Assembly: GCA_041499075.1 (NCBI GenBank)
Contig: JBGQJN010000002.1
Coordinates: 1 to 51,940, forward strand
DNA: 51,940 nucleotides
Reading direction: 5' to 3'
Source: Minisyncoccia bacterium
GTDB lineage: Bacteria > Patescibacteriota > Minisyncoccia > 2-02-FULL-40-12 > IGHO2-01-FULL-4-A
The translations under genes were made by a program, and so were the position numbers. The notes beneath the pieces were generated by a model. That model saw nothing but the letters and a program-made list of their open reading frames with translations, was not told the origin of the DNA and searched no databases. Below, piece after piece: positions 1 through 51,940 of this stretch; position 1 is the first letter of the stretch; each line of letters opens with the position of its first letter.

Positions 1-1
1 C

Positions 2-973
2 GACATTGCGAAAGACTTCGCGAAGGACACCAATAAACTCCCGCGCATCGGCGTGACGGTAGACATGCTCGCCACCGGTTTTGACTGTCCTGAAATCCTG
101 AACATTCTGCTTGCACGCCCGATCTTCGATCCAATCACGTACCAACAGATCAAGGGACGAGGTACGCGCCTTTGCCCAGAAATTGGCAAGAAAGAGTTCG
201 TAGTTTTCGACTTCTGTGGCGTAGTTGCGTACTTTGACGAGAAGTACGACTGGGAAGCTCCCGCAAAATTGGCCCGTGAAGGAAGTTTGGCCACCGGTTC
301 GACCGTTACCGCAGATTCTGGAGATGTGGGCCCCGTTGAAGAAGATAAGGGCCTTTCCGGGCCTCGTGTCTCCCAAACCCCTGACGTGGTTCTGACCCGT
401 GACGTAATAACCCTCCCTGAGGGCGACACTGTGGACCGGAACATGTACCGAGATGAGTGGACTAAAGCGGTTCAAACTTTCATGAGTAAAAAAACCGATA
501 TGGTCTCCGGAGCTCTTGAGGATCCGGACAAGGTTGAAGATCTTATCGAAGAAATTAACTCAACTCTCCTCAACAAGCCAAAACTCTACTTCAACGAAGA
601 AAACTTGCAGGTCTCACACCGCATCGTTGCCGGTGTGCGTGAGTTCTTCTTGTCTGCTATCGGCAAAGAGCCACTTCCAACTCGAGACGAACAACTCGCT
701 TCGTTCAAAGAGGCACTGGTGAACAAGTTTGCACAATCCGATAAGCCTGAGAGTTCCTTCAAGCGTGCAGTTATGGTCGAGTTCATTGCAGATCAAGCAA
801 TCTCAAATGATAAGTTCCGCACGACTGTTCAAGCAAATCCAACACTCGACTTTCTACGTTGGGATGAGTTCGCACAAGCCTACTCCGTGAGCGAGTGGCT
901 GGATGTTTTCTCAAAAGAGGAGCTTACTGAGCTTGTGTCGGACATTTCGAACGCGAAGATACTGACACTATAA
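2..973 (+). CDS. hsdR: Type I restriction enzyme R subunit (HsdR), C-terminal part; the 5' end lies upstream of the window
   Basis: The frame is open from base 2 (DIAKDF...). It contains VTVDMLATGFDCPE and QQIKGRGTRL, helicase motifs V/VI as in EcoKI-type HsdR. The stop at 971-973 is 4 nt before the methylase gene. Confidence 0.8.
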   Translation, partial: DIAKDFAKDTNKLPRIGVTVDMLATGFDCPEILNILLARPIFDPITYQQIKGRGTRLCPEIGKKEFVVFDFCGVVAYFDEKYDWEAPAKLAREGSLATGSTVTADSGDVGPVEEDKGLSGPRVSQTPDVVLTRDVITLPEGDTVDRNMYRDEWTKAVQTFMSKKTDMVSGALEDPDKVEDLIEEINSTLLNKPKLYFNEENLQVSHRIVAGVREFFLSAIGKEPLPTRDEQLASFKEALVNKFAQSDKPESSFKRAVMVEFIADQAISNDKFRTTVQANPTLDFLRWDEFAQAYSVSEWLDVFSKEELTELVSDISNAKILTL

Positions 974-977
974 AACC

Positions 978-2963
978 ATGGACACCATTTCACTCTATAA
1001 AAACAGGATTGATGCGCTGATGGACATTCTCTTTGGTGCGGGAGTGTCTAATCCTCAGACGATCATCGAACAATTGAACTACCTGCTCTTTCTTCGCGCG
1101 CTTTCCATCAAAGACGATGAGGCAGAGCTGCTCGGAATCACTGATCAGAGCGAGAAGATCTTCACAGGAGATCTCGCAAAGTACCGATGGCAGAACCTAC
1201 TCGCACTCAATGCAGAAGACTTGTTCAAAACGCTAGAAACTTCTTTCGATCTCCTGCAAAAGAAATCGAAAAATCCCACGGTTAAGTTACTTTTCCGCAA
1301 TGCTCATATCAAGATCTTCGACAAGCCAACACTTCGTCGCGTTCTGCATGAGATAGAGACGTTCGCAAAGGAACTCGACGCGATCGCGCACGAAGGAAAC
1401 AAAGACGTATTCGGTGACATGTACGAGTATCTGCTTTCGAAGCTCTCCTCGGCTGGAACAAACGGGCAGTTCAGAACTCCACGTCACATTATCGACTTCA
1501 TGGTCAAAGTCGTTGATCCAAAGAAAAACGAAACGATACTCGATCCGGCATGCGGAACAGCGGGCTTCCTTGTCGCCGCATATCGTTATATTGCCGGTGA
1601 GTACACCAGTGACAAGCTAAAGAAAGCTGGCAGCCCTCGCGCGATGGATAAACTGTCGGCTGACGAGAAAAACTTCCTGTTCAACCACATGTTCACCGGC
1701 TTCGACAGCGATGAGGACATGATCAAGTTCGGAATGATGAATCTCCATCTCCACGGACTGACAAAGTCACGTCTAGCTCGACAAAACTCACTCACTGACA
1801 CGACGGGGATGAAAGACAAGTTTGATGTCATCCTAGCTAACCCGCCATTCAGTGGGAAGATCGACGAAGAAAGCGTCTCGGAAGATCTGCGTATGGGAAC
1901 AAAGGCAACTGAACTTCTTTTCCTGCGCTTCATGATGGACCACCTCTCACTCAAAGGTAAACTTGCTGTGATTGTCCCAGAGGGGGTTGTGTTCAATGCT
2001 TCGAAAGCCCACACTAAAATCAGGCAAATGCTAATTGAGAAAGGACTTTGGGCTGTTGTTTCATTACCCTCAGGTGTCTTTAATCCTTACGCTGGAGTTA
2101 AGACCAGCCTGCTTTTCCTCGATCAAGAATTAGCTAAAACAAAAGACGAGTTGCTGTTCGTAAAAATCGAGAATGACGGTTTTGACTTAGGTGCGCAACG
2201 ACGACCGTTGGGAAACAATGACCTTCCTTCAGCATTTGAGGCGTTGTCTCAATGGAAGGTTGGAAAGAAAGTCAAAAGTGAACTGACGACTTGGGCCAAC
2301 AAAGAAAAGATCTTAAATAATGTCGACTTAAGTCTTTCAGGTGATCGTTATCAGATGGCAGCGGAGCACAGTAATACAAAATGGCCATTGGTAGAGTTGG
2401 GTGAAGTCTGTGAGATCAATCCTAAAAAAAGTGAGCTCTCTCAACTTCCAAAAGACACACTCGTCTCCTTTGTGCCAATGGCAGATCTACCTGAAAATAA
2501 AAGTACTTTTGACGCAGTACAATCGAGGAAACTTGGTGAAGTAATAAAAGGCTATACGTACTTCAAAAACGATGATGTCCTTCTTGCTAAGGTTACGCCA
2601 TGCTTCGAGAACGGAAAGGCGGGGATCGCTAAAGACTTAAGCAACCAAGTCGGTTTCGGGTCGAGCGAGTTTATAGTTCTGCGATCGTCTCAAAAAATCC
2701 TCCCCGAGCTTATTTATTACTTCATTACGACAGATGAGTTCAGGAAGCTCGGCAAAAAACGTATGACGGGTACAGGAGGCTTAAAGCGCGTCCCTACAGA
2801 CTTTGTTAAGACATTCAAAGTTCCACTCCCTCCTTTGGCAGTCCAAAAACAGATTGTGGCTGAACTCAAAAAAGACGAGGAGCAAGTTAAGAAAAAGGAG
2901 GGTGAAATTGCTCATCTCAGAAAGGAGATGAAGGATAAAGTTGCACAGGTTTGGTCGGCGTAG
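978..2963 (+). CDS. Type I R-M methyltransferase fused to a single-TRD specificity module (HsdM-HsdS half fusion)
   Basis: N6-adenine MTase motifs LDPACGTAGFLV (motif I) and ILANPPFSGK (motif IV). From about residue 470 there is an HsdS-like target recognition domain (WPLVELGEVCEINPKK..VSFVPMADL..KVTPCFENGK..GSSEFIVLR). It ends in the conserved helical LPPLAVQKQIVAEL region. Confidence 0.8.
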   Translation: MDTISLYKNRIDALMDILFGAGVSNPQTIIEQLNYLLFLRALSIKDDEAELLGITDQSEKIFTGDLAKYRWQNLLALNAEDLFKTLETSFDLLQKKSKNPTVKLLFRNAHIKIFDKPTLRRVLHEIETFAKELDAIAHEGNKDVFGDMYEYLLSKLSSAGTNGQFRTPRHIIDFMVKVVDPKKNETILDPACGTAGFLVAAYRYIAGEYTSDKLKKAGSPRAMDKLSADEKNFLFNHMFTGFDSDEDMIKFGMMNLHLHGLTKSRLARQNSLTDTTGMKDKFDVILANPPFSGKIDEESVSEDLRMGTKATELLFLRFMMDHLSLKGKLAVIVPEGVVFNASKAHTKIRQMLIEKGLWAVVSLPSGVFNPYAGVKTSLLFLDQELAKTKDELLFVKIENDGFDLGAQRRPLGNNDLPSAFEALSQWKVGKKVKSELTTWANKEKILNNVDLSLSGDRYQMAAEHSNTKWPLVELGEVCEINPKKSELSQLPKDTLVSFVPMADLPENKSTFDAVQSRKLGEVIKGYTYFKNDDVLLAKVTPCFENGKAGIAKDLSNQVGFGSSEFIVLRSSQKILPELIYYFITTDEFRKLGKKRMTGTGGLKRVPTDFVKTFKVPLPPLAVQKQIVAELKKDEEQVKKKEGEIAHLRKEMKDKVAQVWSA

Positions 2964-3003
2964 TCTTCCTGCAGGGAATTATGTAAACCATGACAATTTA
3001 TGA

Positions 3004-3375
3004 CAAAAAACGCGGTAGTCGTAAATTGATCCAAATCACTAGAATATGCCTTATTTAGGGAGTAATTTGAGAAAACAGAGATGCTTTTGAGGTATCTCTA
3101 TGACCTCCTAATTTACATGACGCAAAATTACCGCAAATTACCGCAAAAAATGACGGGGTCACAAATCGGTGAATATCACTAAAATACGGCCTAGCTGGCG
3201 TGCGCTTTGCAGTCTTTGCGAGGCTTTTAGGATGTTCCAATTCCGGTAAATTGTCATCATGCCAACTATGCAAATTTAGGCAAAGAAAATGCGGGAGTCG
3301 TAGTTCGACGCATATCGCTAGAAAATGGCTCAGCTGGTGGGCGTTTTGATGACTTTGTTAGGCTTTTAGGGCCTC
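3004..3375. repeat. Three degenerate tandem direct repeats with a 139-140 bp period
   Basis: The motif CAAAAAA.G.CGG..GTC....T.G....ATC.CTA.AA.A..GC recurs with GTC at 3018, 3158 and 3297. Units 2 and 3 also share CAGCTGG.G.GC.TTTG....CTTTG..AGGCTTTTAGG. A small CGCAAA(A)TTAC x3 repeat lies at 3121-3150. Confidence 0.6.
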
Positions 3376-3626
3376 TCAATTAACATCCAATTTGCATCAT
3401 GGCACTCATAGGTCAATACGGGCTCATTTCCACGACATTTACCGTCTTGATCCGGCCGGTCCGGTAAAGGCAAGCAGAGGTTCGTTGGAGACAAGCCTTC
3501 GGTGCGAAAACCCTCTTGATATTGGCGGCCACCCCAATCACACGACGCCCCTGTATGTGTGTAAAAAACGTACGCAAAAATAGCGATCGCCACGATGCCT
3601 AAACCTATCGCGAGAGCCTTATTCAT
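3366..3626 (-). CDS. Hypothetical small membrane-anchored Cys-containing protein (start moved to the internal MNKALAIGLGIV)
   Basis: An N-terminal hydrophobic helix follows the internal Met. This start overlaps the stop of the upstream 76-aa ORF by a few nt. The longer 141-aa version would overlap that ORF heavily. Confidence 0.4.
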   Translation of the reverse strand: MNKALAIGLGIVAIAIFAYVFYTHTGASCDWGGRQYQEGFRTEGLSPTNLCLPLPDRPDQDGKCRGNEPVLTYECHDANWMLIERP

Positions 3627-3849
3627 TTTCGATTGTGTACTCATTGGAGTTCGGTGGAATAGGAACGAAGATAGAGTCGACTTTAACCTCAGTTGGATCT
3701 GCGACATCGATGTCGCGGTCCTTCTTGGTCGTCGTGTGATAGACGGTGAAAATCCATCCACCGGGCACACGAAGTACCGAACTCTCACCACCGCCCCAAC
3801 TGTCTATTCGCTGACCTACCTCCATCTTCAACTGTGCATTTTCATTCAT
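3619..3849 (-). CDS. Hypothetical small protein (76 aa)
   Basis: ORF with protein-like composition. No recognisable domain and a weak RBS. Confidence 0.4.
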   Translation of the reverse strand: MNENAQLKMEVGQRIDSWGGGESSVLRVPGGWIFTVYHTTTKKDRDIDVADPTEVKVDSIFVPIPPNSNEYTIENE

Positions 3850-4392
3850 AAGCGTGATCCGACTTATTAGCTGATAAACACAAAACCCGTCACGGGTCTC
3901 TGGCTTTCGCCAGACGTACAGGTTTCCCCATACGGCGGATCACGCAAACCCCATGACGGGTTCTCTATGCGCGATCCGACTTTCCAGCCATGCCACCGGC
4001 GAACCGATGGTTTAGGCTGTTGCCCTTGCGGGGCTATTCAACTGCTCTTACAGCGTAGCAAAAAAGTGCGAAAAAAGACACTTTTGACGGCACATGGCAC
4101 CAAAGTTATCCACTTGCAGGAAAAAACGGCGGCCGGGATAATATGAGTACGTCGTTCTTTGAAGTTCCAGACAATTCATAAACTGTTGGAGTCTTTCTTC
4201 GGGTAAAACCGTTGGAAGCAACCTCACCGACACAGCAATGTGTTCGTGAGCTACTGAGCTGTATTCAGTGTCAGTGGACCGTTATGCGTACTACGTTAGT
4301 GGCATCGCAGTAGAAATACTGCGTCGAACACACTGTAAAAAGTGTGTCAGGTTATGGAGCCCGAGAGTCAACACTCTCGAGTTGGGATTAGA

Positions 4393-4452
4393 GCCCAAGA
4401 AACTGTAGGTGATGAAAAATCGCCTGTAGTTTCTTGGGCTTCTTTGTTTCCC
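4393..4452 (+). terminator. Long hairpin plus T-rich tract (terminator-like, or a recombinase-associated palindrome)
   Basis: 17-bp stem 4393-4409/4423-4439 with two G-U pairs that only work on the + strand. The loop is 13 nt, followed by TTCTTTGTTT. Confidence 0.5.
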
Positions 4453-4657
4453 GGCGTATGCCCCGTGATCACACTCGAACAATTCAAAAAAGCCCTTGGG
4501 CCGTGCGCCGAAGGAAAAAGCGATGAACAACTCATTCGCCTAATGGATCAGCAAGCGAGACTTGCTGGCGCACTTTTCGATATGTGGAGAAAAAGCCTTA
4601 AAGAGGATTCGCAAAAATCGAGTGGATATAGTGCGAAGAACTCGGTAACATAAAGCT

Positions 4658-6355
4658 ATGAAGGATGCGACTGAATACTGCGTCATAGACTGTCGTGTAA
4701 GTGACCCTAGTCAATTGGAGGGAGGCAGTCTTGACGATCAAGAAATAATTGGGCGACTTGAAGCTCAGAAGTTAGGCCTTAAGATATCTAAGGTCTTTAA
4801 GAAGCCTCACTCGGCTACTACGTCCGAAAGAGATGATATTGAGGAGATATTAAGTTACATAAAAGGAGAGAGAGCGAAAGGGGTTAACCTCACGAAGTAC
4901 ATTGCTAAGAGCATCGATAGGATGACTCGCATGGGATATCCGGCCTTCTTGGACTTCAAAAATGAACTTGAGCATATTGGAGTCGCCATTGTCGATGCTC
5001 AGGGTATTATTCAACCAAAAAGAAACACGTTAGGACATTTCCCCGGAAACTTCGAGTACAAGTGGAGCGTGCACTCTCCAAGCGAGGCGGGAGAAATGCT
5101 CGAGGCATACAAAGGTAAAGCGGAAGTTAGGGACATTTTGACAAGGATGGTGGGAGCGGAAATCAAACTTGTTCAAGATGGATACGCGGTGCGGAGAGCT
5201 CCTGATGGTCTGAAAAACAAACGTGTCATGGTTGATGGAAAGAAGAAGGTTATTAGAGAGGCTAACCCAGAGCGCGTGGACTATTTCATAAAGATGTTCG
5301 AGCTCCTTGCTGATGGTGCGGATTACCCAGAAGTTGCCGACCGTCTGAACGCAGTCGGGTTTAAGACTCAAGTCTACGACCGATGGGACAGAAGCGACAA
5401 AGAAAACCCAAAAGTTGTCGGTAAAAAAGGCGGCAGTCCACTAACGGCCAAACAATTACAGCGATACATCTTGCAGACTGAGTACGCAGGCGTGAGCTAC
5501 GAGAAGTGGACAAAGCATCGGCCTGTAAAAATGCAGCAGTTCAACGGAATTGTGCCCATTGATACATTCAATAAAGCGAATCGAGGGAAAATCTATATCA
5601 GAATGAATAAGGATGAGACGGTCGAAGTTTTGCACAATTACTCACCGTGGGGCAGAGTTAAACGTCTCAAGGATAATCCGAAGTATCCATGGAAATGCAT
5701 CCTCTGTCCCTCCTGTCAGTCAGAGATGCTCGGCAGTTCTGCAAAAGGCAAGTACGATGGGTATCACTGCGGTGCTTGGAAGTCAGGAAAGCGGGCACAC
5801 AAGCATTTTCGAGTGACGAAAAAGGACTTTGAAGATAGCGTATGTGCTTACTTGGACAATCTGAAGTTCGAGGAAGGGTTCATGGCAGGTCTTGAATTGC
5901 ATCTTGTCGAGGAATATCGCAAGAAAGAAAAGGAGATCCTTATCGACTCCTCTCTGATCAGCAGGACTGTTTCTGACCTCAAGGCAGAACTTGCTCAAAA
6001 GATCCACGCATTCGGTCTAGCAGAGAGTCCAACAATGCGAAGGCACCTTGAAGCACAAGCAGAGGCATTGGAAACGCAAATTGAGAAGGCGGAGGGAGAG
6101 CGTGGTCGTGTTGAGCTCAACGAGAGAAGCATTCGAGGATTTCGACGCTACGTTGAATACGTAATGGAACATCCGGCAGAAATCCTGACAAAGGCTGACA
6201 ATTTGCAGGCTCGACGGGCACTTATGAGCCTGTTCTTCGAGGAAATGCCGACCTACCATGACATACTCAATGGAACTGCAAAACTAACAAGCCTATTCAG
6301 GCTTTCTGAAGCATTTAAGGTTGATAAAACCCAACTGGTGAGCCCACCGGAGTAA
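4658..6355 (+). CDS. Large serine recombinase (integrase)
   Basis: N-terminal resolvase-type catalytic motif (VIDCRVSDPSQ), a recombinase domain, a zinc ribbon (CILCPSCQSE...YHCG) and a C-terminal coiled-coil. At 565 aa the size fits the family. Confidence 0.85.
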   Translation: MKDATEYCVIDCRVSDPSQLEGGSLDDQEIIGRLEAQKLGLKISKVFKKPHSATTSERDDIEEILSYIKGERAKGVNLTKYIAKSIDRMTRMGYPAFLDFKNELEHIGVAIVDAQGIIQPKRNTLGHFPGNFEYKWSVHSPSEAGEMLEAYKGKAEVRDILTRMVGAEIKLVQDGYAVRRAPDGLKNKRVMVDGKKKVIREANPERVDYFIKMFELLADGADYPEVADRLNAVGFKTQVYDRWDRSDKENPKVVGKKGGSPLTAKQLQRYILQTEYAGVSYEKWTKHRPVKMQQFNGIVPIDTFNKANRGKIYIRMNKDETVEVLHNYSPWGRVKRLKDNPKYPWKCILCPSCQSEMLGSSAKGKYDGYHCGAWKSGKRAHKHFRVTKKDFEDSVCAYLDNLKFEEGFMAGLELHLVEEYRKKEKEILIDSSLISRTVSDLKAELAQKIHAFGLAESPTMRRHLEAQAEALETQIEKAEGERGRVELNERSIRGFRRYVEYVMEHPAEILTKADNLQARRALMSLFFEEMPTYHDILNGTAKLTSLFRLSEAFKVDKTQLVSPPE

Positions 6356-6368
6356 GCTCCTGCGGGCG

Positions 6369-6671
6369 TTAGTGATATAGAGTTGCCATCTGAAAGTAAT
6401 CCTCAACCCTAGCGCACACGTTTATTTCCCATAAGTCCACGACAGTCTTGGCAAGCCACGATAAAATTAGAAAAAAAGCTAGATCTAGTCTCTCTCCGAA
6501 GATTCTGTAACCGTAGGCCTTAAAAATCACAAATGATAAGCAACTTACCGCTAGAATTTGCACAAGCCGGTAAAGATCTTCACGCCGCATTGACGAAAGT
6601 ACTATTAGTAAAAGAAAAACTACTGTCAGTATGGAATCAATTTTGTTAAAAAGATACCATAAGTGTTCCAT
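6369..6671 (-). CDS. Small hydrophobic protein (100 aa), possibly altered at its C-terminus by the adjacent element
   Basis: Near-consensus promoter and a GGAGG RBS lie upstream. Several hydrophobic segments are present. Confidence 0.6.
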   Translation of the reverse strand: MEHLWYLFNKIDSILTVVFLLLIVLSSMRREDLYRLVQILAVSCLSFVIFKAYGYRIFGERLDLAFFLILSWLAKTVVDLWEINVCARVEDYFQMATLYH

Positions 6672-6688
6672 TTTCAGCCTCCAGACTC

Positions 6689-6717
6689 ATTATACCAAAC
6701 CAACTATATGAAGTCAA
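6689..6717 (-). promoter_or_regulatory. Sigma70-type promoter (TTGACT-17 nt-TATAAT)
   Basis: -35 at 6712-6717 and -10 at 6689-6694 (- strand) with a 17-nt spacer. GGAGG and the ATG at 6671 follow. Confidence 0.6.
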
Positions 6718-6745
6718 GATAAGATGGATTTGAGATTATTGATGA

Positions 6746-6809
6746 GGGTGGAGCGATACGTTCAGCCTGTTGGCCTCAGTATTTCCTCGCTTCCGCTCGT
6801 CAATTATTT
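6746..6809. repeat. Intergenic segment homologous to the rpmG/tRNA-Trp spacer (copy B)
   Basis: Shares GG.GGAGCGATAC.TTC.GCCTGT and TCAGTATTTCCTCGC.T.C.CTCGTCAA.TATTT with 13119-13195. Confidence 0.55.
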
Positions 6810-7463
6810 TACCCCATCCATCTTAACAGGTGCCATGTTTTCGCGCCGAGATTTTAACTGCTCAAAACGCTTCTGACGCTTGATTTGTCTAAGTGTCTTG
6901 GCGTCGCTGTAGATCGGGATTAGTATCATGGTGGATACGTAGCCGATCATGGCTAGTAAAATTAAAACAATCCCGAAACCGAATTTATCGGCTAGTATAG
7001 AGCCGAGATAAGCACTGGCACCGGTAGACAAACCGATAGCAATATCCTCAAGTGACCATTCAAAGCCGGTTCGTCCCCTGTCAATATGATCAGTAAAAAG
7101 GATGCGCCATGAAGGAACAGCCAATGAATTTGCCAAGCCGAATACGAATTGAATCAGGTAAATATGCCAGGGCAGGCTTGCAAGCAGGTAAAAAAGTGGC
7201 ACCGAAGAAATCACAAAATTTCCGATTACTGCAAAGTAGAATTCATCGCGCTCGCCGTCAGTTCGATCCATGAAGCGCGACATAGGAACAGTAGTTAGGG
7301 TACGCGCTATCCAGTAAAAAGCAGTCGCCAAACCGATTACCCGTAAAGATCCGCCGTGGATATCTTTTAGAATAAATACAGCAAAAATCGGCGCTAAAAG
7401 GCCGAAAGCAAAATTCAAAACGAAGTCTGAAACTACAAGATGGCGTATGACACGATTTACCAT
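6804..7463 (-). CDS. Half-length MFS-like membrane protein (about 6 TM helices)
   Basis: Hydrophobic profile and MFS-like loop motifs. It is half the usual MFS length. Its start overlaps the stop of the upstream protease gene by 1 nt (TAATG). Confidence 0.5.
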   Translation of the reverse strand: MVNRVIRHLVVSDFVLNFAFGLLAPIFAVFILKDIHGGSLRVIGLATAFYWIARTLTTVPMSRFMDRTDGERDEFYFAVIGNFVISSVPLFYLLASLPWHIYLIQFVFGLANSLAVPSWRILFTDHIDRGRTGFEWSLEDIAIGLSTGASAYLGSILADKFGFGIVLILLAMIGYVSTMILIPIYSDAKTLRQIKRQKRFEQLKSRRENMAPVKMDGVK

Positions 7464-8755
7464 TATTTAACTTGAGGCAGGCCGAAACCTGAAACGTTGT
7501 CGTCTCCAACTGGCGCTATATCGTTGGCCAGAGAATGTAGGAAGTCGCGTGTTTCTTGCGCCGCTTTGACTGGATCCGGATCGGATTGCCAGTATTTGGC
7601 GGCGAGTCCGGCCACGAATGGTGAAGCCATTGAAGTGCCTGAAAGGATAGCATAACTGCCGTTATTCCAAGTAGACTCTATATATTCACCGGGTGCGGTA
7701 AATTCAACATCCCCATCCTCAACGATGAAAGGCGTGCTAGTTGAATTGATGCCGCGGGAACTCCAATTAGTTACGGATTGTTTTTGGTTTATCGCTCCGA
7801 CGGCTATGACTGAAGCGTAGGCGGCCGGATAGTCAATGCTGTCAGTGAACGGACCATCATTACCTGCAGCCGCAACCATAAGCACACCATGAGATGTGGC
7901 ATAATTAACGGCGTCAAGTATCAGAGGCGATCCCTGGTCAGAACCGAAGCTCATATTTATCACGTTTGAGCCTTGATCGGCGGCCATGTATATGGCCGCG
8001 GCGATATCGTCAGCATAGCAAGAACCGTCAGTGTCACAAACCTTATAAGCAAAAATTTTGGATTCCGGCGCTACCCCGTAAATACCCTTATTGTCTGTAC
8101 CGGCGTCAGCAGAGATTATTCCGGCAACATGTGTGCCGTGACCGTTAGTATCATCGCATTTATTATCGATCAGTGGGAAATTAAGGCTGGTGAAATCTTC
8201 ACATTGGGCAATACGTGACTTTAGATCGTGGTGATCGGTATAAATACCGGTGTCCAATACCGCGACATTAATTCCGGCTCCGCCTGAAGTCGAGGCAATC
8301 AGAGGGTCGTCATACATTGTTTCTATGCCCCATGGAGTTTGATCGGAGGGGAAATAACGCACAGTTTTATTTGCGGTTATAATACTCTTGGGAGTAGGGA
8401 TTTCAGTCGGTGGCGGCGTTGCCGTAGGACTTGGATCTGGCGTGGTATTGATCGGAGAAACAGTAGTATCAAGCGGATCGGTAGAAGATGAAGCGGCTTT
8501 ATCCGGCAGTATCTGGAGAACTCCGACTGGTTCAACATCTAGTCCAAACACCTTGGCTAAACGTACCTGAAAATCTGACAAGTTAGCACTGAAACCGTTG
8601 GCAAAATTATGCCTTACGCCCAAAGCGCTCTTCCAAAACCCCTTGGTCGTTTTGACGAAATATCTGCCATTATCCGCTGAAGCGTGGGCAGATGATATTA
8701 AAGTCAGAAAAACGACTGAGAGTAAACAAAAAACCAGTTTTTTAGTAGTCAGCAT
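7463..8755 (-). CDS. Secreted subtilisin-like serine protease (peptidase S8)
   Basis: Catalytic triad motifs VAVLDTGI (Asp), HGTHVAGII (His) and GTSMASPFVAGLAA (Ser). Start set at MLTTKKLVFCLL (signal peptide), which avoids overlap with the upstream gene. A PT-rich linker follows the propeptide-like region. Confidence 0.85.
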   Translation of the reverse strand: MLTTKKLVFCLLSVVFLTLISSAHASADNGRYFVKTTKGFWKSALGVRHNFANGFSANLSDFQVRLAKVFGLDVEPVGVLQILPDKAASSSTDPLDTTVSPINTTPDPSPTATPPPTEIPTPKSIITANKTVRYFPSDQTPWGIETMYDDPLIASTSGGAGINVAVLDTGIYTDHHDLKSRIAQCEDFTSLNFPLIDNKCDDTNGHGTHVAGIISADAGTDNKGIYGVAPESKIFAYKVCDTDGSCYADDIAAAIYMAADQGSNVINMSFGSDQGSPLILDAVNYATSHGVLMVAAAGNDGPFTDSIDYPAAYASVIAVGAINQKQSVTNWSSRGINSTSTPFIVEDGDVEFTAPGEYIESTWNNGSYAILSGTSMASPFVAGLAAKYWQSDPDPVKAAQETRDFLHSLANDIAPVGDDNVSGFGLPQVK

Positions 8756-8792
8756 ATTGTAAATTGAGTATAGCACAGTAATGGTTTGAACA

Positions 8793-10130
8793 TCAAACCT
8801 TATCAACACTTGCAAGTAGAGCCATGGTCATCCAAAAAATGAAACTTCCCTGCTGGGTGGTCAATAGGAAGTGATCAAAAAGTCCCATTGCAAGCAGTGA
8901 CAGGCCGAATGTGAGAAATGAGAACGAACGGAGTTTAGAGAAGTCAACCCGCCTGACAAACCGCCAGAAAGTAAAAAATAAAAAGAGCAAGAATACAGCC
9001 AAGCCCAGCAAACCGGTTTCGCTAGCGATTAAGAGATAGATATTGTGATCCGGCTGGTAAAGTCCCGGCGGCAGATATTTGAATTTTGACATCATATCGG
9101 GCACGAACTGTCCCAGACCGATACCGGTCAGAGGGTGAGAAGCGGTTACGGATTCGGCAACTTGATTGTAAAAAACCCTTTGAGTAACGGCCTCTTCTTC
9201 GGCCGAGATGTGAACCCTTGATTTAACTTGCGGCCAGTAGAGTAAACAGAATAAAATACTGACTGCCACGGAAACAGACAAGATTATTATTACTTTACTT
9301 TTGATCTCTGATATTTTTTGTCTGTAGTTTCTGCGGCTGAAAGACAATACTAATTGTATAACGATCCCAACACCAAAAAGCACGATAATTACTCTTGAAA
9401 AAGTCAGTAAAAAAGCAAAAAGTATCGCCGCATAAATCAGTAACCAAGGTATTTCGTGGAGGATATTCTTGGGAATGCTTCCAGGTTTGCTCTGTCGGAG
9501 AATGTAATAAAAATAGAAACTGAAAATTGCCGTAAAAAGCCAAGCCGCCAAGATATTCGGATGAGGCGTACTGCCGTAAGCGCGCAGATATCTGTGCGTA
9601 TCAGCGATGAAAACGGCTATACCCTGGGCAGTGACTGAAAGCGGGCTTTCACCAAGCAAACGCAAACCTAAGCTTCCCTGTTTGAGATATTGGGCAATGC
9701 CAATCAGTGCCTGGAGAAATCCGGAAGCAATAATAACTAGGGATGCCTTTTTTAATTCATAAGTCTTACCAAAATTAACCGTCAGATAAAAATAAAATCC
9801 GGTGAATTCAGCGAGCTTGAGCAGTTGATACCAAGAAAGGCTGTTTATATGGGAATTGATAATTGATAACGCTGAAAAAACAAAAAAGATAGACAGCCAA
9901 AATCCCGGGAAGAGCGTGATTTTATTAAAATCCAGTTTCGGCAGTTGACGGGTTCGCCATATCCAGAGAAGAAATAACAAGCCAAGGAGGATATCCGTTC
10001 CGTAGAGATAGGCCGAAGTCCACTGGCTGAAAGGCTGTGTCCAGCTGTGTAAAACCAGCCGAGATTGTATCGGTATTGAAAAAACCAGAAGATAAAAAAC
10101 CAGCCGCTCTGGATTTTTGAGTAATTTCAT
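8793..10130 (-). CDS. O-antigen ligase/polymerase-like (Wzy_C family) polytopic membrane protein
   Basis: More than 10 hydrophobic segments. A large loop is followed by a PDHNIYLLIASETGLLG motif typical of the family. Confidence 0.7.
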   Translation of the reverse strand: MKLLKNPERLVFYLLVFSIPIQSRLVLHSWTQPFSQWTSAYLYGTDILLGLLFLLWIWRTRQLPKLDFNKITLFPGFWLSIFFVFSALSIINSHINSLSWYQLLKLAEFTGFYFYLTVNFGKTYELKKASLVIIASGFLQALIGIAQYLKQGSLGLRLLGESPLSVTAQGIAVFIADTHRYLRAYGSTPHPNILAAWLFTAIFSFYFYYILRQSKPGSIPKNILHEIPWLLIYAAILFAFLLTFSRVIIVLFGVGIVIQLVLSFSRRNYRQKISEIKSKVIIILSVSVAVSILFCLLYWPQVKSRVHISAEEEAVTQRVFYNQVAESVTASHPLTGIGLGQFVPDMMSKFKYLPPGLYQPDHNIYLLIASETGLLGLAVFLLFLFFTFWRFVRRVDFSKLRSFSFLTFGLSLLAMGLFDHFLLTTQQGSFIFWMTMALLASVDKV

Positions 10131-10134
10131 AACG

Positions 10135-11106
10135 CTACGGACGGAGTGCTTTCTTAAAATCTTCGATCATTTTGTTATCCTCCGGATCTACCGCATAGTA
10201 CTCCGCCAGATGAAAGGAAGTGGCTAAGGCAGTAAGTATGCCCGCAAAAGACTTATGCCATAATGATGGGCCGTTAAGCTCGGCGTTCAAAACCGTGAGT
10301 CCCATTTCCTCAAAAATTTTAGCTGTTGCCGACATCCTTTTTTGTATACTTGTTTTGTCGTCAGGGTCATTCAGAAAAACGAAAGCAAATTTGTCAGACA
10401 GATTAGCACCTTTGGCCCTTAAGCCAAAGCCGCTCATTTCATTGTGGTTTAGTTCGGGGAAAGTGTTAAAAAATGCCGGAATCTTGCTGGTTTCATTAAG
10501 ATTTATTTTCCAGTAATAAGCCAAGCCGAGGTTGCGATTAGAAGAGTATATTACGGGGATTTTGTTTTTCAGACCATCTGTCAGACTTTGAGTCGACTGT
10601 TCGTAAGTATCAATATTAAACCTGTCACCCATTTCGGCAATATCTATAAGTATGGATTCCTTACTCATGGCTTTGAGCGTGGCTTTAATGCTCAAGATGA
10701 AAGCAAATCTGGGCTCAATTGCGATTTTCGGCATTTGGATAAAAGGCAATCCCCTTTCTTTGGCCAGTTCAAGCACCTTGCCGGCGGCGGCGATAGCGAT
10801 TATCGGCAAGTTTCGGGCCAGAGCTTCCTCGAAAGCACTTATGGTTTCGGCTGTATTGCCCGAGTACGAACTTACAATGACCAATCTGCCGGCGAACTCT
10901 TTTTCTTCCAATGCCGGCAAACCAAAATCTCTGTGCATTATGACATCAAGCTTTGGCTGCCAGTCCTTGATGATTCCCGCCGCTAGATTTGATCCGCCCA
11001 TGCCGCAGACTATGAATTTTTTATGCGAAGTAAAACCAGCCAGATTTTCTATAACAGGTTCATAAGTAAATTGCTTGGCAATTTTTTTTAGGATGTCAGA
11101 CGTCAT
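10135..11106 (-). CDS. Bifunctional phosphoglucose/phosphomannose isomerase (SIS domain, archaeal-type PGI/PMI)
   Basis: VCGMGGSNLAAG and SSYSGNTAETISAFEEA SIS motifs. At 323 aa the length is typical of the family. Confidence 0.75.
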   Translation of the reverse strand: MTSDILKKIAKQFTYEPVIENLAGFTSHKKFIVCGMGGSNLAAGIIKDWQPKLDVIMHRDFGLPALEEKEFAGRLVIVSSYSGNTAETISAFEEALARNLPIIAIAAAGKVLELAKERGLPFIQMPKIAIEPRFAFILSIKATLKAMSKESILIDIAEMGDRFNIDTYEQSTQSLTDGLKNKIPVIYSSNRNLGLAYYWKINLNETSKIPAFFNTFPELNHNEMSGFGLRAKGANLSDKFAFVFLNDPDDKTSIQKRMSATAKIFEEMGLTVLNAELNGPSLWHKSFAGILTALATSFHLAEYYAVDPEDNKMIEDFKKALRP

Positions 11107-11146
11107 TGATTATATTATTTCAATAAACAGAATTCTTTGCAACCGG

Positions 11147-12226
11147 TTAATTGCCGGGTTTAGGTATGAATGGCCGAGCAGAAGACCAGTCACCATCAAA
11201 AGTATTCTCAAGCGATGAAACAATTTCAGGTTTGGAAAACAGAATGCCAAGTTCTCGATTGGATTGCAGGGATTGTGTTGAAAAATTTTCTGAACCGACA
11301 AAAGCTCTGGTACTATCGGCAATAATAACTTTGGCGTGAATGTAAAATTTGGCACTTGAAGCATAAGTGCGCAGATTGACTCCTTTGACGGTAAGTTTGG
11401 CAAAAGCATTTTTCCAGGTCGTAGCGTAGGTCATGGTTATTCTAACTTGAACGCCGCGATTGGCGGCTGACTCGAGTGCCTGAATAATACGCTGATCAGC
11501 CATCTCTTCGTTGTAAATATCCAGTGATCTTGAAGCCGAGCCGATCAAAGCCAGCAAAGTATCGGCAGATTCTGGACTCCAGACTAGATCATCGCCATTG
11601 CCGGCTTTGACTCCCAAACCCTGCCAATCCGAATCAAAGGCATTCTCAATGGCGGTGACGTCATTTTTATCATCATCGACAATGCCGAAATCACGGCCGG
11701 AATCGTAATAACGCGGCATGAGATTGAATGTCATAATGAGTGCCCAGGCGTTATCAATGACTAATGTTTTCTGGTGAGTTATCGGGAAGTAGCTTGGTGC
11801 CCATCGAACCGGTACGCCCTGTCCGTGGAGATAATCATAGGTTGTCTGATTTGGGCGATTGCCAAAATGCGAACTGTTATCCAGGATCACACGCACCGAT
11901 ACGCCGCGTTTTTCCGCATCCGCCAGCGCCTGTTCAATAGCCTGGTCGTCAAGTTCATAAATCACAAGATCAACTGATTGATGAGCTTGGCCTATGGCAT
12001 AGGACAAAAAAGACATGCCCTGATCAGGCTCAGTAATGAGAGAAAGGGGTGTTTGCGGCGAAAGACTTGTGATTTCAGCAAGACCGCTCTTGCTGTTATC
12101 GTCGCCAAGCGGCATTAGCCGATGGTAACTCGGCCAGAAATACGCCGCTGCAGCCGCAAATACGCCAATAATCGCGAATTTTATTATGCCTTCTGTTTTT
12201 ATGCTTTTCATATGTGACAAGATCAA
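11147..12226 (-). CDS. Phospholipase D-family protein with two HKD motifs and an N-terminal membrane anchor
   Basis: HQKTLVIDNAWALIMTFN and HAKVIIADSTRAFVGSENFS (HxK..D..GSxN). Confidence 0.8.
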   Translation of the reverse strand: MILSHMKSIKTEGIIKFAIIGVFAAAAAYFWPSYHRLMPLGDDNSKSGLAEITSLSPQTPLSLITEPDQGMSFLSYAIGQAHQSVDLVIYELDDQAIEQALADAEKRGVSVRVILDNSSHFGNRPNQTTYDYLHGQGVPVRWAPSYFPITHQKTLVIDNAWALIMTFNLMPRYYDSGRDFGIVDDDKNDVTAIENAFDSDWQGLGVKAGNGDDLVWSPESADTLLALIGSASRSLDIYNEEMADQRIIQALESAANRGVQVRITMTYATTWKNAFAKLTVKGVNLRTYASSAKFYIHAKVIIADSTRAFVGSENFSTQSLQSNRELGILFSKPEIVSSLENTFDGDWSSARPFIPKPGN

Positions 12227-12317
12227 AATTAGAAGCAGTCTCTAAGCTATCAGAATCAATGCTCTGTTGCCAATATTTAAGAAAATCAAAAAGGACCATC
12301 TCTGGTCCCCAGGTTTA

Positions 12318-12755
12318 CTACGGGTTAATTCTGTTGATAAAATATTGCCTTTCTAATTTAGAAGTCAGGGTTGGGATCGGTTTTACGCTGTAACTCATTG
12401 TTAGTTTGTAGTGGTACCTTTTTCCAGAAGGCTTATATGATTCTATCCAATAGGCATCTTTGACGTCTCCCGAGTGAAAAATCATAATAGGAAGGCCCAT
12501 TTTACTTGGCTCAGGATGTTTATGCATCGGTCGGTCTTGCCAATAAATATCGCCGTTGAGCCATAGGCAACCGGGAGTCGCCGTTAACCATTGTGGTGCG
12601 ACAACAGCTCTGACTTTATCAAGTCTCAAAACACCGCTCTCTCCGTTGGTTAAAACTAATTTTCTGGAGGAAGGGTTAAAAACTAAAAGCCATAATAGTA
12701 ATGCACAAATGGCCGTAATAACTAAACAACCTAATATGAAAAGTATCATATTCAT
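12318..12755 (-). CDS. Hypothetical membrane-anchored protein (145 aa)
   Basis: N-terminal TM helix, an AGGAGA RBS, and its own promoter upstream. Confidence 0.6.
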   Translation of the reverse strand: MNMILFILGCLVITAICALLLWLLVFNPSSRKLVLTNGESGVLRLDKVRAVVAPQWLTATPGCLWLNGDIYWQDRPMHKHPEPSKMGLPIMIFHSGDVKDAYWIESYKPSGKRYHYKLTMSYSVKPIPTLTSKLERQYFINRINP

Positions 12756-12780
12756 CTCCTAGTTGTTAAGGAATAATACA

Positions 12781-12809
12781 ACAATAGCACCCGCAAGTGC
12801 TATTGTCAA
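12781..12809 (-). promoter_or_regulatory. Sigma70-type promoter (TTGACA-17 nt-TATTGT) with an upstream A-tract
   Basis: -35 at 12804-12809 and -10 at 12781-12786 (- strand) with a 17-nt spacer. It precedes the RBS and ATG of the 145-aa gene. Confidence 0.55.
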
Positions 12810-12853
12810 TTTTTTAGCGGGCCTGCCCGCCGTAACTCGCTTCGGCGAGCGAA

Positions 12854-12991
12854 GGCGGGAGTGCTAGGAATCTCACTCGCAAATCCTCAACCGGGTGGAC
12901 TCGGATTTGCTCTTGGAAACCAAGCGGTTTCCAACTTCCTCCTCGGGGAAACACCCAGTTTCCCCGACCCCTTCTCGTTCGAATCCTAGCA
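12854..12991. ncRNA. Candidate structured RNA or miniature element abutting tRNA-Trp (copy 1); strand unresolved
   Basis: No ORF. A closing helix encloses three hairpins. The termini copy the tRNA-Trp T-arm and 3' acceptor strand. It is homologous to 13754-13894, with complementarity kept where helix sequence differs. Confidence 0.45.
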
Positions 12992-13045
12992 AAATCTTCA
13001 CAGTTATCAAAATGAACTACCGAACAGCAGTTCATTTTGATATTG

Positions 13046-13116
13046 CGGGAGTGCTAGGATTCGAACCTAGATACCTGGTTTTGGAGACCAGAGTCTTGCC
13101 ATTGGACGACACTCCC
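13046..13116 (-). tRNA. tRNA-Trp (anticodon CCA)
   Basis: Cloverleaf read by hand: acceptor GGGAGTG/CACTCCC, anticodon arm CTGGT-CTCCAAA-ACCAG, T-arm CTAGG-TTCGAAT-CCTAG, discriminator G. CCA is not encoded. Confidence 0.9.
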
Positions 13117-13118
13117 AA

Positions 13119-13195
13119 GGCGGAGCGATACATTCGGCCTGTACATTCATGCTACTGCATTCAGTATTTCCTCGCCTACACTCGTCAACTATTTC
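13119..13195. repeat. rpmG/tRNA-Trp spacer, homologous to 6746-6809 (copy A)
   Basis: Same conserved blocks as copy B, with an extra internal segment. It starts at the rpmG stop codon and ends 2 nt before the tRNA-Trp 5' end. Confidence 0.55.
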
Positions 13196-13347
13196 TTGCT
13201 TTCCTTGTGCACTGTGTGTGCACGGCAATGTTTGCAGAATTTCTTCAACTCAATCAGACGCGTGACTAATTTCTTATTCTTAGTGGAAAAATAGTTAACA
13301 CGCTTGCATTTCTCGCACTTCAATTTTATTAAACTATCCTGACTCAT
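13189..13347 (-). CDS. rpmG: 50S ribosomal protein L33
   Basis: 52-aa ORF absent from the track (under 60 aa): MSQDSLIKLKCEKCKRVNYFSTKNKKLVTRLIELKKFCKHCRAHTVHKESKK. It has the CxxC...CxxC zinc ribbon typical of L33 and sits in a tRNA cluster. Confidence 0.85.
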   Translation of the reverse strand: MSQDSLIKLKCEKCKRVNYFSTKNKKLVTRLIELKKFCKHCRAHTVHKESKK

Positions 13348-13362
13348 ATTGTTTAGTTAGCT

Positions 13363-13437
13363 TGGAGCCGACGGTGAGAATTGAACTCACGACCTACTCC
13401 TTACCATGGAGTTGCTCTGCCGCTGAGCTACGTCGGC
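13363..13437 (-). tRNA. tRNA-Thr (anticodon GGU), CCA encoded
   Basis: Acceptor GCCGACG/CGTCGGC, anticodon arm ACTCC-ATGGTAA-GGAGT, T-arm GTGAG-TTCAATT-CTCAC, then TCCA. Confidence 0.9.
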
Positions 13438-13482
13438 ATGTTTAGCTAAAGATTTATTTTTTTAGTTTCTTATAGAATAAAA

Positions 13483-13737
13483 TTATAGTAAACTGCGCAA
13501 TCTTTTTTGGGCTAGTTCATATGCATGTTTGGTTAATTCTTCCATAGCTTCCACCTCACCCCAAAGCTCTCTGCTTAAATTTGATAAATCGGCTGGATCG
13601 TGATTTTGTCTGATATTTTCTAAAAGTTCAGAAATCGTTTTCTGTCTCATACCGATCAGTTCCATGGTAAATTCAAAATCTTGTTGTAATTCTTCTGAAC
13701 TTGGCTTTTCTTTTTCCTTCTTGTCTTCTAATGACAT
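13483..13737 (-). CDS. Hypothetical acidic helical protein (84 aa)
   Basis: ORF located between element copy 2 and tRNA-Thr. No recognisable domain and no clear RBS. Confidence 0.45.
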   Translation of the reverse strand: MSLEDKKEKEKPSSEELQQDFEFTMELIGMRQKTISELLENIRQNHDPADLSNLSRELWGEVEAMEELTKHAYELAQKRLRSLL

Positions 13738-13753
13738 GGAATTTTGTTATTGC

Positions 13754-13894
13754 TGTGAGGGCGGTAGGAATCTTGCGCGTGAGCGCTCAACCCAGTGGAC
13801 TCACGCTCACTTTTAAAAACCTTGCGGTTTTAATATTTCCACAACGGGAAAACTGTTGTTTTCCCGACACCCTTTCCTTGTGCAAATCCTACCA
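13754..13894. ncRNA. Candidate structured RNA or miniature element abutting tRNA-Tyr (copy 2); strand unresolved
   Basis: Same four-helix layout as copy 1, at the same spacing. The termini copy the tRNA-Tyr T-arm and 3' acceptor strand. Confidence 0.45.
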
Positions 13895-13949
13895 TATCTC
13901 TCAATAATTGAAAACTAAAAGCCCATAAATAGGCTCTAGTTTTCAAATG

Positions 13950-14033
13950 TGGGGGCGGTAGGATTTGCACCTACGTAGGCACAAGGCCAGCAGATTTACA
14001 GTCTGCCCTCGTTGACTGCTTGAGTACACCCCC
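13950..14033 (-). tRNA. tRNA-Tyr (anticodon GUA), class II with long variable arm
   Basis: Acceptor GGGGGTG/CGCCCCC, anticodon arm GCAGA-CTGTAAA-TCTGC, long variable arm, T-arm GTAGG-TGCAAAT-CCTAC, discriminator A. CCA is not encoded. Confidence 0.9.
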
Positions 14034-14056
14034 GATATGACTTAATGTTTGTCAAT

Positions 14057-14356
14057 CTATTCTACGATTAAATCTTCTGGTAAAAATTGATGCTTCCTCG
14101 AATTCTCTGGTATATCGTCGTCACCTTCATAAGTGACGGATATGGAACCACCCAATTCAACTTTTTCTACGGTTGCTCTATAACTAGCAAGAAAACTAGG
14201 ATCATCATTCTCAATCGGTAAACCAACCTCTTTTTCTTTAAAATCTAGTAGTTTTTGCCGACCGATTTCGCTTAATCTAACGCGAGAACCAACCTTAATA
14301 GTGCGTCCATTTTTATCTTTAAATTCGGTATCGGGTTATTCGCGATGGCTAATCAT
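14057..14356 (-). pseudogene. Uncalled ORF with an in-frame TAA at codon 7 (possible pseudogene or mis-started gene)
   Basis: ATG at 14356 and TAA at 14336-14338. A further 92 protein-like codons follow in the same frame (PDTEFKDKNGRTIKVGSRVRLSEIGRQKLLDF...PEDLIVE) to the TAG at 14057-14059. There is no in-frame ATG/GTG/TTG start near the 5' end. Confidence 0.35.
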
Positions 14357-14395
14357 TTCATAATAGAGTTACTTTCTCGCTTACGTTTGCCGGTG

Positions 14396-14467
14396 AGCCA
14401 GCGGTCGGGATTGAACCGACGACCTACTGTTTACAAAACAGTTGCTCTGCCACTGAGCTACGCTGGC
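14396..14467 (-). tRNA. tRNA-Thr (anticodon UGU)
   Basis: Acceptor GCCAGCG/CGCTGGC, anticodon arm ACTGT-TTTGTAA-ACAGT, T-arm GTCGG-TTCAATC-CCGAC, discriminator T. CCA is not encoded. Confidence 0.9.
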
Positions 14468-14469
14468 AT

Positions 14470-15075
14470 CTACTCAATTTTTTTGGTAAGTTTCTCTAAC
14501 TTATTTCTAATCACATCATCAGTAGGATCTAATTCCAAGGCTTTTTTGAAAGATTCATAAGCGTCATTCCATTCCCCTATCTTCAGGTATATATTACCAA
14601 GTTTTTTGTATAACTTGGAATCTTTAGGATTCCTAGCTATTTCAATAATCAGTTTCTGCTCTTCCTCCCGCGGGTCTTTGTTGGCACCATTGCTGGCATT
14701 TTGTGATTCAATTTCTTGTGCGCCCTGAAGTGCGATCTCGCCGCTGATTAGTTCTTCATGTTCAACTACGGTTTTGCGTACCCGATGGATAAGACTATTA
14801 GTAAAAGTATCTATACGCAAAGAGAGTAATCGCAGTTTGCGTAAAATTTTCTCAAATTCAGCCAGAAAATTAACTCTGTATTCATGCAGACTCAATCTGC
14901 TTATCCTCTGCGCTATTTCCGGGAAAAACTCCGCCCAAAAACTTTTTTCATTTTGTTCCGAGCCTGTCAGTATCTCTGGCGTAAGCTTTTTTAAATAAAC
15001 GAATTTTCGGGCAATAATCCAAAAAATACCGGTCAGTGAGCCAATGAAAACAACCAATGGTATGATGAAAAACAT
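14470..15075 (-). CDS. Membrane-anchored TPR-repeat protein
   Basis: N-terminal TM helix. C-terminal TPR-like sequence LYKKLGNIYLKIGEWNDAYESFKKALELDP. Confidence 0.6.
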   Translation of the reverse strand: MFFIIPLVVFIGSLTGIFWIIARKFVYLKKLTPEILTGSEQNEKSFWAEFFPEIAQRISRLSLHEYRVNFLAEFEKILRKLRLLSLRIDTFTNSLIHRVRKTVVEHEELISGEIALQGAQEIESQNASNGANKDPREEEQKLIIEIARNPKDSKLYKKLGNIYLKIGEWNDAYESFKKALELDPTDDVIRNKLEKLTKKIE

Positions 15076-15131
15076 GAGGTTAATATTAGCAGAGATTGGC
15101 TAAATGGGCAAGTTATCAAGAACCCAAGAAA

Positions 15132-16643
15132 CTATTTGATTTTCTTCTTCTTGGACTTGACTATTAGTTTTTTAACCTTGGCTTTGATCTTCAAAGCTGC
15201 CGGTTTAGCGGCTTTAGGCGCAGGTTGGATAATTGTCGACAAAACCGGCGGCTGTACCGGCATGGTCTTAATTCTTTCAACAGAAGTGAGTAGATTAACA
15301 ACCTGTTCGTTAGCTGTAAAACCTGCTATCTGGTCTTCTTTGAGCGGTATGAGAATGACTCGACCAATATTGCTGCCGATTCCGTTAAGGTAGAGATCAC
15401 TGGAGCTATTAGTTGGACTGAAAATAGAAATTGCCGGCCGGCTGATACTACCATCGGGTTTTAATATCAGATAGACAAGGTGAAAACTTGCCAAAGAAGG
15501 CGAAGAAAAACTGATTTTCAAAACATTATTCTGTCCGGGAGCGAATTGAGAAATGTCATACCATTTGCCCTGCCAGTCTTTAATATTGTCAGAAAATACC
15601 AAGGTAATATCGTCGCCTATATTATTCAAAACGCGGCTAGGATTGACGTGCAGATTTTTTAAGCTCTCTCGAGTGTAGCCGAAAAGCGTATCTATAGAAG
15701 TGTTGTTCAGCAGATTAGCGATAAGCCAGTCGCTGTAAATGTCACTGAAGGTTTGCGGAAAACCGTTTTTTGCCAAAGCATCATTGATACTTGCAATGCC
15801 GGCTGACAGATTATTTTTCAGTGTGTCGGCTATAACTTGTGCTGAAAAGTGCTCGGCGATATATTCAGCGAAAAGAATGATCTGGCCGTAATCCGGCGGT
15901 AAGTTCTTCCATTCGGTTAAACTATCATCGGAACTAGACAAGAATGTCTTTACACGGCCGGCCAGGTAAGAGTTCGGGAAATTGTCACTGTAGCCAAGTA
16001 ATATGGTCGCATATTCAGAACGAAGTTCGTTCAGCCAATTTTCATCGCTGACCTGGCGCAGAAGCTCTTTTTGGTTGAAGGATATCAGATGCTGGAATTC
16101 ATGGGCCAGAAACGGGTCAACTTTTTGCGGGTCAGCAAGGCCATTAATGTTGACGTATATCATTTCCCTTTGATTAGAATCAGGAATTTGGTTACGCGTA
16201 TATTCGTTAGCGGTGTCAAAATAACCGCCGGCTTTCTCAATAAGCGGCGATAGCAGTATTACCATATGCGGATCGTCATCAATACCAGGATTGGGTTCGG
16301 AACCGAAAAAATTCGTCTCTATCGGGTAGATTCTGTTATCAAATTCCTGCGCCAAAGTATCAATCTGGCTGCTGATTTGGTTATGCGCATCTGAGCTGAT
16401 GCTGTTCCAATAGCCGTCTTCAACATAGAAATAGGCGTGGCTGGATACCTTCCTGAGGGTGGCTGTTATCTGGCTGCGCCCTTGGGCATCGTAGCCGGAG
16501 CTGATAAAAAAACCTTGGTCTTGGCCAAAAGAATCAGCGTTGGCTACAGAAACAAAAGCCAAAAATGATATGACGAAAAAACAAGCGTATGTAAATCTTA
16601 ATTTCAAATTTGAATTACGCTTCACCTCTTTAGTATAGCTCAA
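15132..16643 (-). CDS. Putative secreted zinc metallopeptidase (HExxH) with a Lys-rich C-terminal tail
   Basis: N-terminal signal or anchor, an HEFQH motif in DPFLAHEFQHLISF, and the C-terminal tail KAAKPAALKIKAKVKKLIVKSKKKKIK. Confidence 0.55.
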   Translation of the reverse strand: MSYTKEVKRNSNLKLRFTYACFFVISFLAFVSVANADSFGQDQGFFISSGYDAQGRSQITATLRKVSSHAYFYVEDGYWNSISSDAHNQISSQIDTLAQEFDNRIYPIETNFFGSEPNPGIDDDPHMVILLSPLIEKAGGYFDTANEYTRNQIPDSNQREMIYVNINGLADPQKVDPFLAHEFQHLISFNQKELLRQVSDENWLNELRSEYATILLGYSDNFPNSYLAGRVKTFLSSSDDSLTEWKNLPPDYGQIILFAEYIAEHFSAQVIADTLKNNLSAGIASINDALAKNGFPQTFSDIYSDWLIANLLNNTSIDTLFGYTRESLKNLHVNPSRVLNNIGDDITLVFSDNIKDWQGKWYDISQFAPGQNNVLKISFSSPSLASFHLVYLILKPDGSISRPAISIFSPTNSSSDLYLNGIGSNIGRVILIPLKEDQIAGFTANEQVVNLLTSVERIKTMPVQPPVLSTIIQPAPKAAKPAALKIKAKVKKLIVKSKKKKIK

Positions 16644-16689
16644 TCATATTGAAATCAGAAAATTATCTACCATATTTACACTGACGATA

Positions 16690-17026
16690 GATTTGCTTAC
16701 TTCATGCGCGGCTGGTCGGAGGAAAAGGGGGATGTCTTCTATCATCTTGCAGGTGTGGAGGAAGTCATTCCCTTGGCGCGTCTAGTACAGAAATACGGGC
16801 CGTGCATCGCCGCCGATCTTGCCTCGCGGGGAGGGTGCCAAGCAGTACCAGGCTCCCGATCCGGTCAAAGAGCCGGCACTCTGGCTTAGACACATCAGTA
16901 AGATGGGCACTAAGTTGGAGCGGCAAGCTGCCCTGCTTGCCCAAATCGGCTGTGACCCATCCTTCCTGAAGGGAGGCGTACTGCCGCAGTATCGAGAATT
17001 CTGAAGTTTTAGGGCATAAAGCCCGC
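16690..17026 (+). other. G+C-rich segment of unclear nature: frameshifted gene fragment or structured RNA
   Basis: Visibly GC-richer than its flanks. Two overlapping + strand ORFs in different frames both look protein-like. Several hairpins are present, and a strong + strand terminator follows. Confidence 0.3.
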
Positions 17027-17063
17027 GGCGTCGAGGAGAGAACTCCCCGACGGCCGTTTTTTT
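17027..17063 (+). terminator. Rho-independent terminator
   Basis: GC-rich stem GGCGTCGAGGAG-AGAA-CTCCCCGACGGCC followed by seven T residues (17057-17063). Confidence 0.65.
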
Positions 17064-17064
17064 A

Positions 17065-18081
17065 TTAATTCTTTAGCATTGCCAGGCCCTCTTCCAGGGT
17101 AATCGTTGGTTTCCAGCCGAGGAGCTGGCGAGCTTTGGAGTTGTTGGCTAGGGTGCGGCGGGTTTCACCCGGCAGTGCTGGAATGTAAGCAGCCAGACCA
17201 TTTTTAAGCGCTGAAGCAAGTATCGCTTCCGGCTGTTCAGAGTCAAATACCGCCGCGGCTTTGATCTGGAAACCGCCATCGTATTTTTGGACGTTTTGAG
17301 AGAGTATCATGGCTGCGACTTCATTGATTGAATAATTTTTACCGGTGCCGATATTTATCAGATCACCTTTGCCGACTTTAGCTGACTTGGCAGCGGCGAT
17401 GTTGGCTTTGGCTACATCAAAAACATGTGTAAAGTCGCGCCGGCTATTGCCGTCACCGGTGATAGTTAGCGGCTGGCCCAATCCCAATTGCTTAAGAAAA
17501 ATACCAACGGCCGTGGCATAGGCGCCACTTGATAGCTGGCGTGGACCATAAACGTTAAAATATCTAAGAGAGACGGTTTGCAGACCGTAAAGATTGTAAA
17601 AAAGACGGCAAAGCTCTTCACCGACGTATTTCGATAGAGCGTAAGGATTTTTGAAATGCGGCAGCATCTCTTCGTATAGAGGCAATGTTTCTTGATCACC
17701 GTAAGATGAGGAAGAACCGGAATAGATGACTTTTTTGATCCCGTTATCACGTGATGCAAGAAGTACGTTGAGCGTGCCCAAGACATTATTATTCATTGCC
17801 GGTGCCGGATCTTTGATTGACGGCTGAATCCTGGCCATAGCCGCCAGGTGGAAAACCAACTCCACACCCTTAAAGTATGGTTTAATTTTTTTAAGGTCAC
17901 AAATATCAACCTTCACAAACTTAGCAGCTTTGTTTACCTGTGATCTTTTACCGGTAAAAAGATTGTCTATGACCATAACAGAATAACCTTCATTAATGAG
18001 GGCGTCAGTCAGATGGGAACCAATAAAGCCGGCTCCGCCGGTAACGATTACCTTTTTGATTTTAGATTCGGTTTTGGGCAT
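17065..18081 (-). CDS. NAD-dependent nucleotide-sugar epimerase/dehydratase (SDR family)
   Basis: VTGGAGFIGSHL Rossmann motif and the YALSKYVGE (YxxxK) catalytic motif. Confidence 0.85.
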   Translation of the reverse strand: MPKTESKIKKVIVTGGAGFIGSHLTDALINEGYSVMVIDNLFTGKRSQVNKAAKFVKVDICDLKKIKPYFKGVELVFHLAAMARIQPSIKDPAPAMNNNVLGTLNVLLASRDNGIKKVIYSGSSSSYGDQETLPLYEEMLPHFKNPYALSKYVGEELCRLFYNLYGLQTVSLRYFNVYGPRQLSSGAYATAVGIFLKQLGLGQPLTITGDGNSRRDFTHVFDVAKANIAAAKSAKVGKGDLINIGTGKNYSINEVAAMILSQNVQKYDGGFQIKAAAVFDSEQPEAILASALKNGLAAYIPALPGETRRTLANNSKARQLLGWKPTITLEEGLAMLKN

Positions 18082-18170
18082 AGATACTAAACTTAGTTAA
18101 ATTCGTCTATAATTGTGCAAGCAGACATTATCTTTATATCTTGCCTTAGAAAACCAGCAATTGTCAACTC

Positions 18171-18199
18171 TTGCCAATTCTTAGTTTTTTCATTATAAT
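18171..18199 (+). promoter_or_regulatory. Sigma70-type promoter (TTGCCA-17 nt-TATAAT) placed for a leaderless or near-leaderless transcript
   Basis: -35 at 18171-18176 and -10 at 18194-18199. Only 6 nt separate the -10 from the ATG at 18206, and there is no SD. Confidence 0.55.
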
Positions 18200-18205
18200 T
18201 AAACA

Positions 18206-19555
18206 ATGCGTAAGTTCTTACTCCTTTTAGGCGATATCATACTGCTTTACCTGGCGCTTTTTTTGACCCTAATTGTCCGTTATGGACGCGGTTTTGAGGT
18301 CCAACTGGCTGTTCATCTTTTGCCGTTTTCTTTTGTATTTGCGACCTGGATGCTTGTATTTTTCATTACTAATCTTTATGAGATCGGTTTTGCTAAAAAT
18401 ACGCTAAATTTTTTTTCTGAACTTTTTTCTTCAATTGCCGTCAATGCCGTAATCGCAATGCTCTTTTTCTACTTCGTATCTTTTTTTAAGATTACACCGA
18501 AGACGAATCTCTTCATCTTCTTAGTCATTGCTACTCTGCTTGAATTTCTCTGGCGTTATTATTTTAATCGCTTGATTGCAACTAGCGGCTATAAAAATAA
18601 CACGCTTATCGTCGGTGCCAATGAACAATCGCAAGAACTCTACGATTATTTACTAACCAATCCGCAGCTTGGCTATAACGCCCTTGGGATTATTGATATA
18701 GAGGATCAGGCGGCGCATTCTGTACTGGAGGATTTAATCAAGCAAAAAAACGTCAAAACTCTGGTCCTCTCGCCTTCTGTTTACAAGATTCCCCATATTA
18801 TAGACGTTTTTTACCACCTTGTGGGTTTCGGGATAAATTTTTATAACCTTTCTGATTTTTACGAAAGAACCACCGGCCGGATACCCTTGGGTACGATTGA
18901 CCAAACCTGGTTTTTGGAAAACTTGGCCAGCGGCAGTCGACGCGACTATGAATTTTTTAAAGGTATTGAAGACCTGCTCTTATCCGTTATCGGTCTTGTT
19001 TTATCGTTACCATTTTACCCGTTTATAATTTTAGCAATCAAGCTTGACTCCAATGGGCCAATTTTTATAAGACAACACAGGATTGGTAAATCCGGTAAAC
19101 AGTTCTCGCTGATTAAGTTCCGAACAATGTTCGCCAACGCTCCCGACGGCAGTGCCGAGGGTGCCAGCGGGCCAATCTGGGCGAGCGAAGACGACAAGAG
19201 GACGACTAGGGTCGGTAAATTTATCCGTCGGATGAGGATAGATGAGTGGCCCCAGTTTTGGAATACCCTTAAAGGCGAAATGTCATTCGTCGGTCCCCGT
19301 CCGGAAAGACCGGAATTCCATGGTAAACTGCAAAAAGAAATACCTTTTTATGAGGAGCGTTATCTGGTTAAGCCGGGTTTGACCGGTTGGGCACAGATCA
19401 AACACAAGCTTGACTTCCGGGGCGGTATGACTATACGTGACACTTTTGAAAAGCTTCAGCACGACCTCTATTACATTAAAAATCGCTCACTAGTCCTCGA
19501 TCTCGGCATAATCCTCAAAACTATTAATATCCTACTAAAAAAAGCTTTCCGCTAA
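18206..19555 (+). CDS. Polyprenyl-phosphate glycosylphosphotransferase (bacterial sugar transferase, WbaP/EpsL-like)
   Basis: N-terminal TM helices. The C-terminal domain has KFRTM...RVGKFIRRMRIDEWPQFWNTLKGEMSFVGPRPERP. Confidence 0.85.
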   Translation: MRKFLLLLGDIILLYLALFLTLIVRYGRGFEVQLAVHLLPFSFVFATWMLVFFITNLYEIGFAKNTLNFFSELFSSIAVNAVIAMLFFYFVSFFKITPKTNLFIFLVIATLLEFLWRYYFNRLIATSGYKNNTLIVGANEQSQELYDYLLTNPQLGYNALGIIDIEDQAAHSVLEDLIKQKNVKTLVLSPSVYKIPHIIDVFYHLVGFGINFYNLSDFYERTTGRIPLGTIDQTWFLENLASGSRRDYEFFKGIEDLLLSVIGLVLSLPFYPFIILAIKLDSNGPIFIRQHRIGKSGKQFSLIKFRTMFANAPDGSAEGASGPIWASEDDKRTTRVGKFIRRMRIDEWPQFWNTLKGEMSFVGPRPERPEFHGKLQKEIPFYEERYLVKPGLTGWAQIKHKLDFRGGMTIRDTFEKLQHDLYYIKNRSLVLDLGIILKTINILLKKAFR

Positions 19556-19563
19556 GGAAAATA

Positions 19564-20049
19564 TTATTTTGAGAGTTCAAAAACTTTCTTGTAGAAACCA
19601 TCCGGATTAAGACCTCGGCGGATCATCAGATTTTTTCTTATAAAATATTCAATTATTGAATAAGCCCGCACAAAAAATCTTTTCTTGTTTAAGACCCAGA
19701 GCATATCCAGGAATAAGTGAAAACACATGCCTGCAAAGATTGTAATAAAAAAGTCATAATTCCAGTAGCGGGCCAGGAGGTAGATGGCTAAAAAAACTTC
19801 AGCCGTATGTAAAAGACTGAAGGCTAAATATTCAGGATCGTATAGTCTGTCGATTATGATTTTGTAATACCTGAACATTCTCCAGCTACTCCAATCCTCG
19901 AATTTACTTCGCCACAAATAATCCCAGTAATGGTCAGCATCAATCAAAACTGCTACACCCAAAAACAAAAATGCCCGACCCAGGCCCCATAAGGGTATTG
20001 TCGTCACGGCGGCCGCGACGCCTATTATCAGATGATCTCTTAGCTTCAT
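19564..20049 (-). CDS. Polytopic membrane protein, possibly a YdjM/DUF457-like metal-dependent hydrolase
   Basis: Four to five hydrophobic segments with conserved His/Asp residues (DHLIIG, DADHYWDY). The family assignment is tentative. Confidence 0.45.
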   Translation of the reverse strand: MKLRDHLIIGVAAAVTTIPLWGLGRAFLFLGVAVLIDADHYWDYLWRSKFEDWSSWRMFRYYKIIIDRLYDPEYLAFSLLHTAEVFLAIYLLARYWNYDFFITIFAGMCFHLFLDMLWVLNKKRFFVRAYSIIEYFIRKNLMIRRGLNPDGFYKKVFELSK

Positions 20050-20127
20050 GAATCAATTATACCGAAGATTCCAGAATATTAAAAAGTACTTGATTGAATG
20101 TGAAAAATGGTTTAGAGTTTGGTTACG

Positions 20128-21141
20128 ATGAAGAAAAAAGCTTTAATTACCGGGATCACCGGACAAGACGGCTCATATTTGGCTGAATTTCTTTGTGACA
20201 AAGGGTATCAGGTTCACGGCATGGTTCGCCGCGTAGCCTTGGAAGATCCGGATATCCGGCTTGCCAGAATCGCCCATCTTGTCGCTCGCGGCCGTATTAA
20301 ACTGCATTCTGCCTCTTTGGAAAATTATCCCAGCATCTGCCACATTTTGACCAAAATAAAACCTGACGAGATATATCATTTGGCCGCGCAGAGCTTTGTT
20401 TCTTATTCCTTTGAGGATGAACATTCAACAATGCAGACTAATATTACCGGCACGCATTTCTTGCTTGCTACCGTTAGCCAAATTGTGCCTAAAGCTAAAT
20501 TTTACTTTGCGGCTTCAAGCGAGATGTTCGGCAATGTGCTGGAAGTGCCGCAAAATGAGAAAACTCCGTTCAATCCCCGCTCGCCCTATGGCGTATCCAA
20601 GGTCGCTGGCTATCATTTGGTTCGCTATCATCGCAATCACCCGTCGATCAAACTTTTCGGCGTCAACGGCATTTTGTTCAATCACGAATCGCCCCGCCGC
20701 GGTAAAGAATTCGTGACCAGGAAAATTACTCACACTGCCGCCTTGATTAAGTATGGCCTTGCCGATAAGCTGACGCTCGGCAATCCCAATGCCAAGCGCG
20801 ACTGGGGTTATGCCGGTGACTATGTCAAAGCGATGTGGCTGATGATGCAGCAGCCGAAACCGGATGACTATGTCATTGCTACCGGCGAGACACATTCCGT
20901 CAAAGAATTTACTGACGAAGCATTTAGGGTCGCCGGTCTTAATCCTCACAAATACATTATCTGGAACAATCCCACGGACATACGGCCTTCAGAGGTGGAT
21001 CTTTTAGTTGGTGACGATTCTAAAGCTAAAAAGATTTTGAAATGGCAGCCAAAGGTAAAATTCAAAGAGTTAGTTAAGATGATGATGGAATCCGATCTCA
21101 AACTTGTCTCTCAAATGGGCCGCACCGTGCTTAAAAAATGA
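20128..21141 (+). CDS. gmd: GDP-mannose 4,6-dehydratase
   Basis: ALITGITGQDGSYLAEFL, SPYGVSKVAGYH and GILFNHESPRRG signatures. ATG at 20128 is preferred over the TTG at 20119. Confidence 0.9.
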   Translation: MKKKALITGITGQDGSYLAEFLCDKGYQVHGMVRRVALEDPDIRLARIAHLVARGRIKLHSASLENYPSICHILTKIKPDEIYHLAAQSFVSYSFEDEHSTMQTNITGTHFLLATVSQIVPKAKFYFAASSEMFGNVLEVPQNEKTPFNPRSPYGVSKVAGYHLVRYHRNHPSIKLFGVNGILFNHESPRRGKEFVTRKITHTAALIKYGLADKLTLGNPNAKRDWGYAGDYVKAMWLMMQQPKPDDYVIATGETHSVKEFTDEAFRVAGLNPHKYIIWNNPTDIRPSEVDLLVGDDSKAKKILKWQPKVKFKELVKMMMESDLKLVSQMGRTVLKK

Positions 21142-21182
21142 TTTTTTGTCAAGGCTTGCTTACCAGCCCAAGCCCTGTTTAA

Positions 21183-21632
21183 ATGAGCTCCGTCATGGAG
21201 CTTCTCCGGTATAACTATAAGCAGAAAAATGACTGGACCTGTGGCCCGGCGGTAGCCAGGGTTTTGTTGTATTATTACGATAATAGGATGGATATCCAAG
21301 AAGTGGTCAAGGGATTGAAGACCACTCGCAGTGGCACGACTAACGCCAGTCTCATGAGATTTCTGAAGAAGAACGCCGTAAAATTCAGGGTTAAAAAACA
21401 AGCCGCTTTAGAGGATATTAGAAAGTATCTTAAAAAAAATTGGGTCGTGGTCGCATACTGGATCCCCTCTCATAAAGAAAGCCACTACTCTATCGTCAAA
21501 AAAATAACCGCTAAAAGAATCTACTTTCACGACACTTGGTTTGGTTCAAACCATAGCTATGATGCCGGTTACTTTTTCAAAAACTGGTGGGACCAGGAAG
21601 CGACCAGGTGGTTGCTGGCGGTCCGCAAATAG
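21183..21632 (+). CDS. Peptidase C39-like (papain-fold) cysteine peptidase domain protein
   Basis: NDWTCGPAVARVLL (catalytic Cys context) and a downstream SHYSIV His. Size fits stand-alone C39-like domains. Confidence 0.55.
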   Translation: MSSVMELLRYNYKQKNDWTCGPAVARVLLYYYDNRMDIQEVVKGLKTTRSGTTNASLMRFLKKNAVKFRVKKQAALEDIRKYLKKNWVVVAYWIPSHKESHYSIVKKITAKRIYFHDTWFGSNHSYDAGYFFKNWWDQEATRWLLAVRK

Positions 21633-21687
21633 CGTTCCGCTCTTACAAAAATTGCAATCCTCGTACCTAGCTCTGCTGACCGGCTAC

Positions 21688-21743
21688 ACGTGAGTGTTTT
21701 GCTGGTCGTAACTGTGCGCACTCCTCACGCAAAACACTCACGT
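21688..21743. repeat. 15-bp perfect inverted repeat with a 26-nt spacer between convergent genes
   Basis: ACGTGAGTGTTTTGC (21688-21702) pairs with GCAAAACACTCACGT (21729-21743). The spacer contains the GTGCGCAC palindrome. No flanking T-tract. Confidence 0.6.
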
Positions 21744-21796
21744 CTCCGCCGGAAAATAACATCCTCATCCTTAGCAATTCGCCCCGCAAACATAGC

Positions 21797-22426
21797 CTAT
21801 TTAATGCTTTTACGCCACTGCACAATTTTTCCCGCTTCAACCTCAACCTTATCGGCTCGGCGGAGGCCGGCGATGGCGTTTTTGGTTAGGATCGGATAAT
21901 GCGGCGAATTATCAAGCGCTTTCTCAATATGCCACAGGTTTTTTTCCGATGTAATCCAATCAGTACCTAAACCAGCCAGATTAAATGGTCGGGAATAATT
22001 ACGCAGATTTTTCTTGCCCTTATCGTCAAAATACTCATGGAAATAAGATAGCGCCAGCTCGCGGACATTGCGATGTATCGGTTCGCGGTATCTCAATACA
22101 GCATGGTTTGTCTTGCTGATCGCGCCCCATAATCCTTTTTTTCTGAATAGCGTCACCACATGATCGTAATCGTCTGCGGTTGCCTGAAAATCTAAAAGCA
22201 ATGGTTTCTGACCATGAAACCAAAGAGCCGCCGCCGCAAAAAGTGCTCCCTCAATACAATGCGCCTTACGTTCACGAAGCACGCGCCGCGGGGACATCAG
22301 AGTATCTTTGCCTTTGTCAAAATTAATGGGCAGCGCCGACAAAAAATCCTGGATTTTTTGAGGTGTATTCAGTTTACGAAAAATTTGTAATTCTGTTTTG
22401 TTTAAAATCTTTTGCCAATTAATCAT
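21797..22426 (-). CDS. Hypothetical protein, possibly a papain/transglutaminase-like Cys-His fold
   Basis: KAHCIEGALFAAAALWF followed by DYDHVVTLF resembles Cys and His motifs of transglutaminase-like hydrolases. Tentative. Confidence 0.45.
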   Translation of the reverse strand: MINWQKILNKTELQIFRKLNTPQKIQDFLSALPINFDKGKDTLMSPRRVLRERKAHCIEGALFAAAALWFHGQKPLLLDFQATADDYDHVVTLFRKKGLWGAISKTNHAVLRYREPIHRNVRELALSYFHEYFDDKGKKNLRNYSRPFNLAGLGTDWITSEKNLWHIEKALDNSPHYPILTKNAIAGLRRADKVEVEAGKIVQWRKSIK

Positions 22427-22457
22427 AACAACTGAACTATATCATAAAAACAAGACC

Positions 22458-23027
22458 TCAAAAGCAGAAATCAAACGGTGGCGCATAAGAACCGCGAGTC
22501 CGCTCATTATCAAAGGCGCATTGCTTGGGGACTGCTTGATATTCCGGCGGATGACAGGGATTGGAACAAACCACGACCCCATTTTCCTGGCAAAGCACGG
22601 CTTTGGCAAAACTTGACTGCATGACGATGCTACAAAAATAGTCAGCTGCAGACGGGTCAGCGCAGGTTACAAGTTTTTTGTTGGTTTGATAGAAATCACA
22701 GACTCTGGAATCTAGTGGCGCGCTGACCGATACAGTCTGGCCGTTTAATCCTTTGATTTGCAAAGTAATCTTCCGGATCGTAGTAACTTTGGAAATATAA
22801 CTGAAGAATTTTTTTATCTGATTCCAGCGATCAGAAAGCCATTTTCTCAAACTAATCCCCCACTTTGTATTTAAGGTGGAAGGTGAAGTATTCACAGCAG
22901 GCATTGCCGTGGCCCGGGTGAGGTAGCTAAGGTCAGAGTAATGATGTAGGTCGGTTTCGACGGCTGACCTGGCTGTGCCGCTAGCTAAAGCCAAGATAAA
23001 GATTAATATACAGATTTTTTTGTTCAT
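22458..23027 (-). CDS. Secreted Cys-rich hypothetical protein (189 aa)
   Basis: Signal peptide MNKKICILIFILALASGTARS and eight Cys in the C-terminal half. It lies immediately downstream of the giant gene. Confidence 0.55.
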   Translation of the reverse strand: MNKKICILIFILALASGTARSAVETDLHHYSDLSYLTRATAMPAVNTSPSTLNTKWGISLRKWLSDRWNQIKKFFSYISKVTTIRKITLQIKGLNGQTVSVSAPLDSRVCDFYQTNKKLVTCADPSAADYFCSIVMQSSFAKAVLCQENGVVVCSNPCHPPEYQAVPKQCAFDNERTRGSYAPPFDFCF

Positions 23028-23038
23028 CGTTTATGATT

Positions 23039-26000
23039 TTAGAGATCTATTTTCTCATCAACCCAGCCATTCTTTACCGAGAGTGTTCTTTCAGCTGAAC
23101 GTGGCTGTGTCATGCCGGAAGGAGTATCGACTCTCAAGCGATACAACCCTTTTTGAGCCAGCAGGAAATATCTGCCAAGCTCATCGGTGACGGCAAATCC
23201 TGCCCTGTTGCCGCTTGTGTCAAGCAAAGTAATCAAAGAGAATGGTACGGCGTTGCCCGTGTCTTTATCGATAATGACGCCATAGGGTTTCTTCCTTAAG
23301 CCGGCCAGATGGAATATCACCATTAGCAGAACGGCTATCATGATCGAGAGGTTAAGTAAGTTGGGAATCGCCAAATAAATCAATGGAGCGGTAACCAAAG
23401 ATATCCAAAATGCAATATCCAAAGTTCTGACGACAAAGTTGTTCAAGGATATCGACGGCGCTTTGGAAGGTTTGGGTTCTTGTCTGGTTAAGGGATCAAT
23501 TGGAATATCCAGATTGATGAAATCTTTATCCTCCACTTCTACCAAGCCGCCATTGTAGACTCGCTGGTATAAGAGCGTGTCAGGCGCCGAAGTCACGATA
23601 TGCGAGGGGAAAGCATAGTTTTCTTTTTGTACTTCAAGCTGGACGTTCAACTTGCCTTCGCGGAACAAGGCCGGATCAACCAAGAAGCCGTAGCGCCCGT
23701 CAATGTCCGTACTCTTGGTTTCAAGGGTTGTGCCGGTTTGATCAAAGAGTTCGATCGAAACGAACGGAATCGGCCGCTTGGTCATTGAATCATAGACCGT
23801 GCCCCAGGGCTTGTTTTTCTTTTTGACGCCGATTAATTGGAAGAATGAAGCCATTGAGAATAGAAGAATATCCAGAATACTGGCGCCGAGATGTATCAAG
23901 TTAAGCAGGACGTCGACAGAGGTAATGATTACTACGGAAGTTGTCACGATGGAAACTGTTTCGGCTGTCGTGGTTTTGCCGGGGATGTTGTTAATGACTG
24001 TGTTTATCGGCGGGCCGATCGGAGTCAGCGGAGTTGGCGAAGCAACTACCGATGGTGTCGGCGTTAGAGTATTTAATGTTCCGCCGCCACCCGGCTGTTG
24101 GCTTGGAGAAATTGTCGGTGTCGCGGATACTGTCGGAGTTGGCGTCGCTTGAGGTGTAATTGTAGATCCACCACCGCCACCTCCACCGGGGTTCTGAGTA
24201 GGAATCTGTGTCGGATTCACGCTGGTACTTGGAGTTGCTGTTGGTGTGGCTGTCGGACTTGGTGTTGTCGTAGGCGTTGGAGACGGAGATCCCGAGACAA
24301 TAAGCGAGGGAGTTGGTGTCGGAGTAGGCGGATTATTAGACCCGGGTGTCTGACTGGTTGTAGGTATTGGTGTGGCAGTAGGCGTTGGCGTTGATGTTGG
24401 TGCGATTATCGGAGTCGGCGTAGGCGTAGAAACTAGAGCCGCGACATTATAAGCAATGCAGTAAATATCTGCCGGTGGGTTATTGCTCAGTCTGATGTAT
24501 TCTAAGTTGTCGCCATTGAGTGCGTCATTATAACAGCGCAGAACGGCAAAGCCATATTGAGATTGCAGATCTTCGCTGACCCATAACTGACCGCCGCTTC
24601 TTAGTAGACTTTGTTGAGCTGAATTAAGGTCCGACATTTGGATCACAAATTCACCATCTATATTAGTTGGTCCAGCAGTAGAAACATTATGTACTTGGGC
24701 TTGATCGGTTGAAAGTTTGAAATTCCAATCAGCTTGTGGAATACAAGTTTGAGGTAATTCATGCAAGCCAACAGGTTTGAACTGATATGGATTCGGGAAG
24801 TGTGGCGAACTAACGGAGTAATTGGAAAACTGGCTGAAATGGCCGCTACTGTCATCTAGGTTATCAGCGGCGGCATTACCGGTGACTACAGACCAAGAAG
24901 GGCATAGTCTTTTTAGAAAATGGAAGTTAGTATTTGGCGGTATATCAATGTTTATAGGGGTTTGAGTAGGTAGTGGAAATATGAAATCGCGCGGTGATCC
25001 TGAAATTTGGTAGCTGATACCAGTGGTTGTGTCTACGGCAAAGACATAAAGAGTATGGATTACGCCATCTTTGAATTGCTCAGGTATTTGAAATGTGAAT
25101 CCGTGATCTCTGGGATAGCCGGTTGTGCTATTGACGTCTGGTCTTGGCAGGCCGGCTATTACCGAACCTTGGAAATTAGAACTGGCTAGCCCGTCTATGT
25201 AAAATTTAACTTGAATACTCTGTAGTGGAGTATCGGCATCAAGCGCCCAGCCGATAACAGCGCCATCGCCTGATGGCCCGTCATGTATAGTATCAAGATG
25301 ACCGATCGGTGGTACTTGTACTGGCGTGCACGAATTTAAAACCAATAAATTATTTATAAAATCCCTGGTTGCTTGATCAAGATTGCCGTCAGCGGGAGTA
25401 TTACCTATCTGGGCGCTATATACTAACTGAAAACTTTTAAGAGCCGCCTGTGTCCGTGGTCCAAAATATGTCGTTTCATTTCCCGGTGAACCATAACCGC
25501 TTGCGGCCAGTATAAAATTATTATCGTTCAAGAACTTTTGGAGAATTTTAACGCCCGGCCCTTGGTCATGTCTTTGGAGGTTTGTAGTGATTGCTTCTGT
25601 CGGCGGGATAAGACATTGTTGAATCGGCGGTGGCGTAATGCTCGGTGTCGGAGACGGAGACACACTGGGAGTCGGTGTCGGGTTGGGTGTTGGTGAAGGA
25701 GAGAAGGAACTACCGCCGCCACCCGGATTAGGGGTTGGAGTCGGTGTTGGTGTTGGTGTGGCAACAATATTACCGCAACTGGTATTATCAACAAAACTCC
25801 AGCCGACGTTGTGGCCGAAATCTATCACATGATAACCTTGCAAAGTTAAAGCCGTGGGATTATTGGAATCACTTACATCTAAATAGCAAAGAATTATAGA
25901 ACTTGCGGCACTGGGATCAATATTCCATCGTGTCGGCGAAGAATCGCTTGGCAAGGCCAGTTGATTGCCGCCGGGGGCACCTTCAAGGTCTAGGCCATGC

Positions 26001-28162
26001 AGAATTGTTTCAGTTTCGGTGTTTTGAATGGTGAGTGTATCACCGGCCGCAACGGTTTTAGTGAGATTGTAGAAAATGTTATCTGCACCGGTATTGGTGC
26101 CCAAGAACTGATTGGTGCCAATCAAGACCACACTGCCGGTGTTGGCGTGGAATCCGGCGCTGCCATAAAAACTGCCGGTTATGTTTAGGCTGCCGGATCT
26201 GGCGGTAAAAATGTCTGTGTCTGCATCCAAGCCAAAGTCAGCACCAAAATTACCGCTAGGGTCAATGAGTAAATTCATAATGTCCGGAGCGAGCATGCTA
26301 CTAACAGAGCCCGTGCCAAAATATGCTCCGTAAACATTGAATGTGCTGGAGGTGCTGGCGTCAAAAGTCCCACCGTTGTCTATTGTTCCGGAAGTCCAAG
26401 TCGCCCCTTTCATAATCAGATCTGCACCGGCTCTGATTATTGCCAGGCCATAGCCCATATCAACGTTGCCGTTGATTGTCAGAGTACCGTTCCAAATATC
26501 CAGGCGATTGGAAAGGAAATAATTCGCGTCATCAGTCCAAGTAGGAGCGCTAATGCTATCCACAGTCAGTGGGCATGTACCAGCAACTTCGTGCAAACTA
26601 CTTTGCCCTGGCTCAACCGTGAATGATCCGGCATCGAGACTAGGCACCGTACCGGCTGTTTTATTTATTACTATTGAGCTGGCATGTGTTTGATCGCGAT
26701 AATTTCCCCTGTCAACGCCAACATAAATTGAATTGAAACTATCGCTACCATTGCAGTTAAAAATACTCGGACCAACACCGCCAAAGATGAGGTTTTTGCC
26801 GGTGAGATCGAAAGTACCTATATCGTAATAAGAGACATTATCTACCTCCACGGTCGTTCCCCCGTAAGTAATGGTGCCTTCATTGGCGAAATCGCCAGTC
26901 GGATTTAGGTTAGTAGCTCCATCAGAAATTCCACTGCTGCTGTTAAAAAAAGGATTTACTACTTGCTCAATGGGAGGCCCGGCTACAACAAAAGTCGTGG
27001 TATTGGGTAAATCTAAGGTTGACGGTCTATAAACATCCAAGCCGGTTGAATTCCAACTCGTGCCATTAAATATCAGACTCGAAGGCGAAGAAGGCAGATA
27101 CGAAGAGAATAGCTGGACTGGGTTAAAAATCGCATCATTATTGGGCGGGGCGGCTCCAACTTCTACTGCGCCGGAATTCCAGCTGGCGGCATTGGAAGTC
27201 AGGGAAGAACTCACGGCAGAGCCAGCGACCACGCGAATCCCGCCAAGCGTATTGATGTTGGCGGTCAGATCACATCCGGCAACACCATTCTGACTTTGCA
27301 ATATAAAACCGCTGGCGTCGCTGGTTTGCGCGATGTTAACAGTAGTGATTCCGGTTAAACTGTTAAAGTTGCCATCGCACTGCAACATTATTGCCGCATC
27401 ACCAATAAAGTTAAGAGTTTTACCGGTGCCGTTAATTGTTGTAGTAGAACCGTTTACACCTACATCCAGGCCGGAAGTTACATTCCAAATAGTTGGTGGA
27501 GTGAAAGTGGCATTAAGTAGTTCATAACCGACGTGCTGACCAATTTCTCCACCGTAAGTAACATCAGCAAAGCCAACAGCAAGAGTGCCACTACCTGCGG
27601 TAAAGGTTACACCGCCGTCAAGAATAAAATGTTCACCCACGGTTAGATTACCGTTATTAGGATTAAAAGTACCGCCATCAAACTCAAAGTTAAAATTCAC
27701 GGTTGTAGTACCGCTCGTAGCGACAAAAGTACCGCCGTCTATAAAAAGTGTACCTGTTAGATTTATATTGCCATTACCGCCAACGAAATGGCCATCATAT
27801 TGATCCATATCACCAGTACCAGTAATAATATCTATAGTCACTCCGCTAGCTTGGGTAATGGTGCCCGTATAGCCAATCTGTATTATCAATCTTGTAATCG
27901 AAATAGAACTATCGATCGTGGCGTTTTTTGTAGAAGTACCGTCAAAGACAACATCATCAGCAGAAGTCGGTGCTACTCCTCCAGCCCAGTTAGCATCACA
28001 GCTCCAGTCGTTGGCATGGCCTACTCCACAAGTGCCATTTGTTCCCGCTCCGTTCCAAGTGATGGTATCAGCATGAACATAATGTACAGCAAAAAAACAA
28101 AAAACAAAGACAGAAAAAAACAACAAAATTATGCCTTTATATTTCGGAGGTTTTAGAAACAT
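23039..28162 (-). CDS. Giant surface protein (1707 aa): beta-helix/adhesin-like N-terminus, PT linkers, PG-binding domain, beta-sandwich domains, C-terminal multi-TM region with two CarboxypepD_reg-like domains
   Basis: Uninterrupted ORF with an N-terminal signal or anchor. Autotransporter-passenger-like G/T/N-rich repeats. PG_binding_1-like GPGVKILQKFL...FGPRTQAALKSFQ. Hydrophobic helices alternate with GTVYDSMTKRPIPFVSIELFD / GVIIDKDTGNAVPFSLITLLD modules. Confidence 0.85.
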   Translation of the reverse strand: MFLKPPKYKGIILLFFSVFVFCFFAVHYVHADTITWNGAGTNGTCGVGHANDWSCDANWAGGVAPTSADDVVFDGTSTKNATIDSSISITRLIIQIGYTGTITQASGVTIDIITGTGDMDQYDGHFVGGNGNINLTGTLFIDGGTFVATSGTTTVNFNFEFDGGTFNPNNGNLTVGEHFILDGGVTFTAGSGTLAVGFADVTYGGEIGQHVGYELLNATFTPPTIWNVTSGLDVGVNGSTTTINGTGKTLNFIGDAAIMLQCDGNFNSLTGITTVNIAQTSDASGFILQSQNGVAGCDLTANINTLGGIRVVAGSAVSSSLTSNAASWNSGAVEVGAAPPNNDAIFNPVQLFSSYLPSSPSSLIFNGTSWNSTGLDVYRPSTLDLPNTTTFVVAGPPIEQVVNPFFNSSSGISDGATNLNPTGDFANEGTITYGGTTVEVDNVSYYDIGTFDLTGKNLIFGGVGPSIFNCNGSDSFNSIYVGVDRGNYRDQTHASSIVINKTAGTVPSLDAGSFTVEPGQSSLHEVAGTCPLTVDSISAPTWTDDANYFLSNRLDIWNGTLTINGNVDMGYGLAIIRAGADLIMKGATWTSGTIDNGGTFDASTSSTFNVYGAYFGTGSVSSMLAPDIMNLLIDPSGNFGADFGLDADTDIFTARSGSLNITGSFYGSAGFHANTGSVVLIGTNQFLGTNTGADNIFYNLTKTVAAGDTLTIQNTETETILHGLDLEGAPGGNQLALPSDSSPTRWNIDPSAASSIILCYLDVSDSNNPTALTLQGYHVIDFGHNVGWSFVDNTSCGNIVATPTPTPTPTPNPGGGGSSFSPSPTPNPTPTPSVSPSPTPSITPPPIQQCLIPPTEAITTNLQRHDQGPGVKILQKFLNDNNFILAASGYGSPGNETTYFGPRTQAALKSFQLVYSAQIGNTPADGNLDQATRDFINNLLVLNSCTPVQVPPIGHLDTIHDGPSGDGAVIGWALDADTPLQSIQVKFYIDGLASSNFQGSVIAGLPRPDVNSTTGYPRDHGFTFQIPEQFKDGVIHTLYVFAVDTTTGISYQISGSPRDFIFPLPTQTPINIDIPPNTNFHFLKRLCPSWSVVTGNAAADNLDDSSGHFSQFSNYSVSSPHFPNPYQFKPVGLHELPQTCIPQADWNFKLSTDQAQVHNVSTAGPTNIDGEFVIQMSDLNSAQQSLLRSGGQLWVSEDLQSQYGFAVLRCYNDALNGDNLEYIRLSNNPPADIYCIAYNVAALVSTPTPTPIIAPTSTPTPTATPIPTTSQTPGSNNPPTPTPTPSLIVSGSPSPTPTTTPSPTATPTATPSTSVNPTQIPTQNPGGGGGGGSTITPQATPTPTVSATPTISPSQQPGGGGTLNTLTPTPSVVASPTPLTPIGPPINTVINNIPGKTTTAETVSIVTTSVVIITSVDVLLNLIHLGASILDILLFSMASFFQLIGVKKKNKPWGTVYDSMTKRPIPFVSIELFDQTGTTLETKSTDIDGRYGFLVDPALFREGKLNVQLEVQKENYAFPSHIVTSAPDTLLYQRVYNGGLVEVEDKDFINLDIPIDPLTRQEPKPSKAPSISLNNFVVRTLDIAFWISLVTAPLIYLAIPNLLNLSIMIAVLLMVIFHLAGLRKKPYGVIIDKDTGNAVPFSLITLLDTSGNRAGFAVTDELGRYFLLAQKGLYRLRVDTPSGMTQPRSAERTLSVKNGWVDEKIDL

Positions 28163-28407
28163 TGATGACTAATTAAAATCATTAGTTTTTATAGTTAAAT
28201 TATAGCATCTATACCTTTAAAATATTGAAATAATAGTGGATAAAAGAGAACTATGGTTATACTTATCGGAAAACAGATATCTAGGCGGTTTCCTTAGGTC
28301 GTATTTTCTAATCATATCCTAGTCGAGCTTAATTATTTTTTTCTCTAGTAGTTATAGAATGATAAACTTTGATAATCTATTATAAAGATATATGACAAAA
28401 TAGTATT

Positions 28408-28438
28408 CATTATAAAAATAAATACCGAGTTGCCTCGG
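28408..28438 (-). terminator. Rho-independent terminator downstream of the DUF1653 gene
   Basis: CCGAG-GCAA-CTCGG hairpin (28425-28438) followed on the - strand by TATTTATTTTTAT. Confidence 0.5.
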
Positions 28439-28474
28439 CATGCTTATTTTTGAGTATAAAGTATAAAACTTTTT

Positions 28475-28771
28475 CTAGGTTTTCGGTACAAAACCAAAAT
28501 CAACCGCTATTTCAAGTTTGAACCGCGGACCAAACCATTTGTATTTTGGCTTCTTAACGATGGTCAAAAATCCATCTGGTCCATCTAAGGGACGAATACA
28601 AAGACGTTGATGCTCGGAGCGATCAGCAGGATTTATTTTTTCAAGAGGCAGATAGACGACGTGTAATTTTTCAGTTTCAGAATGGCGGGCTAAACCGATG
28701 ATGAGATAGCGCGCACCCTTGTAGTGTTTATAAATACCGGTTTTAATTTTTCTGATTATTTTTTTAGGCAT
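28475..28771 (-). CDS. DUF1653 domain protein
   Basis: YKHYKGARYLIIGLARHSETEKLHVVY pattern characteristic of DUF1653. Confidence 0.7.
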   Translation of the reverse strand: MPKKIIRKIKTGIYKHYKGARYLIIGLARHSETEKLHVVYLPLEKINPADRSEHQRLCIRPLDGPDGFLTIVKKPKYKWFGPRFKLEIAVDFGFVPKT

Positions 28772-28844
28772 GATAATAGGATATCATAAAATCCAGAAAT
28801 TAAAAAAGACTGGGCAGTTTTACCAAGTCTTTTTTAGCAGATTA

Positions 28845-29375
28845 CTATTTATTGATTGCCAGAAGTTCAACTTCAAAAATAAGCGTGGCATTGGCGGGTA
28901 TCGTACCCGGTACACCAGTGACGCCGTACGCCAGAGCCGGAGGAATCGTCAATCTTATTTTTTCACCGACCTTCATGCCTTCGACGCCGATATCCCAGCC
29001 GCTTATAACTTCACCGGCCCCTAAATTAAAAACAAAAGGTATTCCACGATCTATACTTGAATCGAACTTAGTGCCATCTTGAAGTGTGCCGACATAATTT
29101 ACGGTAACCTTGTCGCCTTTTTTGGCGGCGACTCCACTGCCGGCTTGCAATATTTCTATTGATACGCCATTCTTATTTATTTTCGTTACTTTTGGCGTAG
29201 CCGTCAGTGTCGGGCTGGCACTTACGGGTATGCTTGGTAAGGGACTGGCGCTCGGTGTCGGACTATACTCTCGGGTGATTCCCGGAGCAACAGTCTTATT
29301 AGCCGATTTTATAAAATAATACGATACGACCACCGCAATGACTGCGATAATGATTATGATAAAAAGTTTATTCAT
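28845..29375 (-). CDS. FKBP-type peptidyl-prolyl cis-trans isomerase, membrane-anchored or secreted
   Basis: GDKVTVNYVGTLQDGTKFDSS...FVFNLGAGEVISGWDIGVEGMKVGEKIRLTIPP...TLIFEVELL. Confidence 0.9.
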   Translation of the reverse strand: MNKLFIIIIIAVIAVVVSYYFIKSANKTVAPGITREYSPTPSASPLPSIPVSASPTLTATPKVTKINKNGVSIEILQAGSGVAAKKGDKVTVNYVGTLQDGTKFDSSIDRGIPFVFNLGAGEVISGWDIGVEGMKVGEKIRLTIPPALAYGVTGVPGTIPANATLIFEVELLAINK

Positions 29376-29441
29376 AAACCGAGGTTAGCATATTATAAAT
29401 TAAATTACAATAAAGCCGAACATTTAAGTCCGGCTGTGATT

Positions 29442-30134
29442 TTATCTCAGTTTCACAGAAATACTTTGAAGTCTTTGAAGTCCGCGAGATTTGCTCATAT
29501 GACGTAAAATACGTTTGAAGACACTACGACTCACGGAGAAAAAACAATCAAATGATATTTTAGAACCCCAGAAAATCAATTCAATCCTCGCCCTGTTTAG
29601 AGTAAGTTTTTGCAGAGAAGATCTGTTCAAGCTGATAATCTCTGCTGGTTGATCATTTCGCCGCCAACTTTTATCTTTTTCACGATTAGTATGTAGTCTC
29701 ATTACTTTTTTGGCGTCCAAGAGGAATAATACCATCGTCCGTTTTGCCAGGATTCTATATAATTGTCTTTCAGTGTGCGCAACTCTGGATATCCGCAACC
29801 CCTTTTCATCTACATGAGCTCTTTTAAAATGGTTCCGATAGCCAAAAAGCATAAGTAAACAGGTACCGAAAGGAAATAAGGCGCCAAGAAATCTTTCCAA
29901 TTGTTCAACATATATAGAAAACTGGTGTTCATTATTACGAGCTTTAACCTCAACGAGCAAATCAAGTTCCGGGTTCTCAATATCACCATATCGGTAAGTA
30001 AACGGTTGTATCTTGCCGCCGATGAGTCTTTGCGCCAGATGCAAGTAAAAATAAGCTATGGCCATATTTCTGTGCTGGGCGTTGCCCATTACTCTATCTA
30101 TTGGTTTTTTTCTGCGTAGTTTTCCGGAAGCCAT
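29442..30134 (-). CDS. Basic hypothetical protein (230 aa) with a possible PD-(D/E)xK nuclease-like motif
   Basis: PELDLLVEVKARNNEH resembles a D...ExK core. Arg/Lys-rich. No other recognisable domain. Confidence 0.45.
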   Translation of the reverse strand: MASGKLRRKKPIDRVMGNAQHRNMAIAYFYLHLAQRLIGGKIQPFTYRYGDIENPELDLLVEVKARNNEHQFSIYVEQLERFLGALFPFGTCLLMLFGYRNHFKRAHVDEKGLRISRVAHTERQLYRILAKRTMVLFLLDAKKVMRLHTNREKDKSWRRNDQPAEIISLNRSSLQKLTLNRARIELIFWGSKISFDCFFSVSRSVFKRILRHMSKSRGLQRLQSISVKLR

Positions 30135-30193
30135 ACACCCTCCTAGTTGTAAAATATCTTAACTGAAGTATCTGGCAATAGATTATATAAGTC

Positions 30194-30221
30194 AACAAAA
30201 AAACCGAGATTTTGGTCTCGG
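30194..30221 (-). terminator. Rho-independent terminator
   Basis: CCGAGA-CCAAAA-TCTCGG hairpin (30204-30221) followed on the - strand by a run of T residues (30194-30203). Confidence 0.65.
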
Positions 30222-30267
30222 CACAATTCCTCACTTATTAAGGGTCAATGATTGCTTCTTCATTATA

Positions 30268-30636
30268 TCAATGCCACTTAAGTTTATCTAATACTCTACA
30301 GCAGATATATTGATCATTTGGAATAGGGTGCGCGCCCTTAGACAACGCTAGGTCAGTTTCTTTTTGAGTTTCATTTATGCTCAACACTTCGGCGATAGCA
30401 ATTTCACATTTAGTATTTATCACTATCTCTATCTCCGGTTCTGGATTGCGGTGATCTAGAACTCGAAATCCCAGCACATCATAAAGGCTTTCTCCGATCA
30501 TAGCCCAGGCAATCTTTTCCATTAGATCCCGATCTGACGCAACCAGGACCCTGGTTAATTTACCGAATGTTTTGTAAGTTTTTTGTCCACGCCATTCTTT
30601 CACGGCCATCTGAAATTTGATTTCAAAATTAGGCAT
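30268..30636 (-). CDS. Hypothetical protein (122 aa from MPNFEIKF)
   Basis: The internal start is preceded by a GGGGG RBS. No recognisable domain. Confidence 0.5.
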   Translation of the reverse strand: MPNFEIKFQMAVKEWRGQKTYKTFGKLTRVLVASDRDLMEKIAWAMIGESLYDVLGFRVLDHRNPEPEIEIVINTKCEIAIAEVLSINETQKETDLALSKGAHPIPNDQYICCRVLDKLKWH

Positions 30637-30709
30637 TTTAACCCCCTTATTATTAAGGAAACTTAAAAGAAAACTAGCATACTTTGAGTCAGTAGGCAAA
30701 TCTTATAAC

Positions 30710-31507
30710 TCATTTTCTTTTTGCTACAAATACAATCAGAAAAATTATAACGGTGAGAAGGACTATCGCCCCACCGGCGGGAATGTTCAGATAATAAGAA
30801 GAAATAATGCCGACTAGAACTGATAAAACTGAAATTATCTCAGCATAGACAATTGTTGCCAGGAACCCCTTCCTTAGCTGAAGTGCGGCAACCACCGGTA
30901 TGACGACTAAGGCGGCAATAAGCAATGTGCCGACAATCGGAATGGCAAGTGAAACCGTCAAGGCCGAAAGAATTATCAATATCGTATTGATCCGTCTGGT
31001 CTTAATACCGGCAACCTGCGCCGCTTCTTCGTCAAAAGTTATGTAAACCAGCTCTTTATAAAAAGCGATAACTGCCAGTATAACTCCGATACCAAGCGTC
31101 GAAATGAAATACAGATCAATGGTTCTGACAGTAACAATACTACCGAAAAGATAATTGAAAAGGTCAACACTGAATCCCTTTGCGATACTGATGAGCACAA
31201 TCGCCAGAGCCAAACTGCCTGAAAGAAAAATGGAGAGCGCTGAATCGGCATAAACCCGTTTTGACAAACGTAAACGCTCAACCGCCACCGAGGAAACCGT
31301 AGCTACACCGATACCTGTTATCAGCGGATTGATTTGCAAAAGAAGACCCAACGCAACTCCGGCCAAGGAAACATGGGCCAGCGTGTCAGCAATAAGGGCA
31401 TATTTACGCAGCACTAGGAAAATCCCAATTAAAGGCGCAATTGCGCCGATAATCATGCCGACTTCTATGCCGCGGACTATGAAATTGTAATGAAAAATTT
31501 CAAACAT
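30710..31507 (-). CDS. Metal (Zn/Mn) ABC transporter permease (ABC-3 family)
   Basis: Polytopic membrane protein, 265 aa, last gene of a three-gene SBP/ATPase/permease operon. Its start overlaps the stop of the ATPase gene. Confidence 0.85.
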   Translation of the reverse strand: MFEIFHYNFIVRGIEVGMIIGAIAPLIGIFLVLRKYALIADTLAHVSLAGVALGLLLQINPLITGIGVATVSSVAVERLRLSKRVYADSALSIFLSGSLALAIVLISIAKGFSVDLFNYLFGSIVTVRTIDLYFISTLGIGVILAVIAFYKELVYITFDEEAAQVAGIKTRRINTILIILSALTVSLAIPIVGTLLIAALVVIPVVAALQLRKGFLATIVYAEIISVLSVLVGIISSYYLNIPAGGAIVLLTVIIFLIVFVAKRK

Positions 31508-32262
31508 TAATGGTGAACGAATTTATCGTTATTTTGATAGAAAGAGGCAAAACTTTCATGTGCTCTAAATTCCTTGGCCATACCGCAATAAACCAGAGAT
31601 CTGTTAATACAGATGAGCTCTGAAGCCTCCCTTTCAATGGTTTCAAGATCGTGAGATGCCAGGACAAGAGTCAGATGCATTTCGTGATTTAGCTTTCTCA
31701 AAAAAGCATAAAGCTGTTCCTGTGTTTTAGCGTCCACGCCAGTCGTCGGCTCGTCAAGGATAATCATTTCCGGTTCACCGGCCAGAGCCCGGGCGATGAA
31801 AACACGCTGCTGCTGGCCGCCAGACAAGTCACCGATCAGACGGTCGGCATACTCCTCCATCTCTACCTGCTTGAGTGCGCGTGTTACTATTGCCCGGTCA
31901 TTGGCATCAAGAAAATGAAATAAGCCCTTTTTGCCGTAGCGTCCCATACTGACCACGCCTTCTACCGACATCGGAAAAGAAGAATCAATATGTGTCACCT
32001 GCTGAGAAACATAACCTATTTTTGACCAGTCTTTGAAGTCAGCAATGTCTTTGTCGAAAAGTTTCACTTGGCCGTTTGGTTTGAGTAAGCCGAGCATTAT
32101 CTTGATGAGAGTGGACTTCCCCCCGCCATTCGGCCCAATAATGCCCAAATAATCTCCCCGGTGGATATCAATTGTCAGATCATTCAAAACTTTCTCGTCT
32201 CCGTAAGAGAACGATATGTTTTTGAGCTCCAAAATAATTTTATCGTTTTCTAACTCCGGCAT
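31507..32262 (-). CDS. Metal ABC transporter ATP-binding protein
   Basis: Walker A GPNGGGKST, signature LSGGQQQR, Walker B IILDEP. Confidence 0.9.
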   Translation of the reverse strand: MPELENDKIILELKNISFSYGDEKVLNDLTIDIHRGDYLGIIGPNGGGKSTLIKIMLGLLKPNGQVKLFDKDIADFKDWSKIGYVSQQVTHIDSSFPMSVEGVVSMGRYGKKGLFHFLDANDRAIVTRALKQVEMEEYADRLIGDLSGGQQQRVFIARALAGEPEMIILDEPTTGVDAKTQEQLYAFLRKLNHEMHLTLVLASHDLETIEREASELICINRSLVYCGMAKEFRAHESFASFYQNNDKFVHH

Positions 32263-33170
32263 TCTAGGGCAAGTTTCAAATTAGAAAGATTGGTTTGCAT
32301 TTGTGTAAAATAATCTTTGCCGTTTTGAATATCCTGGTTGCTCAAACCTTCTACCGGATCGAGGACCAAGGTTTGCGCACCGGTTTCATTAGCAATCGTT
32401 TCGGAAAGTTTTGGACTGATAAGACTTTCAAAAAAAATGTATTTGATACCTTGTTTTTTAACCAAATCAGAAATTTCGGCAAGTTTTTGAGTAGACGGCT
32501 CTTGATCTGGTGAAATTCCGGTAATATTGACCTGGTTAAAATGATATCTGTCAGCCAAGTAGCCGAAAGCGGCATGAGAAGTGACAATATCCTGCTTGGC
32601 GCATAAACTTAGACTCCGGCTGTATTCCTGGTCCAAAGAGTCAAGCCTATTCTCTACTGTCTGTGCATTTGACTGATACATCACGCTATGAGCCGGGTCT
32701 ATCCGGATAAAACCCTGAAGGATATTTTCAACTTCCTGTTTGGCAAGTTCCGGACTAAGCCAGACGTGCGGGTCTCGTATAGTCTGACCGTTTTCCACCA
32801 ACTGTTTGTTGGCAAGATTTTCGCCAGCGACGATAACTAGCGGCCGACCATTCATGATCTGATTTTTAATCTTGTCTCCCCAGGCCTCCAGTGAACCGCC
32901 ATTTAGTATCAAAAGGTCACTTTGCTCAATTCCTACAATCTCCCTGGCGGTCGGTTCGTAATCATGCGGTTCAGCGCCAGCAGGTGTGATATTTGTAACG
33001 TCGGCCTTATCGCCGGCGATTTGCCGGCTAAAATAATACATTGGGTAAAACGAGGATATGACTTTAATTTTCCCACTTATAGCCGTCGGTGATGAGACGT
33101 GCTTAAAATTGACAAAGTAGATAACTGAAATAACAACTATGGCAGTAACTATTATAACATATTTTTTCAT
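32250..33170 (-). CDS. Metal ABC transporter substrate-binding protein (ZnuA/TroA-like)
   Basis: Signal or anchor, DPHVW and AFGY motifs typical of cluster A-I SBPs, and operon context. Confidence 0.85.
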   Translation of the reverse strand: MKKYVIIVTAIVVISVIYFVNFKHVSSPTAISGKIKVISSFYPMYYFSRQIAGDKADVTNITPAGAEPHDYEPTAREIVGIEQSDLLILNGGSLEAWGDKIKNQIMNGRPLVIVAGENLANKQLVENGQTIRDPHVWLSPELAKQEVENILQGFIRIDPAHSVMYQSNAQTVENRLDSLDQEYSRSLSLCAKQDIVTSHAAFGYLADRYHFNQVNITGISPDQEPSTQKLAEISDLVKKQGIKYIFFESLISPKLSETIANETGAQTLVLDPVEGLSNQDIQNGKDYFTQMQTNLSNLKLALECRS

Positions 33171-33281
33171 AATATCAGTATGCGATTATTATACGTTATT
33201 TGCGAGATATTTGCAATCAAAAAGCCGCCTGTGATCAGCAGCCTTTTGAGATTTTTTGCAACGTTGTATGAATACTGGTGA

Positions 33282-36200
33282 CTAATTCCACAAAACCTGA
33301 GCGGCGGCGGCGCCTGTGGCTTGATAGTAATCAACTCTGATGGAGTGATTGCCGGCTGAAAGCTGTCTGGAAAAGTTATAAGTATTTTTCTTTTGGTCAA
33401 ACCACTTATTCAAAACCAGAACGCCATCTATCCAAATTCTCATGCCGTCATCAGTCGTGGCAGTAAACGTATGCCTGCCGGAGGCACTGAAGCTTAAGGT
33501 GTTGGTCCAGCGCACGGCGTAAAAAGTAGATCTTAAATTCGGACTTGGTGACGTGCCCGTCCAGTCAAAATTGATTGCTTGATCGGGGCGAGAGAATATT
33601 AAGGAACCGAATTTCCTGGTGCTAGTCAGCCTATAATACTTACCGGTAAATGGACCGTTGACAACTGAACTTGGAACCGGCGTCTGGCTAATGCCCGGGG
33701 TGACTGAACTGGAACCAAAATTGAATACTACTGGTGTAAGATTAAGTAAGAAAGTGGGAGTATTATTACTATCATCGGCATAAATGTACAAAGTGTGATT
33801 TTTGCCATCTTGGTATTGAGCCGGTATAATCCATGTAAAACCATGGTTACCAAAAGTATTTAGAAGTTGATTAACGTCAGTTCTCAGATTTGCAGTGAGT
33901 ATGGTGACTACAGCTCCTCCGTGACCGGCAGTACTATCAATATAGAAGCTCACCGGAATGGATGTAGCCGGGTTATTGTAATCAGCTGCCCAGCCGCCAA
34001 CCGTTCCATCGGGATTAACATAGTTAAGATAGCCGGTGAAATTAGACGGGACTGACGGTGTTGGAGTAACCGTGGCAGTCGGTACGCACACGCCATTTAC
34101 ACAGCTGTCACCCACGATACAGGCAAACGGACAAACAATAGGCGGAGTAGGTATTGGCGTAGACATTGGAGTTGGGGCCAGAACACTGCCTAAAGTAAAT
34201 GACTGCGGCGTTAACTTTACCAAGAATACTGGGACGTTACTGCTATCAGCATAAATATACATGGTGTGACTGTGGCCGTCTTGGTACTGGACTGGCATGT
34301 ACCAGTCAAAGCCGTGGTTGCCGGTGGCATTCGTAAATAGATCGTTTACATCTTGGCGGAAAGCGTTGGTGGCTATAGTCGCAACCGGACTACCACCGCT
34401 ACCGGGGGTGTTATCAATGTAGAAGCTTACCGGTATAGGAGTACTTGGGTTATTGGCATCAATAGCCCAGCCGATTACTTCTCCCTTTTGACTAATGACA
34501 TCCAGCCAGCCGTCAAATTGAGAATTAGGATTTGTAATGGGAGTAGGAGTCGTGGCAGGGGTAGGTATAGGTATGGGGGTGGGAGTTTTGCTCAAGGTTG
34601 GAATCGGGGTATTACTGGGGATGGGTGTCGGAGTAGGGGTATTTAATATTGTTGTAAATGAAACCAATGAGCTTGTAACCAGGTTATTTGAAGCATTTTT
34701 TGATTTTATGTTGAATGGATAAGTTATTGCCGGCGATAAGTTAAAGATATTGATAATATGGTTGGTAGAAAGTGAAGTAACTATTGGCGTAGAACAACCT
34801 GAGGATGGACACGGATTCAAGAAGACGACCTGTCCATCAGTCGGCATGTTGGTGGCCCAATTAATGTCAGCTGAAAATTGACCGATGTTGGTAACTGAGA
34901 TATTTGAAATAACGGGTAATGCTGTTGGAGTTGGTATCACGCTCGGAATCGGCGTAGGTATTGGTGTCGGCGTTGATGTAACAGATGTAACCAAGGCCAT
35001 GACTTGATTTGCCACCGAGCCGAGGTTATTGGTAACCGTCAGAGTATAGATCGTAGTTTGAGTGGGGTTAACATTAATATTGCCGGTGGCACCACTTATG
35101 TTGCCAACAGTTGGACTGATGCTTAAAGCAGTAGCATTAGAAGAAACCCAGGACAGATTAACTAAATTACTGCTACCTACAACATTCGGTGCAGCATTAA
35201 GACTGGTGATTATCGGCGGTGGGGAGACGCCAGGACTTGGCATTGGTATTGGCGCAGGTGTAGGTGTCGGAATGGCTGAGGTGCCGGTAAAAAATTCTCC
35301 CATATCCAAAGCACTAGCCGCTGCTCCGGGAAAACCGCTCAAACCCAAGGTTTGCATAGAGAGTCGCAGGGTTGCAGCGTGACTGACGAAGTTAGTGCCG
35401 GATTGGTAGCCGTGTTTTACTTGGTTGCCTACGGCAATCCAAGGAACTTTATTGCCTCCGCCTCCAGCATCTTCGTCAAAAGTAATTATCAGCAGTCCGT
35501 TCTGCATAAATGAGGAGTTTTTAACCAGAGGATCGATGTTGGTCTTAAGCCAGTTGTCGGCGGTCTGGGTTGAACAATCGTGAGCATCGTTACATAGGTT
35601 CGGGACAATGAAAGAATAAGCAGGCAAATTGTTATTGGCTAGGTCGGTAGAAAATTGAGTAAAAGGTACTAGATTTTGTTCTTGCGCGGTACTGTTCTGC
35701 ACGTCAGTAAGATACGGGAACGGGTTATGCCTGACGGCGTAGTTGCCGCTGTCTCCGCCAATATAACCGGCCGACGGCAGATCTTCGGCATAAGATTTCC
35801 AGGTCTTGCCGGCGGCTATCAGATGCCGGACAACATTATCAACCGAGACCGGAAAAGTTGATGGATCTTGATTGTCGTCATTGGTCAGAATCTGGCCGGT
35901 TGCAAGCATTAAATAGTTGCCGATGGAAGGATGCGTATTGGCGTGATAGTTGGTGGCCAGGGCATAAGTGTTCGCTAAACTATTGAAATAAGGCATCGAG
36001 GAATTGCCAATGACACTGGAATAATCGGTATTTTCCTCCAAGACGATGACGACGTGACTGAGCTGGGGAACGCTACCGGAAGGAATAGATGTCGGTGCGG
36101 GAGTAGGTACAGGGATGACGCTGGCAGATGAACTGACGACGACTAGTAAGGATTTACTTATTGTACCAAGGCCGTTAGTTATCGTTAGTACATAAGTTGT

Positions 36201-37991
36201 ATTTTGGCCGAGAGTAACTGCGGTTGAACCGGAGGCCGAAACAGTACCTACATTAGGACTGATTGTCACTGTGCCGGCATTAGTCACAGACCAAGAGAGA
36301 GTTGTTGATCCGCCGGTAGCTATGACCGCCGGTGAGGCAGCAAAAGAATTTATAACCGGTATAAAAGTACTTGGAGTGTTGGATGTTGTCGGAGTTGGTG
36401 CGGGAGTCGGTATTGGTGTCGGAGTAAAGCTGGGAGTTGCTGTGGGTATAGGTGCGGGTGTGGAAGAAACTACCCCACCGAATTCGTAGGCACCCATATC
36501 CGGAGCCGATCCTTGAGGTACTGAAGCGCCATTGAAATCCAAAGAAAGTCCGATGTTAGCCCCGGTATTTATAGCCGGGGAGTTGCTATTCAACTGAAAA
36601 TTAGCAGAGCCTGGGTTAATAAATCTGGGATCAGAGTCTACTGAGTTGGCATCTTGAGAGGTTGCGCTTTTCCAGCCGGCCAGATTGTAGTTACTATTGC
36701 CCCATTGCAGATTAGAAGCACCATTTACGAACCAATCATTGTTATTAGAGACAAAACCTTGGGTGGAGCCCGATTCCACGCTTACTGCCGTACCGCAGGA
36801 TGAAGTAATATTATTTTTTAGCGTTACATTGACCGCATTGCTGGTGACGGCGATACAATTACTGGAATTATAAATTGTATTGTTGTAAATAGTAACATTC
36901 TGCGGGCTGCTGGTATTACCACCACCCAAGAGCCAGATTCCATTTCCTTCGCCGTAGATGACATTATAGTAAATTTTAACGTTGGTTGTGCCGTCTAGTT
37001 CTATGCCGCCTAAGCCGGAGCCATTGTTGTGAACTAGGTTATATCTGACAATGGTGCCGTTGGTCGTACCTTCTATAGAAATACCATGTGTGCCATTATT
37101 ATAGCTGACATTATTCTCAACTAGGTTACCTAGGCCGGTGAAATCTACGTCAAAACCGAAGTCGCTGTTACTATAGGCAGTATTTCTGTAAAATCGGTTG
37201 TTTTGAGTGTTGGATTCTGTCCCGCCACCGCCGTACATCTTGAGACCGTAATAATTATTATGACTAACCACTCCGGTTGCCAGATTACCGGACGAATCAA
37301 ACTCAACGCCAGAAGCGTATTGGCCGGTATTATTGTAGTAGACGCCGCCGGTTACGGTGTTGTTGTTGGCCCCGGGATTAAATTGCATGCCGCCATTCGG
37401 GTTATCGTGCGAACTACTGTTATTAACTTGGTTATTGGTTGTTCCGTTATCTTCAATCCATATTCCCCAATCGCCGTTGAAACCTGAATCAACCGTATCA
37501 AGGATGTTATTGGCAGAACCACCTTGAAGAACAATACCAAAACTGCTGGAATGACTGACGTTTATATTGCGAACGATAAGCCAGCTTTTATTGGAAATAA
37601 CTATGCCATTACCGCTGACCTGAGTAATAAGTGGGTTGTTACCCGTGCTGTAAGCGTCAAAAATGATTGGATTGCCGGCTAAACCTGAATTGGGAACATT
37701 TAATCCTTGACCAGACCAAGTATCGCCGCGCTTAAGAAGTATCTGATCGCCGGCAACGAAACTGGAGCCGTTTATCTTATTTATGCTTTGCCAAGGGCTG
37801 GTTGACGAAGTGCCGTTATTAGCATCATTGCCGCTGACATTATCAACATAAAAAATAGCCGGTCCGCGAGCACTGGCCATAGAAACCTTGAATACACTGC
37901 CGGCGATCAACGAACCGGTGAGTAGTAATCCACCCAGTAAAATTATCAGGTAAATTATTGACTTTGGGCGGTTTTGACGATAAGTAATCAT
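33282..37991 (-). CDS. Giant surface protein (1569 aa): right-handed beta-helix, Ig/FN3-like modules, phosphoesterase (PLC/AcpA-type) domain, two beta-sandwich repeats, C-terminal PA14 domain
   Basis: Uninterrupted ORF with N-terminal anchor. PbH1-like NN..G repeats. HVVIVLEENTDYSSVIGN...HPSIGNYLMLATGQ phosphoesterase signature. PT linkers. PA14-like GRHTFTATTDDGMRIWIDGVLVLNKW at the C-terminus. Confidence 0.85.
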   Translation of the reverse strand: MITYRQNRPKSIIYLIILLGGLLLTGSLIAGSVFKVSMASARGPAIFYVDNVSGNDANNGTSSTSPWQSINKINGSSFVAGDQILLKRGDTWSGQGLNVPNSGLAGNPIIFDAYSTGNNPLITQVSGNGIVISNKSWLIVRNINVSHSSSFGIVLQGGSANNILDTVDSGFNGDWGIWIEDNGTTNNQVNNSSSHDNPNGGMQFNPGANNNTVTGGVYYNNTGQYASGVEFDSSGNLATGVVSHNNYYGLKMYGGGGTESNTQNNRFYRNTAYSNSDFGFDVDFTGLGNLVENNVSYNNGTHGISIEGTTNGTIVRYNLVHNNGSGLGGIELDGTTNVKIYYNVIYGEGNGIWLLGGGNTSSPQNVTIYNNTIYNSSNCIAVTSNAVNVTLKNNITSSCGTAVSVESGSTQGFVSNNNDWFVNGASNLQWGNSNYNLAGWKSATSQDANSVDSDPRFINPGSANFQLNSNSPAINTGANIGLSLDFNGASVPQGSAPDMGAYEFGGVVSSTPAPIPTATPSFTPTPIPTPAPTPTTSNTPSTFIPVINSFAASPAVIATGGSTTLSWSVTNAGTVTISPNVGTVSASGSTAVTLGQNTTYVLTITNGLGTISKSLLVVVSSSASVIPVPTPAPTSIPSGSVPQLSHVVIVLEENTDYSSVIGNSSMPYFNSLANTYALATNYHANTHPSIGNYLMLATGQILTNDDNQDPSTFPVSVDNVVRHLIAAGKTWKSYAEDLPSAGYIGGDSGNYAVRHNPFPYLTDVQNSTAQEQNLVPFTQFSTDLANNNLPAYSFIVPNLCNDAHDCSTQTADNWLKTNIDPLVKNSSFMQNGLLIITFDEDAGGGGNKVPWIAVGNQVKHGYQSGTNFVSHAATLRLSMQTLGLSGFPGAAASALDMGEFFTGTSAIPTPTPAPIPMPSPGVSPPPIITSLNAAPNVVGSSNLVNLSWVSSNATALSISPTVGNISGATGNINVNPTQTTIYTLTVTNNLGSVANQVMALVTSVTSTPTPIPTPIPSVIPTPTALPVISNISVTNIGQFSADINWATNMPTDGQVVFLNPCPSSGCSTPIVTSLSTNHIINIFNLSPAITYPFNIKSKNASNNLVTSSLVSFTTILNTPTPTPIPSNTPIPTLSKTPTPIPIPTPATTPTPITNPNSQFDGWLDVISQKGEVIGWAIDANNPSTPIPVSFYIDNTPGSGGSPVATIATNAFRQDVNDLFTNATGNHGFDWYMPVQYQDGHSHTMYIYADSSNVPVFLVKLTPQSFTLGSVLAPTPMSTPIPTPPIVCPFACIVGDSCVNGVCVPTATVTPTPSVPSNFTGYLNYVNPDGTVGGWAADYNNPATSIPVSFYIDSTAGHGGAVVTILTANLRTDVNQLLNTFGNHGFTWIIPAQYQDGKNHTLYIYADDSNNTPTFLLNLTPVVFNFGSSSVTPGISQTPVPSSVVNGPFTGKYYRLTSTRKFGSLIFSRPDQAINFDWTGTSPSPNLRSTFYAVRWTNTLSFSASGRHTFTATTDDGMRIWIDGVLVLNKWFDQKKNTYNFSRQLSAGNHSIRVDYYQATGAAAAQVLWN

Positions 37992-38194
37992 TTTTATTTA
38001 ATGGCATCTTCCCTATTGATATCAAATCTTTTATTTTATGACACTAAAATCGTAATATTTTTAGCACTTTAATTATATATCAGTGGAGACCGTTGGAGAA
38101 ATAACTTATGCACATTCTGGCACAGGGTAAACCATATTTTAGAGGTGGATAAAGGCTATTTATATTTGTCCAGAGATCTATTAAGGTTATATTT

Positions 38195-39406
38195 ATGAAA
38201 AAAGTTTCTATCTTGCTAGCTATTTCTGCAATTTTAGTTTTCAATACAGGATTAGCTACGGCTCGCGATCATGATGGCAGATGGGGTGATATCAGTTTCG
38301 GCCATGATCGCCATGCCGCTGTTTGTGTGAAAGATGGCCAGGATTCGGCGTATTGTAATGCCCGCGTAATCCTAGACGCCAATGGCCAGCCGCATAGTAA
38401 TCTAGTACCAAGTGGTTACGGGCCGGCACAGTTTCATGCCGCTTACTCCGCTCAAACGGCGGCTACATCCAATCAGATCATTGCCATTGTTGATGCCTAC
38501 GATGACCCCAATATACTTAAAGATTTAAACACTTATAGTTCTCAATTTGGCATACCCACTATGTTAAACTGTAGCCAACCTATCAAAAACTCATCCACGC
38601 CATGTTTTCAAAAAGTTAATCAAACCGGCGGTACCAATTATCCCTACTCGAATTCCGGCTGGGCATTGGAAATCTCACTTGATGTAGAAGTCGCCCACGC
38701 CATGTGCCAAAATTGCCGAATTTTATTAGTTGAAGCGAATTCTAGCAGTTATAGCAATCTGCTAGCGGCAGAGGATGAAGCTGCTAAACTTGGAGCAACG
38801 GTTATTTCAAACTCCTGGGGTAGTAATGAATTTTCAAGTGAAATTACGGCGGCTTATGACAATCATTTTAACAAGCCTGGTATAGCCATTACTTTCAGCT
38901 CCGGCGATAGCGGCTACGGTGCTGAATACCCCGCTGCATCATCATATGTTACGGCCGTCGGCGGTACGACTTTGCTTTTGAATCCAGACGGCAGTTATGC
39001 TACCGAAACGGCATGGTCGGGTAGTGGCAGTGGCTGTAGTCTCTATGAGGCTAAACCTGGCTGGCAGAGCGATACTCTTTGCGCCAAACGAACTGTCGCC
39101 GATGTTTCAGCAGATGCCGATCCCAATAGTGGCGCGGCAGTGTATGATAGTGTCAAATATGCCGGTCAATCCGGTTGGTTCAAAGTCGGCGGCACGAGTT
39201 TATCTTCGCCTTTGATAGCCGGAGTTTATGCTCTGGCCGGTGGCAGTTTTAGTCCCTCCCTACCTTATACATCTGGCAATCCTGGCAATTTGCGCGACAT
39301 TATAAATGGTAGTAATGGCAATTGTAACAACTATCTCTGTACTGCCGGCGTGGGCTATGATGGTCCTACAGGTTTGGGATCGCCTAATGGTGTCACAGCG
39401 TTTTAA
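38195..39406 (+). CDS. Secreted sedolisin-like serine peptidase (S53 family)
   Basis: Signal peptide, IAIVDAYDDPN, FSSGDSGYG and VGGTSLSSPLIAGVYAL motifs. Confidence 0.75.
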   Translation: MKKVSILLAISAILVFNTGLATARDHDGRWGDISFGHDRHAAVCVKDGQDSAYCNARVILDANGQPHSNLVPSGYGPAQFHAAYSAQTAATSNQIIAIVDAYDDPNILKDLNTYSSQFGIPTMLNCSQPIKNSSTPCFQKVNQTGGTNYPYSNSGWALEISLDVEVAHAMCQNCRILLVEANSSSYSNLLAAEDEAAKLGATVISNSWGSNEFSSEITAAYDNHFNKPGIAITFSSGDSGYGAEYPAASSYVTAVGGTTLLLNPDGSYATETAWSGSGSGCSLYEAKPGWQSDTLCAKRTVADVSADADPNSGAAVYDSVKYAGQSGWFKVGGTSLSSPLIAGVYALAGGSFSPSLPYTSGNPGNLRDIINGSNGNCNNYLCTAGVGYDGPTGLGSPNGVTAF

Positions 39407-39444
39407 GCCAGTTTTCCTACATATTAAATTTTGAAAACAAAAAA

Positions 39445-39462
39445 GCCCGCTTGCCAGCGGGC
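39445..39462. terminator. Bidirectional terminator hairpin between convergent genes
   Basis: AAAAAA-GCCCGC-TTGCCA-GCGGGC-CCTTGTTTT. Confidence 0.6.
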
Positions 39463-39469
39463 CCTTGTT

Positions 39470-41551
39470 TTAATAGGTAAATATTTGCATGCCGGTGGTG
39501 GGAGTCCATAGGATATAGCCACCTTCAAAATCACAGCGGATTCCGTTTTGCGATAAATGGTCGTCACTTTTTGGAAAACCGAGCTTTCCTCCACTGCCGC
39601 CTTCGGCCTGGTAACTATCGGCAATGAGTTTGCCAATACCCGAATATATTCCCAGGTTTTGGTTCATGCCTATGACATAAGTCTTGTTTTCCTCTCTGAT
39701 CCAATAAATCGCTCCGCCCTCAAAAAAACTGAATCTGCCGCCATAGCCCGAGATCTTTGATTTTGGGGCATTCTTTTCATCGTCAATGGGTAATCCCAAA
39801 GTTCCAGATGCATATCGCAAACTTTTGTCTGACCAACGACTAAAAATAGCGCCCTTGATCTCAAAAACCTCACCGGTGTAAAGCCCGGTTTGATGCAATT
39901 CCAGTGCGCCATTTTCAAAATTTTGGAATTTGAATTTGGTACCGAAATAAGAAATTTCGGGGTTGACTGACGTATCCGATATCGGAAAGCCCAACCCTGA
40001 ATTAGAAATATCAATCGGAGAGTAGCCCCATAAATAAGGTAATTGCATAGGCATTCTGGCCGGTGCGAGGATCCTGAATTTCGCTAAAAACGGGTTTAAT
40101 ATTCCAGATGCCTTATCCGCCAGGTTAGATCGGCTGACCGGAGAATGATAATATACTTCGCCATTTTCAAAAGCTTGATACCCCAGGGACTCACCGTCGG
40201 CTGATTGAATATCGGTGAAAGTAATTCCTATTGTCTCGCCGAGCATTACTTGTCCACCGTTATCTTGGTAGAATTTCTCAAATGTCGGCGATATTAAGTC
40301 ATGATAGGAATTATAACCTATTGGGAATTTACTCCAATAAGACCGATTAGCCGGAATGAATACTGCCGGATCATGCCACTGTTGCCTATTGCCGTTGAGC
40401 GTACGATAACCGACCCATTGGCTTTTATCATAAGCGATTGACGAGTCGGCTATTATCTCAAAATGTAAATGCGACGCCACACCCAGTGGACCAGGTCCGA
40501 TATAACCGATTAGCTGTCCTTTTTCCACTTCAACTAAATTCTCAGGACTGCTCTGCCTTAAAACCTCGGCTACGGTTCTGATGCGGCTACCATCGCCATT
40601 TGTTTTACCGTTACCGGCTATGCCGTTGCGTATTGCTTTGGGATCTATGTTCAGGTGGCCGTATAGAGAAAATATTTCTTCGCCGTTTGGCGGACGATGC
40701 CTCAAAACCACGATACCATTCCAACCGGGACCGGCATCGTCGGCAAAAATGACTTCACCGCGCGAAACCGCAAATACCGGATGGCCGAGATCAGAATTCA
40801 AGCCATCTATATCATTCCAGTCTTGGCCTAAATGAGAACAAGGCGTCTTCCCTTCCGGATAATTTTTACAATCTTGGAATCCCTGGTCTATCCGCCAGCC
40901 AGCCGAAACATCGAATGTCTCAATATCAGCCGGATATCTTGGGTTTACCGGGTAGTTAAAACCATCCGAGGTGTAGAAATGGATTGCTTTACCAAGAGCT
41001 TGATTTGAATCCCAGCTTATCAAATCTTCCCAGCAAGCATCCTGATAATAATTGATAGTTTTGGCGTATAGCGTTCCGCTTGCCGATCTATAGATCATTA
41101 AGTCATCCGATCTGACATCAGCCGGCTCTGTTGGCGAGATGCTACTCACGACTGCAATTATCCTGGCTTGAGTATCCCGGCCTCTTGGGTGACGATTTGA
41201 GTTGATGATAGAAAGGCGGGATTTGAAATCTGCCTCGACTTGAGCAGTCATCCTGTTGTCGTAAAATACAAGATAGTCAGCGCTGGCAACGTTTGGCAAT
41301 TCATAGCGTGCGATCAGTGTAATGCCATAATCTTTTGGGACTGTATCCAGAACAGCTCTTTGTATTTCCGGAGCGAGATTGCTAAAAGTTACCGGCGACC
41401 ATGCTAATTTTGTATCACCGACGGCAACCGGCCGCGGCAAGGGACAACGTCTATCTGCCTTGGCGTTCTTGATCGTCAGACTTGCCTGAAAAAGAAGTAA
41501 AAGAGAATAAAATAAGCCATTTTTGACGAGATATCTATATCTCATAGTCAT
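39470..41551 (-). CDS. M23 family metallopeptidase with C-terminal LGFP-type repeats
   Basis: HLGQDWN..., GWNGIVVLRH, SLYGHL and ASHLHFEI (LytM/M23 motifs). C-terminal repeats LGFPISD, LGLPIDD and LGFPKSD. Confidence 0.8.
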   Translation of the reverse strand: MTMRYRYLVKNGLFYSLLLLFQASLTIKNAKADRRCPLPRPVAVGDTKLAWSPVTFSNLAPEIQRAVLDTVPKDYGITLIARYELPNVASADYLVFYDNRMTAQVEADFKSRLSIINSNRHPRGRDTQARIIAVVSSISPTEPADVRSDDLMIYRSASGTLYAKTINYYQDACWEDLISWDSNQALGKAIHFYTSDGFNYPVNPRYPADIETFDVSAGWRIDQGFQDCKNYPEGKTPCSHLGQDWNDIDGLNSDLGHPVFAVSRGEVIFADDAGPGWNGIVVLRHRPPNGEEIFSLYGHLNIDPKAIRNGIAGNGKTNGDGSRIRTVAEVLRQSSPENLVEVEKGQLIGYIGPGPLGVASHLHFEIIADSSIAYDKSQWVGYRTLNGNRQQWHDPAVFIPANRSYWSKFPIGYNSYHDLISPTFEKFYQDNGGQVMLGETIGITFTDIQSADGESLGYQAFENGEVYYHSPVSRSNLADKASGILNPFLAKFRILAPARMPMQLPYLWGYSPIDISNSGLGFPISDTSVNPEISYFGTKFKFQNFENGALELHQTGLYTGEVFEIKGAIFSRWSDKSLRYASGTLGLPIDDEKNAPKSKISGYGGRFSFFEGGAIYWIREENKTYVIGMNQNLGIYSGIGKLIADSYQAEGGSGGKLGFPKSDDHLSQNGIRCDFEGGYILWTPTTGMQIFTY

Positions 41552-41621
41552 CCTCCAAATTTTTAAGCAACCACCTAAGTTTTATCAGAAGTCCAAAAAA
41601 AGTCAAGTTTCCCCACTATCT

Positions 41622-42977
41622 CTATGGTACATATTCTGGCAGTTGGGATAGTTCCAGATGATTAGGATTTTGATTACTGGAGACTAAGCCCTGGCCTAAG
41701 AATATCCCCTGGAATGTATATTTTTTATTGGGTTCCACAATAATAATACCTAAACCGGTTATTGGCAGATCATATTGTGATATCGATCCGGCTGGTTCAT
41801 CGGAAACGATGATATAGCCAGATTCACTTTTTAGTAAGTAGCCTTGGATTTTAACCTCTGTGCCGATGAAATTCTGTGCAGAGCGGGTGATCTGACCGAC
41901 TGTATGTGTGGGTATGATCACAGCCGGACGCTTGATGATGTCCACCCCATCAGGGATACTTAACTGCCCAGGTAAACTGCCTGGTTTGCCGGTAACGCCG
42001 TATTGCCAGACAATTTTTTTGCTATTTTTGTCAATAACTATGATCCTGTGATTCAAATCGTCGTTGGCCAGGATATTACCGTTGGGCAGTTCTATGGCCA
42101 AGGAAGGACTATTCAATTTGCCCGGGCCATCTTTGACATAGTATTGCCAGACTATGTTGCCGCTTCTGGTTATCTCAATAATTTTACCCGGGTTGCTATA
42201 ATCAGAAATTAAAATATTACCCGCCAGTGTTGGTTGAGGATCGGAAGGATACTTAAGCGGCACTTTGAGATCAAGAACCTGTTTCCAATTTTGATTAAGC
42301 TCGACAACGCTATTGCTGTTAATATTACTGATCAAAATATGTCCATTGGCTAAAGGAGTATCACCATTGGGCTTATTCAGGTAGCCGGTAGAGTTCTTGC
42401 AAACGCCGGTTACGCCATACTGGCGGACGATATTTTTATCGGGAGAAATCTCAATGACCCGGCAATTTTTGATATCGGCATTGATAACATCACCATTAGA
42501 TAATTTGTAGGCATCATCAGGCCTGTCTAGATAGCCCGGATTGGAACCAGGAATACCCGGTACCCCATAGCTCCAGATAACTTTTTTACTTTGGTAATCA
42601 ATCTGCTCAATAATATGATAGAGTTCCAGGTTTACTATTATGGTATTACCGTTATCGGTAAAAAATGCGTCATCAGCTCCCAGGCCCGGTTTAGATAAAT
42701 TAAAACTATACTGCCAGACTATTTTCTTATCAGGAGTAACTTCTATAAGCCGGTTATTGCCTCTATCCGCTATCAAAACATTATAACCCTCCAGAGCATC
42801 CGGATTATTGGCTTCGTTTAGGACCTCATTGGTAGATGCCGAAATCGGGGTTGGTATCACGACATCATCAGGATCAATGTCATTATCATCCGGCCTACGA
42901 GTAAAAACTACAAAAAAGAGTAAGACAACGAAGACGACAACTATTGCGAATATTTTTCTTTTTAAATTTTTTTTCAT
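41622..42977 (-). CDS. Membrane-anchored beta-propeller repeat protein (ASST/NHL-like)
   Basis: N-terminal TM helix. Repeated ..NR(L/I)IE(V/I)..D.KIVWQYG..G.PG units. Confidence 0.5.
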   Translation of the reverse strand: MKKNLKRKIFAIVVVFVVLLFFVVFTRRPDDNDIDPDDVVIPTPISASTNEVLNEANNPDALEGYNVLIADRGNNRLIEVTPDKKIVWQYSFNLSKPGLGADDAFFTDNGNTIIVNLELYHIIEQIDYQSKKVIWSYGVPGIPGSNPGYLDRPDDAYKLSNGDVINADIKNCRVIEISPDKNIVRQYGVTGVCKNSTGYLNKPNGDTPLANGHILISNINSNSVVELNQNWKQVLDLKVPLKYPSDPQPTLAGNILISDYSNPGKIIEITRSGNIVWQYYVKDGPGKLNSPSLAIELPNGNILANDDLNHRIIVIDKNSKKIVWQYGVTGKPGSLPGQLSIPDGVDIIKRPAVIIPTHTVGQITRSAQNFIGTEVKIQGYLLKSESGYIIVSDEPAGSISQYDLPITGLGIIIVEPNKKYTFQGIFLGQGLVSSNQNPNHLELSQLPEYVP

Positions 42978-42983
42978 TCATGC

Positions 42984-43574
42984 TTATGCAATCTTTTTGT
43001 AAGCGTTCATGCCTAGGATAGATCCGATTATCGGCGCCAGAAGGTAGGTCAGGTTAAATGAGCCGATACCGAAGGCAACGGCTGGATTGAGCACTCCATT
43101 TGAACCTATGAGCGCTGCCAAGGTAATGCCCAAAAGAAGTGAACCGCCAACCACCACCCCGCTCATATGGCTGTCGGCATGGCCGTAGACTACAGACGCA
43201 ATTCCAAAGGTAAAGAAAAATGTGCCCAGTAATTCTGCCAAGCCGACTCGCATTGAGTCTGTGGCCGTCAGATAATAAACCATGTTGGCGCCAAAGGCCA
43301 GATGTATAGTCCACATTGCCAGAGCCGCGCCGATAAACTGTGCCACAATGTATGCGATAGCATCACTAAACTTAATCTTGCCGATAGAAAATATACCTAT
43401 GGTAACTGCCGGGTTAATGTGCGCACCGGAAATATGGCCGACAGAATAAACAAAAAGCCCCAGTGTCAGTGCCGCCAGAACTGGTGTCGGAACAGGAAAA
43501 GAACCCGAAAGCGATCCGATGACCACTGCAGTGAGAGCAAAGGTGCCTATCAATTCTGCGATGTATTTTTTCAT
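42984..43574 (-). CDS. Aquaporin / MIP-family channel
   Basis: Two NPA boxes (HISGAHINPAVT and GVLNPAVAFG) and six hydrophobic helices. Confidence 0.85.
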   Translation of the reverse strand: MKKYIAELIGTFALTAVVIGSLSGSFPVPTPVLAALTLGLFVYSVGHISGAHINPAVTIGIFSIGKIKFSDAIAYIVAQFIGAALAMWTIHLAFGANMVYYLTATDSMRVGLAELLGTFFFTFGIASVVYGHADSHMSGVVVGGSLLLGITLAALIGSNGVLNPAVAFGIGSFNLTYLLAPIIGSILGMNAYKKIA

Positions 43575-43578
43575 AGAT

Positions 43579-43878
43579 TTATCCCAAGATTCTGTAAATT
43601 TCCCTTCTGCCGGTCATGTACATATCGGTGTAACCGGCCATTTTTGCTTTGGTCTTAGGATTAGCATTCTTCATATAATCGGAAATGATTTTTTCAAAAG
43701 CGGCTAGACTCGCAACCTCCCACTCTATTACTACATTATTAAAATTACCGACCAGGTCAGTCATTACCTGCACGCGCGAACCCGCCTTTACTATAGACGG
43801 CATAGTTTCTCTCATGAGTTTGGCTAATTTTGAAGCCATGCCCGGTTTGGCAATAAAAATTTCTCTTATTAGAAGCAT
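43579..43878 (-). CDS. Hypothetical protein (99 aa), possibly a dimeric alpha/beta-barrel fold
   Basis: ORF tightly linked to the aquaporin gene (4-nt gap). No firm domain call. Confidence 0.5.
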   Translation of the reverse strand: MLLIREIFIAKPGMASKLAKLMRETMPSIVKAGSRVQVMTDLVGNFNNVVIEWEVASLAAFEKIISDYMKNANPKTKAKMAGYTDMYMTGRREIYRILG

Positions 43879-43915
43879 ATATGGGTATGGTAACGCTACC
43901 TACTAATAGAGTCAA

Positions 43916-43945
43916 GATAAGATAAGATAAGATAGGATAGGATAA
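43916..43945. repeat. Pentanucleotide tandem repeat (GATAA)3(GATAG)2(GATAA)1
   Basis: Read directly from the sequence. It lies 38 nt upstream of the start of the 99-aa gene. Confidence 0.85.
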
Positions 43946-43966
43946 GGTTATGAAAAGCAAGACCCG

Positions 43967-44227
43967 CTAAATGCGGGTTTTGAAAAGGGATTTTAGCAAA
44001 CTAGAGCCAAACATTATCAGATAACCAAAAAATGCAAGGATTGATATTATTTTCAGAAGAATGAGGTAAAGGCAGACTATTATAAGGGGTATATGGTCAA
44101 CTCCCGAACCTGGAGCAATGGATCTATTTATCTGGTCAAAGACAAATGAACAAACCACGTATGCTACTAGCGATAAAATACAAAAAAGATAATATTTTAG
44201 ACAGTACTCTCTTTCTTCAGAAGTCAT
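43967..44227 (-). CDS. Small hydrophobic protein (86 aa)
   Basis: Two or three hydrophobic segments. The terminator hairpin ACCCGC-ATTTA-GCGGGT (43962-43978) overlaps the stop. Confidence 0.45.
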   Translation of the reverse strand: MTSEEREYCLKYYLFCILSLVAYVVCSFVFDQINRSIAPGSGVDHIPLIIVCLYLILLKIISILAFFGYLIMFGSSLLKSLFKTRI

Positions 44228-44290
44228 ATCAAACCTCTCGATTTGTTAAGATCCTAAACACAGCCTAGTACCACAAATAATATCTGTAAA

Positions 44291-44319
44291 TTGACAAAAC
44301 TAACGACGCAAGCTATAAA
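44291..44319 (+). promoter_or_regulatory. Sigma70-type promoter (TTGACA-17 nt-TATAAA)
   Basis: -35 at 44291-44296 and -10 at 44314-44319. It lies upstream of the AAGGGAG RBS and the ATG at 44378. Confidence 0.55.
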
Positions 44320-44377
44320 GGCAATAGATCAAAGACCAGTACTTTAAAACATAAACCAATGAGAAAGGGAGAAATTT

Positions 44378-45418
44378 ATGACCACTGACACTATCAGGTC
44401 AATCTGGCAAAAAGCAGACTCTCGTCGAGGTTGTCTGGTATCACTTAAAATGAACACGAGCCGTAGGCGTCATCTTTCTGATGAAGATCCGCTACGCGTT
44501 ACAAATCCATTCGTAAGCGATGAAGCAAAACTCTTTTCAAGTAAGGGTTATCGTGTTCTCGGAGATAAAACCCAGGTATTTACTTTCCCATCTACCCCGC
44601 TCATACGTACTCGACTGGCTCACGTCATGGAAGTTGTCGGTGTTTCGGTAATCGCATCGAATCTTCTTGGCCTGAACACCGATCTGGTAAGGGCCGCCGC
44701 AATCGGCCACGATATCGGTCATGTGCCTTTCGGCCACCAGGGCGAAGCATGGATGGCCGAGGCTATGGGACGTCCGAAATTCTGCCACGAGATCATGGGA
44801 CCCATAATTGCGCAGAAGATTGAACGCAGAGGCGAAGGCTTGAATCTGACATGGCAGACGCTTGAAGCGATGATGTGCCATAGCGGCAATACCGCCAGAG
44901 CGGGAATGTCGCAAGAAGCATGGCTATTACGCTGGACGGACAAATTTACGTACATCTTCCATGATATAAATGACATTATGATGCGAAATGAATATCCAGT
45001 CCCACAGGAGTTAATTGATTTAGCTAATGATTTTGGGAGTAATCAAAGGGAGCGAACCACCACTGCTATAGCTGGTCTTATCATCGAGTCAGCTGAACAC
45101 GGCTATGTCAGTTTTGAGCATTCAGAACTGGGACAGAAATTCAAAAGTTTAAGGACAATGATGTACGAAGTTTATCCGCACGTCACGCATCAGAAGGTAG
45201 AGAATATCATGCAGCCGGTACTTGAATTTCTTGAAATGCTCAAAATCGGCGACCCCTTTCTTTTACTGGCTCTCATGACCGATAAGGACGTGGCCAATCT
45301 TGCAGCCCAGCCGATGAAAGATCTACCGGCATTCAACCGCACTACAGTAAGTAGAATCGTGCCGTATCTTCAAAGAATAGGTAAAATTGATCTTTGTGAC
45401 CCCGATCTCGATTGGTAA
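44378..45418 (+). CDS. HD-domain dNTP triphosphohydrolase-like protein (dGTPase family)
   Basis: RTRLAHVMEVVGVS...AAAIGHDIGHVPFGH matches the dGTPase-family HD signature. Confidence 0.75.
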   Translation: MTTDTIRSIWQKADSRRGCLVSLKMNTSRRRHLSDEDPLRVTNPFVSDEAKLFSSKGYRVLGDKTQVFTFPSTPLIRTRLAHVMEVVGVSVIASNLLGLNTDLVRAAAIGHDIGHVPFGHQGEAWMAEAMGRPKFCHEIMGPIIAQKIERRGEGLNLTWQTLEAMMCHSGNTARAGMSQEAWLLRWTDKFTYIFHDINDIMMRNEYPVPQELIDLANDFGSNQRERTTTAIAGLIIESAEHGYVSFEHSELGQKFKSLRTMMYEVYPHVTHQKVENIMQPVLEFLEMLKIGDPFLLLALMTDKDVANLAAQPMKDLPAFNRTTVSRIVPYLQRIGKIDLCDPDLDW

Positions 45419-45435
45419 CCCCATTACCATGCAAG

Positions 45436-45465
45436 CCCACTCCTCGGCATAGAGTGGGTTTTTTC
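45436..45465 (+). terminator. Rho-independent terminator
   Basis: CCCACTC-loop-GAGTGGG (45436-45458) followed by TTTTTTC. Confidence 0.7.
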
Positions 45466-45526
45466 TTGGCTTTTTCTCGAAAAAGATTTTAGGTAAAAGA
45501 AAACCGAGTGGTTGGCCCGGCAAAAA

Positions 45527-45823
45527 CTAATAGATCTCGGATGTGCTTATTATGCGTAACTCTAAACAATGTGTGCAGGTGTATTCTATATGGTTCTCTT
45601 TTCGAACAATAGGGTGGGTTATGAAACCGCACGGACAGGTAACAAATCCTTGCTCTACTTCAGATCTAAGTGCAATTCTTCTTAGCTCGCTAGGAGACAC
45701 TTTTATGGAATCTATAATAACAGTCGAATCTGTAAAAAATCCCTGCCTTCTTGATATATAGCCAAAGGTTTTACCATCAATCTTAACAGCATAACCATCA
45801 GTTCTTTGTTCGAAGGTTAGCAT
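45527..45823 (-). CDS. Hypothetical zinc-ribbon protein (98 aa from MLTFEQ)
   Basis: A GGGGGG RBS precedes the internal Met. CPCG...CTHC cysteine pairs are present. Confidence 0.5.
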   Translation of the reverse strand: MLTFEQRTDGYAVKIDGKTFGYISRRQGFFTDSTVIIDSIKVSPSELRRIALRSEVEQGFVTCPCGFITHPIVRKENHIEYTCTHCLELRIISTSEIY

Positions 45824-45928
45824 ATCGGCCCCCCTTTTTATTAGTTGTAAGGAACAATATAATAATAGCACTACTAACTACTATTGTCAAACCAGGACCA
45901 TAAAAGAAAAACTGGTCAAGCCGGTAAA

Positions 45929-46135
45929 TTATTCACAAATTCTACGTTCGACAGCCGTAATGGCATCCCTGCACTCTTGCGAACAAGCGTCAAATTTTTG
46001 CATAGAACAAACTTGAAAACCAATTATTGCATTTTTCTTTGGCATACCCTCACGCGTTATATAGTCTGGACACTTGGGATTATCACACATATATTTCTTA
46101 ACCATTCTGTCGCGTCTGACGAGGTAAAATCTCAT
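45929..46135 (-). CDS. Hypothetical Cys-rich small protein (68 aa)
   Basis: AGGAGGG RBS directly upstream. CDNPKCPDY...CSMQKFDACSQEC. Confidence 0.55.
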   Translation of the reverse strand: MRFYLVRRDRMVKKYMCDNPKCPDYITREGMPKKNAIIGFQVCSMQKFDACSQECRDAITAVERRICE

Positions 46136-46215
46136 AGACCCTCCTATTGTAAGAACCGAACATATAATAGTACCGATATACTATTTTGTCAAAGTCCTCT
46201 TACTAGAGTCCAAAC

Positions 46216-46596
46216 CTACTGCGAGCTCTCCAGTAGTTTTTTGGTTTTAGAATATTGATACCAGACTAGACCAAAACTCAAAACAAAAAGGATAAGCGCT
46301 CCAAAATCATCACCCACGCTTGCGGCATCATTAAACTCAATTATGAGCGCGCCTATTTTGGTCAGTAATGCCAGTCCAACAAGTATCAGCGGCATCCTGG
46401 AACGTGCAAATCTGTTATTTTTTTGTCTATACCAAAATATGCCTACGATACCTAATACGAGGAGCACGATGTCATCCACTTTGTCAGGAATATCGTGCTC
46501 AAGAAAAATTTCCGGTAAAAAAGCAAATCCCGAAAGTCCCACGATCGAGACGGCTAATAAATTAAAACCACGGTTTATAGATTCACGTATATTCAT
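46216..46596 (-). CDS. Hypothetical membrane protein (126 aa)
   Basis: Four hydrophobic segments. Confidence 0.55.
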   Translation of the reverse strand: MNIRESINRGFNLLAVSIVGLSGFAFLPEIFLEHDIPDKVDDIVLLVLGIVGIFWYRQKNNRFARSRMPLILVGLALLTKIGALIIEFNDAASVGDDFGALILFVLSFGLVWYQYSKTKKLLESSQ

Positions 46597-46615
46597 GTGA
46601 TTAGTATAACATTAT

Positions 46616-47275
46616 CTATTTGGTGACCTCAATTAATTTATTGTTGTTGACTTTGAAGTATTTTGAAACTCTGACAGAAGGATTTGCCGAATATGGTTCA
46701 TCCGGTTTTCTATCGGCATAGTTTACAATGATCTGGCCGTTCTTGAATTCTGTAGTTTGCGGAGCGATCCTATCTCCTATAAAAACAGCGTTTATACCCT
46801 TAAAACCATCCTTTGAGCCCAGAGCGGCGGCAAGATAATAGAAAACACCTGTTCCCCCGCCATCTTGCGTCAGAAGAAAAGCAATATCCGGCAGGCCATC
46901 GCCGTTGAAATCACCCCGTACCTCATCACCAAAGATATCAGTACTGACAATCGAATCAGAACCAGGCGCGGCCGGATTCTCGGCTGAACCATTAACCAAC
47001 GTTATAGATTGGTCTTCTATCATATAGGTGGCATATTTGTAATCTCCCGCGTTTGGCACACAAATGCCGCCGACGTCACCAAATGGCAGATGAGAACCTG
47101 GCTCAGGTGCACAATGATAGCCGACCTGACAAGTAGGCGCGTTGGTCATATTACCGCCACAATGCTTACCTGATGATGTGGTTTCGGTGCTACTCGTCTG
47201 GATTTTTTTAGTGAAAAAGGTATATCCTAATCCGGCGATTACTATTACCACTAAAATAATAATTGTTTTTTTCAT
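46616..47275 (-). CDS. Secreted hypothetical protein with an FG-GAP-like motif
   Basis: N-terminal anchor and GDFNGDGLPDIAFLL. Confidence 0.55.
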   Translation of the reverse strand: MKKTIIILVVIVIAGLGYTFFTKKIQTSSTETTSSGKHCGGNMTNAPTCQVGYHCAPEPGSHLPFGDVGGICVPNAGDYKYATYMIEDQSITLVNGSAENPAAPGSDSIVSTDIFGDEVRGDFNGDGLPDIAFLLTQDGGGTGVFYYLAAALGSKDGFKGINAVFIGDRIAPQTTEFKNGQIIVNYADRKPDEPYSANPSVRVSKYFKVNNNKLIEVTK

Positions 47276-47300
47276 ATTACGAAGTAATTTTTTTATTTAG

Positions 47301-47531
47301 TTATTTGTTGAAAGAAGTAATCTTATATACTTTGCCCGCCTTATCGTATGTAATCCACTCGCCGACCTGCTTGCCTTTTTTGAAATGGCCGGAACGCATT
47401 TTAATACCATCTTTTCGAAACCATTCCCAGTAACCATCAGGTATTCTATTGACAGTTTTGCCTTTAGCCCAAATGCCGCCGTTTTTATGGTAAACAATAT
47501 GTCTTTTTGTTGAGGTTGTTTTTTCGGGCAT
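47301..47531 (-). CDS. MORN-repeat (YwqK-like) small protein
   Basis: PDGYWEWFRKDGIKMRSGHFKKGKQVGEWITYDKAGKV repeat pattern. Confidence 0.6.
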   Translation of the reverse strand: MPEKTTSTKRHIVYHKNGGIWAKGKTVNRIPDGYWEWFRKDGIKMRSGHFKKGKQVGEWITYDKAGKVYKITSFNK

Positions 47532-47563
47532 AGTACTTCTTAGTATATTAAAATCGTATTATA

Positions 47564-48145
47564 TCAAAATTGCCAAAATAAAAAAGTGCGAGGTCGTCGC
47601 ACTCTGGTTTTTGGATTCCTAACCAAGTTTGTCTCTATATTCCTGTAATTGTCTCGCCCATTGCCTAAACAATTTTGGCTGGACCGATTCAATAACAAAG
47701 TAGTCATAGCCAGGGCTTGTCTTGGGCTAGGAATAAAGGGTGAGACATTAGAATCCGCGAGTTTAGAAGCAGATCCATTGTGTTCATACAATTCCTTAAA
47801 TAGGGTTGCAACTGATCTTATTCCGTTTAAATCGATATCACTCCAATGTATGACCGGATATGAATCAATAGTCATTTCTTTAAGTAACGGGTGTGCATCC
47901 GGAAAATAATTTGCAATTGCAATAGTAAGTTTATTGATGGTAGAACGATATACGGCCCCGCCCATACAATTACCCGAAATTTTAGGAATGACAACAATAC
48001 CCCTTTCTCTTTCACTGACAGAAAGCATTAGATATAGAGTAAGTTGATGATCTACGCCATCTGGATAGAAATCAAATTCAAAGGATGGTTCAAATGAAAA
48101 TTGCCATTTTCTGGGAGTAAATTGCTGTTTTTCAGCCTGTGGCAT
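47564..48145 (-). CDS. Hypothetical protein (193 aa)
   Basis: ORF only. No domain recognised. Confidence 0.5.
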   Translation of the reverse strand: MPQAEKQQFTPRKWQFSFEPSFEFDFYPDGVDHQLTLYLMLSVSERERGIVVIPKISGNCMGGAVYRSTINKLTIAIANYFPDAHPLLKEMTIDSYPVIHWSDIDLNGIRSVATLFKELYEHNGSASKLADSNVSPFIPSPRQALAMTTLLLNRSSQNCLGNGRDNYRNIETNLVRNPKTRVRRPRTFLFWQF

Positions 48146-48196
48146 ATATCCCTCCCGGTCATTAAAGTAACTAAAAGAAGAGTAGCAGTACCTTTG

Positions 48197-48421
48197 CTAA
48201 TCGTCAACTATTTCAAAAATCTTTTGTCTGGAAGAAAATCCTGAAATCATTCTTATCTTAGAGGGAGTTATTCTAAAATATTCGGCCAATACCTTAACAA
48301 TCGCCATATTAGCCATACCATTTACCGGTAGCTCCTTAACTGAAACAATAAAATTATCCTCGTCAATCTTCTCGACTCTTTCTTCCCTAGCCGATGGCTT
48401 AGCCTTAACCAGTATTTTCAT
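48197..48421 (-). CDS. DUF167 (YggU-like) protein
   Basis: VKAKPSAREERVEKID...SVKELPVNGMANMAIVKVLAEYF pattern. Confidence 0.7.
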   Translation of the reverse strand: MKILVKAKPSAREERVEKIDEDNFIVSVKELPVNGMANMAIVKVLAEYFRITPSKIRMISGFSSRQKIFEIVDD

Positions 48422-48546
48422 ACGTTTAATTTAATCACAAAAAAGTTTTAACATCCATCCCGGAGTAAAAAAATAACCACCATAAAATCAGCTTGCACTG
48501 AGTTTATTGAAGCGGTTATTTTTTGTGTATTCTAAGAATTTGGGGG

Positions 48547-48906
48547 TTATACCTTTTTGGCGTAATCAACCATTCCAGTAATATCAAGGGCTATCGCAGG
48601 TTCATTTCCAACAGTCCATGCATCATGTCCCGGCGGTATTACACCGATATCTCCCGGCCCGTATTCATTTTCCGTGCCGTCATCCATTACCACATGCAAT
48701 CTTCCAGACAAGTGATAATTGGTATGCGGTGCTTGGCAACTTTCCGTTTTCACAAGCGGCTTAACACATTCTGACCATTTCCAGCCAGGTTCAAATGTTG
48801 CCAGTCCAAATGTGACTCCTTCAAGTTTTACAAGTTCAACTTTCCCTTTTGAAAAGTTGCGTGTTTCTTCAGGATTATTTATACTTTTTTTCTGTATCTT
48901 TACCAT
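48547..48906 (-). CDS. Cupin-domain protein
   Basis: GDIGVIPPGHDAWTVGNEP and HTNYHLSG motifs. Confidence 0.7.
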   Translation of the reverse strand: MVKIQKKSINNPEETRNFSKGKVELVKLEGVTFGLATFEPGWKWSECVKPLVKTESCQAPHTNYHLSGRLHVVMDDGTENEYGPGDIGVIPPGHDAWTVGNEPAIALDITGMVDYAKKV

Positions 48907-48940
48907 ATATCTACACCTCCTTTCATTTAACTAATAAAAT

Positions 48941-49375
48941 TTATTTGCCTGGATGAACATCCATCATCGGAGCGGGCTGTATCATACTAACTCTGTTCCC
49001 TTCTGTATCAAAAAAGGATATATACAAACCGACTCCTGGTATATCATCTGGTTCGCCTGGCGCGAAGCTTCCGCCAATCACCTTGCCGCCCGTTTCTGCT
49101 ACTTTCTTCATCGCCTCTCTGATATTATCAACCGCAATGACCACCGAAGGGTATTGTATGTCTTTCGTCTTCTTGAAAAAACCGCCGTTGATCCTACCCG
49201 GTTCTTTTGGGAAATGATTTTCAGCCAACTCTGTCGTGGTCATGACCACATAACTGCCCATTTCCGGACCAAGTATCTGCGGTTGCCAGCCGAAAGTTTT
49301 GGCATAAAAATCGACCATACGTTGGCGATCCTCGTACGGCATCTCAAAGTGAACTACGGGATTCATTTTGTTCAT
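48941..49375 (-). CDS. VOC (glyoxalase/bleomycin-resistance) family protein
   Basis: NPVVHFEMPYEDRQRMVDFYAKTFGW at the N-terminus and GVGLYISFFDTEGNRVSM at the C-terminus. Confidence 0.75.
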   Translation of the reverse strand: MNKMNPVVHFEMPYEDRQRMVDFYAKTFGWQPQILGPEMGSYVVMTTTELAENHFPKEPGRINGGFFKKTKDIQYPSVVIAVDNIREAMKKVAETGGKVIGGSFAPGEPDDIPGVGLYISFFDTEGNRVSMIQPAPMMDVHPGK

Positions 49376-49386
49376 ATTTATCAGTT

Positions 49387-49695
49387 TTAAAAAGAGAACT
49401 TGCTGGCGAATTTGCCGACCAGAGGTAATTCTCTTTCGCGACCATTAATTACGTTGATAATTCCGATGATGGCCAGGATGGCAATAGCAAGATTGATAAT
49501 ATTGTAGAGAAACCAAAAAGGCGGAAACACACTGCCAATAATCCAGATCGCTATATCGATTACGAAAAGAACCAGGCCCTGCTTAATATGAAATTTAGCA
49601 AAGGCATCTTGTCCGTACATAAAATAGGAAAGAATAACTAGTGGGCCGATATATGCTATTAATGCCATCGGGTTGATCTTGTGTTTTGTATCCAT
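49387..49695 (-). CDS. Small membrane protein (DUF4870-like)
   Basis: HIKQGLVLFVIDIAIWII plus three hydrophobic helices. Confidence 0.55.
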   Translation of the reverse strand: MDTKHKINPMALIAYIGPLVILSYFMYGQDAFAKFHIKQGLVLFVIDIAIWIIGSVFPPFWFLYNIINLAIAILAIIGIINVINGRERELPLVGKFASKFSF

Positions 49696-49821
49696 AATAT
49701 AAGTATAATACTAATAATATAAACATCAAGCCGATTATCAAATTTTGCTCCCCGGCTGGACGTATTTAGAACTCTTAACTGGAGAAAGATAAAGCGGGAA
49801 GTGAAAGAAGTAAGGTTAGAA

Positions 49822-50034
49822 CTAAGATTTGCCGTTCAGGTACTTGCTGGCGACGCTCAATGCAAATGAGGGCAGTATAATAAAAACGGTTGCAAATATA
49901 AGCTTCATTAATAGCGTGTGCAAACCCGAGCTGTTTGCATCTCCCCCATCAGGCAATGTCAAAACTACTAAAATTCCTATAATACCGAAGGCGATTGATG
50001 AACAGATAAATATTTTTGTAGCTATTTTTTGCAT
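49822..50034 (-). CDS. Small hydrophobic protein (70 aa)
   Basis: Two hydrophobic helices. ORF only. Confidence 0.4.
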   Translation of the reverse strand: MQKIATKIFICSSIAFGIIGILVVLTLPDGGDANSSGLHTLLMKLIFATVFIILPSFALSVASKYLNGKS

Positions 50035-50122
50035 AAATTCATTATATCAATTAATACGCCGTTGGCAAATAAAAGACGAGGATTAACGGGAATTTTATGT
50101 GGAAATTTGCTAAACTAATATT

Positions 50123-50398
50123 ATGAACAAAATAGGAATGGTTCAACTGGTTCACCACGAGTTTGCCGGCGGCACGGTACATAAAATTCCGGCTGATTTA
50201 CGGGAAGCCCTTATTTCGTCTTCAGGAGCCCGCGCAGCCTGGGAGGATATTACGCCAATCGCACGCAATGAATGGATATGCTGGGTTGTATCCGCCAAGA
50301 AAGCGAAGACAAGAATCCACCGGATCAAGAGGACGCGTACAGAGCTTAGAGACGGAATGCGCCGACCTTGCTGCTGGGCCGGTTGTATTCATCGATAA
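50123..50398 (+). CDS. YdeI/OmpD-associated family protein
   Basis: IPADLREAL...WEDITPIARNEWICWVVSAKKAKTRIHRI...RRPCCWAGCIHR. Confidence 0.6.
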   Translation: MNKIGMVQLVHHEFAGGTVHKIPADLREALISSSGARAAWEDITPIARNEWICWVVSAKKAKTRIHRIKRTRTELRDGMRRPCCWAGCIHR

Positions 50399-50405
50399 AA
50401 GTATA

Positions 50406-50553
50406 CTACAGTCCTGTAATCTCTTTTAATCGATGACGCGTCCTTGGACCATAATAACCGCTTACTGGCTTAACGCCGTATTTCTTTTGGAAAATTTTGA
50501 CAGCTTGTACGGTGGCAGGACCAATATTCACATTCCAGATTTGAGGTCTTATG
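50406..50553 (-). pseudogene. Remnant of a peptidoglycan-binding (PG_binding_1-like) domain without a proper start
   Basis: The - strand frame reads ...NIGPATVQAVKIFQKKYGVKPVSGYYGPRTRHRLKEITGL*. It is bounded upstream by an in-frame stop, and only a GTG at 50531 is available as a start. Confidence 0.4.
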
Positions 50554-50568
50554 CTAATCTATAATCTA

Positions 50569-50859
50569 CTACCTTATCTCAAAAGATTTCTGGTTAATCT
50601 TCTCTAGCAGCTCCAAAGTTGCTTTTACAGAAGGGTTGCTTGTGTTCATAAGGATTAGCCTCTTATCGTATTTTTTTAATAACGGACTTAAAAACTCATC
50701 ACCCCATGAAGGCGAAAAAGTAATGACTCCTTCAAAATTCAATTCAAGATTTTCGTTTTCACCCAAACCGGTCAGTTGAGTTTGAAATGCCGCAAAAGCT
50801 TCGCGGCCGTTTTGCCGAGAGATAAGGGTTGTCCCGAATTTTTTTAATTCTATTTTCAT
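50569..50859 (-). CDS. STAS-like (DUF4325) protein
   Basis: LISRQNGREAF...LELNFEGVITFSPSWGDEFL pattern. It is 4 nt downstream of the GHKL gene. Confidence 0.6.
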   Translation of the reverse strand: MKIELKKFGTTLISRQNGREAFAAFQTQLTGLGENENLELNFEGVITFSPSWGDEFLSPLLKKYDKRLILMNTSNPSVKATLELLEKINQKSFEIR

Positions 50860-50863
50860 GTGT

Positions 50864-51583
50864 TTAAAAAGTTATCAAAGCCAGACAGCCACGAAACGGT
50901 TCCGGCGACAACTTCAAATTAAGAGTATCGCTGTCTTTTGCCAATGTCAGTTCCGCATTTCCGGATTGAAACAACAAACCGATTGAATTTTCCGCAACGA
51001 TTTTGCGAACGAATTTAAGACCGTTGCCGCGACTTTCCGGCGATCGACCCGATAATATCTCGGTAAAAGCCACCCGCAACGCTTCTTCGTCCGTATTCAA
51101 TTCCGGTTTTACTCGTTTCAACGTTGTCAGCACTCCCAACCCTCTGTCCGCCAATACGATATTTCTCTTGTGAATGTCATAGGCAAAAAATATCCCGGGA
51201 GTATCCGGCCAATTCCCAAGGTTGTGGTCAAACGAATTATTACCAATCTCTCCTGCCACAGCCACTATTAACGGGAAAATAGAAGCCAACTCTTTTACAC
51301 TACCCAGAAGGTCCTGCATTTGAGTTAACTTGGTCTGGAATATGGCACTGTTGGAACAATAGAATTTTGAAGATATTTCCCTACCTCTCAATACCCAATC
51401 CTTAGCTATGCCGAATAAATCGTTCAAAAAAATCTCTATCTGTGACCTATAATACTTACGATGACCACCTTCCGATTTAACCGAGCTTAACTTACCGCTT
51501 TGGTCCCAACGTCGTAACGTATCCATAGAAACACCGAGTAATCTTGCGGCTTCACTAATTGATATTAACTCTTCTTCGTGCAT
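50864..51583 (-). CDS. MerR-type HTH fused to a GHKL (histidine-kinase-like) ATPase domain
   Basis: ISISEAARLLGVSMDTLRRWDQSGKL (MerR HTH). The GHKL boxes are EIGNNSFDH (N box), DRGLG (G1) and GNGLKF (G2). Confidence 0.7.
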   Translation of the reverse strand: MHEEELISISEAARLLGVSMDTLRRWDQSGKLSSVKSEGGHRKYYRSQIEIFLNDLFGIAKDWVLRGREISSKFYCSNSAIFQTKLTQMQDLLGSVKELASIFPLIVAVAGEIGNNSFDHNLGNWPDTPGIFFAYDIHKRNIVLADRGLGVLTTLKRVKPELNTDEEALRVAFTEILSGRSPESRGNGLKFVRKIVAENSIGLLFQSGNAELTLAKDSDTLNLKLSPEPFRGCLALITF

Positions 51584-51592
51584 ATTAACCCA

Positions 51593-51643
51593 ATAGTAGC
51601 AGATAACAAAAATCTATGCAAATCCATAAAAAATCTATGCAAA
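51593..51643 (-). promoter_or_regulatory. Promoter (TTGCAT-17 nt-TACTAT) with two 15-nt direct repeats spaced 21 bp apart
   Basis: AAAAATCTATGCAAA occurs at 51608-51622 and 51629-51643. The proximal copy contains the -35. The -10 lies at 51593-51598, only 9 nt from the ATG at 51583. Confidence 0.5.
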
Positions 51644-51840
51644 ACTTCAAAATAGACTGATTATTAAGGTATTTGAATACAATAAAAAAGACCTTAGAAA
51701 AACGAAAAGCACCCAAGAAGGTTTTGACGCCCTCTTGAGCCGAAATCGGCAACCTGGCTCCGGGGATTATTGGCTGTACGAAGATGTATTATAGAACAAA
51801 AGCTACTTGAGAAGCACTGACTAATGGAGCTTGCTTAAGC

Positions 51841-51939
51841 TCATTGAGGCTTCTTGGCCTTGCGTTGCCTCCAGTCTTCGCTTGCGAGCATTGCCTTAAA
51901 GAGTAGATCAAAAACCCTACACCGATGAACCGATACCGA
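51841..51939 (-). CDS. 3' end of a gene continuing beyond the window (32 codons)
   Basis: Open - strand frame ...VFDLLFKAMLASEDWRQRKAKKPQ* with stop at 51841-51843. Too short to identify. Confidence 0.25.
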   Translation of the reverse strand, partial: SVSVHRCRVFDLLFKAMLASEDWRQRKAKKPQ

Positions 51940-51940
51940 G

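Follow-up and report, generated by a model that had tools for sequence, protein, structure and literature searches.

Elements that use tyrosine integrases duplicate the tRNA 3' end downstream and leave the tRNA itself intact, and the rtT units of E. coli tyrT each hold about 19 nt of the tRNA-Tyr 3' end. In CTX phage attP and integron attC, inverted and direct copies of the target pair with each other, giving an integrated layout of direct, inverted, and direct copies; these systems rely on XerCD or IntI and on the fixed targets dif and attI. The bridge and seek RNAs of IS110/IS1111 elements and the omega RNAs of IS200/IS605 elements are structured, element-encoded RNAs of ~100–200 nt with target-matching stretches: bridge RNAs have two segments that pair with opposite target strands, and omega RNAs have a ~16-nt 3' guide taken from flanking DNA. 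Neither IS110 nor IS200/IS605 elements are known to make a 16-bp duplication. SINEs, which are short, and site-specific non-LTR retroelements depend on an enzyme supplied in trans, have a structured 3' region, make duplications of ~7–20 bp, and are subject to 5' truncation; to our knowledge, SINE-type target-primed elements are eukaryotic, with no bacterial counterpart. Casposons span 8–20 kb, with terminal inverted repeats, Cas1, and PolB, and their duplication overlaps the tRNA by 4–5 bp (PMC5137440, PMC6977970). Casposases generate duplications of 14–15 bp (give or take 1–2 bp) at tRNA gene 3' ends, work only where T-loop-encoding sequence lies upstream of the stretch that is duplicated, and tolerate a range of ends, single-stranded DNA and RNA among them (PMC5137440, PMC6977970).

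Here, we describe two related inserts in a 51,940-nt stretch of DNA from a Minisyncoccia bacterium (the window), one behind tRNA-Trp and one behind tRNA-Tyr (Table 1), that look like a miniature mobile element of a kind not yet described; full-text searches of the literature turned up no account of anything similar. Our main reading, to which we assign a probability of roughly 0.5, is that both copies belong to a family of miniature, ORF-less mobile elements with a functional RNA that insert in the tRNA 3' ends of CPR bacteria (Patescibacteria). Read in the tRNA sense, the inserts (about 135–185 bp) have a layout that, judged from sequence and predicted folds, comprises a variable terminator-like hairpin (hairpin H); a 14–15-nt segment complementary to host tRNA positions 53–67 (G53–N67), which we call the anti segment; a core of ~105 nt forming a putative four-way junction; and a 15–17-bp direct repeat that runs from about position 60 to the discriminator plus 1–2 nt, with the tRNA staying intact. 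In copy 1, the direct repeats lie 190 nt apart, start to start, and the first, which is the functional 3' end of tRNA-Trp, reaches from tRNA position 60 to the discriminator plus one base. Its hairpin H starts 3 nt past the tRNA end and is terminator-like (A-tract, stem, T-tract), and the complement of its anti segment spans the T-loop, the 3' strand of the T-stem, and 2 nt of the acceptor strand. Hairpin H of copy 2 was also flagged as terminator-like; across copies, this left ~55 nt conserves its shape, with sequences that are unrelated and unalignable.

Table 1. Coordinates of the two inserts, their parts, and their host tRNA genes in the window
Feature	Position (nt)	Strand	Evidence or remark
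tRNA-Trp(CCA), intact host gene of copy 1	13045..13116	-	ARAGORN; Rfam tRNA model, 60.1 bits
Copy 1, direct repeat 1, TCCTAGCACTCCCGC	13045..13059	-	Exact 15-nt repeat
Copy 1, inserted DNA (175 bp), between both direct repeats	12870..13044	-	Measured; empty sites of relatives
Copy 1, hairpin H, 13-bp perfect stem ATCAAAATGAACT/AGTTCATTTTGAT	13006..13041	-	Read from sequence; folds of all copies
Copy 1, anti segment, TGCTAGGATTCGAAC	12977..12991	-	Exact reverse complement of tRNA-Trp G53–A67
Copy 1, core K, conserved	12867..12971	-	RNAalifold, pair counts, loop motif, covariance model
Copy 1, closing helix of core, GGGGUC/GAUUCC	12966-12971/12867-12872		Encloses hairpins A, B, and C
Copy 1, hairpin A	~12943-12966
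Copy 1, hairpin B	12913-12934
Copy 1, hairpin C	12879-12910
Copy 1, invariant loop of hairpin C, GAGUCCACNNGGUUGAG	12886-12902
Copy 1, direct repeat 2 ("tail")	12855..12869	-	Alignment with empty sites of L045, L048
Native tRNA-Trp trailer, outside the insertion	12813..12854	-	Orthologue directly after tRNA-Trp in L045, L048
tRNA-Tyr(GTA), host gene of copy 2	13949..14033	-	ARAGORN, Rfam
Copy 2, directly after tRNA-Tyr	13754-13895	-	nhmmer, E = 1.8e-11
Copy 2, inserted DNA (178 bp)	13770..13947	-
Copy 2, hairpin H	~13903-13943
Copy 2, anti segment, TGGTAGGATTTGCAC	13880-13894
Copy 2, invariant loop of core K	13786-13802
Copy 2, direct repeat 2, TCCTACCGCCCTCACA	13754..13769	-	1 mismatch to tRNA-Tyr 3' end (13948-13963)

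Comparison with relatives shows that copy 1 is a ~175-bp insertion in the 3' end of a tRNA gene, flanked by a ~16-bp duplication. The tRNA-Thr/Tyr/Thr/rpmG/Trp synteny is common to relatives L045–L048, L050, L054, and L057, none of which gave a match to a covariance model of the element. The 175-bp insert is missing from the orthologous tRNA-Trp sites of L045, L047, L048, L050, L054, and L057, and in close relatives, both the tRNA-Trp and the tRNA-Tyr sites are empty of the family's element. The window's tail and ~45 nt of flank align with the tRNA-Trp 3' end and trailer of the element-free L045 and L048, and the sequence past the window's functional tRNA-Trp end is unrelated to that trailer. 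We read the intervening DNA as inserted because the tail and flank are orthologous to the relatives' native tRNA-Trp 3' end and trailer: direct repeat 2 is the displaced native 3' end and runs straight into the native trailer. The base following the repeat differs, with GCA on the tRNA side and GCC on the native side. An earlier note on this DNA had recognized both tRNA-like ends of the element, and these are upheld: GCGGGAGTGCTAGGAATC (12855–12872) is identical to the tRNA-Trp gene at 13045–13062 at 17 of 18 positions, a match reached by chance in 0 of 100 shuffles, and GTTCGAATCCTAGCA (12977–12991) is an exact inverted copy of the T-loop and T-stem at 13052–13066. Its picture of a tRNA T-arm opened in its loop does not hold up, given an intact upstream tRNA (60 bits) and empty sites that show insertion and duplication. 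The UUCG-capped hairpin at 12826–12859, which it had described alongside the element, lies in the native tRNA-Trp trailer, where GGCGGG pairs with the acceptor-like CCCGCC; relatives whose sites are empty have kept it, and it is not part of the element. Deletion between the direct repeats is another way in which such sites could come about.

The second copy implied by the earlier note is present behind tRNA-Tyr, and a search for homologues beyond these two, which the note had suggested as a check, yielded six more in Yanofskybacteria, Saccharibacteria, and unassigned metagenome contigs. The eight copies follow tRNA-Trp, tRNA-Tyr (two), tRNA-Ile, tRNA-Gln (two), and tRNA-Ser, plus one orphan without a tRNA (L033); with one or two copies per contig, there is no sign of a transposition burst. 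The covariance model scored 148.6 bits on copy 1 (12854–12992) and 134.4 bits on copy 2, and run over the whole window with filters off, it scored nothing beyond these copies above 11 bits. A motif-plus-flank pattern (GAGTCCACNNGGTTGAG, 6–20 nt, ATTCC) was found in 2 of 185,579 species representatives.

In most copies, the ends match the local tRNA. The repeat begins right after the T-loop and sits almost wholly inside the tRNA, its lengths within the family being 15, 16, 16, 16, 16, 16, and 15 bp, and repeat 2 differs at only 0–1 positions in 16 nt. Three inserts with other, unrelated cores at tRNA-Tyr have the family's layout, with repeats of 17, 16, and 16 bp in registers of about 58–74, 61–76, and 62–77; those of L046 and L054 perhaps belong to one family, with a weak alignment between them. 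All ten inserts are 133–184 bp long, with 15–17-bp repeats (mode 16) and no cargo. The constant repeat length, resting on four registers, could be coincidence (roughly p = 0.02–0.05, our own estimate). Because at least three core types occur at tRNA-Tyr in related Yanofskybacteria, the phenomenon is probably far larger than eight copies. The anti segment, a sharply bounded 14–15-mer about 45–55 nt inside the element, matches the local tRNA exactly over 15, 14, 14, and 15 nt in four copies and over 11 nt in another family, each match being reached by 0 of 2000 shuffles. Two shortened copies (L030 and L034) have neither hairpin H nor an anti segment at their 5' side, as in 5'-truncated copies, a state in which truncation and decay have the same appearance. 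Hairpins B and C of copy 1 (W_Trp) have exactly the sequence found in L033 and L030 and not that of copy 2 (W_Tyr) in its own genome, and the core at another tRNA-Tyr (L032_Tyr) resembles that of W_Trp; across these alignments, core similarity tracks neither host nor tRNA identity.

The description of copy 1 as a noncoding, multi-hairpin element beside tRNA-Trp is borne out by its fold. The minimum-energy structure of its 138 nt contains the four helices that had been proposed, an 8-bp helix P1 and three hairpins, at the same positions; its energy is -59.8 kcal/mol (z = -3.9), a stability that none of 200 shuffles reached. P2, P3, and P4 of that description are our hairpins C, B, and A. In an alignment of the eight copies (n = 8 sequences, six or seven of them independent), 97.6% of cells in the core's three hairpins are paired and 10 pairs have changed on both sides, values matched by 0 of 500 shuffles. 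The structure proposed as P1–P4 thus passes a covariation test for these hairpins. P1, the pairing of anti segment and tail, is well formed in only about half of the eight sequences; W_Trp, W_Tyr, and L021 form it over 8 bp. The helix that closes the core in 8 of 8 copies is not P1 but GGGGUC/GAUUCC, absent from the earlier note, which extends 3 nt into the flanking repeat and has invariant G·U pairs (RNAalifold, pair counts). Its cells include 16 G·U and 0 A·C; three changes are one-sided, with pairing kept in each, and no pair has changed on both sides. Tandem G·U pairs in this helix favor RNA over DNA. The plus-strand reading adopted earlier gives way to the minus strand (tRNA sense), which is most likely the structured strand because every copy with a tRNA is co-oriented with it, the closing helix shows G·U without A·C, and the sense strand folds better, being more stable in 8 of 8 copies (mean -58.4 vs -52.7 kcal/mol). 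In computed folds, 13–15 bp form between the anti segment and the T-loop and T-stem of the tRNA itself, and the predicted fold of a co-transcript (z = -8.1) joins the 5' acceptor strand of the tRNA to the distal tail and the T-loop and T-stem to the anti segment. The pattern of change indicates strong purifying selection on the core, with the loop of hairpin A and hairpin H saturated with change.

Searches for known families returned nothing, in agreement with the earlier note. Rfam 15 gave no family at gathering scores, and at E ≤ 10 over 12700–14100, it gave no credible match, only low-scoring microRNA noise on the hairpins; the homologous loci had no Rfam match either, and ARAGORN found no tmRNA. 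The families thereby covered include RNase P, SRP, 6S, T-box, small ribozymes, Y RNA, rtT, group I/II introns, and omega/HEARO RNAs. No conserved ORF runs through the element, and protein coding is rejected because no frame is open or in register across copies and loop lengths between copies differ by non-multiples of three. Likenesses of the core to tRNA (the loop of hairpin C as a permuted T-arm, motifs resembling those of RNase P, a cloverleaf analogy) were seen by eye only and were dropped. A candidate promoter, TTGATA-16-TAGGAT, overlaps the anti segment of copy 1, but it is not conserved in other copies and is given no weight. An origin as a long palindrome produced by fold-back copying was rejected as well, since the linker that joins hairpin H to the anti segment does not align as a decayed inverse copy of the acceptor strand (P = 0.41 for the summed alignment score). 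The loop motif had 19 matches in IMG/VR, all by chance inside coding sequence, which speaks against a viral origin, and blastn against GenBank phages and PLSDB plasmids gave no match. About 40 proteins of the 52-kb window, together with 10 encoded next to other copies, were scanned with Pfam and PHROG; neither set included a reverse transcriptase, Cas1, TnpB, or a recombinase of the IS110 or tyrosine type. The one recombinase in the window is of the large serine type and lies 6.5 kb from the element. The serine recombinases of the window and L020, each considered as a partner and located within 1.3–6.5 kb, are barely related (26% identity over 107 aa); moreover, repeats of 16 bp are not known as a product of serine integrases. 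Spread by homing endonucleases was considered for a GIY-YIG gene (L048) and a weak HNH-like match (L046), both downstream of inserts, and was rejected because other copies have no consistent counterpart and because neither gene is located between the repeats.

How might such an element move? We infer that it would be transcribed with the tRNA or just after it, as we infer its strand and ends, and that the active form would be an RNA consisting of the anti segment, the core, and a 16-nt tRNA-like tail. The core may act as a scaffold for an enzyme encoded in trans, and pairing of the anti segment and tail with opposite strands of the T-arm and acceptor region of the tRNA gene would select the insertion site. 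The duplication would then result from staggered breaks separated by about 16 bp. As a tentative preference, we suggest RNA-templated, target-primed insertion as in SINEs or R2, with the tail annealing to the nicked bottom strand. A more doubtful, further-reaching proposal is a new class of self-targeting, protein-less mobile RNA genes, whose RNA would recruit a trans-encoded reverse transcriptase or integrase: a 15-nt arm would face one T-arm strand and a 16-nt tail the other, with the scaffold between them, leading to precise insertion at the tRNA 3' end and regeneration of the tRNA. It counts against the mobile-element reading that it leaves the re-matching of the 15-nt anti segment at each new tRNA without explanation.

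Movement could instead take place at the DNA level. We consider it unlikely that the inserts are miniature integrative elements moved by site-specific recombination, in which a ~190-nt circle with its own copy of the tRNA 3' end and a terminator would fold its anti segment and T-stem copy into a single-strand or cruciform attachment site mimicking the tRNA gene, in the manner of CTX phage attP and integron attC, with strand exchange near position 60/61 carried out by a tyrosine recombinase encoded in trans. The series of target copy, inverted copy, structured loop, and target copy is the product that single-strand hairpin integration would leave, the GCA and GCC after the repeat are as predicted for an element-borne 3' end, and a terminator-like hairpin right after the restored tRNA suits a well-adapted integrative element; end-recognizing transposases, by comparison, are unlikely because the left ~55 nt (hairpin H) carries no conserved sequence. 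A homology block should vary in length, however, and the repeat stays at 15–17 bp even though its register shifts by as much as 4 nt. Tandem G·U pairs, on which the conserved closing helix depends, are weak in DNA; the element's acceptor strand would have to match the host exactly, and the window has CACTCCC where relatives have CGTCCCC and CGCCCCC; the anti segment matches the tRNA T-loop, not the element's own 3' side; and no integrase was found among the window proteins or the neighbors of copies. A nonautonomous, MITE-type DNA transposon, mobilized by a Cas1-type casposase or another transposase that reads its site from the T-loop region and cuts about 15–16 bp apart, appears very improbable. 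The duplication size and tRNA 3'-end targeting of casposases come close to the 15–17 bp seen here (PMC5137440, PMC6977970), but terminal inverted repeats are absent, the termini are not conserved from copy to copy or family to family, neither Cas1 nor PolB is encoded in the window or beside any copy, and the casposon duplication overlaps the tRNA by 4–5 bp where this one is almost wholly inside it. The RNA-like structure would then be incidental or a structure of single-stranded DNA, which leaves the covarying core and the anti segment unexplained.

Two further explanations were weighed. Distinctly unlikely, in our judgment, is a host-serving ncRNA gene that resides on certain tRNA genes, descends vertically, and has frequently disappeared when the DNA between the repeats was deleted; it might yield a processed 3'-trailer RNA or act as a cis switch that competes for T-arm and acceptor strands in tRNA maturation. 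Strong constraint on the core beside parts saturated with change, a position always directly behind a co-oriented tRNA, and the predicted pairing of tRNA strands with the tail and anti segment in a co-transcript all fit such a role, and precise deletion between 16-bp repeats would regenerate "empty" sites. Set against these are a patchy distribution, with 2 of 185,579 species representatives positive and six close relatives without the element; the L033 copy, which has no tRNA; and core similarity that is independent of host and tRNA identity. At least five tRNA species would each have needed a separate duplication and inverted-copy event, and at least two more unrelated core types (L048; L046/L054) sit at tRNA-Tyr in an equal layout. 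We give hardly any weight to a remnant of a conventional tRNA-integrating prophage or island, its attL and attR joined by internal deletion. A direct repeat of the tRNA 3' end is generally known as the classic integrase signature, and several copies are followed by genes typical of islands, among them a GIY-YIG nuclease and a BglII-type restriction enzyme as well as small ORFs of no known function. Against this, ten of ten inserts measure 133–184 bp and none has cargo, the core and its spacing recur in Saccharibacteria and Yanofskybacteria with compensatory changes, and in W_Trp, the native trailer follows immediately after the repeat.

If the mobile-element reading is correct, CPR bacteria host an undescribed class of mobile element, ~175 bp long and encoding no protein, that enters essential tRNA genes without damage by means of a structured RNA and a base-pairing match to its target. 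The RNA would be either a template, as in a SINE-like retroelement, or a guide, as in RNA-guided insertion, and either would be new for bacteria. The RNA-guided version would be of interest for genome engineering, as the targeting segment has apparently been re-matched to at least five tRNAs, and should the self-targeting proposal be true, base pairing would make the choice of target programmable. The inserts also pose an annotation hazard in metagenome-assembled genomes, where the additional tRNA 3'-end fragments and long hairpins that they create can confuse calls of tRNAs, terminators, and attachment sites.

In relation to known systems, the self-targeting RNA gene, if real, would bridge RNA-guided recombination, casposon/CRISPR-style integration by the T-loop, and SINE-like retrotransposition in bacteria. 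Like tyrosine-integrase islands, the insert is flanked by a direct repeat of the tRNA 3' end; unlike them, it has neither integrase nor cargo, and both these islands and rtT units (RF00391, no match at E ≤ 10) differ from it in having no antisense T-arm segment and no conserved covarying core. With CTX attP and attC, it shares an inverted target copy, the anti segment, that pairs with a direct copy, and it departs from them in its several tRNA targets, G·U-bearing RNA-like structure, and constant repeat length. A MITE of a DDE transposase would be expected to have conserved terminal inverted repeats, which the element copies lack: their termini share no inverted repeat, the only one being that of the anti segment with the tRNA-like 3' side. 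The fixed ~16-bp duplication by the T-loop parallels casposon and CRISPR spacer integration, as do the T-loop region upstream and, for casposons, the tRNA 3' end as target, whereas in contrast to casposons, the element is ~175 bp long and ORF-less, has no inverted termini, places its duplication inside the tRNA, and carries a conserved structured RNA with a target-complementary segment. Bridge and omega RNAs resemble it as structured, covarying RNAs, its 14–15-nt anti segment and 16-nt tail both matching the target; it differs in that no recombinase or TnpB lies beside any copy, there is no Rfam or sequence similarity, and the target matches overlap (53–67 and 60–75) rather than flanking a core dinucleotide as in bridge RNAs. 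With SINEs, the element has in common its ORF-less nature, structured 3' core, target-site duplication, shortened copies (L030 and L034), and tRNA-related sequence; no reverse transcriptase domain was seen among the window and neighboring proteins scanned, and the tRNA-like parts of the element come from its target and not, as in SINEs, from an ancestral tRNA head.

Read on the minus strand, in the tRNA sense, the two copies of the element in the window, one behind tRNA-Trp (W_Trp) and one behind tRNA-Tyr (W_Tyr), have an identical order of parts: the tRNA, ending in its discriminator base and CA; a long, perfectly paired hairpin (H), its stem 13-15 bp, 3-5 nt past the tRNA end; a short linker; a 15-nt segment (anti) that is the reverse complement of G53-N67 of the adjacent tRNA, spanning the T-loop, the T-stem's 3' strand and 2 nt of acceptor strand; then hairpins A, B and C; GAGUGAGAUUCC in the tRNA-Trp copy or GCGCAAGAUUCC in the tRNA-Tyr copy; and a tail copying the last ~16 nt of the tRNA. 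The two H sequences are unrelated, and the differences between the copies in anti and tail exactly mirror those between tRNA-Trp and tRNA-Tyr, including the unusual T-loop TGCAAAT of tRNA-Tyr. Both tRNA-derived ends described in the earlier note hold up: 12855-12872 is identical to 13045-13062 at 17 of 18 positions, with 0 chance matches in shuffles, and 12977-12991 exactly repeats 13052-13066 in inverted orientation. Its helix P1 and three hairpins were reproduced by the fold of the 138 nt (-59.8 kcal/mol, z = -3.9), and its second copy was recovered directly behind tRNA-Tyr (nhmmer E = 1.8e-11); with its filters switched off, a covariance model found only these two copies within the window. 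Consistent with the proposal of a non-coding element outside known RNA families, there is no conserved reading frame in the element, no tmRNA in the window and no Rfam family for the element, whether at gathering scores or with the cut-off relaxed to E <= 10.

RNAalifold on an alignment of eight element sequences (A2) recovered hairpins A, B and C and a further closing helix, absent from the earlier note, between GGGGUC directly 5' of A and GAUUCC directly 5' of the tail. Pairing holds in 97.6% of the cells of A2, and 10 pairs are altered on both sides, values matched by 0 of 500 shuffles and a signal that collapses when partners are slid; hairpins first drawn by eye are borne out by covariation. 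No pair of the closing helix is altered on both sides; its single changes stay paired in three of three cases (G·U to A-U, G-C to G·U, C-G to U·G), and it holds 16 G·U cells and no A·C cells. It is able to form because all eight copies have U where tRNAs have A59, and since it takes in the first three bases of the tail, the conserved structure bridges the junction between insert and repeat. All eight copies fold better in the tRNA sense (mean -58.4 vs -52.7 kcal/mol), as does the consensus (-41.8 vs -37.4). Because of the G·U pattern and these energies, we place the RNA on the minus strand and not, as originally read, on the plus strand. P1, which pairs anti with the tail, fared unevenly, being good in both window copies and in loci L021 and L020 from elsewhere, broken in L032 and absent from L030 and L034.

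The tRNA-Thr/Tyr/Thr/rpmG/Trp region of relatives was retrieved by way of L33 and the TPR protein next to it, and the covariance model had no matches in these loci (L045-L048, L050, L054, L057). Behind tRNA-Trp, L045 and L048 have CC-TTCGCCCACCGAAGCGGGCTACGGCGGG. This trailer (~80% identical over ~45 nt) comes after the tail in the window, and unrelated sequence follows the functional tRNA-Trp end. Because the native trailer lies behind the tail, ~175 bp have been inserted into the 3' end of this tRNA gene, which replaces the earlier picture of an opened T-arm, and by this comparison the tail is a displaced or duplicated native tRNA end. The further hairpin at 12826-12859, previously counted with the element, proves to be native trailer on comparison with L045 and L048. 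In this conserved trailer, the acceptor-strand end CCCGCC can pair with GGCGGG farther downstream across a UUCG/GAA-capped hairpin, and GGCGGG overlaps a second hairpin (GCGGG..CCCGC); the trailer may serve as a switch, coupled to tRNA folding, for processing or termination.

Positions of the element, related inserts and neighbouring features
Feature	Locus	Position	Strand	Remarks
tRNA-Trp	window	13045-13116	minus	
tRNA-Thr	window	13363-13437	minus	
tRNA-Tyr	window	13949-14033	minus	
tRNA-Thr	window	14395-14467	minus	
Element, W_Tyr	window	13754-13895		
Element copy	Yanofskybacteria MAG			behind tRNA-Ile(UAU), directly ahead of tRNA-Val
Element copy	Saccharibacteria MAG			behind tRNA-Gln
Four element copies	JGI metagenomes			behind tRNA-Ser, tRNA-Tyr, tRNA-Gln; one without tRNA within 245 nt
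Orphan copy	L033	154-294		
Direct repeats of element copies (n = 7)				15, 16, 16, 16, 16, 16, 15 exact (three of seven allow one internal mismatch or deletion); register T60 to discriminator + 1-2 nt
Insert, other core	L046	2360-2492		repeat 17; register about 58-74
Insert, other core	L054	4489-4630		repeat 16; register about 61-76
Insert, other core	L048	3334-3517		repeat 16; register about 62-77
Gene downstream of insert	window	13483-13737	minus	84-aa ORF
Gene downstream of insert	L048	3597-3860		87-aa GIY-YIG nuclease
Gene downstream of insert	L046	2580-3185		201-aa protein, weak HNH-phage matches
Gene downstream of insert	L030	700-1374		BglII-type restriction endonuclease
tRNA-Trp trailer	window	12813-12859	minus	
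tRNA-Trp trailer	L045	about 622-680		
tRNA-Trp trailer	L048	about 4241-4300		
Tandem tRNA-Thr(UGU)-tRNA-Tyr pairs	L054	4298-4847		insert and repeat between units
Decayed tRNA-Thr fragment	L050	4232-4275		T-arm and acceptor; downstream of intact tRNA
Decayed tRNA-Ser fragment	L030	about 610-680		variable arm and T-arm; downstream of intact tRNA
Split tRNA-Thr(GGU)	L050	about 4605-4859		~181-nt insertion (about 4641-4821) in anticodon loop
Type I restriction-modification methylase/specificity fusion	window	978-2963	plus	
LOOT RNA	window	3899-4018	minus	RF03000, 91 bits
Serine recombinase	window	4658-6355	plus	565 aa, large type; Resolvase and zinc-ribbon domains; PHROG 'integrase'
53-nt repeat	window	6757-6809, 13142-13194		copies 77% identical
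100-aa ORF	window	6369-6671		
Giant ORF	window	23039-28162	minus	1707 aa
Giant ORF	window	33282-37991	minus	1569 aa
Large serine recombinase	L020	2270-3940	minus	556 aa; abuts/overlaps 3' end of tRNA-Leu (2352-2439)

The hairpin C loop, GAGUCCACNNGGUUGAG, served as a search anchor because it is identical in both window copies; it gave two true matches among species-representative genomes, four more in JGI metagenomes and only chance matches among viral contigs, and phage and plasmid collections held no matches to the element. With six further copies in other genomes and metagenomes, the element is not the local duplication artefact that the earlier note had allowed for. The ends fit the local tRNA in four of the five tRNA-adjacent copies outside the window, with only the tail fitting in L030 and L034. 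The window genome is itself Yanofskybacteria-like by its L33 homologues. The orphan copy has H, anti, core and a tRNA-like tail (TCTCGGCGCTCCGACA), with a vestige (AGAATCGTCGACA) and no tRNA in the 245 nt upstream; either its tRNA has been lost by decay or the element can also occupy sites not next to a tRNA.

Three inserts with unrelated cores, found independently of the loop motif, lie at the tRNA-Tyr 3' end in related Yanofskybacteria (L046, L048, L054). They are ORF-less, 133-184 bp long, and each has a 16-17-bp tRNA-end repeat, a hairpin and a partial antisense T-loop segment beside a GC-rich structured core unlike the window's; L046 and L054 may, on a weak alignment, be one family. The tRNA-Tyr site is occupied in five of eight loci (the window, L032, L046, L048, L054) and empty in L047, L050 and L057. 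Such a repeat was found at 0 of 43 phage tRNAs from the chance-match loci. The gene directly downstream of several inserts is small, variable and island-like, and at empty tRNA-Tyr sites a conserved small ORF (..QQVEFFKHLKSSP..) comes next instead.

In L054, a ~20-nt inverted repeat (TTAGCCC.GTTACACTTGCCGG / GCGGCAAGTGTAAC.GGGCTAA), resembling a processing stem, brackets each tRNA-Thr of the tandem pairs. The decayed partial copies of tRNA 3' halves in L050 and L030 suggest that insertion or excision has recurred at the 3' ends of tRNAs in these genomes. The insertion splitting tRNA-Thr(GGU) in L050 contains AAGATACAGTCTAATCC, resembling a group I intron core; ARAGORN did not call this gene, and Rfam gave no intron match at gathering score.

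Exact complementarity between anti and the local tRNA runs to 15 nt in W_Trp, 14 in W_Tyr, 14 in L032, 15 in L021 and 11 in L054 with its different core, each a length that none of 2000 shuffles equalled; the stretch in L020 is 13 nt, including a single mismatch and a single G·U, and anti is degenerate in L030 and L034. It fits the tRNA's own T-loop better than the element's 3' side, and reads as a sharply bounded, guide-like segment. A simple fold-back palindrome as its origin is ruled out because the linker is not a decayed acceptor-strand copy (P = 0.41). In the minimum-energy fold of the predicted tRNA-Trp and element co-transcript (z = -8.1), the tRNA T-loop and T-stem would pair with anti and the distal tail with the tRNA 5' acceptor strand.

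Hairpins B and C of W_Trp are sequence-identical to those of L033 and L030 and not to those of W_Tyr in the same genome. The L032 core, at tRNA-Tyr, resembles that of W_Trp, with the W_Tyr core the most divergent, and W_Tyr and L032 have unalignable H hairpins at the same site. Repeats 1 and 2 differ from each other at 0-1 positions, whereas change has reached saturation in unconstrained parts of the element; L030 and L034 appear 5'-truncated. Mosaic cores, near-identical repeats and shortened copies point to mobility more than to vertical descent. No reverse transcriptase, Cas1, TnpB, IS110-type protein or tyrosine recombinase was found among ~40 window proteins and 10 proteins encoded next to other copies. 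The window copies and L020 each have a large serine recombinase nearby; these two enzymes show hardly any relationship to each other, and this class does not make long repeats.

The window's recombinase and restriction-modification fusion flank the LOOT RNA in what is probably an integrated mobile element. The L020 recombinase, only distantly related, is encoded 1.3 kb away from that locus's element copy, with a 580-aa ORF behind it; this region is probably another integrated element. The 53-nt repeat reads on the minus strand TTGACGAG..GCGAGGAAATACTGA.., then ..GTATCGCTCC, with one copy between rpmG and tRNA-Trp and the other upstream of the 100-aa ORF, and has the look of a promoter and leader module shared by the two sites. 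The giant ORFs, with many degenerate GT-rich 18/36-nt repeats (families D1-D4), probably encode repetitive surface proteins.

The sequences show a non-coding core that is conserved and covaries, insertion into the 3' ends of tRNAs with a ~16-bp duplication, a 15-mer complementary to the target, presence and absence among relatives, and several core types in one architecture. We infer a mobile element that is non-autonomous and is inserted with the participation of its own RNA. The main rival is a DNA-level hairpin attachment site, as in CTX phage or integrons, which accounts equally well for the direct-inverted-direct layout. Repeat length is constant while register shifts, a pattern that fixed-distance staggered cuts would give and an attachment-site homology block not obviously; it is suggestive, with only four registers, that the repeat behaves as a target-site duplication. 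An RNA-centred insertion mechanism is preferred because the conserved structure is RNA-like and bridges the junction of insert and repeat, no conserved sequence at the left end offers a transposase a binding site, the tail is as long as the duplication, and shortened copies lack 5' parts. We found no description of such elements in the literature searched, and the class appears undescribed in those sources. Casposase-type integration is the closest documented precedent for a duplication of fixed length (~15 bp) next to a T-loop (PMC5137440, PMC6977970); every other casposon feature is absent from the element.

Follow-up and report, generated by a model that had tools for sequence, protein, structure and literature searches.

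Analysis of a 51,940-nt stretch from a Minisyncoccia bacterium (assembly GCA_041499075.1, contig JBGQJN010000002.1, positions 1 to 51,940; hereafter the window) outlined two homologous units on the - strand, behind the genes for tRNA-Trp and tRNA-Tyr, each ending in a second copy of the 3' end of its own tRNA. The reading that we favour, with about even confidence, is that the units represent a non-autonomous insertion cassette that is targeted to tRNA 3' ends, encodes a new structured RNA and is moved in trans. So defined, the cassette would be a non-coding element of ~150-195 bp lying directly behind the tRNA discriminator base in Yanofskybacteria-type CPR bacteria, with a terminator-like hairpin, an antisense segment, a ~108-nt core, a second copy of tRNA positions ~60-74 and the ancestral trailer following one another on the tRNA strand. 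We know of no precedent for a layout in which a sense tRNA end is followed by a hairpin, an antisense copy, a core and a further sense tRNA end. The relevant features of the window are the following.

14467-14395, - strand: tRNA-Thr(tgt) (ARAGORN and Rfam)
13949-14033, - strand: tRNA-Tyr (GTA), host of unit 2 (ARAGORN and Rfam)
13963-13948, - strand: proximal repeat copy, Tyr (TCCTACCGCCCCCACA; direct repeat)
13908-13946, - strand: Tyr unit hairpin, A/U-flanked, imperfect (fold)
13880-13893, - strand: antisense segment, Tyr unit (GGTAGGATTTGCAC; inverted match to 13957-13970, 14/14)
13767-13874, - strand: core RNA, unit 2 (covariance model, 108.7 bits, E 4e-31)
13871-13866 with 13772-13767 (P2), 13865-13846 (H1), 13833-13814 (H2), 13810-13779 (H3), - strand: unit 2 helices
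13754-13769, - strand: distal copy of the tRNA-Tyr 3' end (TCCTACCGCCCTCACA; 15/16, C70 -> T)
13437-13363, - strand: tRNA-Thr(ggt) (ARAGORN and Rfam)
13045-13116, - strand: tRNA-Trp (CCA), host of unit 1 (ARAGORN; Rfam tRNA, 60.1 bits)
13059-13045, - strand: proximal repeat copy, Trp, the last 15 nt of tRNA-Trp (TCCTAGCACTCCCGC; exact 15-mer)
13005-13042, - strand: Trp unit hairpin, A/U-flanked, ~17 bp when folded (inverted repeat with perfect arms, 14/14; fold)
12977-12991, - strand: antisense (anti-T) segment, Trp unit (TGCTAGGATTCGAAC; inverted match to 13052-13066, 15/15)
12867-12974, - strand: core RNA, unit 1, 108 nt, four-way junction (covariance model, 116.1 bits, E 2e-33)
12971-12966 with 12872-12867 (P2), 12965-12946 (H1), 12933-12914 (H2), 12910-12879 (H3), - strand: unit 1 helices
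12855-12869, - strand: distal copy of the tRNA-Trp 3' end (TCCTAGCACTCCCGC, 15/15)

The initial annotation had described each complete tRNA as being followed on the - strand by a hairpin, a structured core and a second tRNA 3' end, and this arrangement was recovered in full. Recomputing the direct repeats returned the values given there: 17/18 (94%) for Trp (12855-12872 versus 13045-13062, 190 nt apart) and 15/16 (94%) for Tyr (13754-13769 versus 13948-13963, 194 nt apart). By our own arithmetic, the recurrence of one 16-mer with at most one mismatch within 300 nt has a chance expectation of ~3e-6, and the layout recurs in six independent contigs. Each locus contains only two copies of its tRNA end, so the unit is self-contained. 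Identity specific to the tRNA begins at T60/C61; immediately 5' of this point, GAGAUUCC is conserved unit sequence and not tRNA. At the empty sites read here, native trailers mostly begin with C or CA, and the one or two bases shared past the discriminator hence need not belong to the repeat. An 84-aa ORF begins 16 nt beyond the distal tRNA-Tyr copy.

Refolding also recovered both hairpins noted earlier, the Trp hairpin with perfect arms of 14 bp (17 bp folded) and the Tyr hairpin with imperfect ones. The first base of the former lies 3 nt past the discriminator of tRNA-Trp, and its make-up is that of a putative terminator; the inner part of the latter (13918-13937) scores terminator-like. Folds show equivalent, non-homologous hairpins in the window Tyr unit and in four of the related loci (L006, L011, L012 and L013), whereas the interval between tRNA and core has no hairpin in L010. 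Furthermore, the homology reported between the Trp and Tyr units is evident as 77% identity across the aligned unit and a common structure, with 8 compensatory pairs between them, and the two Thr tRNAs do lack the unit: the covariance model matches a core behind Trp and Tyr only.

In the core, helix P2 (GGGGUC/GAUUCC), which in unit 2 contains one U-U mismatch as aligned, closes hairpins H1-H3 in a four-way junction. The H3 apex (GAGUCC-ACNN-GGUUGAG) is almost invariant, with AUNN in one of eight copies, as is a tandem-G-A internal loop, and the GAUUCC element is put to an unusual triple use. Core length varies only from 108 to 110 nt. Across the core alignment, 96.9% of cells are paired, and 12 pairs (26 cells) present two-sided changes; none of 500 shuffles reached the observed covariation score, and sliding the 3' partners out of register lowered pairing to 63% or less. 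Fold z-scores of the two window units are -3.9 and -3.6, single-sequence z-scores being alike on both strands. The conserved helices contain 22 G-U and no A-C combinations, which places the RNA on the tRNA strand, where 96.9% of cells pair versus 88.3% on the + strand. The core thus encompasses an RNA structure under selection on the tRNA strand.

Rfam 15 contains no family for the unit, according to an E-value scan of positions 12000-15000 and gathering-threshold scans of the whole window and nine loci. The E-value scan returned the four tRNAs and otherwise only matches far below gathering score. Besides tRNAs, the sole match to reach the gathering threshold was a LOOT RNA elsewhere in the window (3899-4018), unrelated to the units. 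BLASTN searches of phage and plasmid collections returned no match to the unit. The absence from Rfam, together with the tandem-G-A loop and the triple use of GAUUCC, suggests that the 108-nt core is a candidate for a new class of functional RNA.

Several other identities were considered and rejected. A protein-coding unit is incompatible with the lack of a conserved reading frame, since no frame is open in every copy, and lengths vary by 1-2 nt. A group I intron or other splicing frame has the repeat logic against it: the last base of any 190-nt intron frame within the repeat is identical to that of its 5' exon, so that U and G cannot both hold, and no match to Intron_gpI was obtained. Inspection by eye for the motifs of hammerhead, hairpin, twister or other self-cleaving cores found none that is conserved across the units, the Rfam E-value scan returned no match to them, and ARAGORN identified no tmRNA or permuted tmRNA. 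Against IS200/IS605-like ends, the left hairpins are homologous neither to one another nor to H3, and a TnpB or IscB omega RNA finds neither such a gene among the window ORFs scanned nor an Rfam model match. In the alignment, the complementarity behind H2-H3 loop kissing and a tail-to-junction pseudoknot was inconsistent across units. A candidate sigma-70 promoter inside the Trp unit (TTGATA-16-TGcTAGGAT) is not conserved in L006, L011 or L013, and promoter-like sites are as numerous as expected from shuffling.

Comparison with related genomes, based on sequence alignment, shows the unit to be an insertion relative to empty orthologous sites. At the Trp site the window carries the unit, whereas L001 and L004 are empty, and the aligned flank CCTTCGC..CCGAAGCG..TACGGCGGG..CCCGC follows the tRNA in L001 and L004 and the distal copy in the window. 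Similarly, L006 has a unit at its Gln site and L031, whose trailer there is the same, has none; the Tyr site is empty in L003. At both Trp and Gln the ancestral trailer picks up exactly after the distal copy. The empty Trp and Tyr sites that the initial annotation had proposed to look for in relatives hence exist. It had also held that an ordinary trailer found at all tRNA loci, with no polymorphism, would speak against an inserted unit; sites were seen to be polymorphic, and the finding stands. Neighbouring proteins of the empty-site genomes are 59-87% identical, so that recent movement is not demonstrated by these pairs, none of which is very close; the next TPR homologue is likewise only 62% identical, and no near-isogenic filled/empty pair was obtained.

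The survey of copies and host tRNAs suggested earlier yielded six further units, all in other CPR contigs, mostly of Yanofskybacteria, for a total of eight units in seven contigs. Besides the Trp unit (window) and the Tyr units (window and L011), these comprise Gln units in L006, L013 and L017, a Ser unit in L010 and a unit in L012 that has an intact core, no intact tRNA upstream and a tail resembling the 3' end of tRNA-Pro. The tail is cognate to the host tRNA behind all four identified identities (Trp, Tyr, Gln and Ser). The family is rare: exact-motif scans returned one true match from 185,579 species genomes and five from the metagenome set. Genome and metagenome motif matches L007-L009, L014 and L016 were discarded as chance on the basis of sequence reading, missing tRNA and model score, and the matches from three viral-contig motif scans, also attributed to chance, are rejected by the covariance model.

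An identical block of 14-16 nt is present in both repeat copies in four of seven units (window Trp, L006, L013 and L017), the other three presenting one change. These private mutations lie in the distal copies (C -> T in the window Tyr unit, a 1-nt deletion in L011 and T -> C in L010). The T-loop differs between copies (TTCGAAT versus GAGATT), and any crossover would therefore fall 3' of position 60. Cores are not most alike where the tRNA is the same: the Tyr core of L011 is 87% identical to the window Trp core, but only 68% identical to that of the window Tyr unit. A further tRNA gene begins 40 nt past the distal copy in L011; in L013 and L017 synteny ends exactly past the distal copy; and in L010 a restriction-modification island and a further tRNA-Ser fragment lie just downstream.

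The loci themselves present a varied mobile content. Relatives harbour GIY-YIG and LAGLIDADG cassettes accompanied by partial copies of the tRNA (L004, L018, L002 and L028), core-less mini-duplications (L018 and L022) and two unrelated structured units of the same layout, the L004 and L002 Tyr units. Neither model R1 nor model R2 detected these two, even when filters were disabled, and we hence treat them as separate families that share the layout. The distal fragment in L018 matches an older tRNA-Gln allele and not the present gene, and by this allelic match it behaves as a displaced relic. Judged by the contents of these loci, this class of tRNA locus is a hot spot for mobile DNA.

On these grounds we infer that the unit is mobile as a small non-autonomous element. 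A trans-acting enzyme would place it at the segment of tRNA genes from the T-loop to the 3' end, by either of two routes. In the first, the last ~15-17 bp would be duplicated by a staggered, casposase-like attack anchored on the T-arm palindrome; in the second, recombination would take place within the T-loop-to-3'-end segment, as by T-loop-specific integrases. Both routes would leave the tRNA intact. The RNA would be made together with the tRNA or just after it, and the antisense segment and the tRNA-derived tail would zip its two ends together; its role might be that of cargo or of a component of the targeting machinery. The proposal in the initial annotation of a miniature element mobilised in trans into T-loops thus stands in outline, given site polymorphism, cores behind Trp, Tyr, Gln and Ser and the lack of a conserved frame, whereas its recombinase was not found in the window ORFs scanned. 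Pfam scans of window ORFs identified no tyrosine integrase, Cas1, reverse transcriptase (RT), TnpB or IS110, and none of these ORFs encodes TnpA, Cas12k or PolB; the search for tyrosine integrases and RTs advised earlier came up with neither among the window ORFs scanned. The flanking ORFs of L006, L011 and L013, assessed by listing, include nothing recombinase-like. The sole recombinase seen is a large serine recombinase ~6.5 kb from the units, from a family whose members do not generate repeats of this kind. Convincing terminal inverted repeats were not detected; the left ends share CA, an A/T-rich stretch and TGAAAAC in some copies only.

A feature absent from the initial annotation bears on the alternatives to this cassette. 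Each window unit contains a perfect inverted copy (14-15 nt) of its own tRNA's T-loop and T-stem. In the Trp unit this segment is the reverse complement of tRNA-Trp positions ~53-67, and in the Tyr unit, of the tRNA-Tyr T-stem and its unusual T-loop (TGCAAAT); the L011 Tyr unit carries the same antisense segment as the window Tyr unit, and in some copies the segment is complementary to the acceptor 3' strand instead of the T-arm. The MFE fold and duplex energies indicate that the distal copy is a further possible partner for the first 7 nt of the Trp segment, the resulting helix being P1. Similar analyses predict a tail-based closing helix in most units, formed by differing parts of the tail: the T-stem in window Trp, window Tyr and L006, the acceptor in L013 and L017, and GGAAUC/GAUUCC in L010. 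The 6 nt preceding GAUUCC follow tRNA identity and in the Tyr units co-vary with the antisense segment; mosaic recombination between units could mimic retargeting. Such a perfect antisense T-arm copy is not needed by a DNA-only element and is left unexplained by the cassette model.

These observations lend some weight to a stationary functional tRNA-trailer RNA, which we consider possible, if unlikely. Here the unit would be transcribed together with the tRNA as an sRNA module, tRNA 3' processing would generate its 5' end, and its patchiness would reflect old gain, loss and homologous exchange via the conserved tRNA, with antisense segment and tail serving as closing helix, processing signal or means of pairing with the cognate tRNA or pre-tRNA. 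The initial annotation had proposed a co-transcribed trailer carrying a T-arm mimic, which appears compatible with the data in that the core RNA lies on the tRNA strand, L010 has no hairpin between tRNA and core, and the hairpin of the unrelated L002 unit is a branch within the closing helix of antisense segments and tail. The closing helices, albeit from differing tail parts, and the co-variation in the Tyr units point the same way. It fits poorly with the terminator-like hairpin that separates tRNA and core in most units. Against a stationary RNA speak also the empty orthologous sites with trailers continuing exactly from the distal copy, the private tail mutations (including the L011 deletion, which weakens P1), the incongruence of core similarity and tRNA identity, and the intact core of L012 without an upstream tRNA; furthermore, in shuffle controls the duplex between 5' region and tail in L010 and L011 is no better than chance.

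A more speculative proposal, which we regard as rather unlikely, is that the unit is a self-retargeting, RNA-defined element, in which the transcript tail, in most copies together with the antisense T-arm segment, directs or templates insertion behind tRNA genes via a trans-encoded enzyme. The mechanism might be RNA-guided integration or target-primed reverse transcription, and every new copy would carry the address of its new host tRNA. Such an element would be a bacterial counterpart of SINEs or a relative of guide-RNA transposons that encodes no protein in cis.

A strictly RNA-mediated, SINE-like element, for which we know of no bacterial precedent, seems to us doubtful. The processed trailer RNA would be reverse-transcribed by a trans-encoded RT at a T-loop nick, its tail annealing to the nicked antisense strand as primer-template, and a staggered second nick would generate the 15-17-bp duplication, each new copy gaining a tail that matches its new host. 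This would account for both junctions falling at the discriminator, a boundary set by RNA processing and not by DNA sequence, for a tail that in every case agrees with the tRNA at its own locus or with an older allele of it, for the strongly conserved RNA structure abutting it, for the absence of terminal inverted repeats and for duplication lengths ranging from 15 to 24 bp. It would not predict an antisense segment that fits the current tRNA instead of the previous host; in addition, the units have no further 3' tail, A-rich or otherwise, no RT is encoded among the window ORFs scanned, and no 5'-truncated copies were seen except for the core-less forms in L018 and L022.

We find it still more doubtful that the units are scars of larger elements, namely attL and attR arms left after loss of integrase-bearing islands or prophages with an sRNA gene beside attP, akin to the cis-mobilisable derivatives of integrative conjugative elements. 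The succession of restored tRNA, terminator, element DNA and displaced 3' fragment is the layout of tDNA islands (PMC4383910), and the loss of synteny after the distal copy in L013 and L017, as well as the L010 island, suggests that the distal copy is still an attachment site. Yet the internal boundaries coincide in all eight units, at four identified tRNA identities and in L012, a result that independent deletions would not reproduce; neither the motif scans (genomes, metagenomes and viral contigs) nor the covariance model identified a longer, integrase-bearing form; and the G-U asymmetry reflects selection on RNA and not on protein-binding arms. Finally, the earlier suggestion of a + strand RNA that pairs with the tRNA 3' end and serves as a primer-binding site or to sequester the tRNA is hardly credible and we reject it: its first 17 nt would be complementary to the tRNA 3' end and single-sequence z-scores are similar on both strands, but the 22 G-U wobbles of the - strand would become A-C and pairing would fall from 96.9% to 88.3%, there is no TGG to pair with CCA, and the window ORFs scanned encode no RT.

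If mobile, as the insertion cassette reading holds, the units would be among the smallest site-specific elements known in bacteria. The single-copy tRNA genes of reduced CPR genomes would then be contested sites; at the same loci, close relatives carry introns, homing-endonuclease cassettes and duplications without a core, along with at least three unrelated inserts that are structured. The layout might point the way to an integration or RNA-guided mechanism of a new kind. In practice, the partial tRNA fragments to which the units give rise mislead programs for tRNA annotation and island finding.

The closest known systems in overall layout are tDNA islands and prophages with tyrosine integrases, and their cis-mobilisable derivatives. 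Displaced tRNA fragments are described as marks of integrated elements (PMC4383910), and the attP core of mycobacteriophage Ms6 lies within a tRNA T-loop (PMC1762012). Such elements resemble the units in leaving an intact tRNA and a displaced 3' copy at the far end, in an identity block extending from the T-loop to the tRNA end and in a terminator after the restored tRNA. In contrast, tDNA islands span kilobases with an integrase next to one attachment site, whereas the units span 150-195 bp and carry no integrase of their own, nor is one encoded among the window ORFs scanned. Unlike tDNA islands, homologous units occur at several tRNAs in one genome, and their interior presents RNA-type covariation, G-U asymmetry and an antisense T-arm copy.

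In Aciduliprofundum boonei, a Cas1-family casposase takes the palindromic T-arm region of tRNA-Pro as its anchor, or positioning leader, and duplicates 15 bp next to it (PMC5137440). The 15-17-bp duplication of the units (24 bp in L022) likewise starts right after the T-loop, next to the palindromic T-arm, but the A. boonei duplication overlaps the tRNA by only 5 bp (PMC5137440), whereas that of the units consists of the last 14-15 bp of the tRNA. Unlike casposons, the units lack terminal inverted repeats, the window ORFs scanned encode no Cas1 or PolB, and the insert is an RNA gene of ~175 bp. Terminal inverted repeats are also the hallmark of MITEs; the left ends (CAA plus hairpin) and right ends (GAGTGAGATT) of the units do not constitute such repeats, and the internal antisense/tail pair is derived from tRNA and located inside the direct repeats.

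In IS200/IS605 elements the right end encodes the omega RNA of TnpB, and in type V-K CAST systems a delocalised crRNA homes to tRNA genes. The unit resembles both in presenting a conserved RNA scaffold followed at its 3' end by ~16 nt identical to DNA beside a conserved motif, the T-loop, so that the tail effectively spells out the target. It differs from them in that no TnpB, TnpA or Cas12k is encoded among the window ORFs scanned and no Rfam match to related models was obtained, and, its tail truly duplicates the flanking DNA and borders on the ancestral trailer; under this comparison the intact proximal copy would be a self-target. The 3' external transcribed spacers of tRNAs release sRNAs, such as 3'ETS-leuZ in E. 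coli, which are short, unstructured sponges and not mobile. The unit RNA shares with these its position in the same-strand trailer of a tRNA gene and a 5' end potentially derived from tRNA 3' processing, and departs from them in its 108-nt four-way junction, sense and antisense tRNA segments and insertion polymorphism. Free-standing homing-endonuclease cassettes (GIY-YIG and LAGLIDADG), in turn, differ from the units in that the latter have no endonuclease gene and leave the T-arm of the proximal tRNA unaltered; these cassettes occupy the same loci and carry partial tRNA duplicates, and the right junction of the L018 cassette falls at position ~61, as it does in the units.

The window carries four tRNA genes, two of which are followed by a short non-coding unit:

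Minus strand, tRNA-Thr(tgt), no unit behind it
Minus strand, tRNA-Tyr, unit with a direct repeat of the tRNA 3' end (15/16 matches, spacing 194)
Minus strand, tRNA-Thr(ggt), no unit behind it
Minus strand, tRNA-Trp, unit with a direct repeat of the tRNA 3' end (17/18 matches, spacing 190)

An A/U-flanked hairpin begins 3 nt past the discriminator behind tRNA-Trp and tRNA-Tyr, and the interiors of the two units are homologous, with 77% identity across the aligned unit and 8 compensatory pairs between the copies. The initial annotation had described the repeats, the hairpins, the homologous interiors and the two tRNA-Thr genes lacking a unit, all of which were confirmed. The analysis extends this description with a cognate antisense segment that had gone unmentioned: in each unit the T-loop and T-stem of the host tRNA recur as a perfect reverse complement (Trp 15/15, Tyr 14/14). 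Since the Tyr segment includes the unusual T-loop TGCAAAT, it matches its cognate tRNA specifically, not just T-loops in general. The window corresponds to contig JBGPMC010000004.1 (assembly GCA_041486835.1), and the best homologues of its ribosomal protein L33 and TPR protein are found in Candidatus Yanofskybacteria (candidate phyla radiation, CPR/Patescibacteria).

Comparison with orthologous tRNA loci lacking the unit (empty sites) identified the units as insertions. At the tRNA-Trp empty sites of L001 and L004, two comparison loci, CCTTCGCCCACCGAAGCGGGCTACGGCGGG...CCCGC lies directly 3' of the tRNA; in the window the orthologous sequence comes after the distal copy of the tRNA 3' end, and 190 nt align to a gap. 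At the tRNA-Gln empty site of L031, CTTCGGCAAGC directly follows the tRNA, and the same 11 nt come after the distal copy in L006, with 184 nt aligning to a gap. L003 has a tRNA-Tyr without a unit. The filled/empty polymorphism is real, and the empty sites belong to relatives that are fairly remote, their neighbouring proteins being 59-87% identical. Downstream of tRNA-Trp, a pair of small hairpins (CCTTCGC.C.CCGAAGCG.G.TACGGCGGG....CCCGC) conserved in three genomes may be another small RNA or leader:

Window 12815-12853, minus strand, hairpin pair
L001 631-700, hairpin pair running on into a GAAGGAAGG-containing segment, then a terminator
L004 4250-4320, hairpin pair with the same continuation

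Scanning for exact matches to a motif taken from the most conserved block (GAGTCCACNNGGTTGAG ... AGATT) yielded one true match in 185,579 species genomes and five in the metagenome set; the remaining matches were discarded as chance on sequence context, lack of a tRNA and model score.

Units outside the window
L006, species genomes, behind tRNA-Gln
L010, metagenome scan, behind tRNA-Ser
L011 and its duplicate L015, metagenome scan, behind tRNA-Tyr
L012, metagenome scan, no intact tRNA upstream, tail resembling a tRNA-Pro 3' end
L013, metagenome scan, behind tRNA-Gln
L017, neighbour-gene walk, L013-like unit with one substitution in the motif

This gives 8 units in 7 distinct contigs, with L015 and L011 counted once. 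Apart from L012, the units occupy four identified tRNA identities; L013 was assigned to Yanofskybacteria via its FtsX homologues. At the end of all units, ...GAGAUUC leads into cognate tRNA sequence that runs from about position 61 through to the discriminator. The tRNA end is present in just two copies per locus, and in L011 the next tRNA gene starts 40 nt beyond the distal copy, which indicates a self-contained unit rather than the margin of a large island.

A covariance model of the core scored 109-121 bits for 8/8 units, with no other match in ~200 kb of related loci, and its consensus is a four-way junction:

P2, closing helix, GGGGUC/GAUUCC
H1, hairpin of variable sequence, compensated
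H2, hairpin AAACCG-GNNN-GGUUU
H3, 8-bp stem, symmetric GAGU/UUGA internal loop with tandem G-A, then CC-ACNN-GG

In the model-based alignment, which was itself fitted to the structure, standard pairs made up 96.9% of 256 cells and two-sided changes affected 12/32 pairs (26 cells); an independent MAFFT/RNAalifold run returned the same helices. The observed covariation score was reached by 0/500 shuffles, and pairing was at most 63% once the 3' partners were slid. On the tRNA strand all 22 wobble pairs are G-U and none A-C (16 in P2, which lacks two-sided covariation, and 6 in H1 and H3), whereas the plus-strand version of the structure is only 88.3% paired. This points to an RNA read in the tRNA direction, and hence rules out the earlier suggestion of a plus-strand RNA resembling a primer-binding site, while a co-transcribed trailer with a T-arm/acceptor mimic, also suggested, is compatible with it. 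No reading frame is open across all copies of the core (108-110 nt), no family in Rfam 15 matches the unit, and phage and plasmid collections contained no similar DNA. The core is a new structured-RNA family; our guess is that it could be a recognition handle for a helper enzyme, or a trailer-derived regulatory RNA.

The stretch between tRNA and core differs in sequence among units but follows a common design. In most units CAA or CAT precedes a 13-18-bp A/U-flanked hairpin (just 6 bp in L013/L017, none in L010). The antisense segment, which comes after the hairpin, is complementary to tRNA positions 53-66 in both window units, L006 and L011. In L013/L017 it is complementary to the acceptor 3' strand together with a degenerate T-arm, and in L010 it is GGAAUC only. 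It is predicted to pair either with the upstream tRNA's T-arm (perfect, 14-15 bp) or with the distal copy (7-12 bp) as closing helix P1. GAUUCC has two possible, mutually exclusive partners: GGGGUC (P2) and the invariant GGAA at the H1/H2 junction. The two Tyr units have GCAAGA as the six bases preceding GAUUCC where all other units have GUGAGA, so that complementarity to the Tyr-specific antisense segment is kept. None of the models considered accounts for the perfect antisense copy.

Comparison of the tRNA-Gln locus downstream of ftsX across related genomes revealed every state.

States of the tRNA-Gln locus
L031, empty
L013 and L017, full unit
L022-L025, 24-nt perfect duplication and 18-nt spacer, unit-like ends, no core
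L018, GIY-YIG, replaced tRNA and unit remnant
L028/29, LAGLIDADG and replaced tRNA
L019-L021, no tRNA at all

In L022-L025 (~3764-3835, L022 coordinates) the direct repeat (GAATCCAGGCCCCGCAGTTCAGTT) and spacer (CGGAATTTATCAATGTGA) follow tRNA-Gln, and the spacer keeps the unit end motifs (TTCGGAAT ... GTGAGA); the duplication either arose by deletion or is a vacant landing pad. In L018 (3477-3920) an older tRNA-Gln allele is present as two fragments, the 5' one at the start of the locus and the 3' one at its end; between them lie, in this order, the GIY-YIG ORF, a complete tRNA-Gln belonging to a different allele and a 27-nt spacer whose ends resemble those of the unit. The origin of the 3' fragment suggests that distal copies, which carry private mutations, behave as displaced relics. 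Similarity between L013 (7419 onward) and L017 (1753 onward), whose FtsX proteins are 94% and units 99% identical, is lost entirely right after the distal copy, as if it still served as a recombination site. Core similarity does not track tRNA identity: the L011 Tyr core resembles the Trp core of the window (87% identity, H1 and H2 nearly identical) more than the Tyr core there (68%), and the window's own two cores share 62% identity. This discordance reflects either retargeting or mosaic recombination between units.

Inserts arranged like the units (hairpin, antisense T-arm piece, core, distal tRNA 3' copy), in which the model detected no homology to the window core, lie behind tRNA-Tyr in two relatives, and further features were observed at this and other tRNA loci:

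L004 3332-3534, strongly structured insert, fold z = -10.1
L002 2360-2509, strongly structured insert, fold z = -5.5
L004 3575-3905, 87-aa GIY-YIG ORF between 20-bp inverted repeats (ggcctcacacctacttagct / agctaagtaggtgtgaggcc), then a duplicated 5' half of tRNA-Thr and an intact tRNA-Thr
L002 2592-3185, LAGLIDADG-like 197-aa ORF just upstream of the split tRNA-Thr(ggt)
L002 3186-3445, tRNA-Thr(ggt) with its anticodon loop split by an intron-like insert of ~200 nt, not called by Rfam at gathering score
L010 606-660, third, partial tRNA-Ser copy, variable arm and T-arm (ACCGCAAGGTGTCCATGTTCGAATC), just past the Ser unit
L010 700-2970, BglII-like restriction endonuclease gene and LexA-S24-N4/N6 methylase fusion
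Window 13483-13737, minus strand, 84-aa ORF with no Pfam match, starting 16 nt past the Tyr unit's distal copy

When relatives are compared, the stretch between tRNA-Tyr and tRNA-Thr(ggt) is hypervariable, holding a 58-aa ORF in L003, GIY-YIG in L004, LAGLIDADG in L002 and nothing in L011.

The units are self-contained non-coding insertions at tRNA 3' ends; their own ends match the tRNA, and their RNA structure is under selection on the tRNA strand. We infer, with confidence evenly divided, that they are non-autonomous mobile cassettes placed by a trans-acting enzyme. The miniature element initially proposed holds in outline, as insertions relative to empty sites at several tRNA identities, and the initial interpretation as a whole is partly supported. 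The sole recombinase seen, a large serine enzyme, is not expected to make such repeats; together with its surroundings it may constitute a separate mobile or defence island:

978-2963, plus strand, fused N6-methylase/specificity-subunit gene, beside the LOOT RNA
3899-4018, minus strand, LOOT RNA (Rfam RF03000, 91 bits), adjoining the recombinase ORF
4658-6355, plus strand, 565-aa large serine recombinase (Resolvase and Zn_ribbon_recom)

A purely functional trailer RNA is an unlikely explanation. RNA-mediated insertion is quite improbable, albeit left some room by junctions that both fall at the discriminator and a tail that matches the local tRNA in every case. Scars of larger islands, whose layout fits, are very improbable given the reproducible internal boundaries.

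For the cassette, a trans-acting enzyme would act at the tRNA 3' end by one of two candidate routes, suggested by analogy. The first would be a T-arm-anchored duplication like that of Cas1-family casposases, for which the palindromic T-arm region of a tRNA gene is the anchor and the adjacent 15 bp are duplicated (PMC5137440). The second would be recombination as described for tyrosine integrases, within the T-loop-to-3'-end block, regenerating the tRNA and leaving a displaced fragment (PMC4383910, PMC1762012). The defining genes of both families were absent from the window ORFs scanned against Pfam. The geometry of either system fits the units, yet both differ from them by terminal structures that the units lack. 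Among insertion elements that target tRNA genes, the units would represent a new variant of very small size.

What the first reader, a model, noticed from the sequence alone, without database searches (positions are those of the whole stretch)
13754..13894. Second copy of the element beside tRNA-Tyr: helix sequences differ but complementarity and spacing are preserved
The helix layout recurs at an offset of exactly 900 nt from copy 1:
- P1: 13763-13769/13887-13893.
- P2: 13779-13785/13804-13810.
- P3: 13816-13821/13826-13831.
- P4: 13846-13853/13858-13865.

Helix sequences compared with copy 1:
- P2 is almost entirely different (GTGAGCG/CGCTCAC versus GCAAATCC/GGATTTGC) yet still perfectly complementary.
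- P3 and P4 carry G-C to A-U double changes.
- P1 changes from CTAGGA/TCCTAG to GTAGGA/TCCTAC, tracking the T-stem of the local tRNA.

The P2 loop is conserved: TCAACC-NN-GTGGACTC, 14 of 16 positions. So are GGAATCT after P1 and GAC.CC after P4.

Overall identity is only about 60% by my manual alignment. Retention of pairing where stems have diverged argues for a selected RNA or DNA structure.

A possible P1 extension (13773-13778 with 13880-13885) contains one G-U pair that works only on the + strand. It is not conserved in copy 1, so the strand stays unresolved.
Basis: seen in the sequence. Interest (0 to 1): 0.8.

Follow-up and report, generated by a model that had tools for sequence, protein, structure and literature searches.

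The report
Small mobile hairpin element beside tRNA-Tyr
The folded 140-base segment beside tRNA-Tyr is one of two copies in this window of a tiny, protein-less insertion element found widely in Parcubacteria (CPR bacteria); it sits at the ends of conserved genes and is flanked by a spare copy of that gene end, and how it moves is not known.

Summary
Copy 2 (13754-13894) repeats the four-helix layout of copy 1 (12854-12994) at an offset of 900 nt. The cores are 64% identical and the stem changes are compensated.

Twenty distinct homologues from Parcubacteria genomes and metagenomes confirm helices P2-P4:
- 96.8% of cells are paired.
- 17 of 27 pairs show double changes.
- No Rfam family matches.

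The interpretation needs revising in three ways:
- **P1 is not part of the conserved element.** It pairs a duplicated copy of the neighbouring gene's end with a short inverted copy of it.
- **The element is not tRNA-specific.** The same core sits at the ends of rpoD, rpsJ, fusA, dinB, hppA and pgk.
- **It is an insertion.** Related Yanofskybacteria contigs keep the tRNA-L33 gene order but lack the core at both sites.

The inserted DNA (about 175 bp plus one repeat copy) brings its own AT-rich, terminator-like hairpin. At protein genes the two repeat copies differ mainly at third codon positions (21 of 25). So they are two coding alleles, which fits an element carrying a replacement gene end.

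The stems show almost no G-U or G-T on either strand, so the strand, and RNA versus DNA, stay unresolved. No recombinase is linked to the element.

Best reading: a new kind of miniature, non-autonomous integrative element. Its mechanism is unknown.

The parts
13754..13769 (.). Distal repeat copy (DR1) of copy 2: TGTGAGGGCGGTAGGA. It duplicates the antisense 3' end of tRNA-Tyr, from the last T-loop bases through the T-stem 3' strand and acceptor 3' strand to 1-2 nt past the gene end (ARAGORN and Rfam differ by 1 nt).
   Evidence: 15 of 16 identical to 13948-13963. A second copy of the tRNA 3' end lies 194 nt downstream in tRNA sense.
13763..13769 (.). P1, 5' strand (GGTAGGA). It pairs with 13887-13893 and is made of target-derived sequence.
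13770..13778 (.). Junction J1 (ATCTTGCGC): a degenerate remnant of the reverse-complemented T-loop between DR1 and P2.
   Evidence: In L108 and L142 the same position is still a near-perfect reverse-complemented T-loop (ATCGAAC).
13779..13810 (.). P2 hairpin (GTGAGCG / CGCTCAC) with the conserved loop CTCAACC-NN-GTGGACTC, which includes an inner 2-bp CC/GG helix.
   Evidence: P2 is replaced by short unrelated hairpins in L135, L137, L138 and L147, so it is the least essential helix.
13811..13831 (.). Linker CTTTT plus the P3 hairpin (AAAACC TTGC GGTTTT). The top 5 bp AAACC/GGTTT are invariant or nearly so in 20 copies.
13832..13866 (.). Linker AATATTTCCACAA plus the P4 hairpin (CGGGAAAAC TGTT GTTTTCCCG).
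13867..13879 (.). Junction J4 (ACACCCTTTCCTT): a conserved pyrimidine-rich tail of the core (consensus GACCCCTTTCC).
13880..13893 (.). Inverted target copy (invX): GTGCAAATCCTACC, which is the T-loop, the T-stem 3' strand and one further base in tRNA sense. Its 3' part is the P1 3' strand. It can also pair with the real gene at 13957-13970.
   Evidence: 14 of 14 complementary to the tRNA gene. Such inverted copies occur only beside tRNAs that carry an insertion.
13894..13947 (.). Spacer with an AT-rich hairpin (about 13908-13946) flanked by A and T runs. It is a terminator-like hairpin for tRNA-Tyr and, by analogy with copy 1, part of the inserted DNA.
   Evidence: Terminator-like hit on the minus strand at 13937-13918. 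At the Trp site the equivalent hairpin is absent from empty sites.
13948..14033 (-). tRNA-Tyr(GTA), the target gene. Its 3' end, 13948-13963, is the proximal repeat copy (DR2).
12855..13059 (.). Copy 1 with the same anatomy:
- DR1: 12855-12869.
- Core P2-P4: 12874-12978.
- invX: 12978-12991.
- Spacer hairpin: 13007-13040.
- DR2: 13045-13059, inside tRNA-Trp (13045-13116, minus strand).
   Evidence: Alignment with the empty sites in L143 and L145 shows that about 190 bp are extra in the window.

Best explanation
Copy 2 and copy 1 are two members of a family of miniature, non-coding, non-autonomous insertion elements of Parcubacteria (Patescibacteria/CPR).

**Anatomy.** A conserved core of about 85-120 nt is made of hairpins P2, P3 and P4 and pyrimidine-rich linkers. 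The core is embedded in target-derived sequence. Read on the window + strand, the order is:
1. a copy of the end of the neighbouring gene (DR1);
2. the core;
3. a 6-17-nt inverted copy of that gene end (invX);
4. a spacer that supplies what the gene needs: a terminator-like hairpin for tRNAs (inferred function), or a stop codon for 3' ends;
5. the gene itself, whose end is DR2.

**Most likely history.**
- The element integrates by recombination within the segment shared between the element-borne gene end and the chromosomal gene.
- For tRNAs the crossover is in or next to the T-loop, as for classical tRNA-targeting integrative elements.
- The gene is rebuilt with an element-borne end, and the original end is displaced to the far side.
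- The duplicated conserved gene end then gives homology on both sides. This would let the cassette spread between diverged genomes by homologous or homology-facilitated recombination after DNA uptake, or through a recombinase acting in trans.

**Shown here:** the insertion polymorphism, the duplication, the element-borne hairpin, allelic repeat copies, many targets, and repeated hits on the same target.

**Inferred, not shown:** the enzyme; whether the intermediate is single-stranded DNA, double-stranded DNA or RNA; what the P2-P4 core does (for example a recognition module or a folded single-strand structure); and how invX is generated.
For: **Insertion polymorphism**
- Three related Yanofskybacteria contigs share the gene order: L143 and L144 carry tRNA-Thr/Tyr/Thr-L33-tRNA-Trp, and the shorter L145 carries tRNA-Thr-L33-tRNA-Trp. 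None has the core.
- In L143 and L145 the sequence that directly follows tRNA-Trp (CTTCGCC..GGCGGG..) follows the distal repeat in the window.
- The spacer hairpin, invX, the core and one repeat are therefore about 190 bp of extra DNA.

**Repeats bound every informative copy**
- 15-23 nt at tRNAs, always starting in or next to the T-loop.
- 36 nt, perfect, at rpoD. The native TAG stop and terminator lie after the distal copy, and a new TGA lies after the proximal copy.
- About 27 nt at rpsJ, 35 nt at dinB, 62 nt at fusA and about 100 nt at hppA.

**The repeat copies are two coding alleles**
- 21 of 25 substitutions are at third codon positions (P = 2.6e-7).
- Two diverged PGK C-termini flank the copy in L146.

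**The core moves between targets**
- The same core sits at 10 or more different targets.
- Core relatedness does not follow the target. Window copy 1 (Trp) is 84% identical to L124 (Tyr), while window copy 2 (Tyr) is closest to L122 (dinB, 74%).
- The tRNA-Tyr site is occupied by three different variants of this core, by a different-core element in L143, and is empty in L144.

**invX belongs to the insertion**
- Inverted target copies occur only beside tRNAs that carry an insertion. None of 27 insertion-free tRNAs has one with 2 or fewer mismatches.

**The core structure is conserved**
- Covariation is strong.

**The family is widespread and unannotated**
- 169 spurious ORFs overlie it in public assemblies. 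The named sources are Jorgensen-, Sung- and Doudnabacteria and the Parcubacteria group; the L108 copy is from Yanofskybacteria.
- It is absent from Rfam.
Against: - **No enzyme.** No integrase, transposase or reverse transcriptase lies inside or consistently near the element. In the 52-kb window there is only a weak serine-recombinase-like ORF 7 kb away.
- **No recent jump seen.** I found no autonomous relative, and no near-identical copies at different sites of one genome that would show recent transposition.
- **invX is unexplained.** None of the integration or transposition mechanisms considered here produces a direct repeat of 15-100 nt plus an inverted copy of the target around a conserved core.
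- **An alternative for the codon pattern.** The third-position pattern could also arise if the gene itself was later replaced by allelic recombination.
- **An RNA role is not excluded.** Strong conservation of hairpins and linkers could mean the core has a host or RNA function that I have not identified.
- **Weaker empty-site evidence for copy 2.** The downstream flanks at the Tyr site are not alignable between genomes.
Confidence: 0.6

Rival explanations
1. A stand-alone or cis-acting structured RNA. The four-helix fold would be a functional non-coding RNA linked to tRNA genes, for example a processing, stability or regulatory element co-transcribed with the tRNA. P1 would co-evolve with the T-stem.
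For: - Strong compensatory covariation in P2-P4 and conserved unpaired linkers.
- Folds well as RNA.
- The invariant P2 internal loop would read GAGU/UUGA (tandem G-A) in tRNA sense. This is my reading of the sequence, not a tool result.
Against: - P1 is a literal duplicate plus an inverted copy of the neighbouring gene end, not a covarying helix.
- The element also occurs at protein-gene ends, in both orientations relative to transcription.
- It is absent from orthologous sites in relatives.
- A terminator-like hairpin separates it from the tRNA.
- No conserved promoter is apparent: the upstream flanks are target-derived and differ at every site.
- Only 4 one-sided (wobble) changes against 67 double changes.
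- No Rfam match.
Confidence: 0.15
2. A nucleic-acid-guided (programmable) mobile element. The conserved hairpin core would be a scaffold, and the flanking target copy and inverted target copy would act as guide segments. Together they would direct a trans-acting recombinase, nuclease or reverse transcriptase to the gene end, in the spirit of bridge/seek RNAs, omega RNAs or group II intron EBS-IBS pairing.
For: - Both flanks of the core are re-made to match every new target, while the core stays constant.
- invX always matches the gene-contiguous copy and ends at the inner repeat boundary.
- No sequence motif common to the targets is evident.
Against: - No IS110, TnpB, IscB or reverse-transcriptase gene is associated. 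RVT_1 appears once, 7.5 kb away, in L139/L140.
- The two putative guide segments are complementary to each other, unlike known dual guides.
- Repeats of up to 100 nt are not produced by known guided recombinases.
- No expression evidence.
Confidence: 0.15
3. A scar or remnant of larger integrated elements (prophage, ICE or CIME-like). What is left would be attL and attR joined by the att arm sequences after the body of an integrative element was deleted.
For: - The repeat pattern is exactly that of tyrosine-integrase att sites: the identity block runs from the T-loop to the tRNA 3' end, and replacement gene ends carry synonymous differences. That this matches known att sites is from my own knowledge.
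Against: - In all of about 23 loci the core abuts invX directly, and no longer version with genes was found between the repeats.
- The same core serves 10 or more unrelated targets, which one sequence-specific integrase would not do.
- The core is hairpins with covarying stems rather than arm-type protein-binding repeats.
- No match in phage, plasmid or viral collections.
Confidence: 0.07

Closest known systems
tRNA- and gene-end-targeting integrative elements: tyrosine-integrase prophages and genomic islands such as P4-like elements in tRNA genes and phage 21/e14 in icd, and their integrase-less derivatives (cis-mobilizable elements, CIMEs). This comparison rests on my own knowledge.
   Same: - A direct repeat runs from a crossover point inside the gene (the T-loop for tRNAs) to the gene end.
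- The inserted DNA rebuilds the gene.
- The two copies of a protein-gene end differ by synonymous changes.
- Highly conserved genes are preferred as targets.
   Different: - Only about 110-190 bp, with no integrase or any other gene.
- One conserved core is used at 10 or more unrelated targets.
- The core consists of covarying hairpins.
- An additional inverted copy of the target lies on the other side of the core.
Folded single-stranded recombination sites: the CTXphi attP(+) hairpin used by XerCD, and integron attC sites.
   Same: - An inverted repeat of the attachment sequence (invX-spacer-X) could fold into a duplex mimic of the target.
- The stems are conserved by pairing rather than by sequence and are Watson-Crick on both strands.
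- The integrated form has repeats, with an inverted arm next to one end.
   Different: - The target is not dif or attI but many different gene ends.
- No Xer-type or IntI-type site features were identified.
- The structure is a multi-hairpin core rather than a single imperfect hairpin.
- A single-stranded intermediate has not been shown.
Bacterial MITEs and other small hairpin-forming repeats: Correia, RUP, REP/BIME, Rickettsia palindromic elements, and mitochondrial double-hairpin or repetitive hairpin-forming elements.
   Same: - Small, non-coding, structured, multi-copy and intergenic or at gene ends.
- Tolerated within transcription or translation units: an ORF stays open through the core, as in Rickettsia palindromic elements.
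   Different: - The terminal inverted repeats are target-derived rather than element-specific.
- The duplication is long and variable (15-100 nt) and coincides with gene ends, not a fixed 2-10-bp target-site duplication.
- No related transposase-bearing insertion sequence is known.
Guide-RNA-encoding mobile elements: IS110/IS1111 bridge or seek RNAs, IS200/605 omega RNAs, and CAST homing spacers.
   Same: - A conserved structured scaffold is flanked by sequence that matches the adjacent conserved target gene.
- Specificity appears to be encoded in nucleic acid and can be reprogrammed.
   Different: - No associated recombinase, nuclease or transposase.
- The target-matching segments are mutually complementary and up to 100 nt long.
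- Long direct repeats are present.

Membership tests
Any curated RNA family (Rfam 15) | Covariance-model match at or near the gathering score | tested here: not met
   No family matches either copy or six homologous loci, even at E <= 1-10. Only tRNAs and chance microRNA hits on the long hairpin appear.
tRNA-targeting integrative element (tyrosine-integrase type) | A direct repeat (identity block) running from the anticodon loop or T-loop to the 3' end of the tRNA gene and bounding the inserted DNA | tested here: met
   Repeats of 15-23 nt start in or next to the T-loop at the Trp, Tyr, Ile, Asp, Met, Pro, Ser and Leu genes.
tRNA-targeting integrative element (tyrosine-integrase type) | An integrase gene inside the element, next to one att site | tested here: not met
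   The repeat-bounded segment is 140-200 bp with no gene. The window has no Phage_integrase hit. No longer repeat-bounded version was found within 6 kb of 49 tRNAs.
tRNA-targeting integrative element (tyrosine-integrase type) | Presence/absence polymorphism, with the native flank following the distal repeat | tested here: met
   L143 and L145 are empty at the Trp site, and their downstream flank aligns with the sequence after the distal repeat in the window. L144 is empty at the Tyr site.
MITE (non-autonomous derivative of a DDE transposon) | Element-specific terminal inverted repeats, a short target-site duplication of fixed length, and a related transposase-encoding insertion sequence | tested here: not met
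   The inverted termini are copies of the target and differ at every site. The duplication is 15-100 nt and variable. No transposase relative was found.
Integron attC / CTXphi-type folded single-stranded att site | An imperfect hairpin formed by inverted att half-sites and recognised by IntI or XerCD; the target is attI or dif | tested here: inconclusive
   - invX-spacer-X can form a 6-17-bp stem.
- The stems are Watson-Crick on both strands.
- The targets are diverse gene ends rather than attI or dif.
- No IntI was seen, and a single-stranded intermediate cannot be tested with these tools.
IS110/IS1111 bridge (seek) RNA | Encoded in the non-coding end of an element that carries a DEDD/IS110 recombinase; two internal loops hold short, non-overlapping target and donor guides; 2-nt core duplication | tested here: not met
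   No such recombinase in the window or next to any copy. The target-matching segments overlap and pair with each other. The repeats are 15-100 nt.
Structured functional RNA in general | Helices supported by covariation that includes G-U intermediates and strand asymmetry; own promoter or defined transcript | tested here: inconclusive
   - Covariation is strong: 17 of 27 pairs.
- There are only 4 one-sided changes in 507 cells.
- Wobble and A-C mismatches are equally rare on both strands.
- No conserved promoter was seen on inspection.
- No transcript data are available.

The most novel reading that the evidence does not exclude
The element would be a self-contained, protein-less mobile module whose target specificity is written in nucleic acid. 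A conserved three-hairpin scaffold is closed by a helix built from a copy and an inverted copy of the target gene end. This target-derived helix, re-made at every new site, would guide insertion. It could do so either as a folded single strand that mimics the duplex target or as a guide for a still unknown trans-acting enzyme. The duplicated conserved gene end would then serve as a portable homology arm for spread between diverged CPR genomes by natural transformation.
Probability: 0.2. Interest if true: 0.9.

Novelty: new variant of a known kind. Interest (0 to 1): 0.72.

Why it matters
- **New to the literature and databases searched.** CPR/Patescibacteria have very small genomes. I found no description of this family in Rfam, in phage, plasmid or viral collections, or in the papers I could search.
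- **Unusual combination of features.** It has the gene-restoring att logic of large integrative elements and the size of a MITE. It also has a covarying hairpin core with no wobble pairs and a target-derived closing helix.
- **Possible new route of mobility.** If the helix or the duplicated gene end turns out to direct insertion or spread, this would be a route of DNA mobility that needs no element-encoded protein, or a new guide-like system.
- **Practical consequences.** The family generates at least 169 spurious 'hypothetical proteins' in public databases. It also creates pseudo gene ends and pseudo tRNA fragments that can mislead annotation.

Tried and rejected
**Wasted or empty searches**
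- The single genome-contig scan went on the bare 14-base P2-loop motif. Almost all 120 hits were chance or coding matches, many in one shared coding motif I took to be purH. Only L108 was real.
- Scans of viral contigs, phage genomes and plasmids found nothing.
- Rfam at permissive thresholds found nothing.
- Four literature searches found no description.

**Tests that did not discriminate**
- Calling the strand from G-U versus A-C mismatches failed because both are almost absent.

**Ideas considered and rejected**
- A simple target-site duplication followed by neutral decay of the extra copy. It does not fit 21 of 25 differences at third codon positions.
- A native terminator between the tRNA and the element. 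The hairpin is missing from the empty sites.
- invX as a native feature of tRNA trailers. It is absent from insertion-free tRNAs.
- A tRNA-specific role. The same core sits at protein-gene ends.
- Reverse-transcription stops at T-loop modifications as the origin of the repeat boundary. The mismatch positions do not fit, and protein genes show the same architecture.
- Snap-back synthesis from the terminator hairpin. The predicted sequence after the hairpin does not match.
- The resemblance of the P3-to-P4 segment to a CRISPR repeat or its 5' handle. It rests on stem positions that covary, so it is not conserved. The resemblance was recalled from memory only.
- The large serine recombinase-like ORF at 4658-6355 as the mobilising enzyme. 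Such enzymes leave 2-bp crossovers rather than long repeats, and this ORF lies beside the LOOT RNA, not beside the element.

Full report
**1. What is at the coordinates**

All four tRNA genes in this part of the window are on the minus strand:

| tRNA | Coordinates |
|---|---|
| Trp | 13045-13116 |
| Thr (GGT) | 13363-13437 |
| Tyr | 13949-14033 |
| Thr (TGT) | 14395-14467 |

- Copy 2 (13754-13894) lies just 3' of tRNA-Tyr in tRNA sense. An AT-rich hairpin (about 13908-13946) separates them.
- Copy 1 (12854-12994) lies in the same way 3' of tRNA-Trp, behind the hairpin 13007-13040.
- The 16-nt P2-loop motif occurs without mismatch only at 12887 and 13787, exactly 900 nt apart.
- The two copies align with a single 3-nt indel. 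Their cores are 64% identical.
- Both fold far better than shuffled controls on either strand, as RNA and as DNA.
- No Rfam family matches.

**2. Homologues**

- The bare loop motif was too short for the genome collection. That scan was wasted apart from one true hit, L108, in a Candidatus Yanofskybacteria genome.
- A longer pattern gave 14 metagenome loci.
- The core has several open reading frames. I therefore used its translation as a protein profile and found 73, then 169, spurious 'hypothetical proteins' that overlie copies of the element.
- The named sources of those ORFs are Jorgensen-, Sung- and Doudnabacteria and the Parcubacteria group. One record is labelled an MSBL1 archaeon.
- Fetching contigs for some of these hits gave further loci: L135-L142, L146 and L147.
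- A profile of the P3-P4 region finds one copy per locus, two in the window, and no others in the 52 kb.

**3. The core structure is real**

A hand census of 21 copies gave 506 Watson-Crick pairs in P2-P4 and only a handful of G-T or A-C pairs. A covariance-model alignment of 20 distinct copies gave these results:
- 96.8% of cells are paired, against 82.6% in shuffles (0 of 500 reach the observed value).
- 17 of 27 pairs show changes on both sides.
- Slid controls give 18-60% paired.
- There are 67 double-change cells against only 4 one-sided (wobble) changes.

Other features of the core:
- P3's upper five pairs (AAACC/GGTTT) and the linkers CTCYTT, TTCC and GACCCCTTTCC are nearly invariant.
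- P2 is dispensable. It is a long hairpin with the conserved loop in one subfamily and a short unrelated hairpin in L135, L137, L138 and L147.
- Because wobble pairs are almost absent on both strands, the strand cannot be called. Neither can RNA be distinguished from DNA by this test.

**4. P1 and the flanks are target-derived**

On the + strand every informative copy reads, in order:
1. a direct copy of the neighbouring gene's end (DR1);
2. the core;
3. a short inverted copy of that end (invX);
4. a spacer;
5. the gene itself.

For copy 2:
- DR1 is 13754-13769 and is 15 of 16 identical to 13948-13963.
- invX is 13880-13893 and is 14 of 14 complementary to the tRNA gene.

For copy 1:
- DR1 is 12855-12869 and equals 13045-13059.

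Hence P1 'tracks' the T-stem because it is a copy of it.

Targets found so far:

| Target | Loci | Repeat |
|---|---|---|
| tRNA 3' ends (Trp, Tyr, Ile, Asp, Gly, Met, Pro, Ser, Leu) | window and several loci | 15-23 nt where a repeat is recognisable |
| rpoD 3' end | L133 | 36 nt, perfect; native TAG and terminator follow the distal copy, a new TGA follows the proximal copy |
| rpsJ 3' end | L129/L132 | about 27 nt |
| hppA 3' end | L147 | about 100 nt |
| pgk 3' end | L146 and several spurious ORFs | two diverged C-termini |
| fusA 5' end | L135 | 62 nt |
| dinB 5' end | L122/L134 | 35 nt |

- The gene body is always on the invX side. Relative to transcription of the gene, the core can therefore be in either orientation. 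This rules out a single cis-acting RNA role.
- Inverted copies of the T-arm occur only beside tRNAs that carry an insertion.

**5. It is an insertion**

- The window's L33 protein is 79-87% identical to Yanofskybacteria proteins.
- Three related contigs share the gene order: L143 and L144 carry tRNA-Thr, Tyr, Thr, L33 and tRNA-Trp, and the shorter L145 carries tRNA-Thr, L33 and tRNA-Trp. None has the core.
- In L143 and L145, tRNA-Trp is followed directly by CTTCGCC...GGCGGG... In the window this sequence follows the distal repeat. So the proximal tRNA 3' end or the distal repeat, together with the hairpin, invX and the core, are about 190 bp of extra DNA.
- The AT-rich, terminator-like hairpin therefore came with the element and is not native.
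- L144 is empty at the Tyr site.
- L143 carries, at the same Tyr site and bounded by the same 14-nt repeat, a different 200-nt multi-hairpin insertion.
- Further repeat-bounded insertions with other cores follow tRNA-Met in L126 and tRNA-Leu in L137. The architecture is thus shared by a wider group of elements.

**6. The repeat copies are two alleles**

- At fusA, dinB, rpsJ and hppA, 21 of 25 substitutions between the two copies are at third codon positions (P = 2.6e-7).
- At pgk the two copies are recognisable only at protein level.
- So both copies evolved as coding sequence. This fits an element that brings a replacement gene end from another lineage, as known for prophages that integrate into genes. 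Later allelic recombination of the gene would also fit.
- It does not fit a simple target duplication that then decays.
- In some cases the differences cluster in one half of the repeat (L147, L129, L135). That is what crossovers inside the repeat would give (my inference).

**7. Relationships between copies**

- Core relatedness does not follow the target. Copy 1 (Trp) is closest to L125 (86%) and to L124 (Tyr site, 84%). Copy 2 (Tyr) is closest to L122 (dinB site, 74%).
- Individual hairpins are shuffled between copies.
- The tRNA-Tyr site has been occupied independently several times.

**8. Enzymes and context**

- The window encodes no tyrosine integrase, transposase or reverse transcriptase.
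- A 565-aa ORF with a weak resolvase domain lies 7 kb away, next to a LOOT RNA.
- Neighbours of the other copies are ordinary housekeeping genes.
- Nothing matches in viral contigs, phages or plasmids.
- The flanks upstream of the core are target-derived and differ at every site, so I saw no conserved promoter by inspection. In tRNA sense, the terminator-like hairpin precedes the core.

**9. Interpretation**

*Most likely (0.6):* a miniature, non-autonomous integrative element.
- It recombines within a gene-end segment that it carries.
- It rebuilds the gene, supplying a terminator-like hairpin or a stop codon. At the two 5'-end insertions the leader ORF ends at the true start codon, which suggests translational coupling.
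- It displaces the native gene end.
- The duplicated conserved gene end would give homology on both sides of the cargo. This offers a route for spread by homologous or homology-facilitated recombination in these naturally competent bacteria. That they are naturally competent is from my own knowledge, not tested here.
- Alternatively, an unknown recombinase acts in trans.

*Not explained:*
- how the inverted target copy is made anew at each target;
- what the conserved hairpin core does;
- why its stems avoid wobble pairs.

The wobble-free stems and the invX-spacer-X hairpin recall folded single-stranded att sites such as CTXphi attP and integron attC. This is a resemblance only and was not tested.

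*Rivals:* a conventional tRNA-linked RNA (0.15), a guide-like programmable element (0.15) and an att scar of larger elements (0.07). They are set out with their evidence in the rival explanations.

**10. Verdict**

It is wrong on the nature of P1 and on tRNA specificity.
- I classify the element as a new variant of known kinds (integrative element and MITE). There is a real chance that its mechanism is new.

Noticed in passing
window 3899-4018 (-), with 978-2963 (+) and 4658-6355 (+): A LOOT RNA (91 bits) lies between two ORFs. One is a type I restriction-modification methylase/specificity fusion. The other is a 565-aa ORF with a weak Resolvase N-terminal domain, possibly a large serine recombinase. 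Together they may form a small mobile island.
   Followed up: partly
window 12815-12853 (read on the minus strand); L143 6250-6300; L145 632-690: The trailer that natively follows tRNA-Trp (CTTCGC...GCGAAG-like stem plus a GGCGGG...CCCGC hairpin) is conserved between the window and two related genomes. Part of it can pair with the tRNA's 3' end. Its function is unknown.
   Followed up: partly
L143 5333-5533 and 5597-5860: At the same tRNA-Tyr site, bounded by the same 14-nt repeat, sits a 200-nt multi-hairpin insertion with a different core. One of its hairpins is P3-like but in the opposite orientation. An 87-aa GIY-YIG ORF follows immediately.
   Followed up: partly
L126 downstream of tRNA-Met 3785-3857 (c); L137 downstream of tRNA-Leu 10846-10930: Two further repeat-bounded insertions with inverted T-arm copies but other cores. 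One is 172 nt and GC-rich. The other is an 85-nt mini-version with a single P3-like hairpin. They suggest a superfamily that shares the architecture.
   Followed up: partly
L135 2890-3070, L122 1130-1300, L147 1290-1490, L133 9000-9180: An ORF stays open through the core and is in frame with the displaced gene-end copy.
- At the 5'-end insertions it starts at the displaced ATG. It stops 17 nt before the true start in fusA and overlaps it (ATATGATG) in dinB.
- At hppA it starts at a TGATG stop/start overlap and runs into the distal C-terminus.

This could reflect selection against polarity, or ascertainment bias.
   Followed up: partly
window 13483-13737 (-); L143 5597-5860; L144 2495-2680: The slot between tRNA-Tyr and tRNA-Thr(GGT) holds a different small ORF in each related genome: an 84-aa ORF of unknown function in the window, a GIY-YIG ORF in L143, and another ORF in L144. 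It looks like a variable hot spot.
   Followed up: no
L139 about 9880-9990 (locus + strand), beyond the distal repeat: A second, perfect inverted copy of the tRNA-Pro T-loop/T-stem (GCTGGGAATCGAA) lies 10 nt beyond the distal repeat, with no recognisable core. It may be a remnant of an older insertion. An RVT_1 ORF lies 7.5 kb away.
   Followed up: no
L128 89-391 (-): A group I intron hit just under the gathering score (49.6 against 50 bits) on a CPR metagenome contig that also carries the element.
   Followed up: no
L146 (LHYJ01000055.1): A typical copy of the element follows pgk on a 2-kb contig deposited as a candidate division MSBL1 archaeon single-cell genome. This is either contamination by a CPR bacterium or occurrence across domains.
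   Followed up: no
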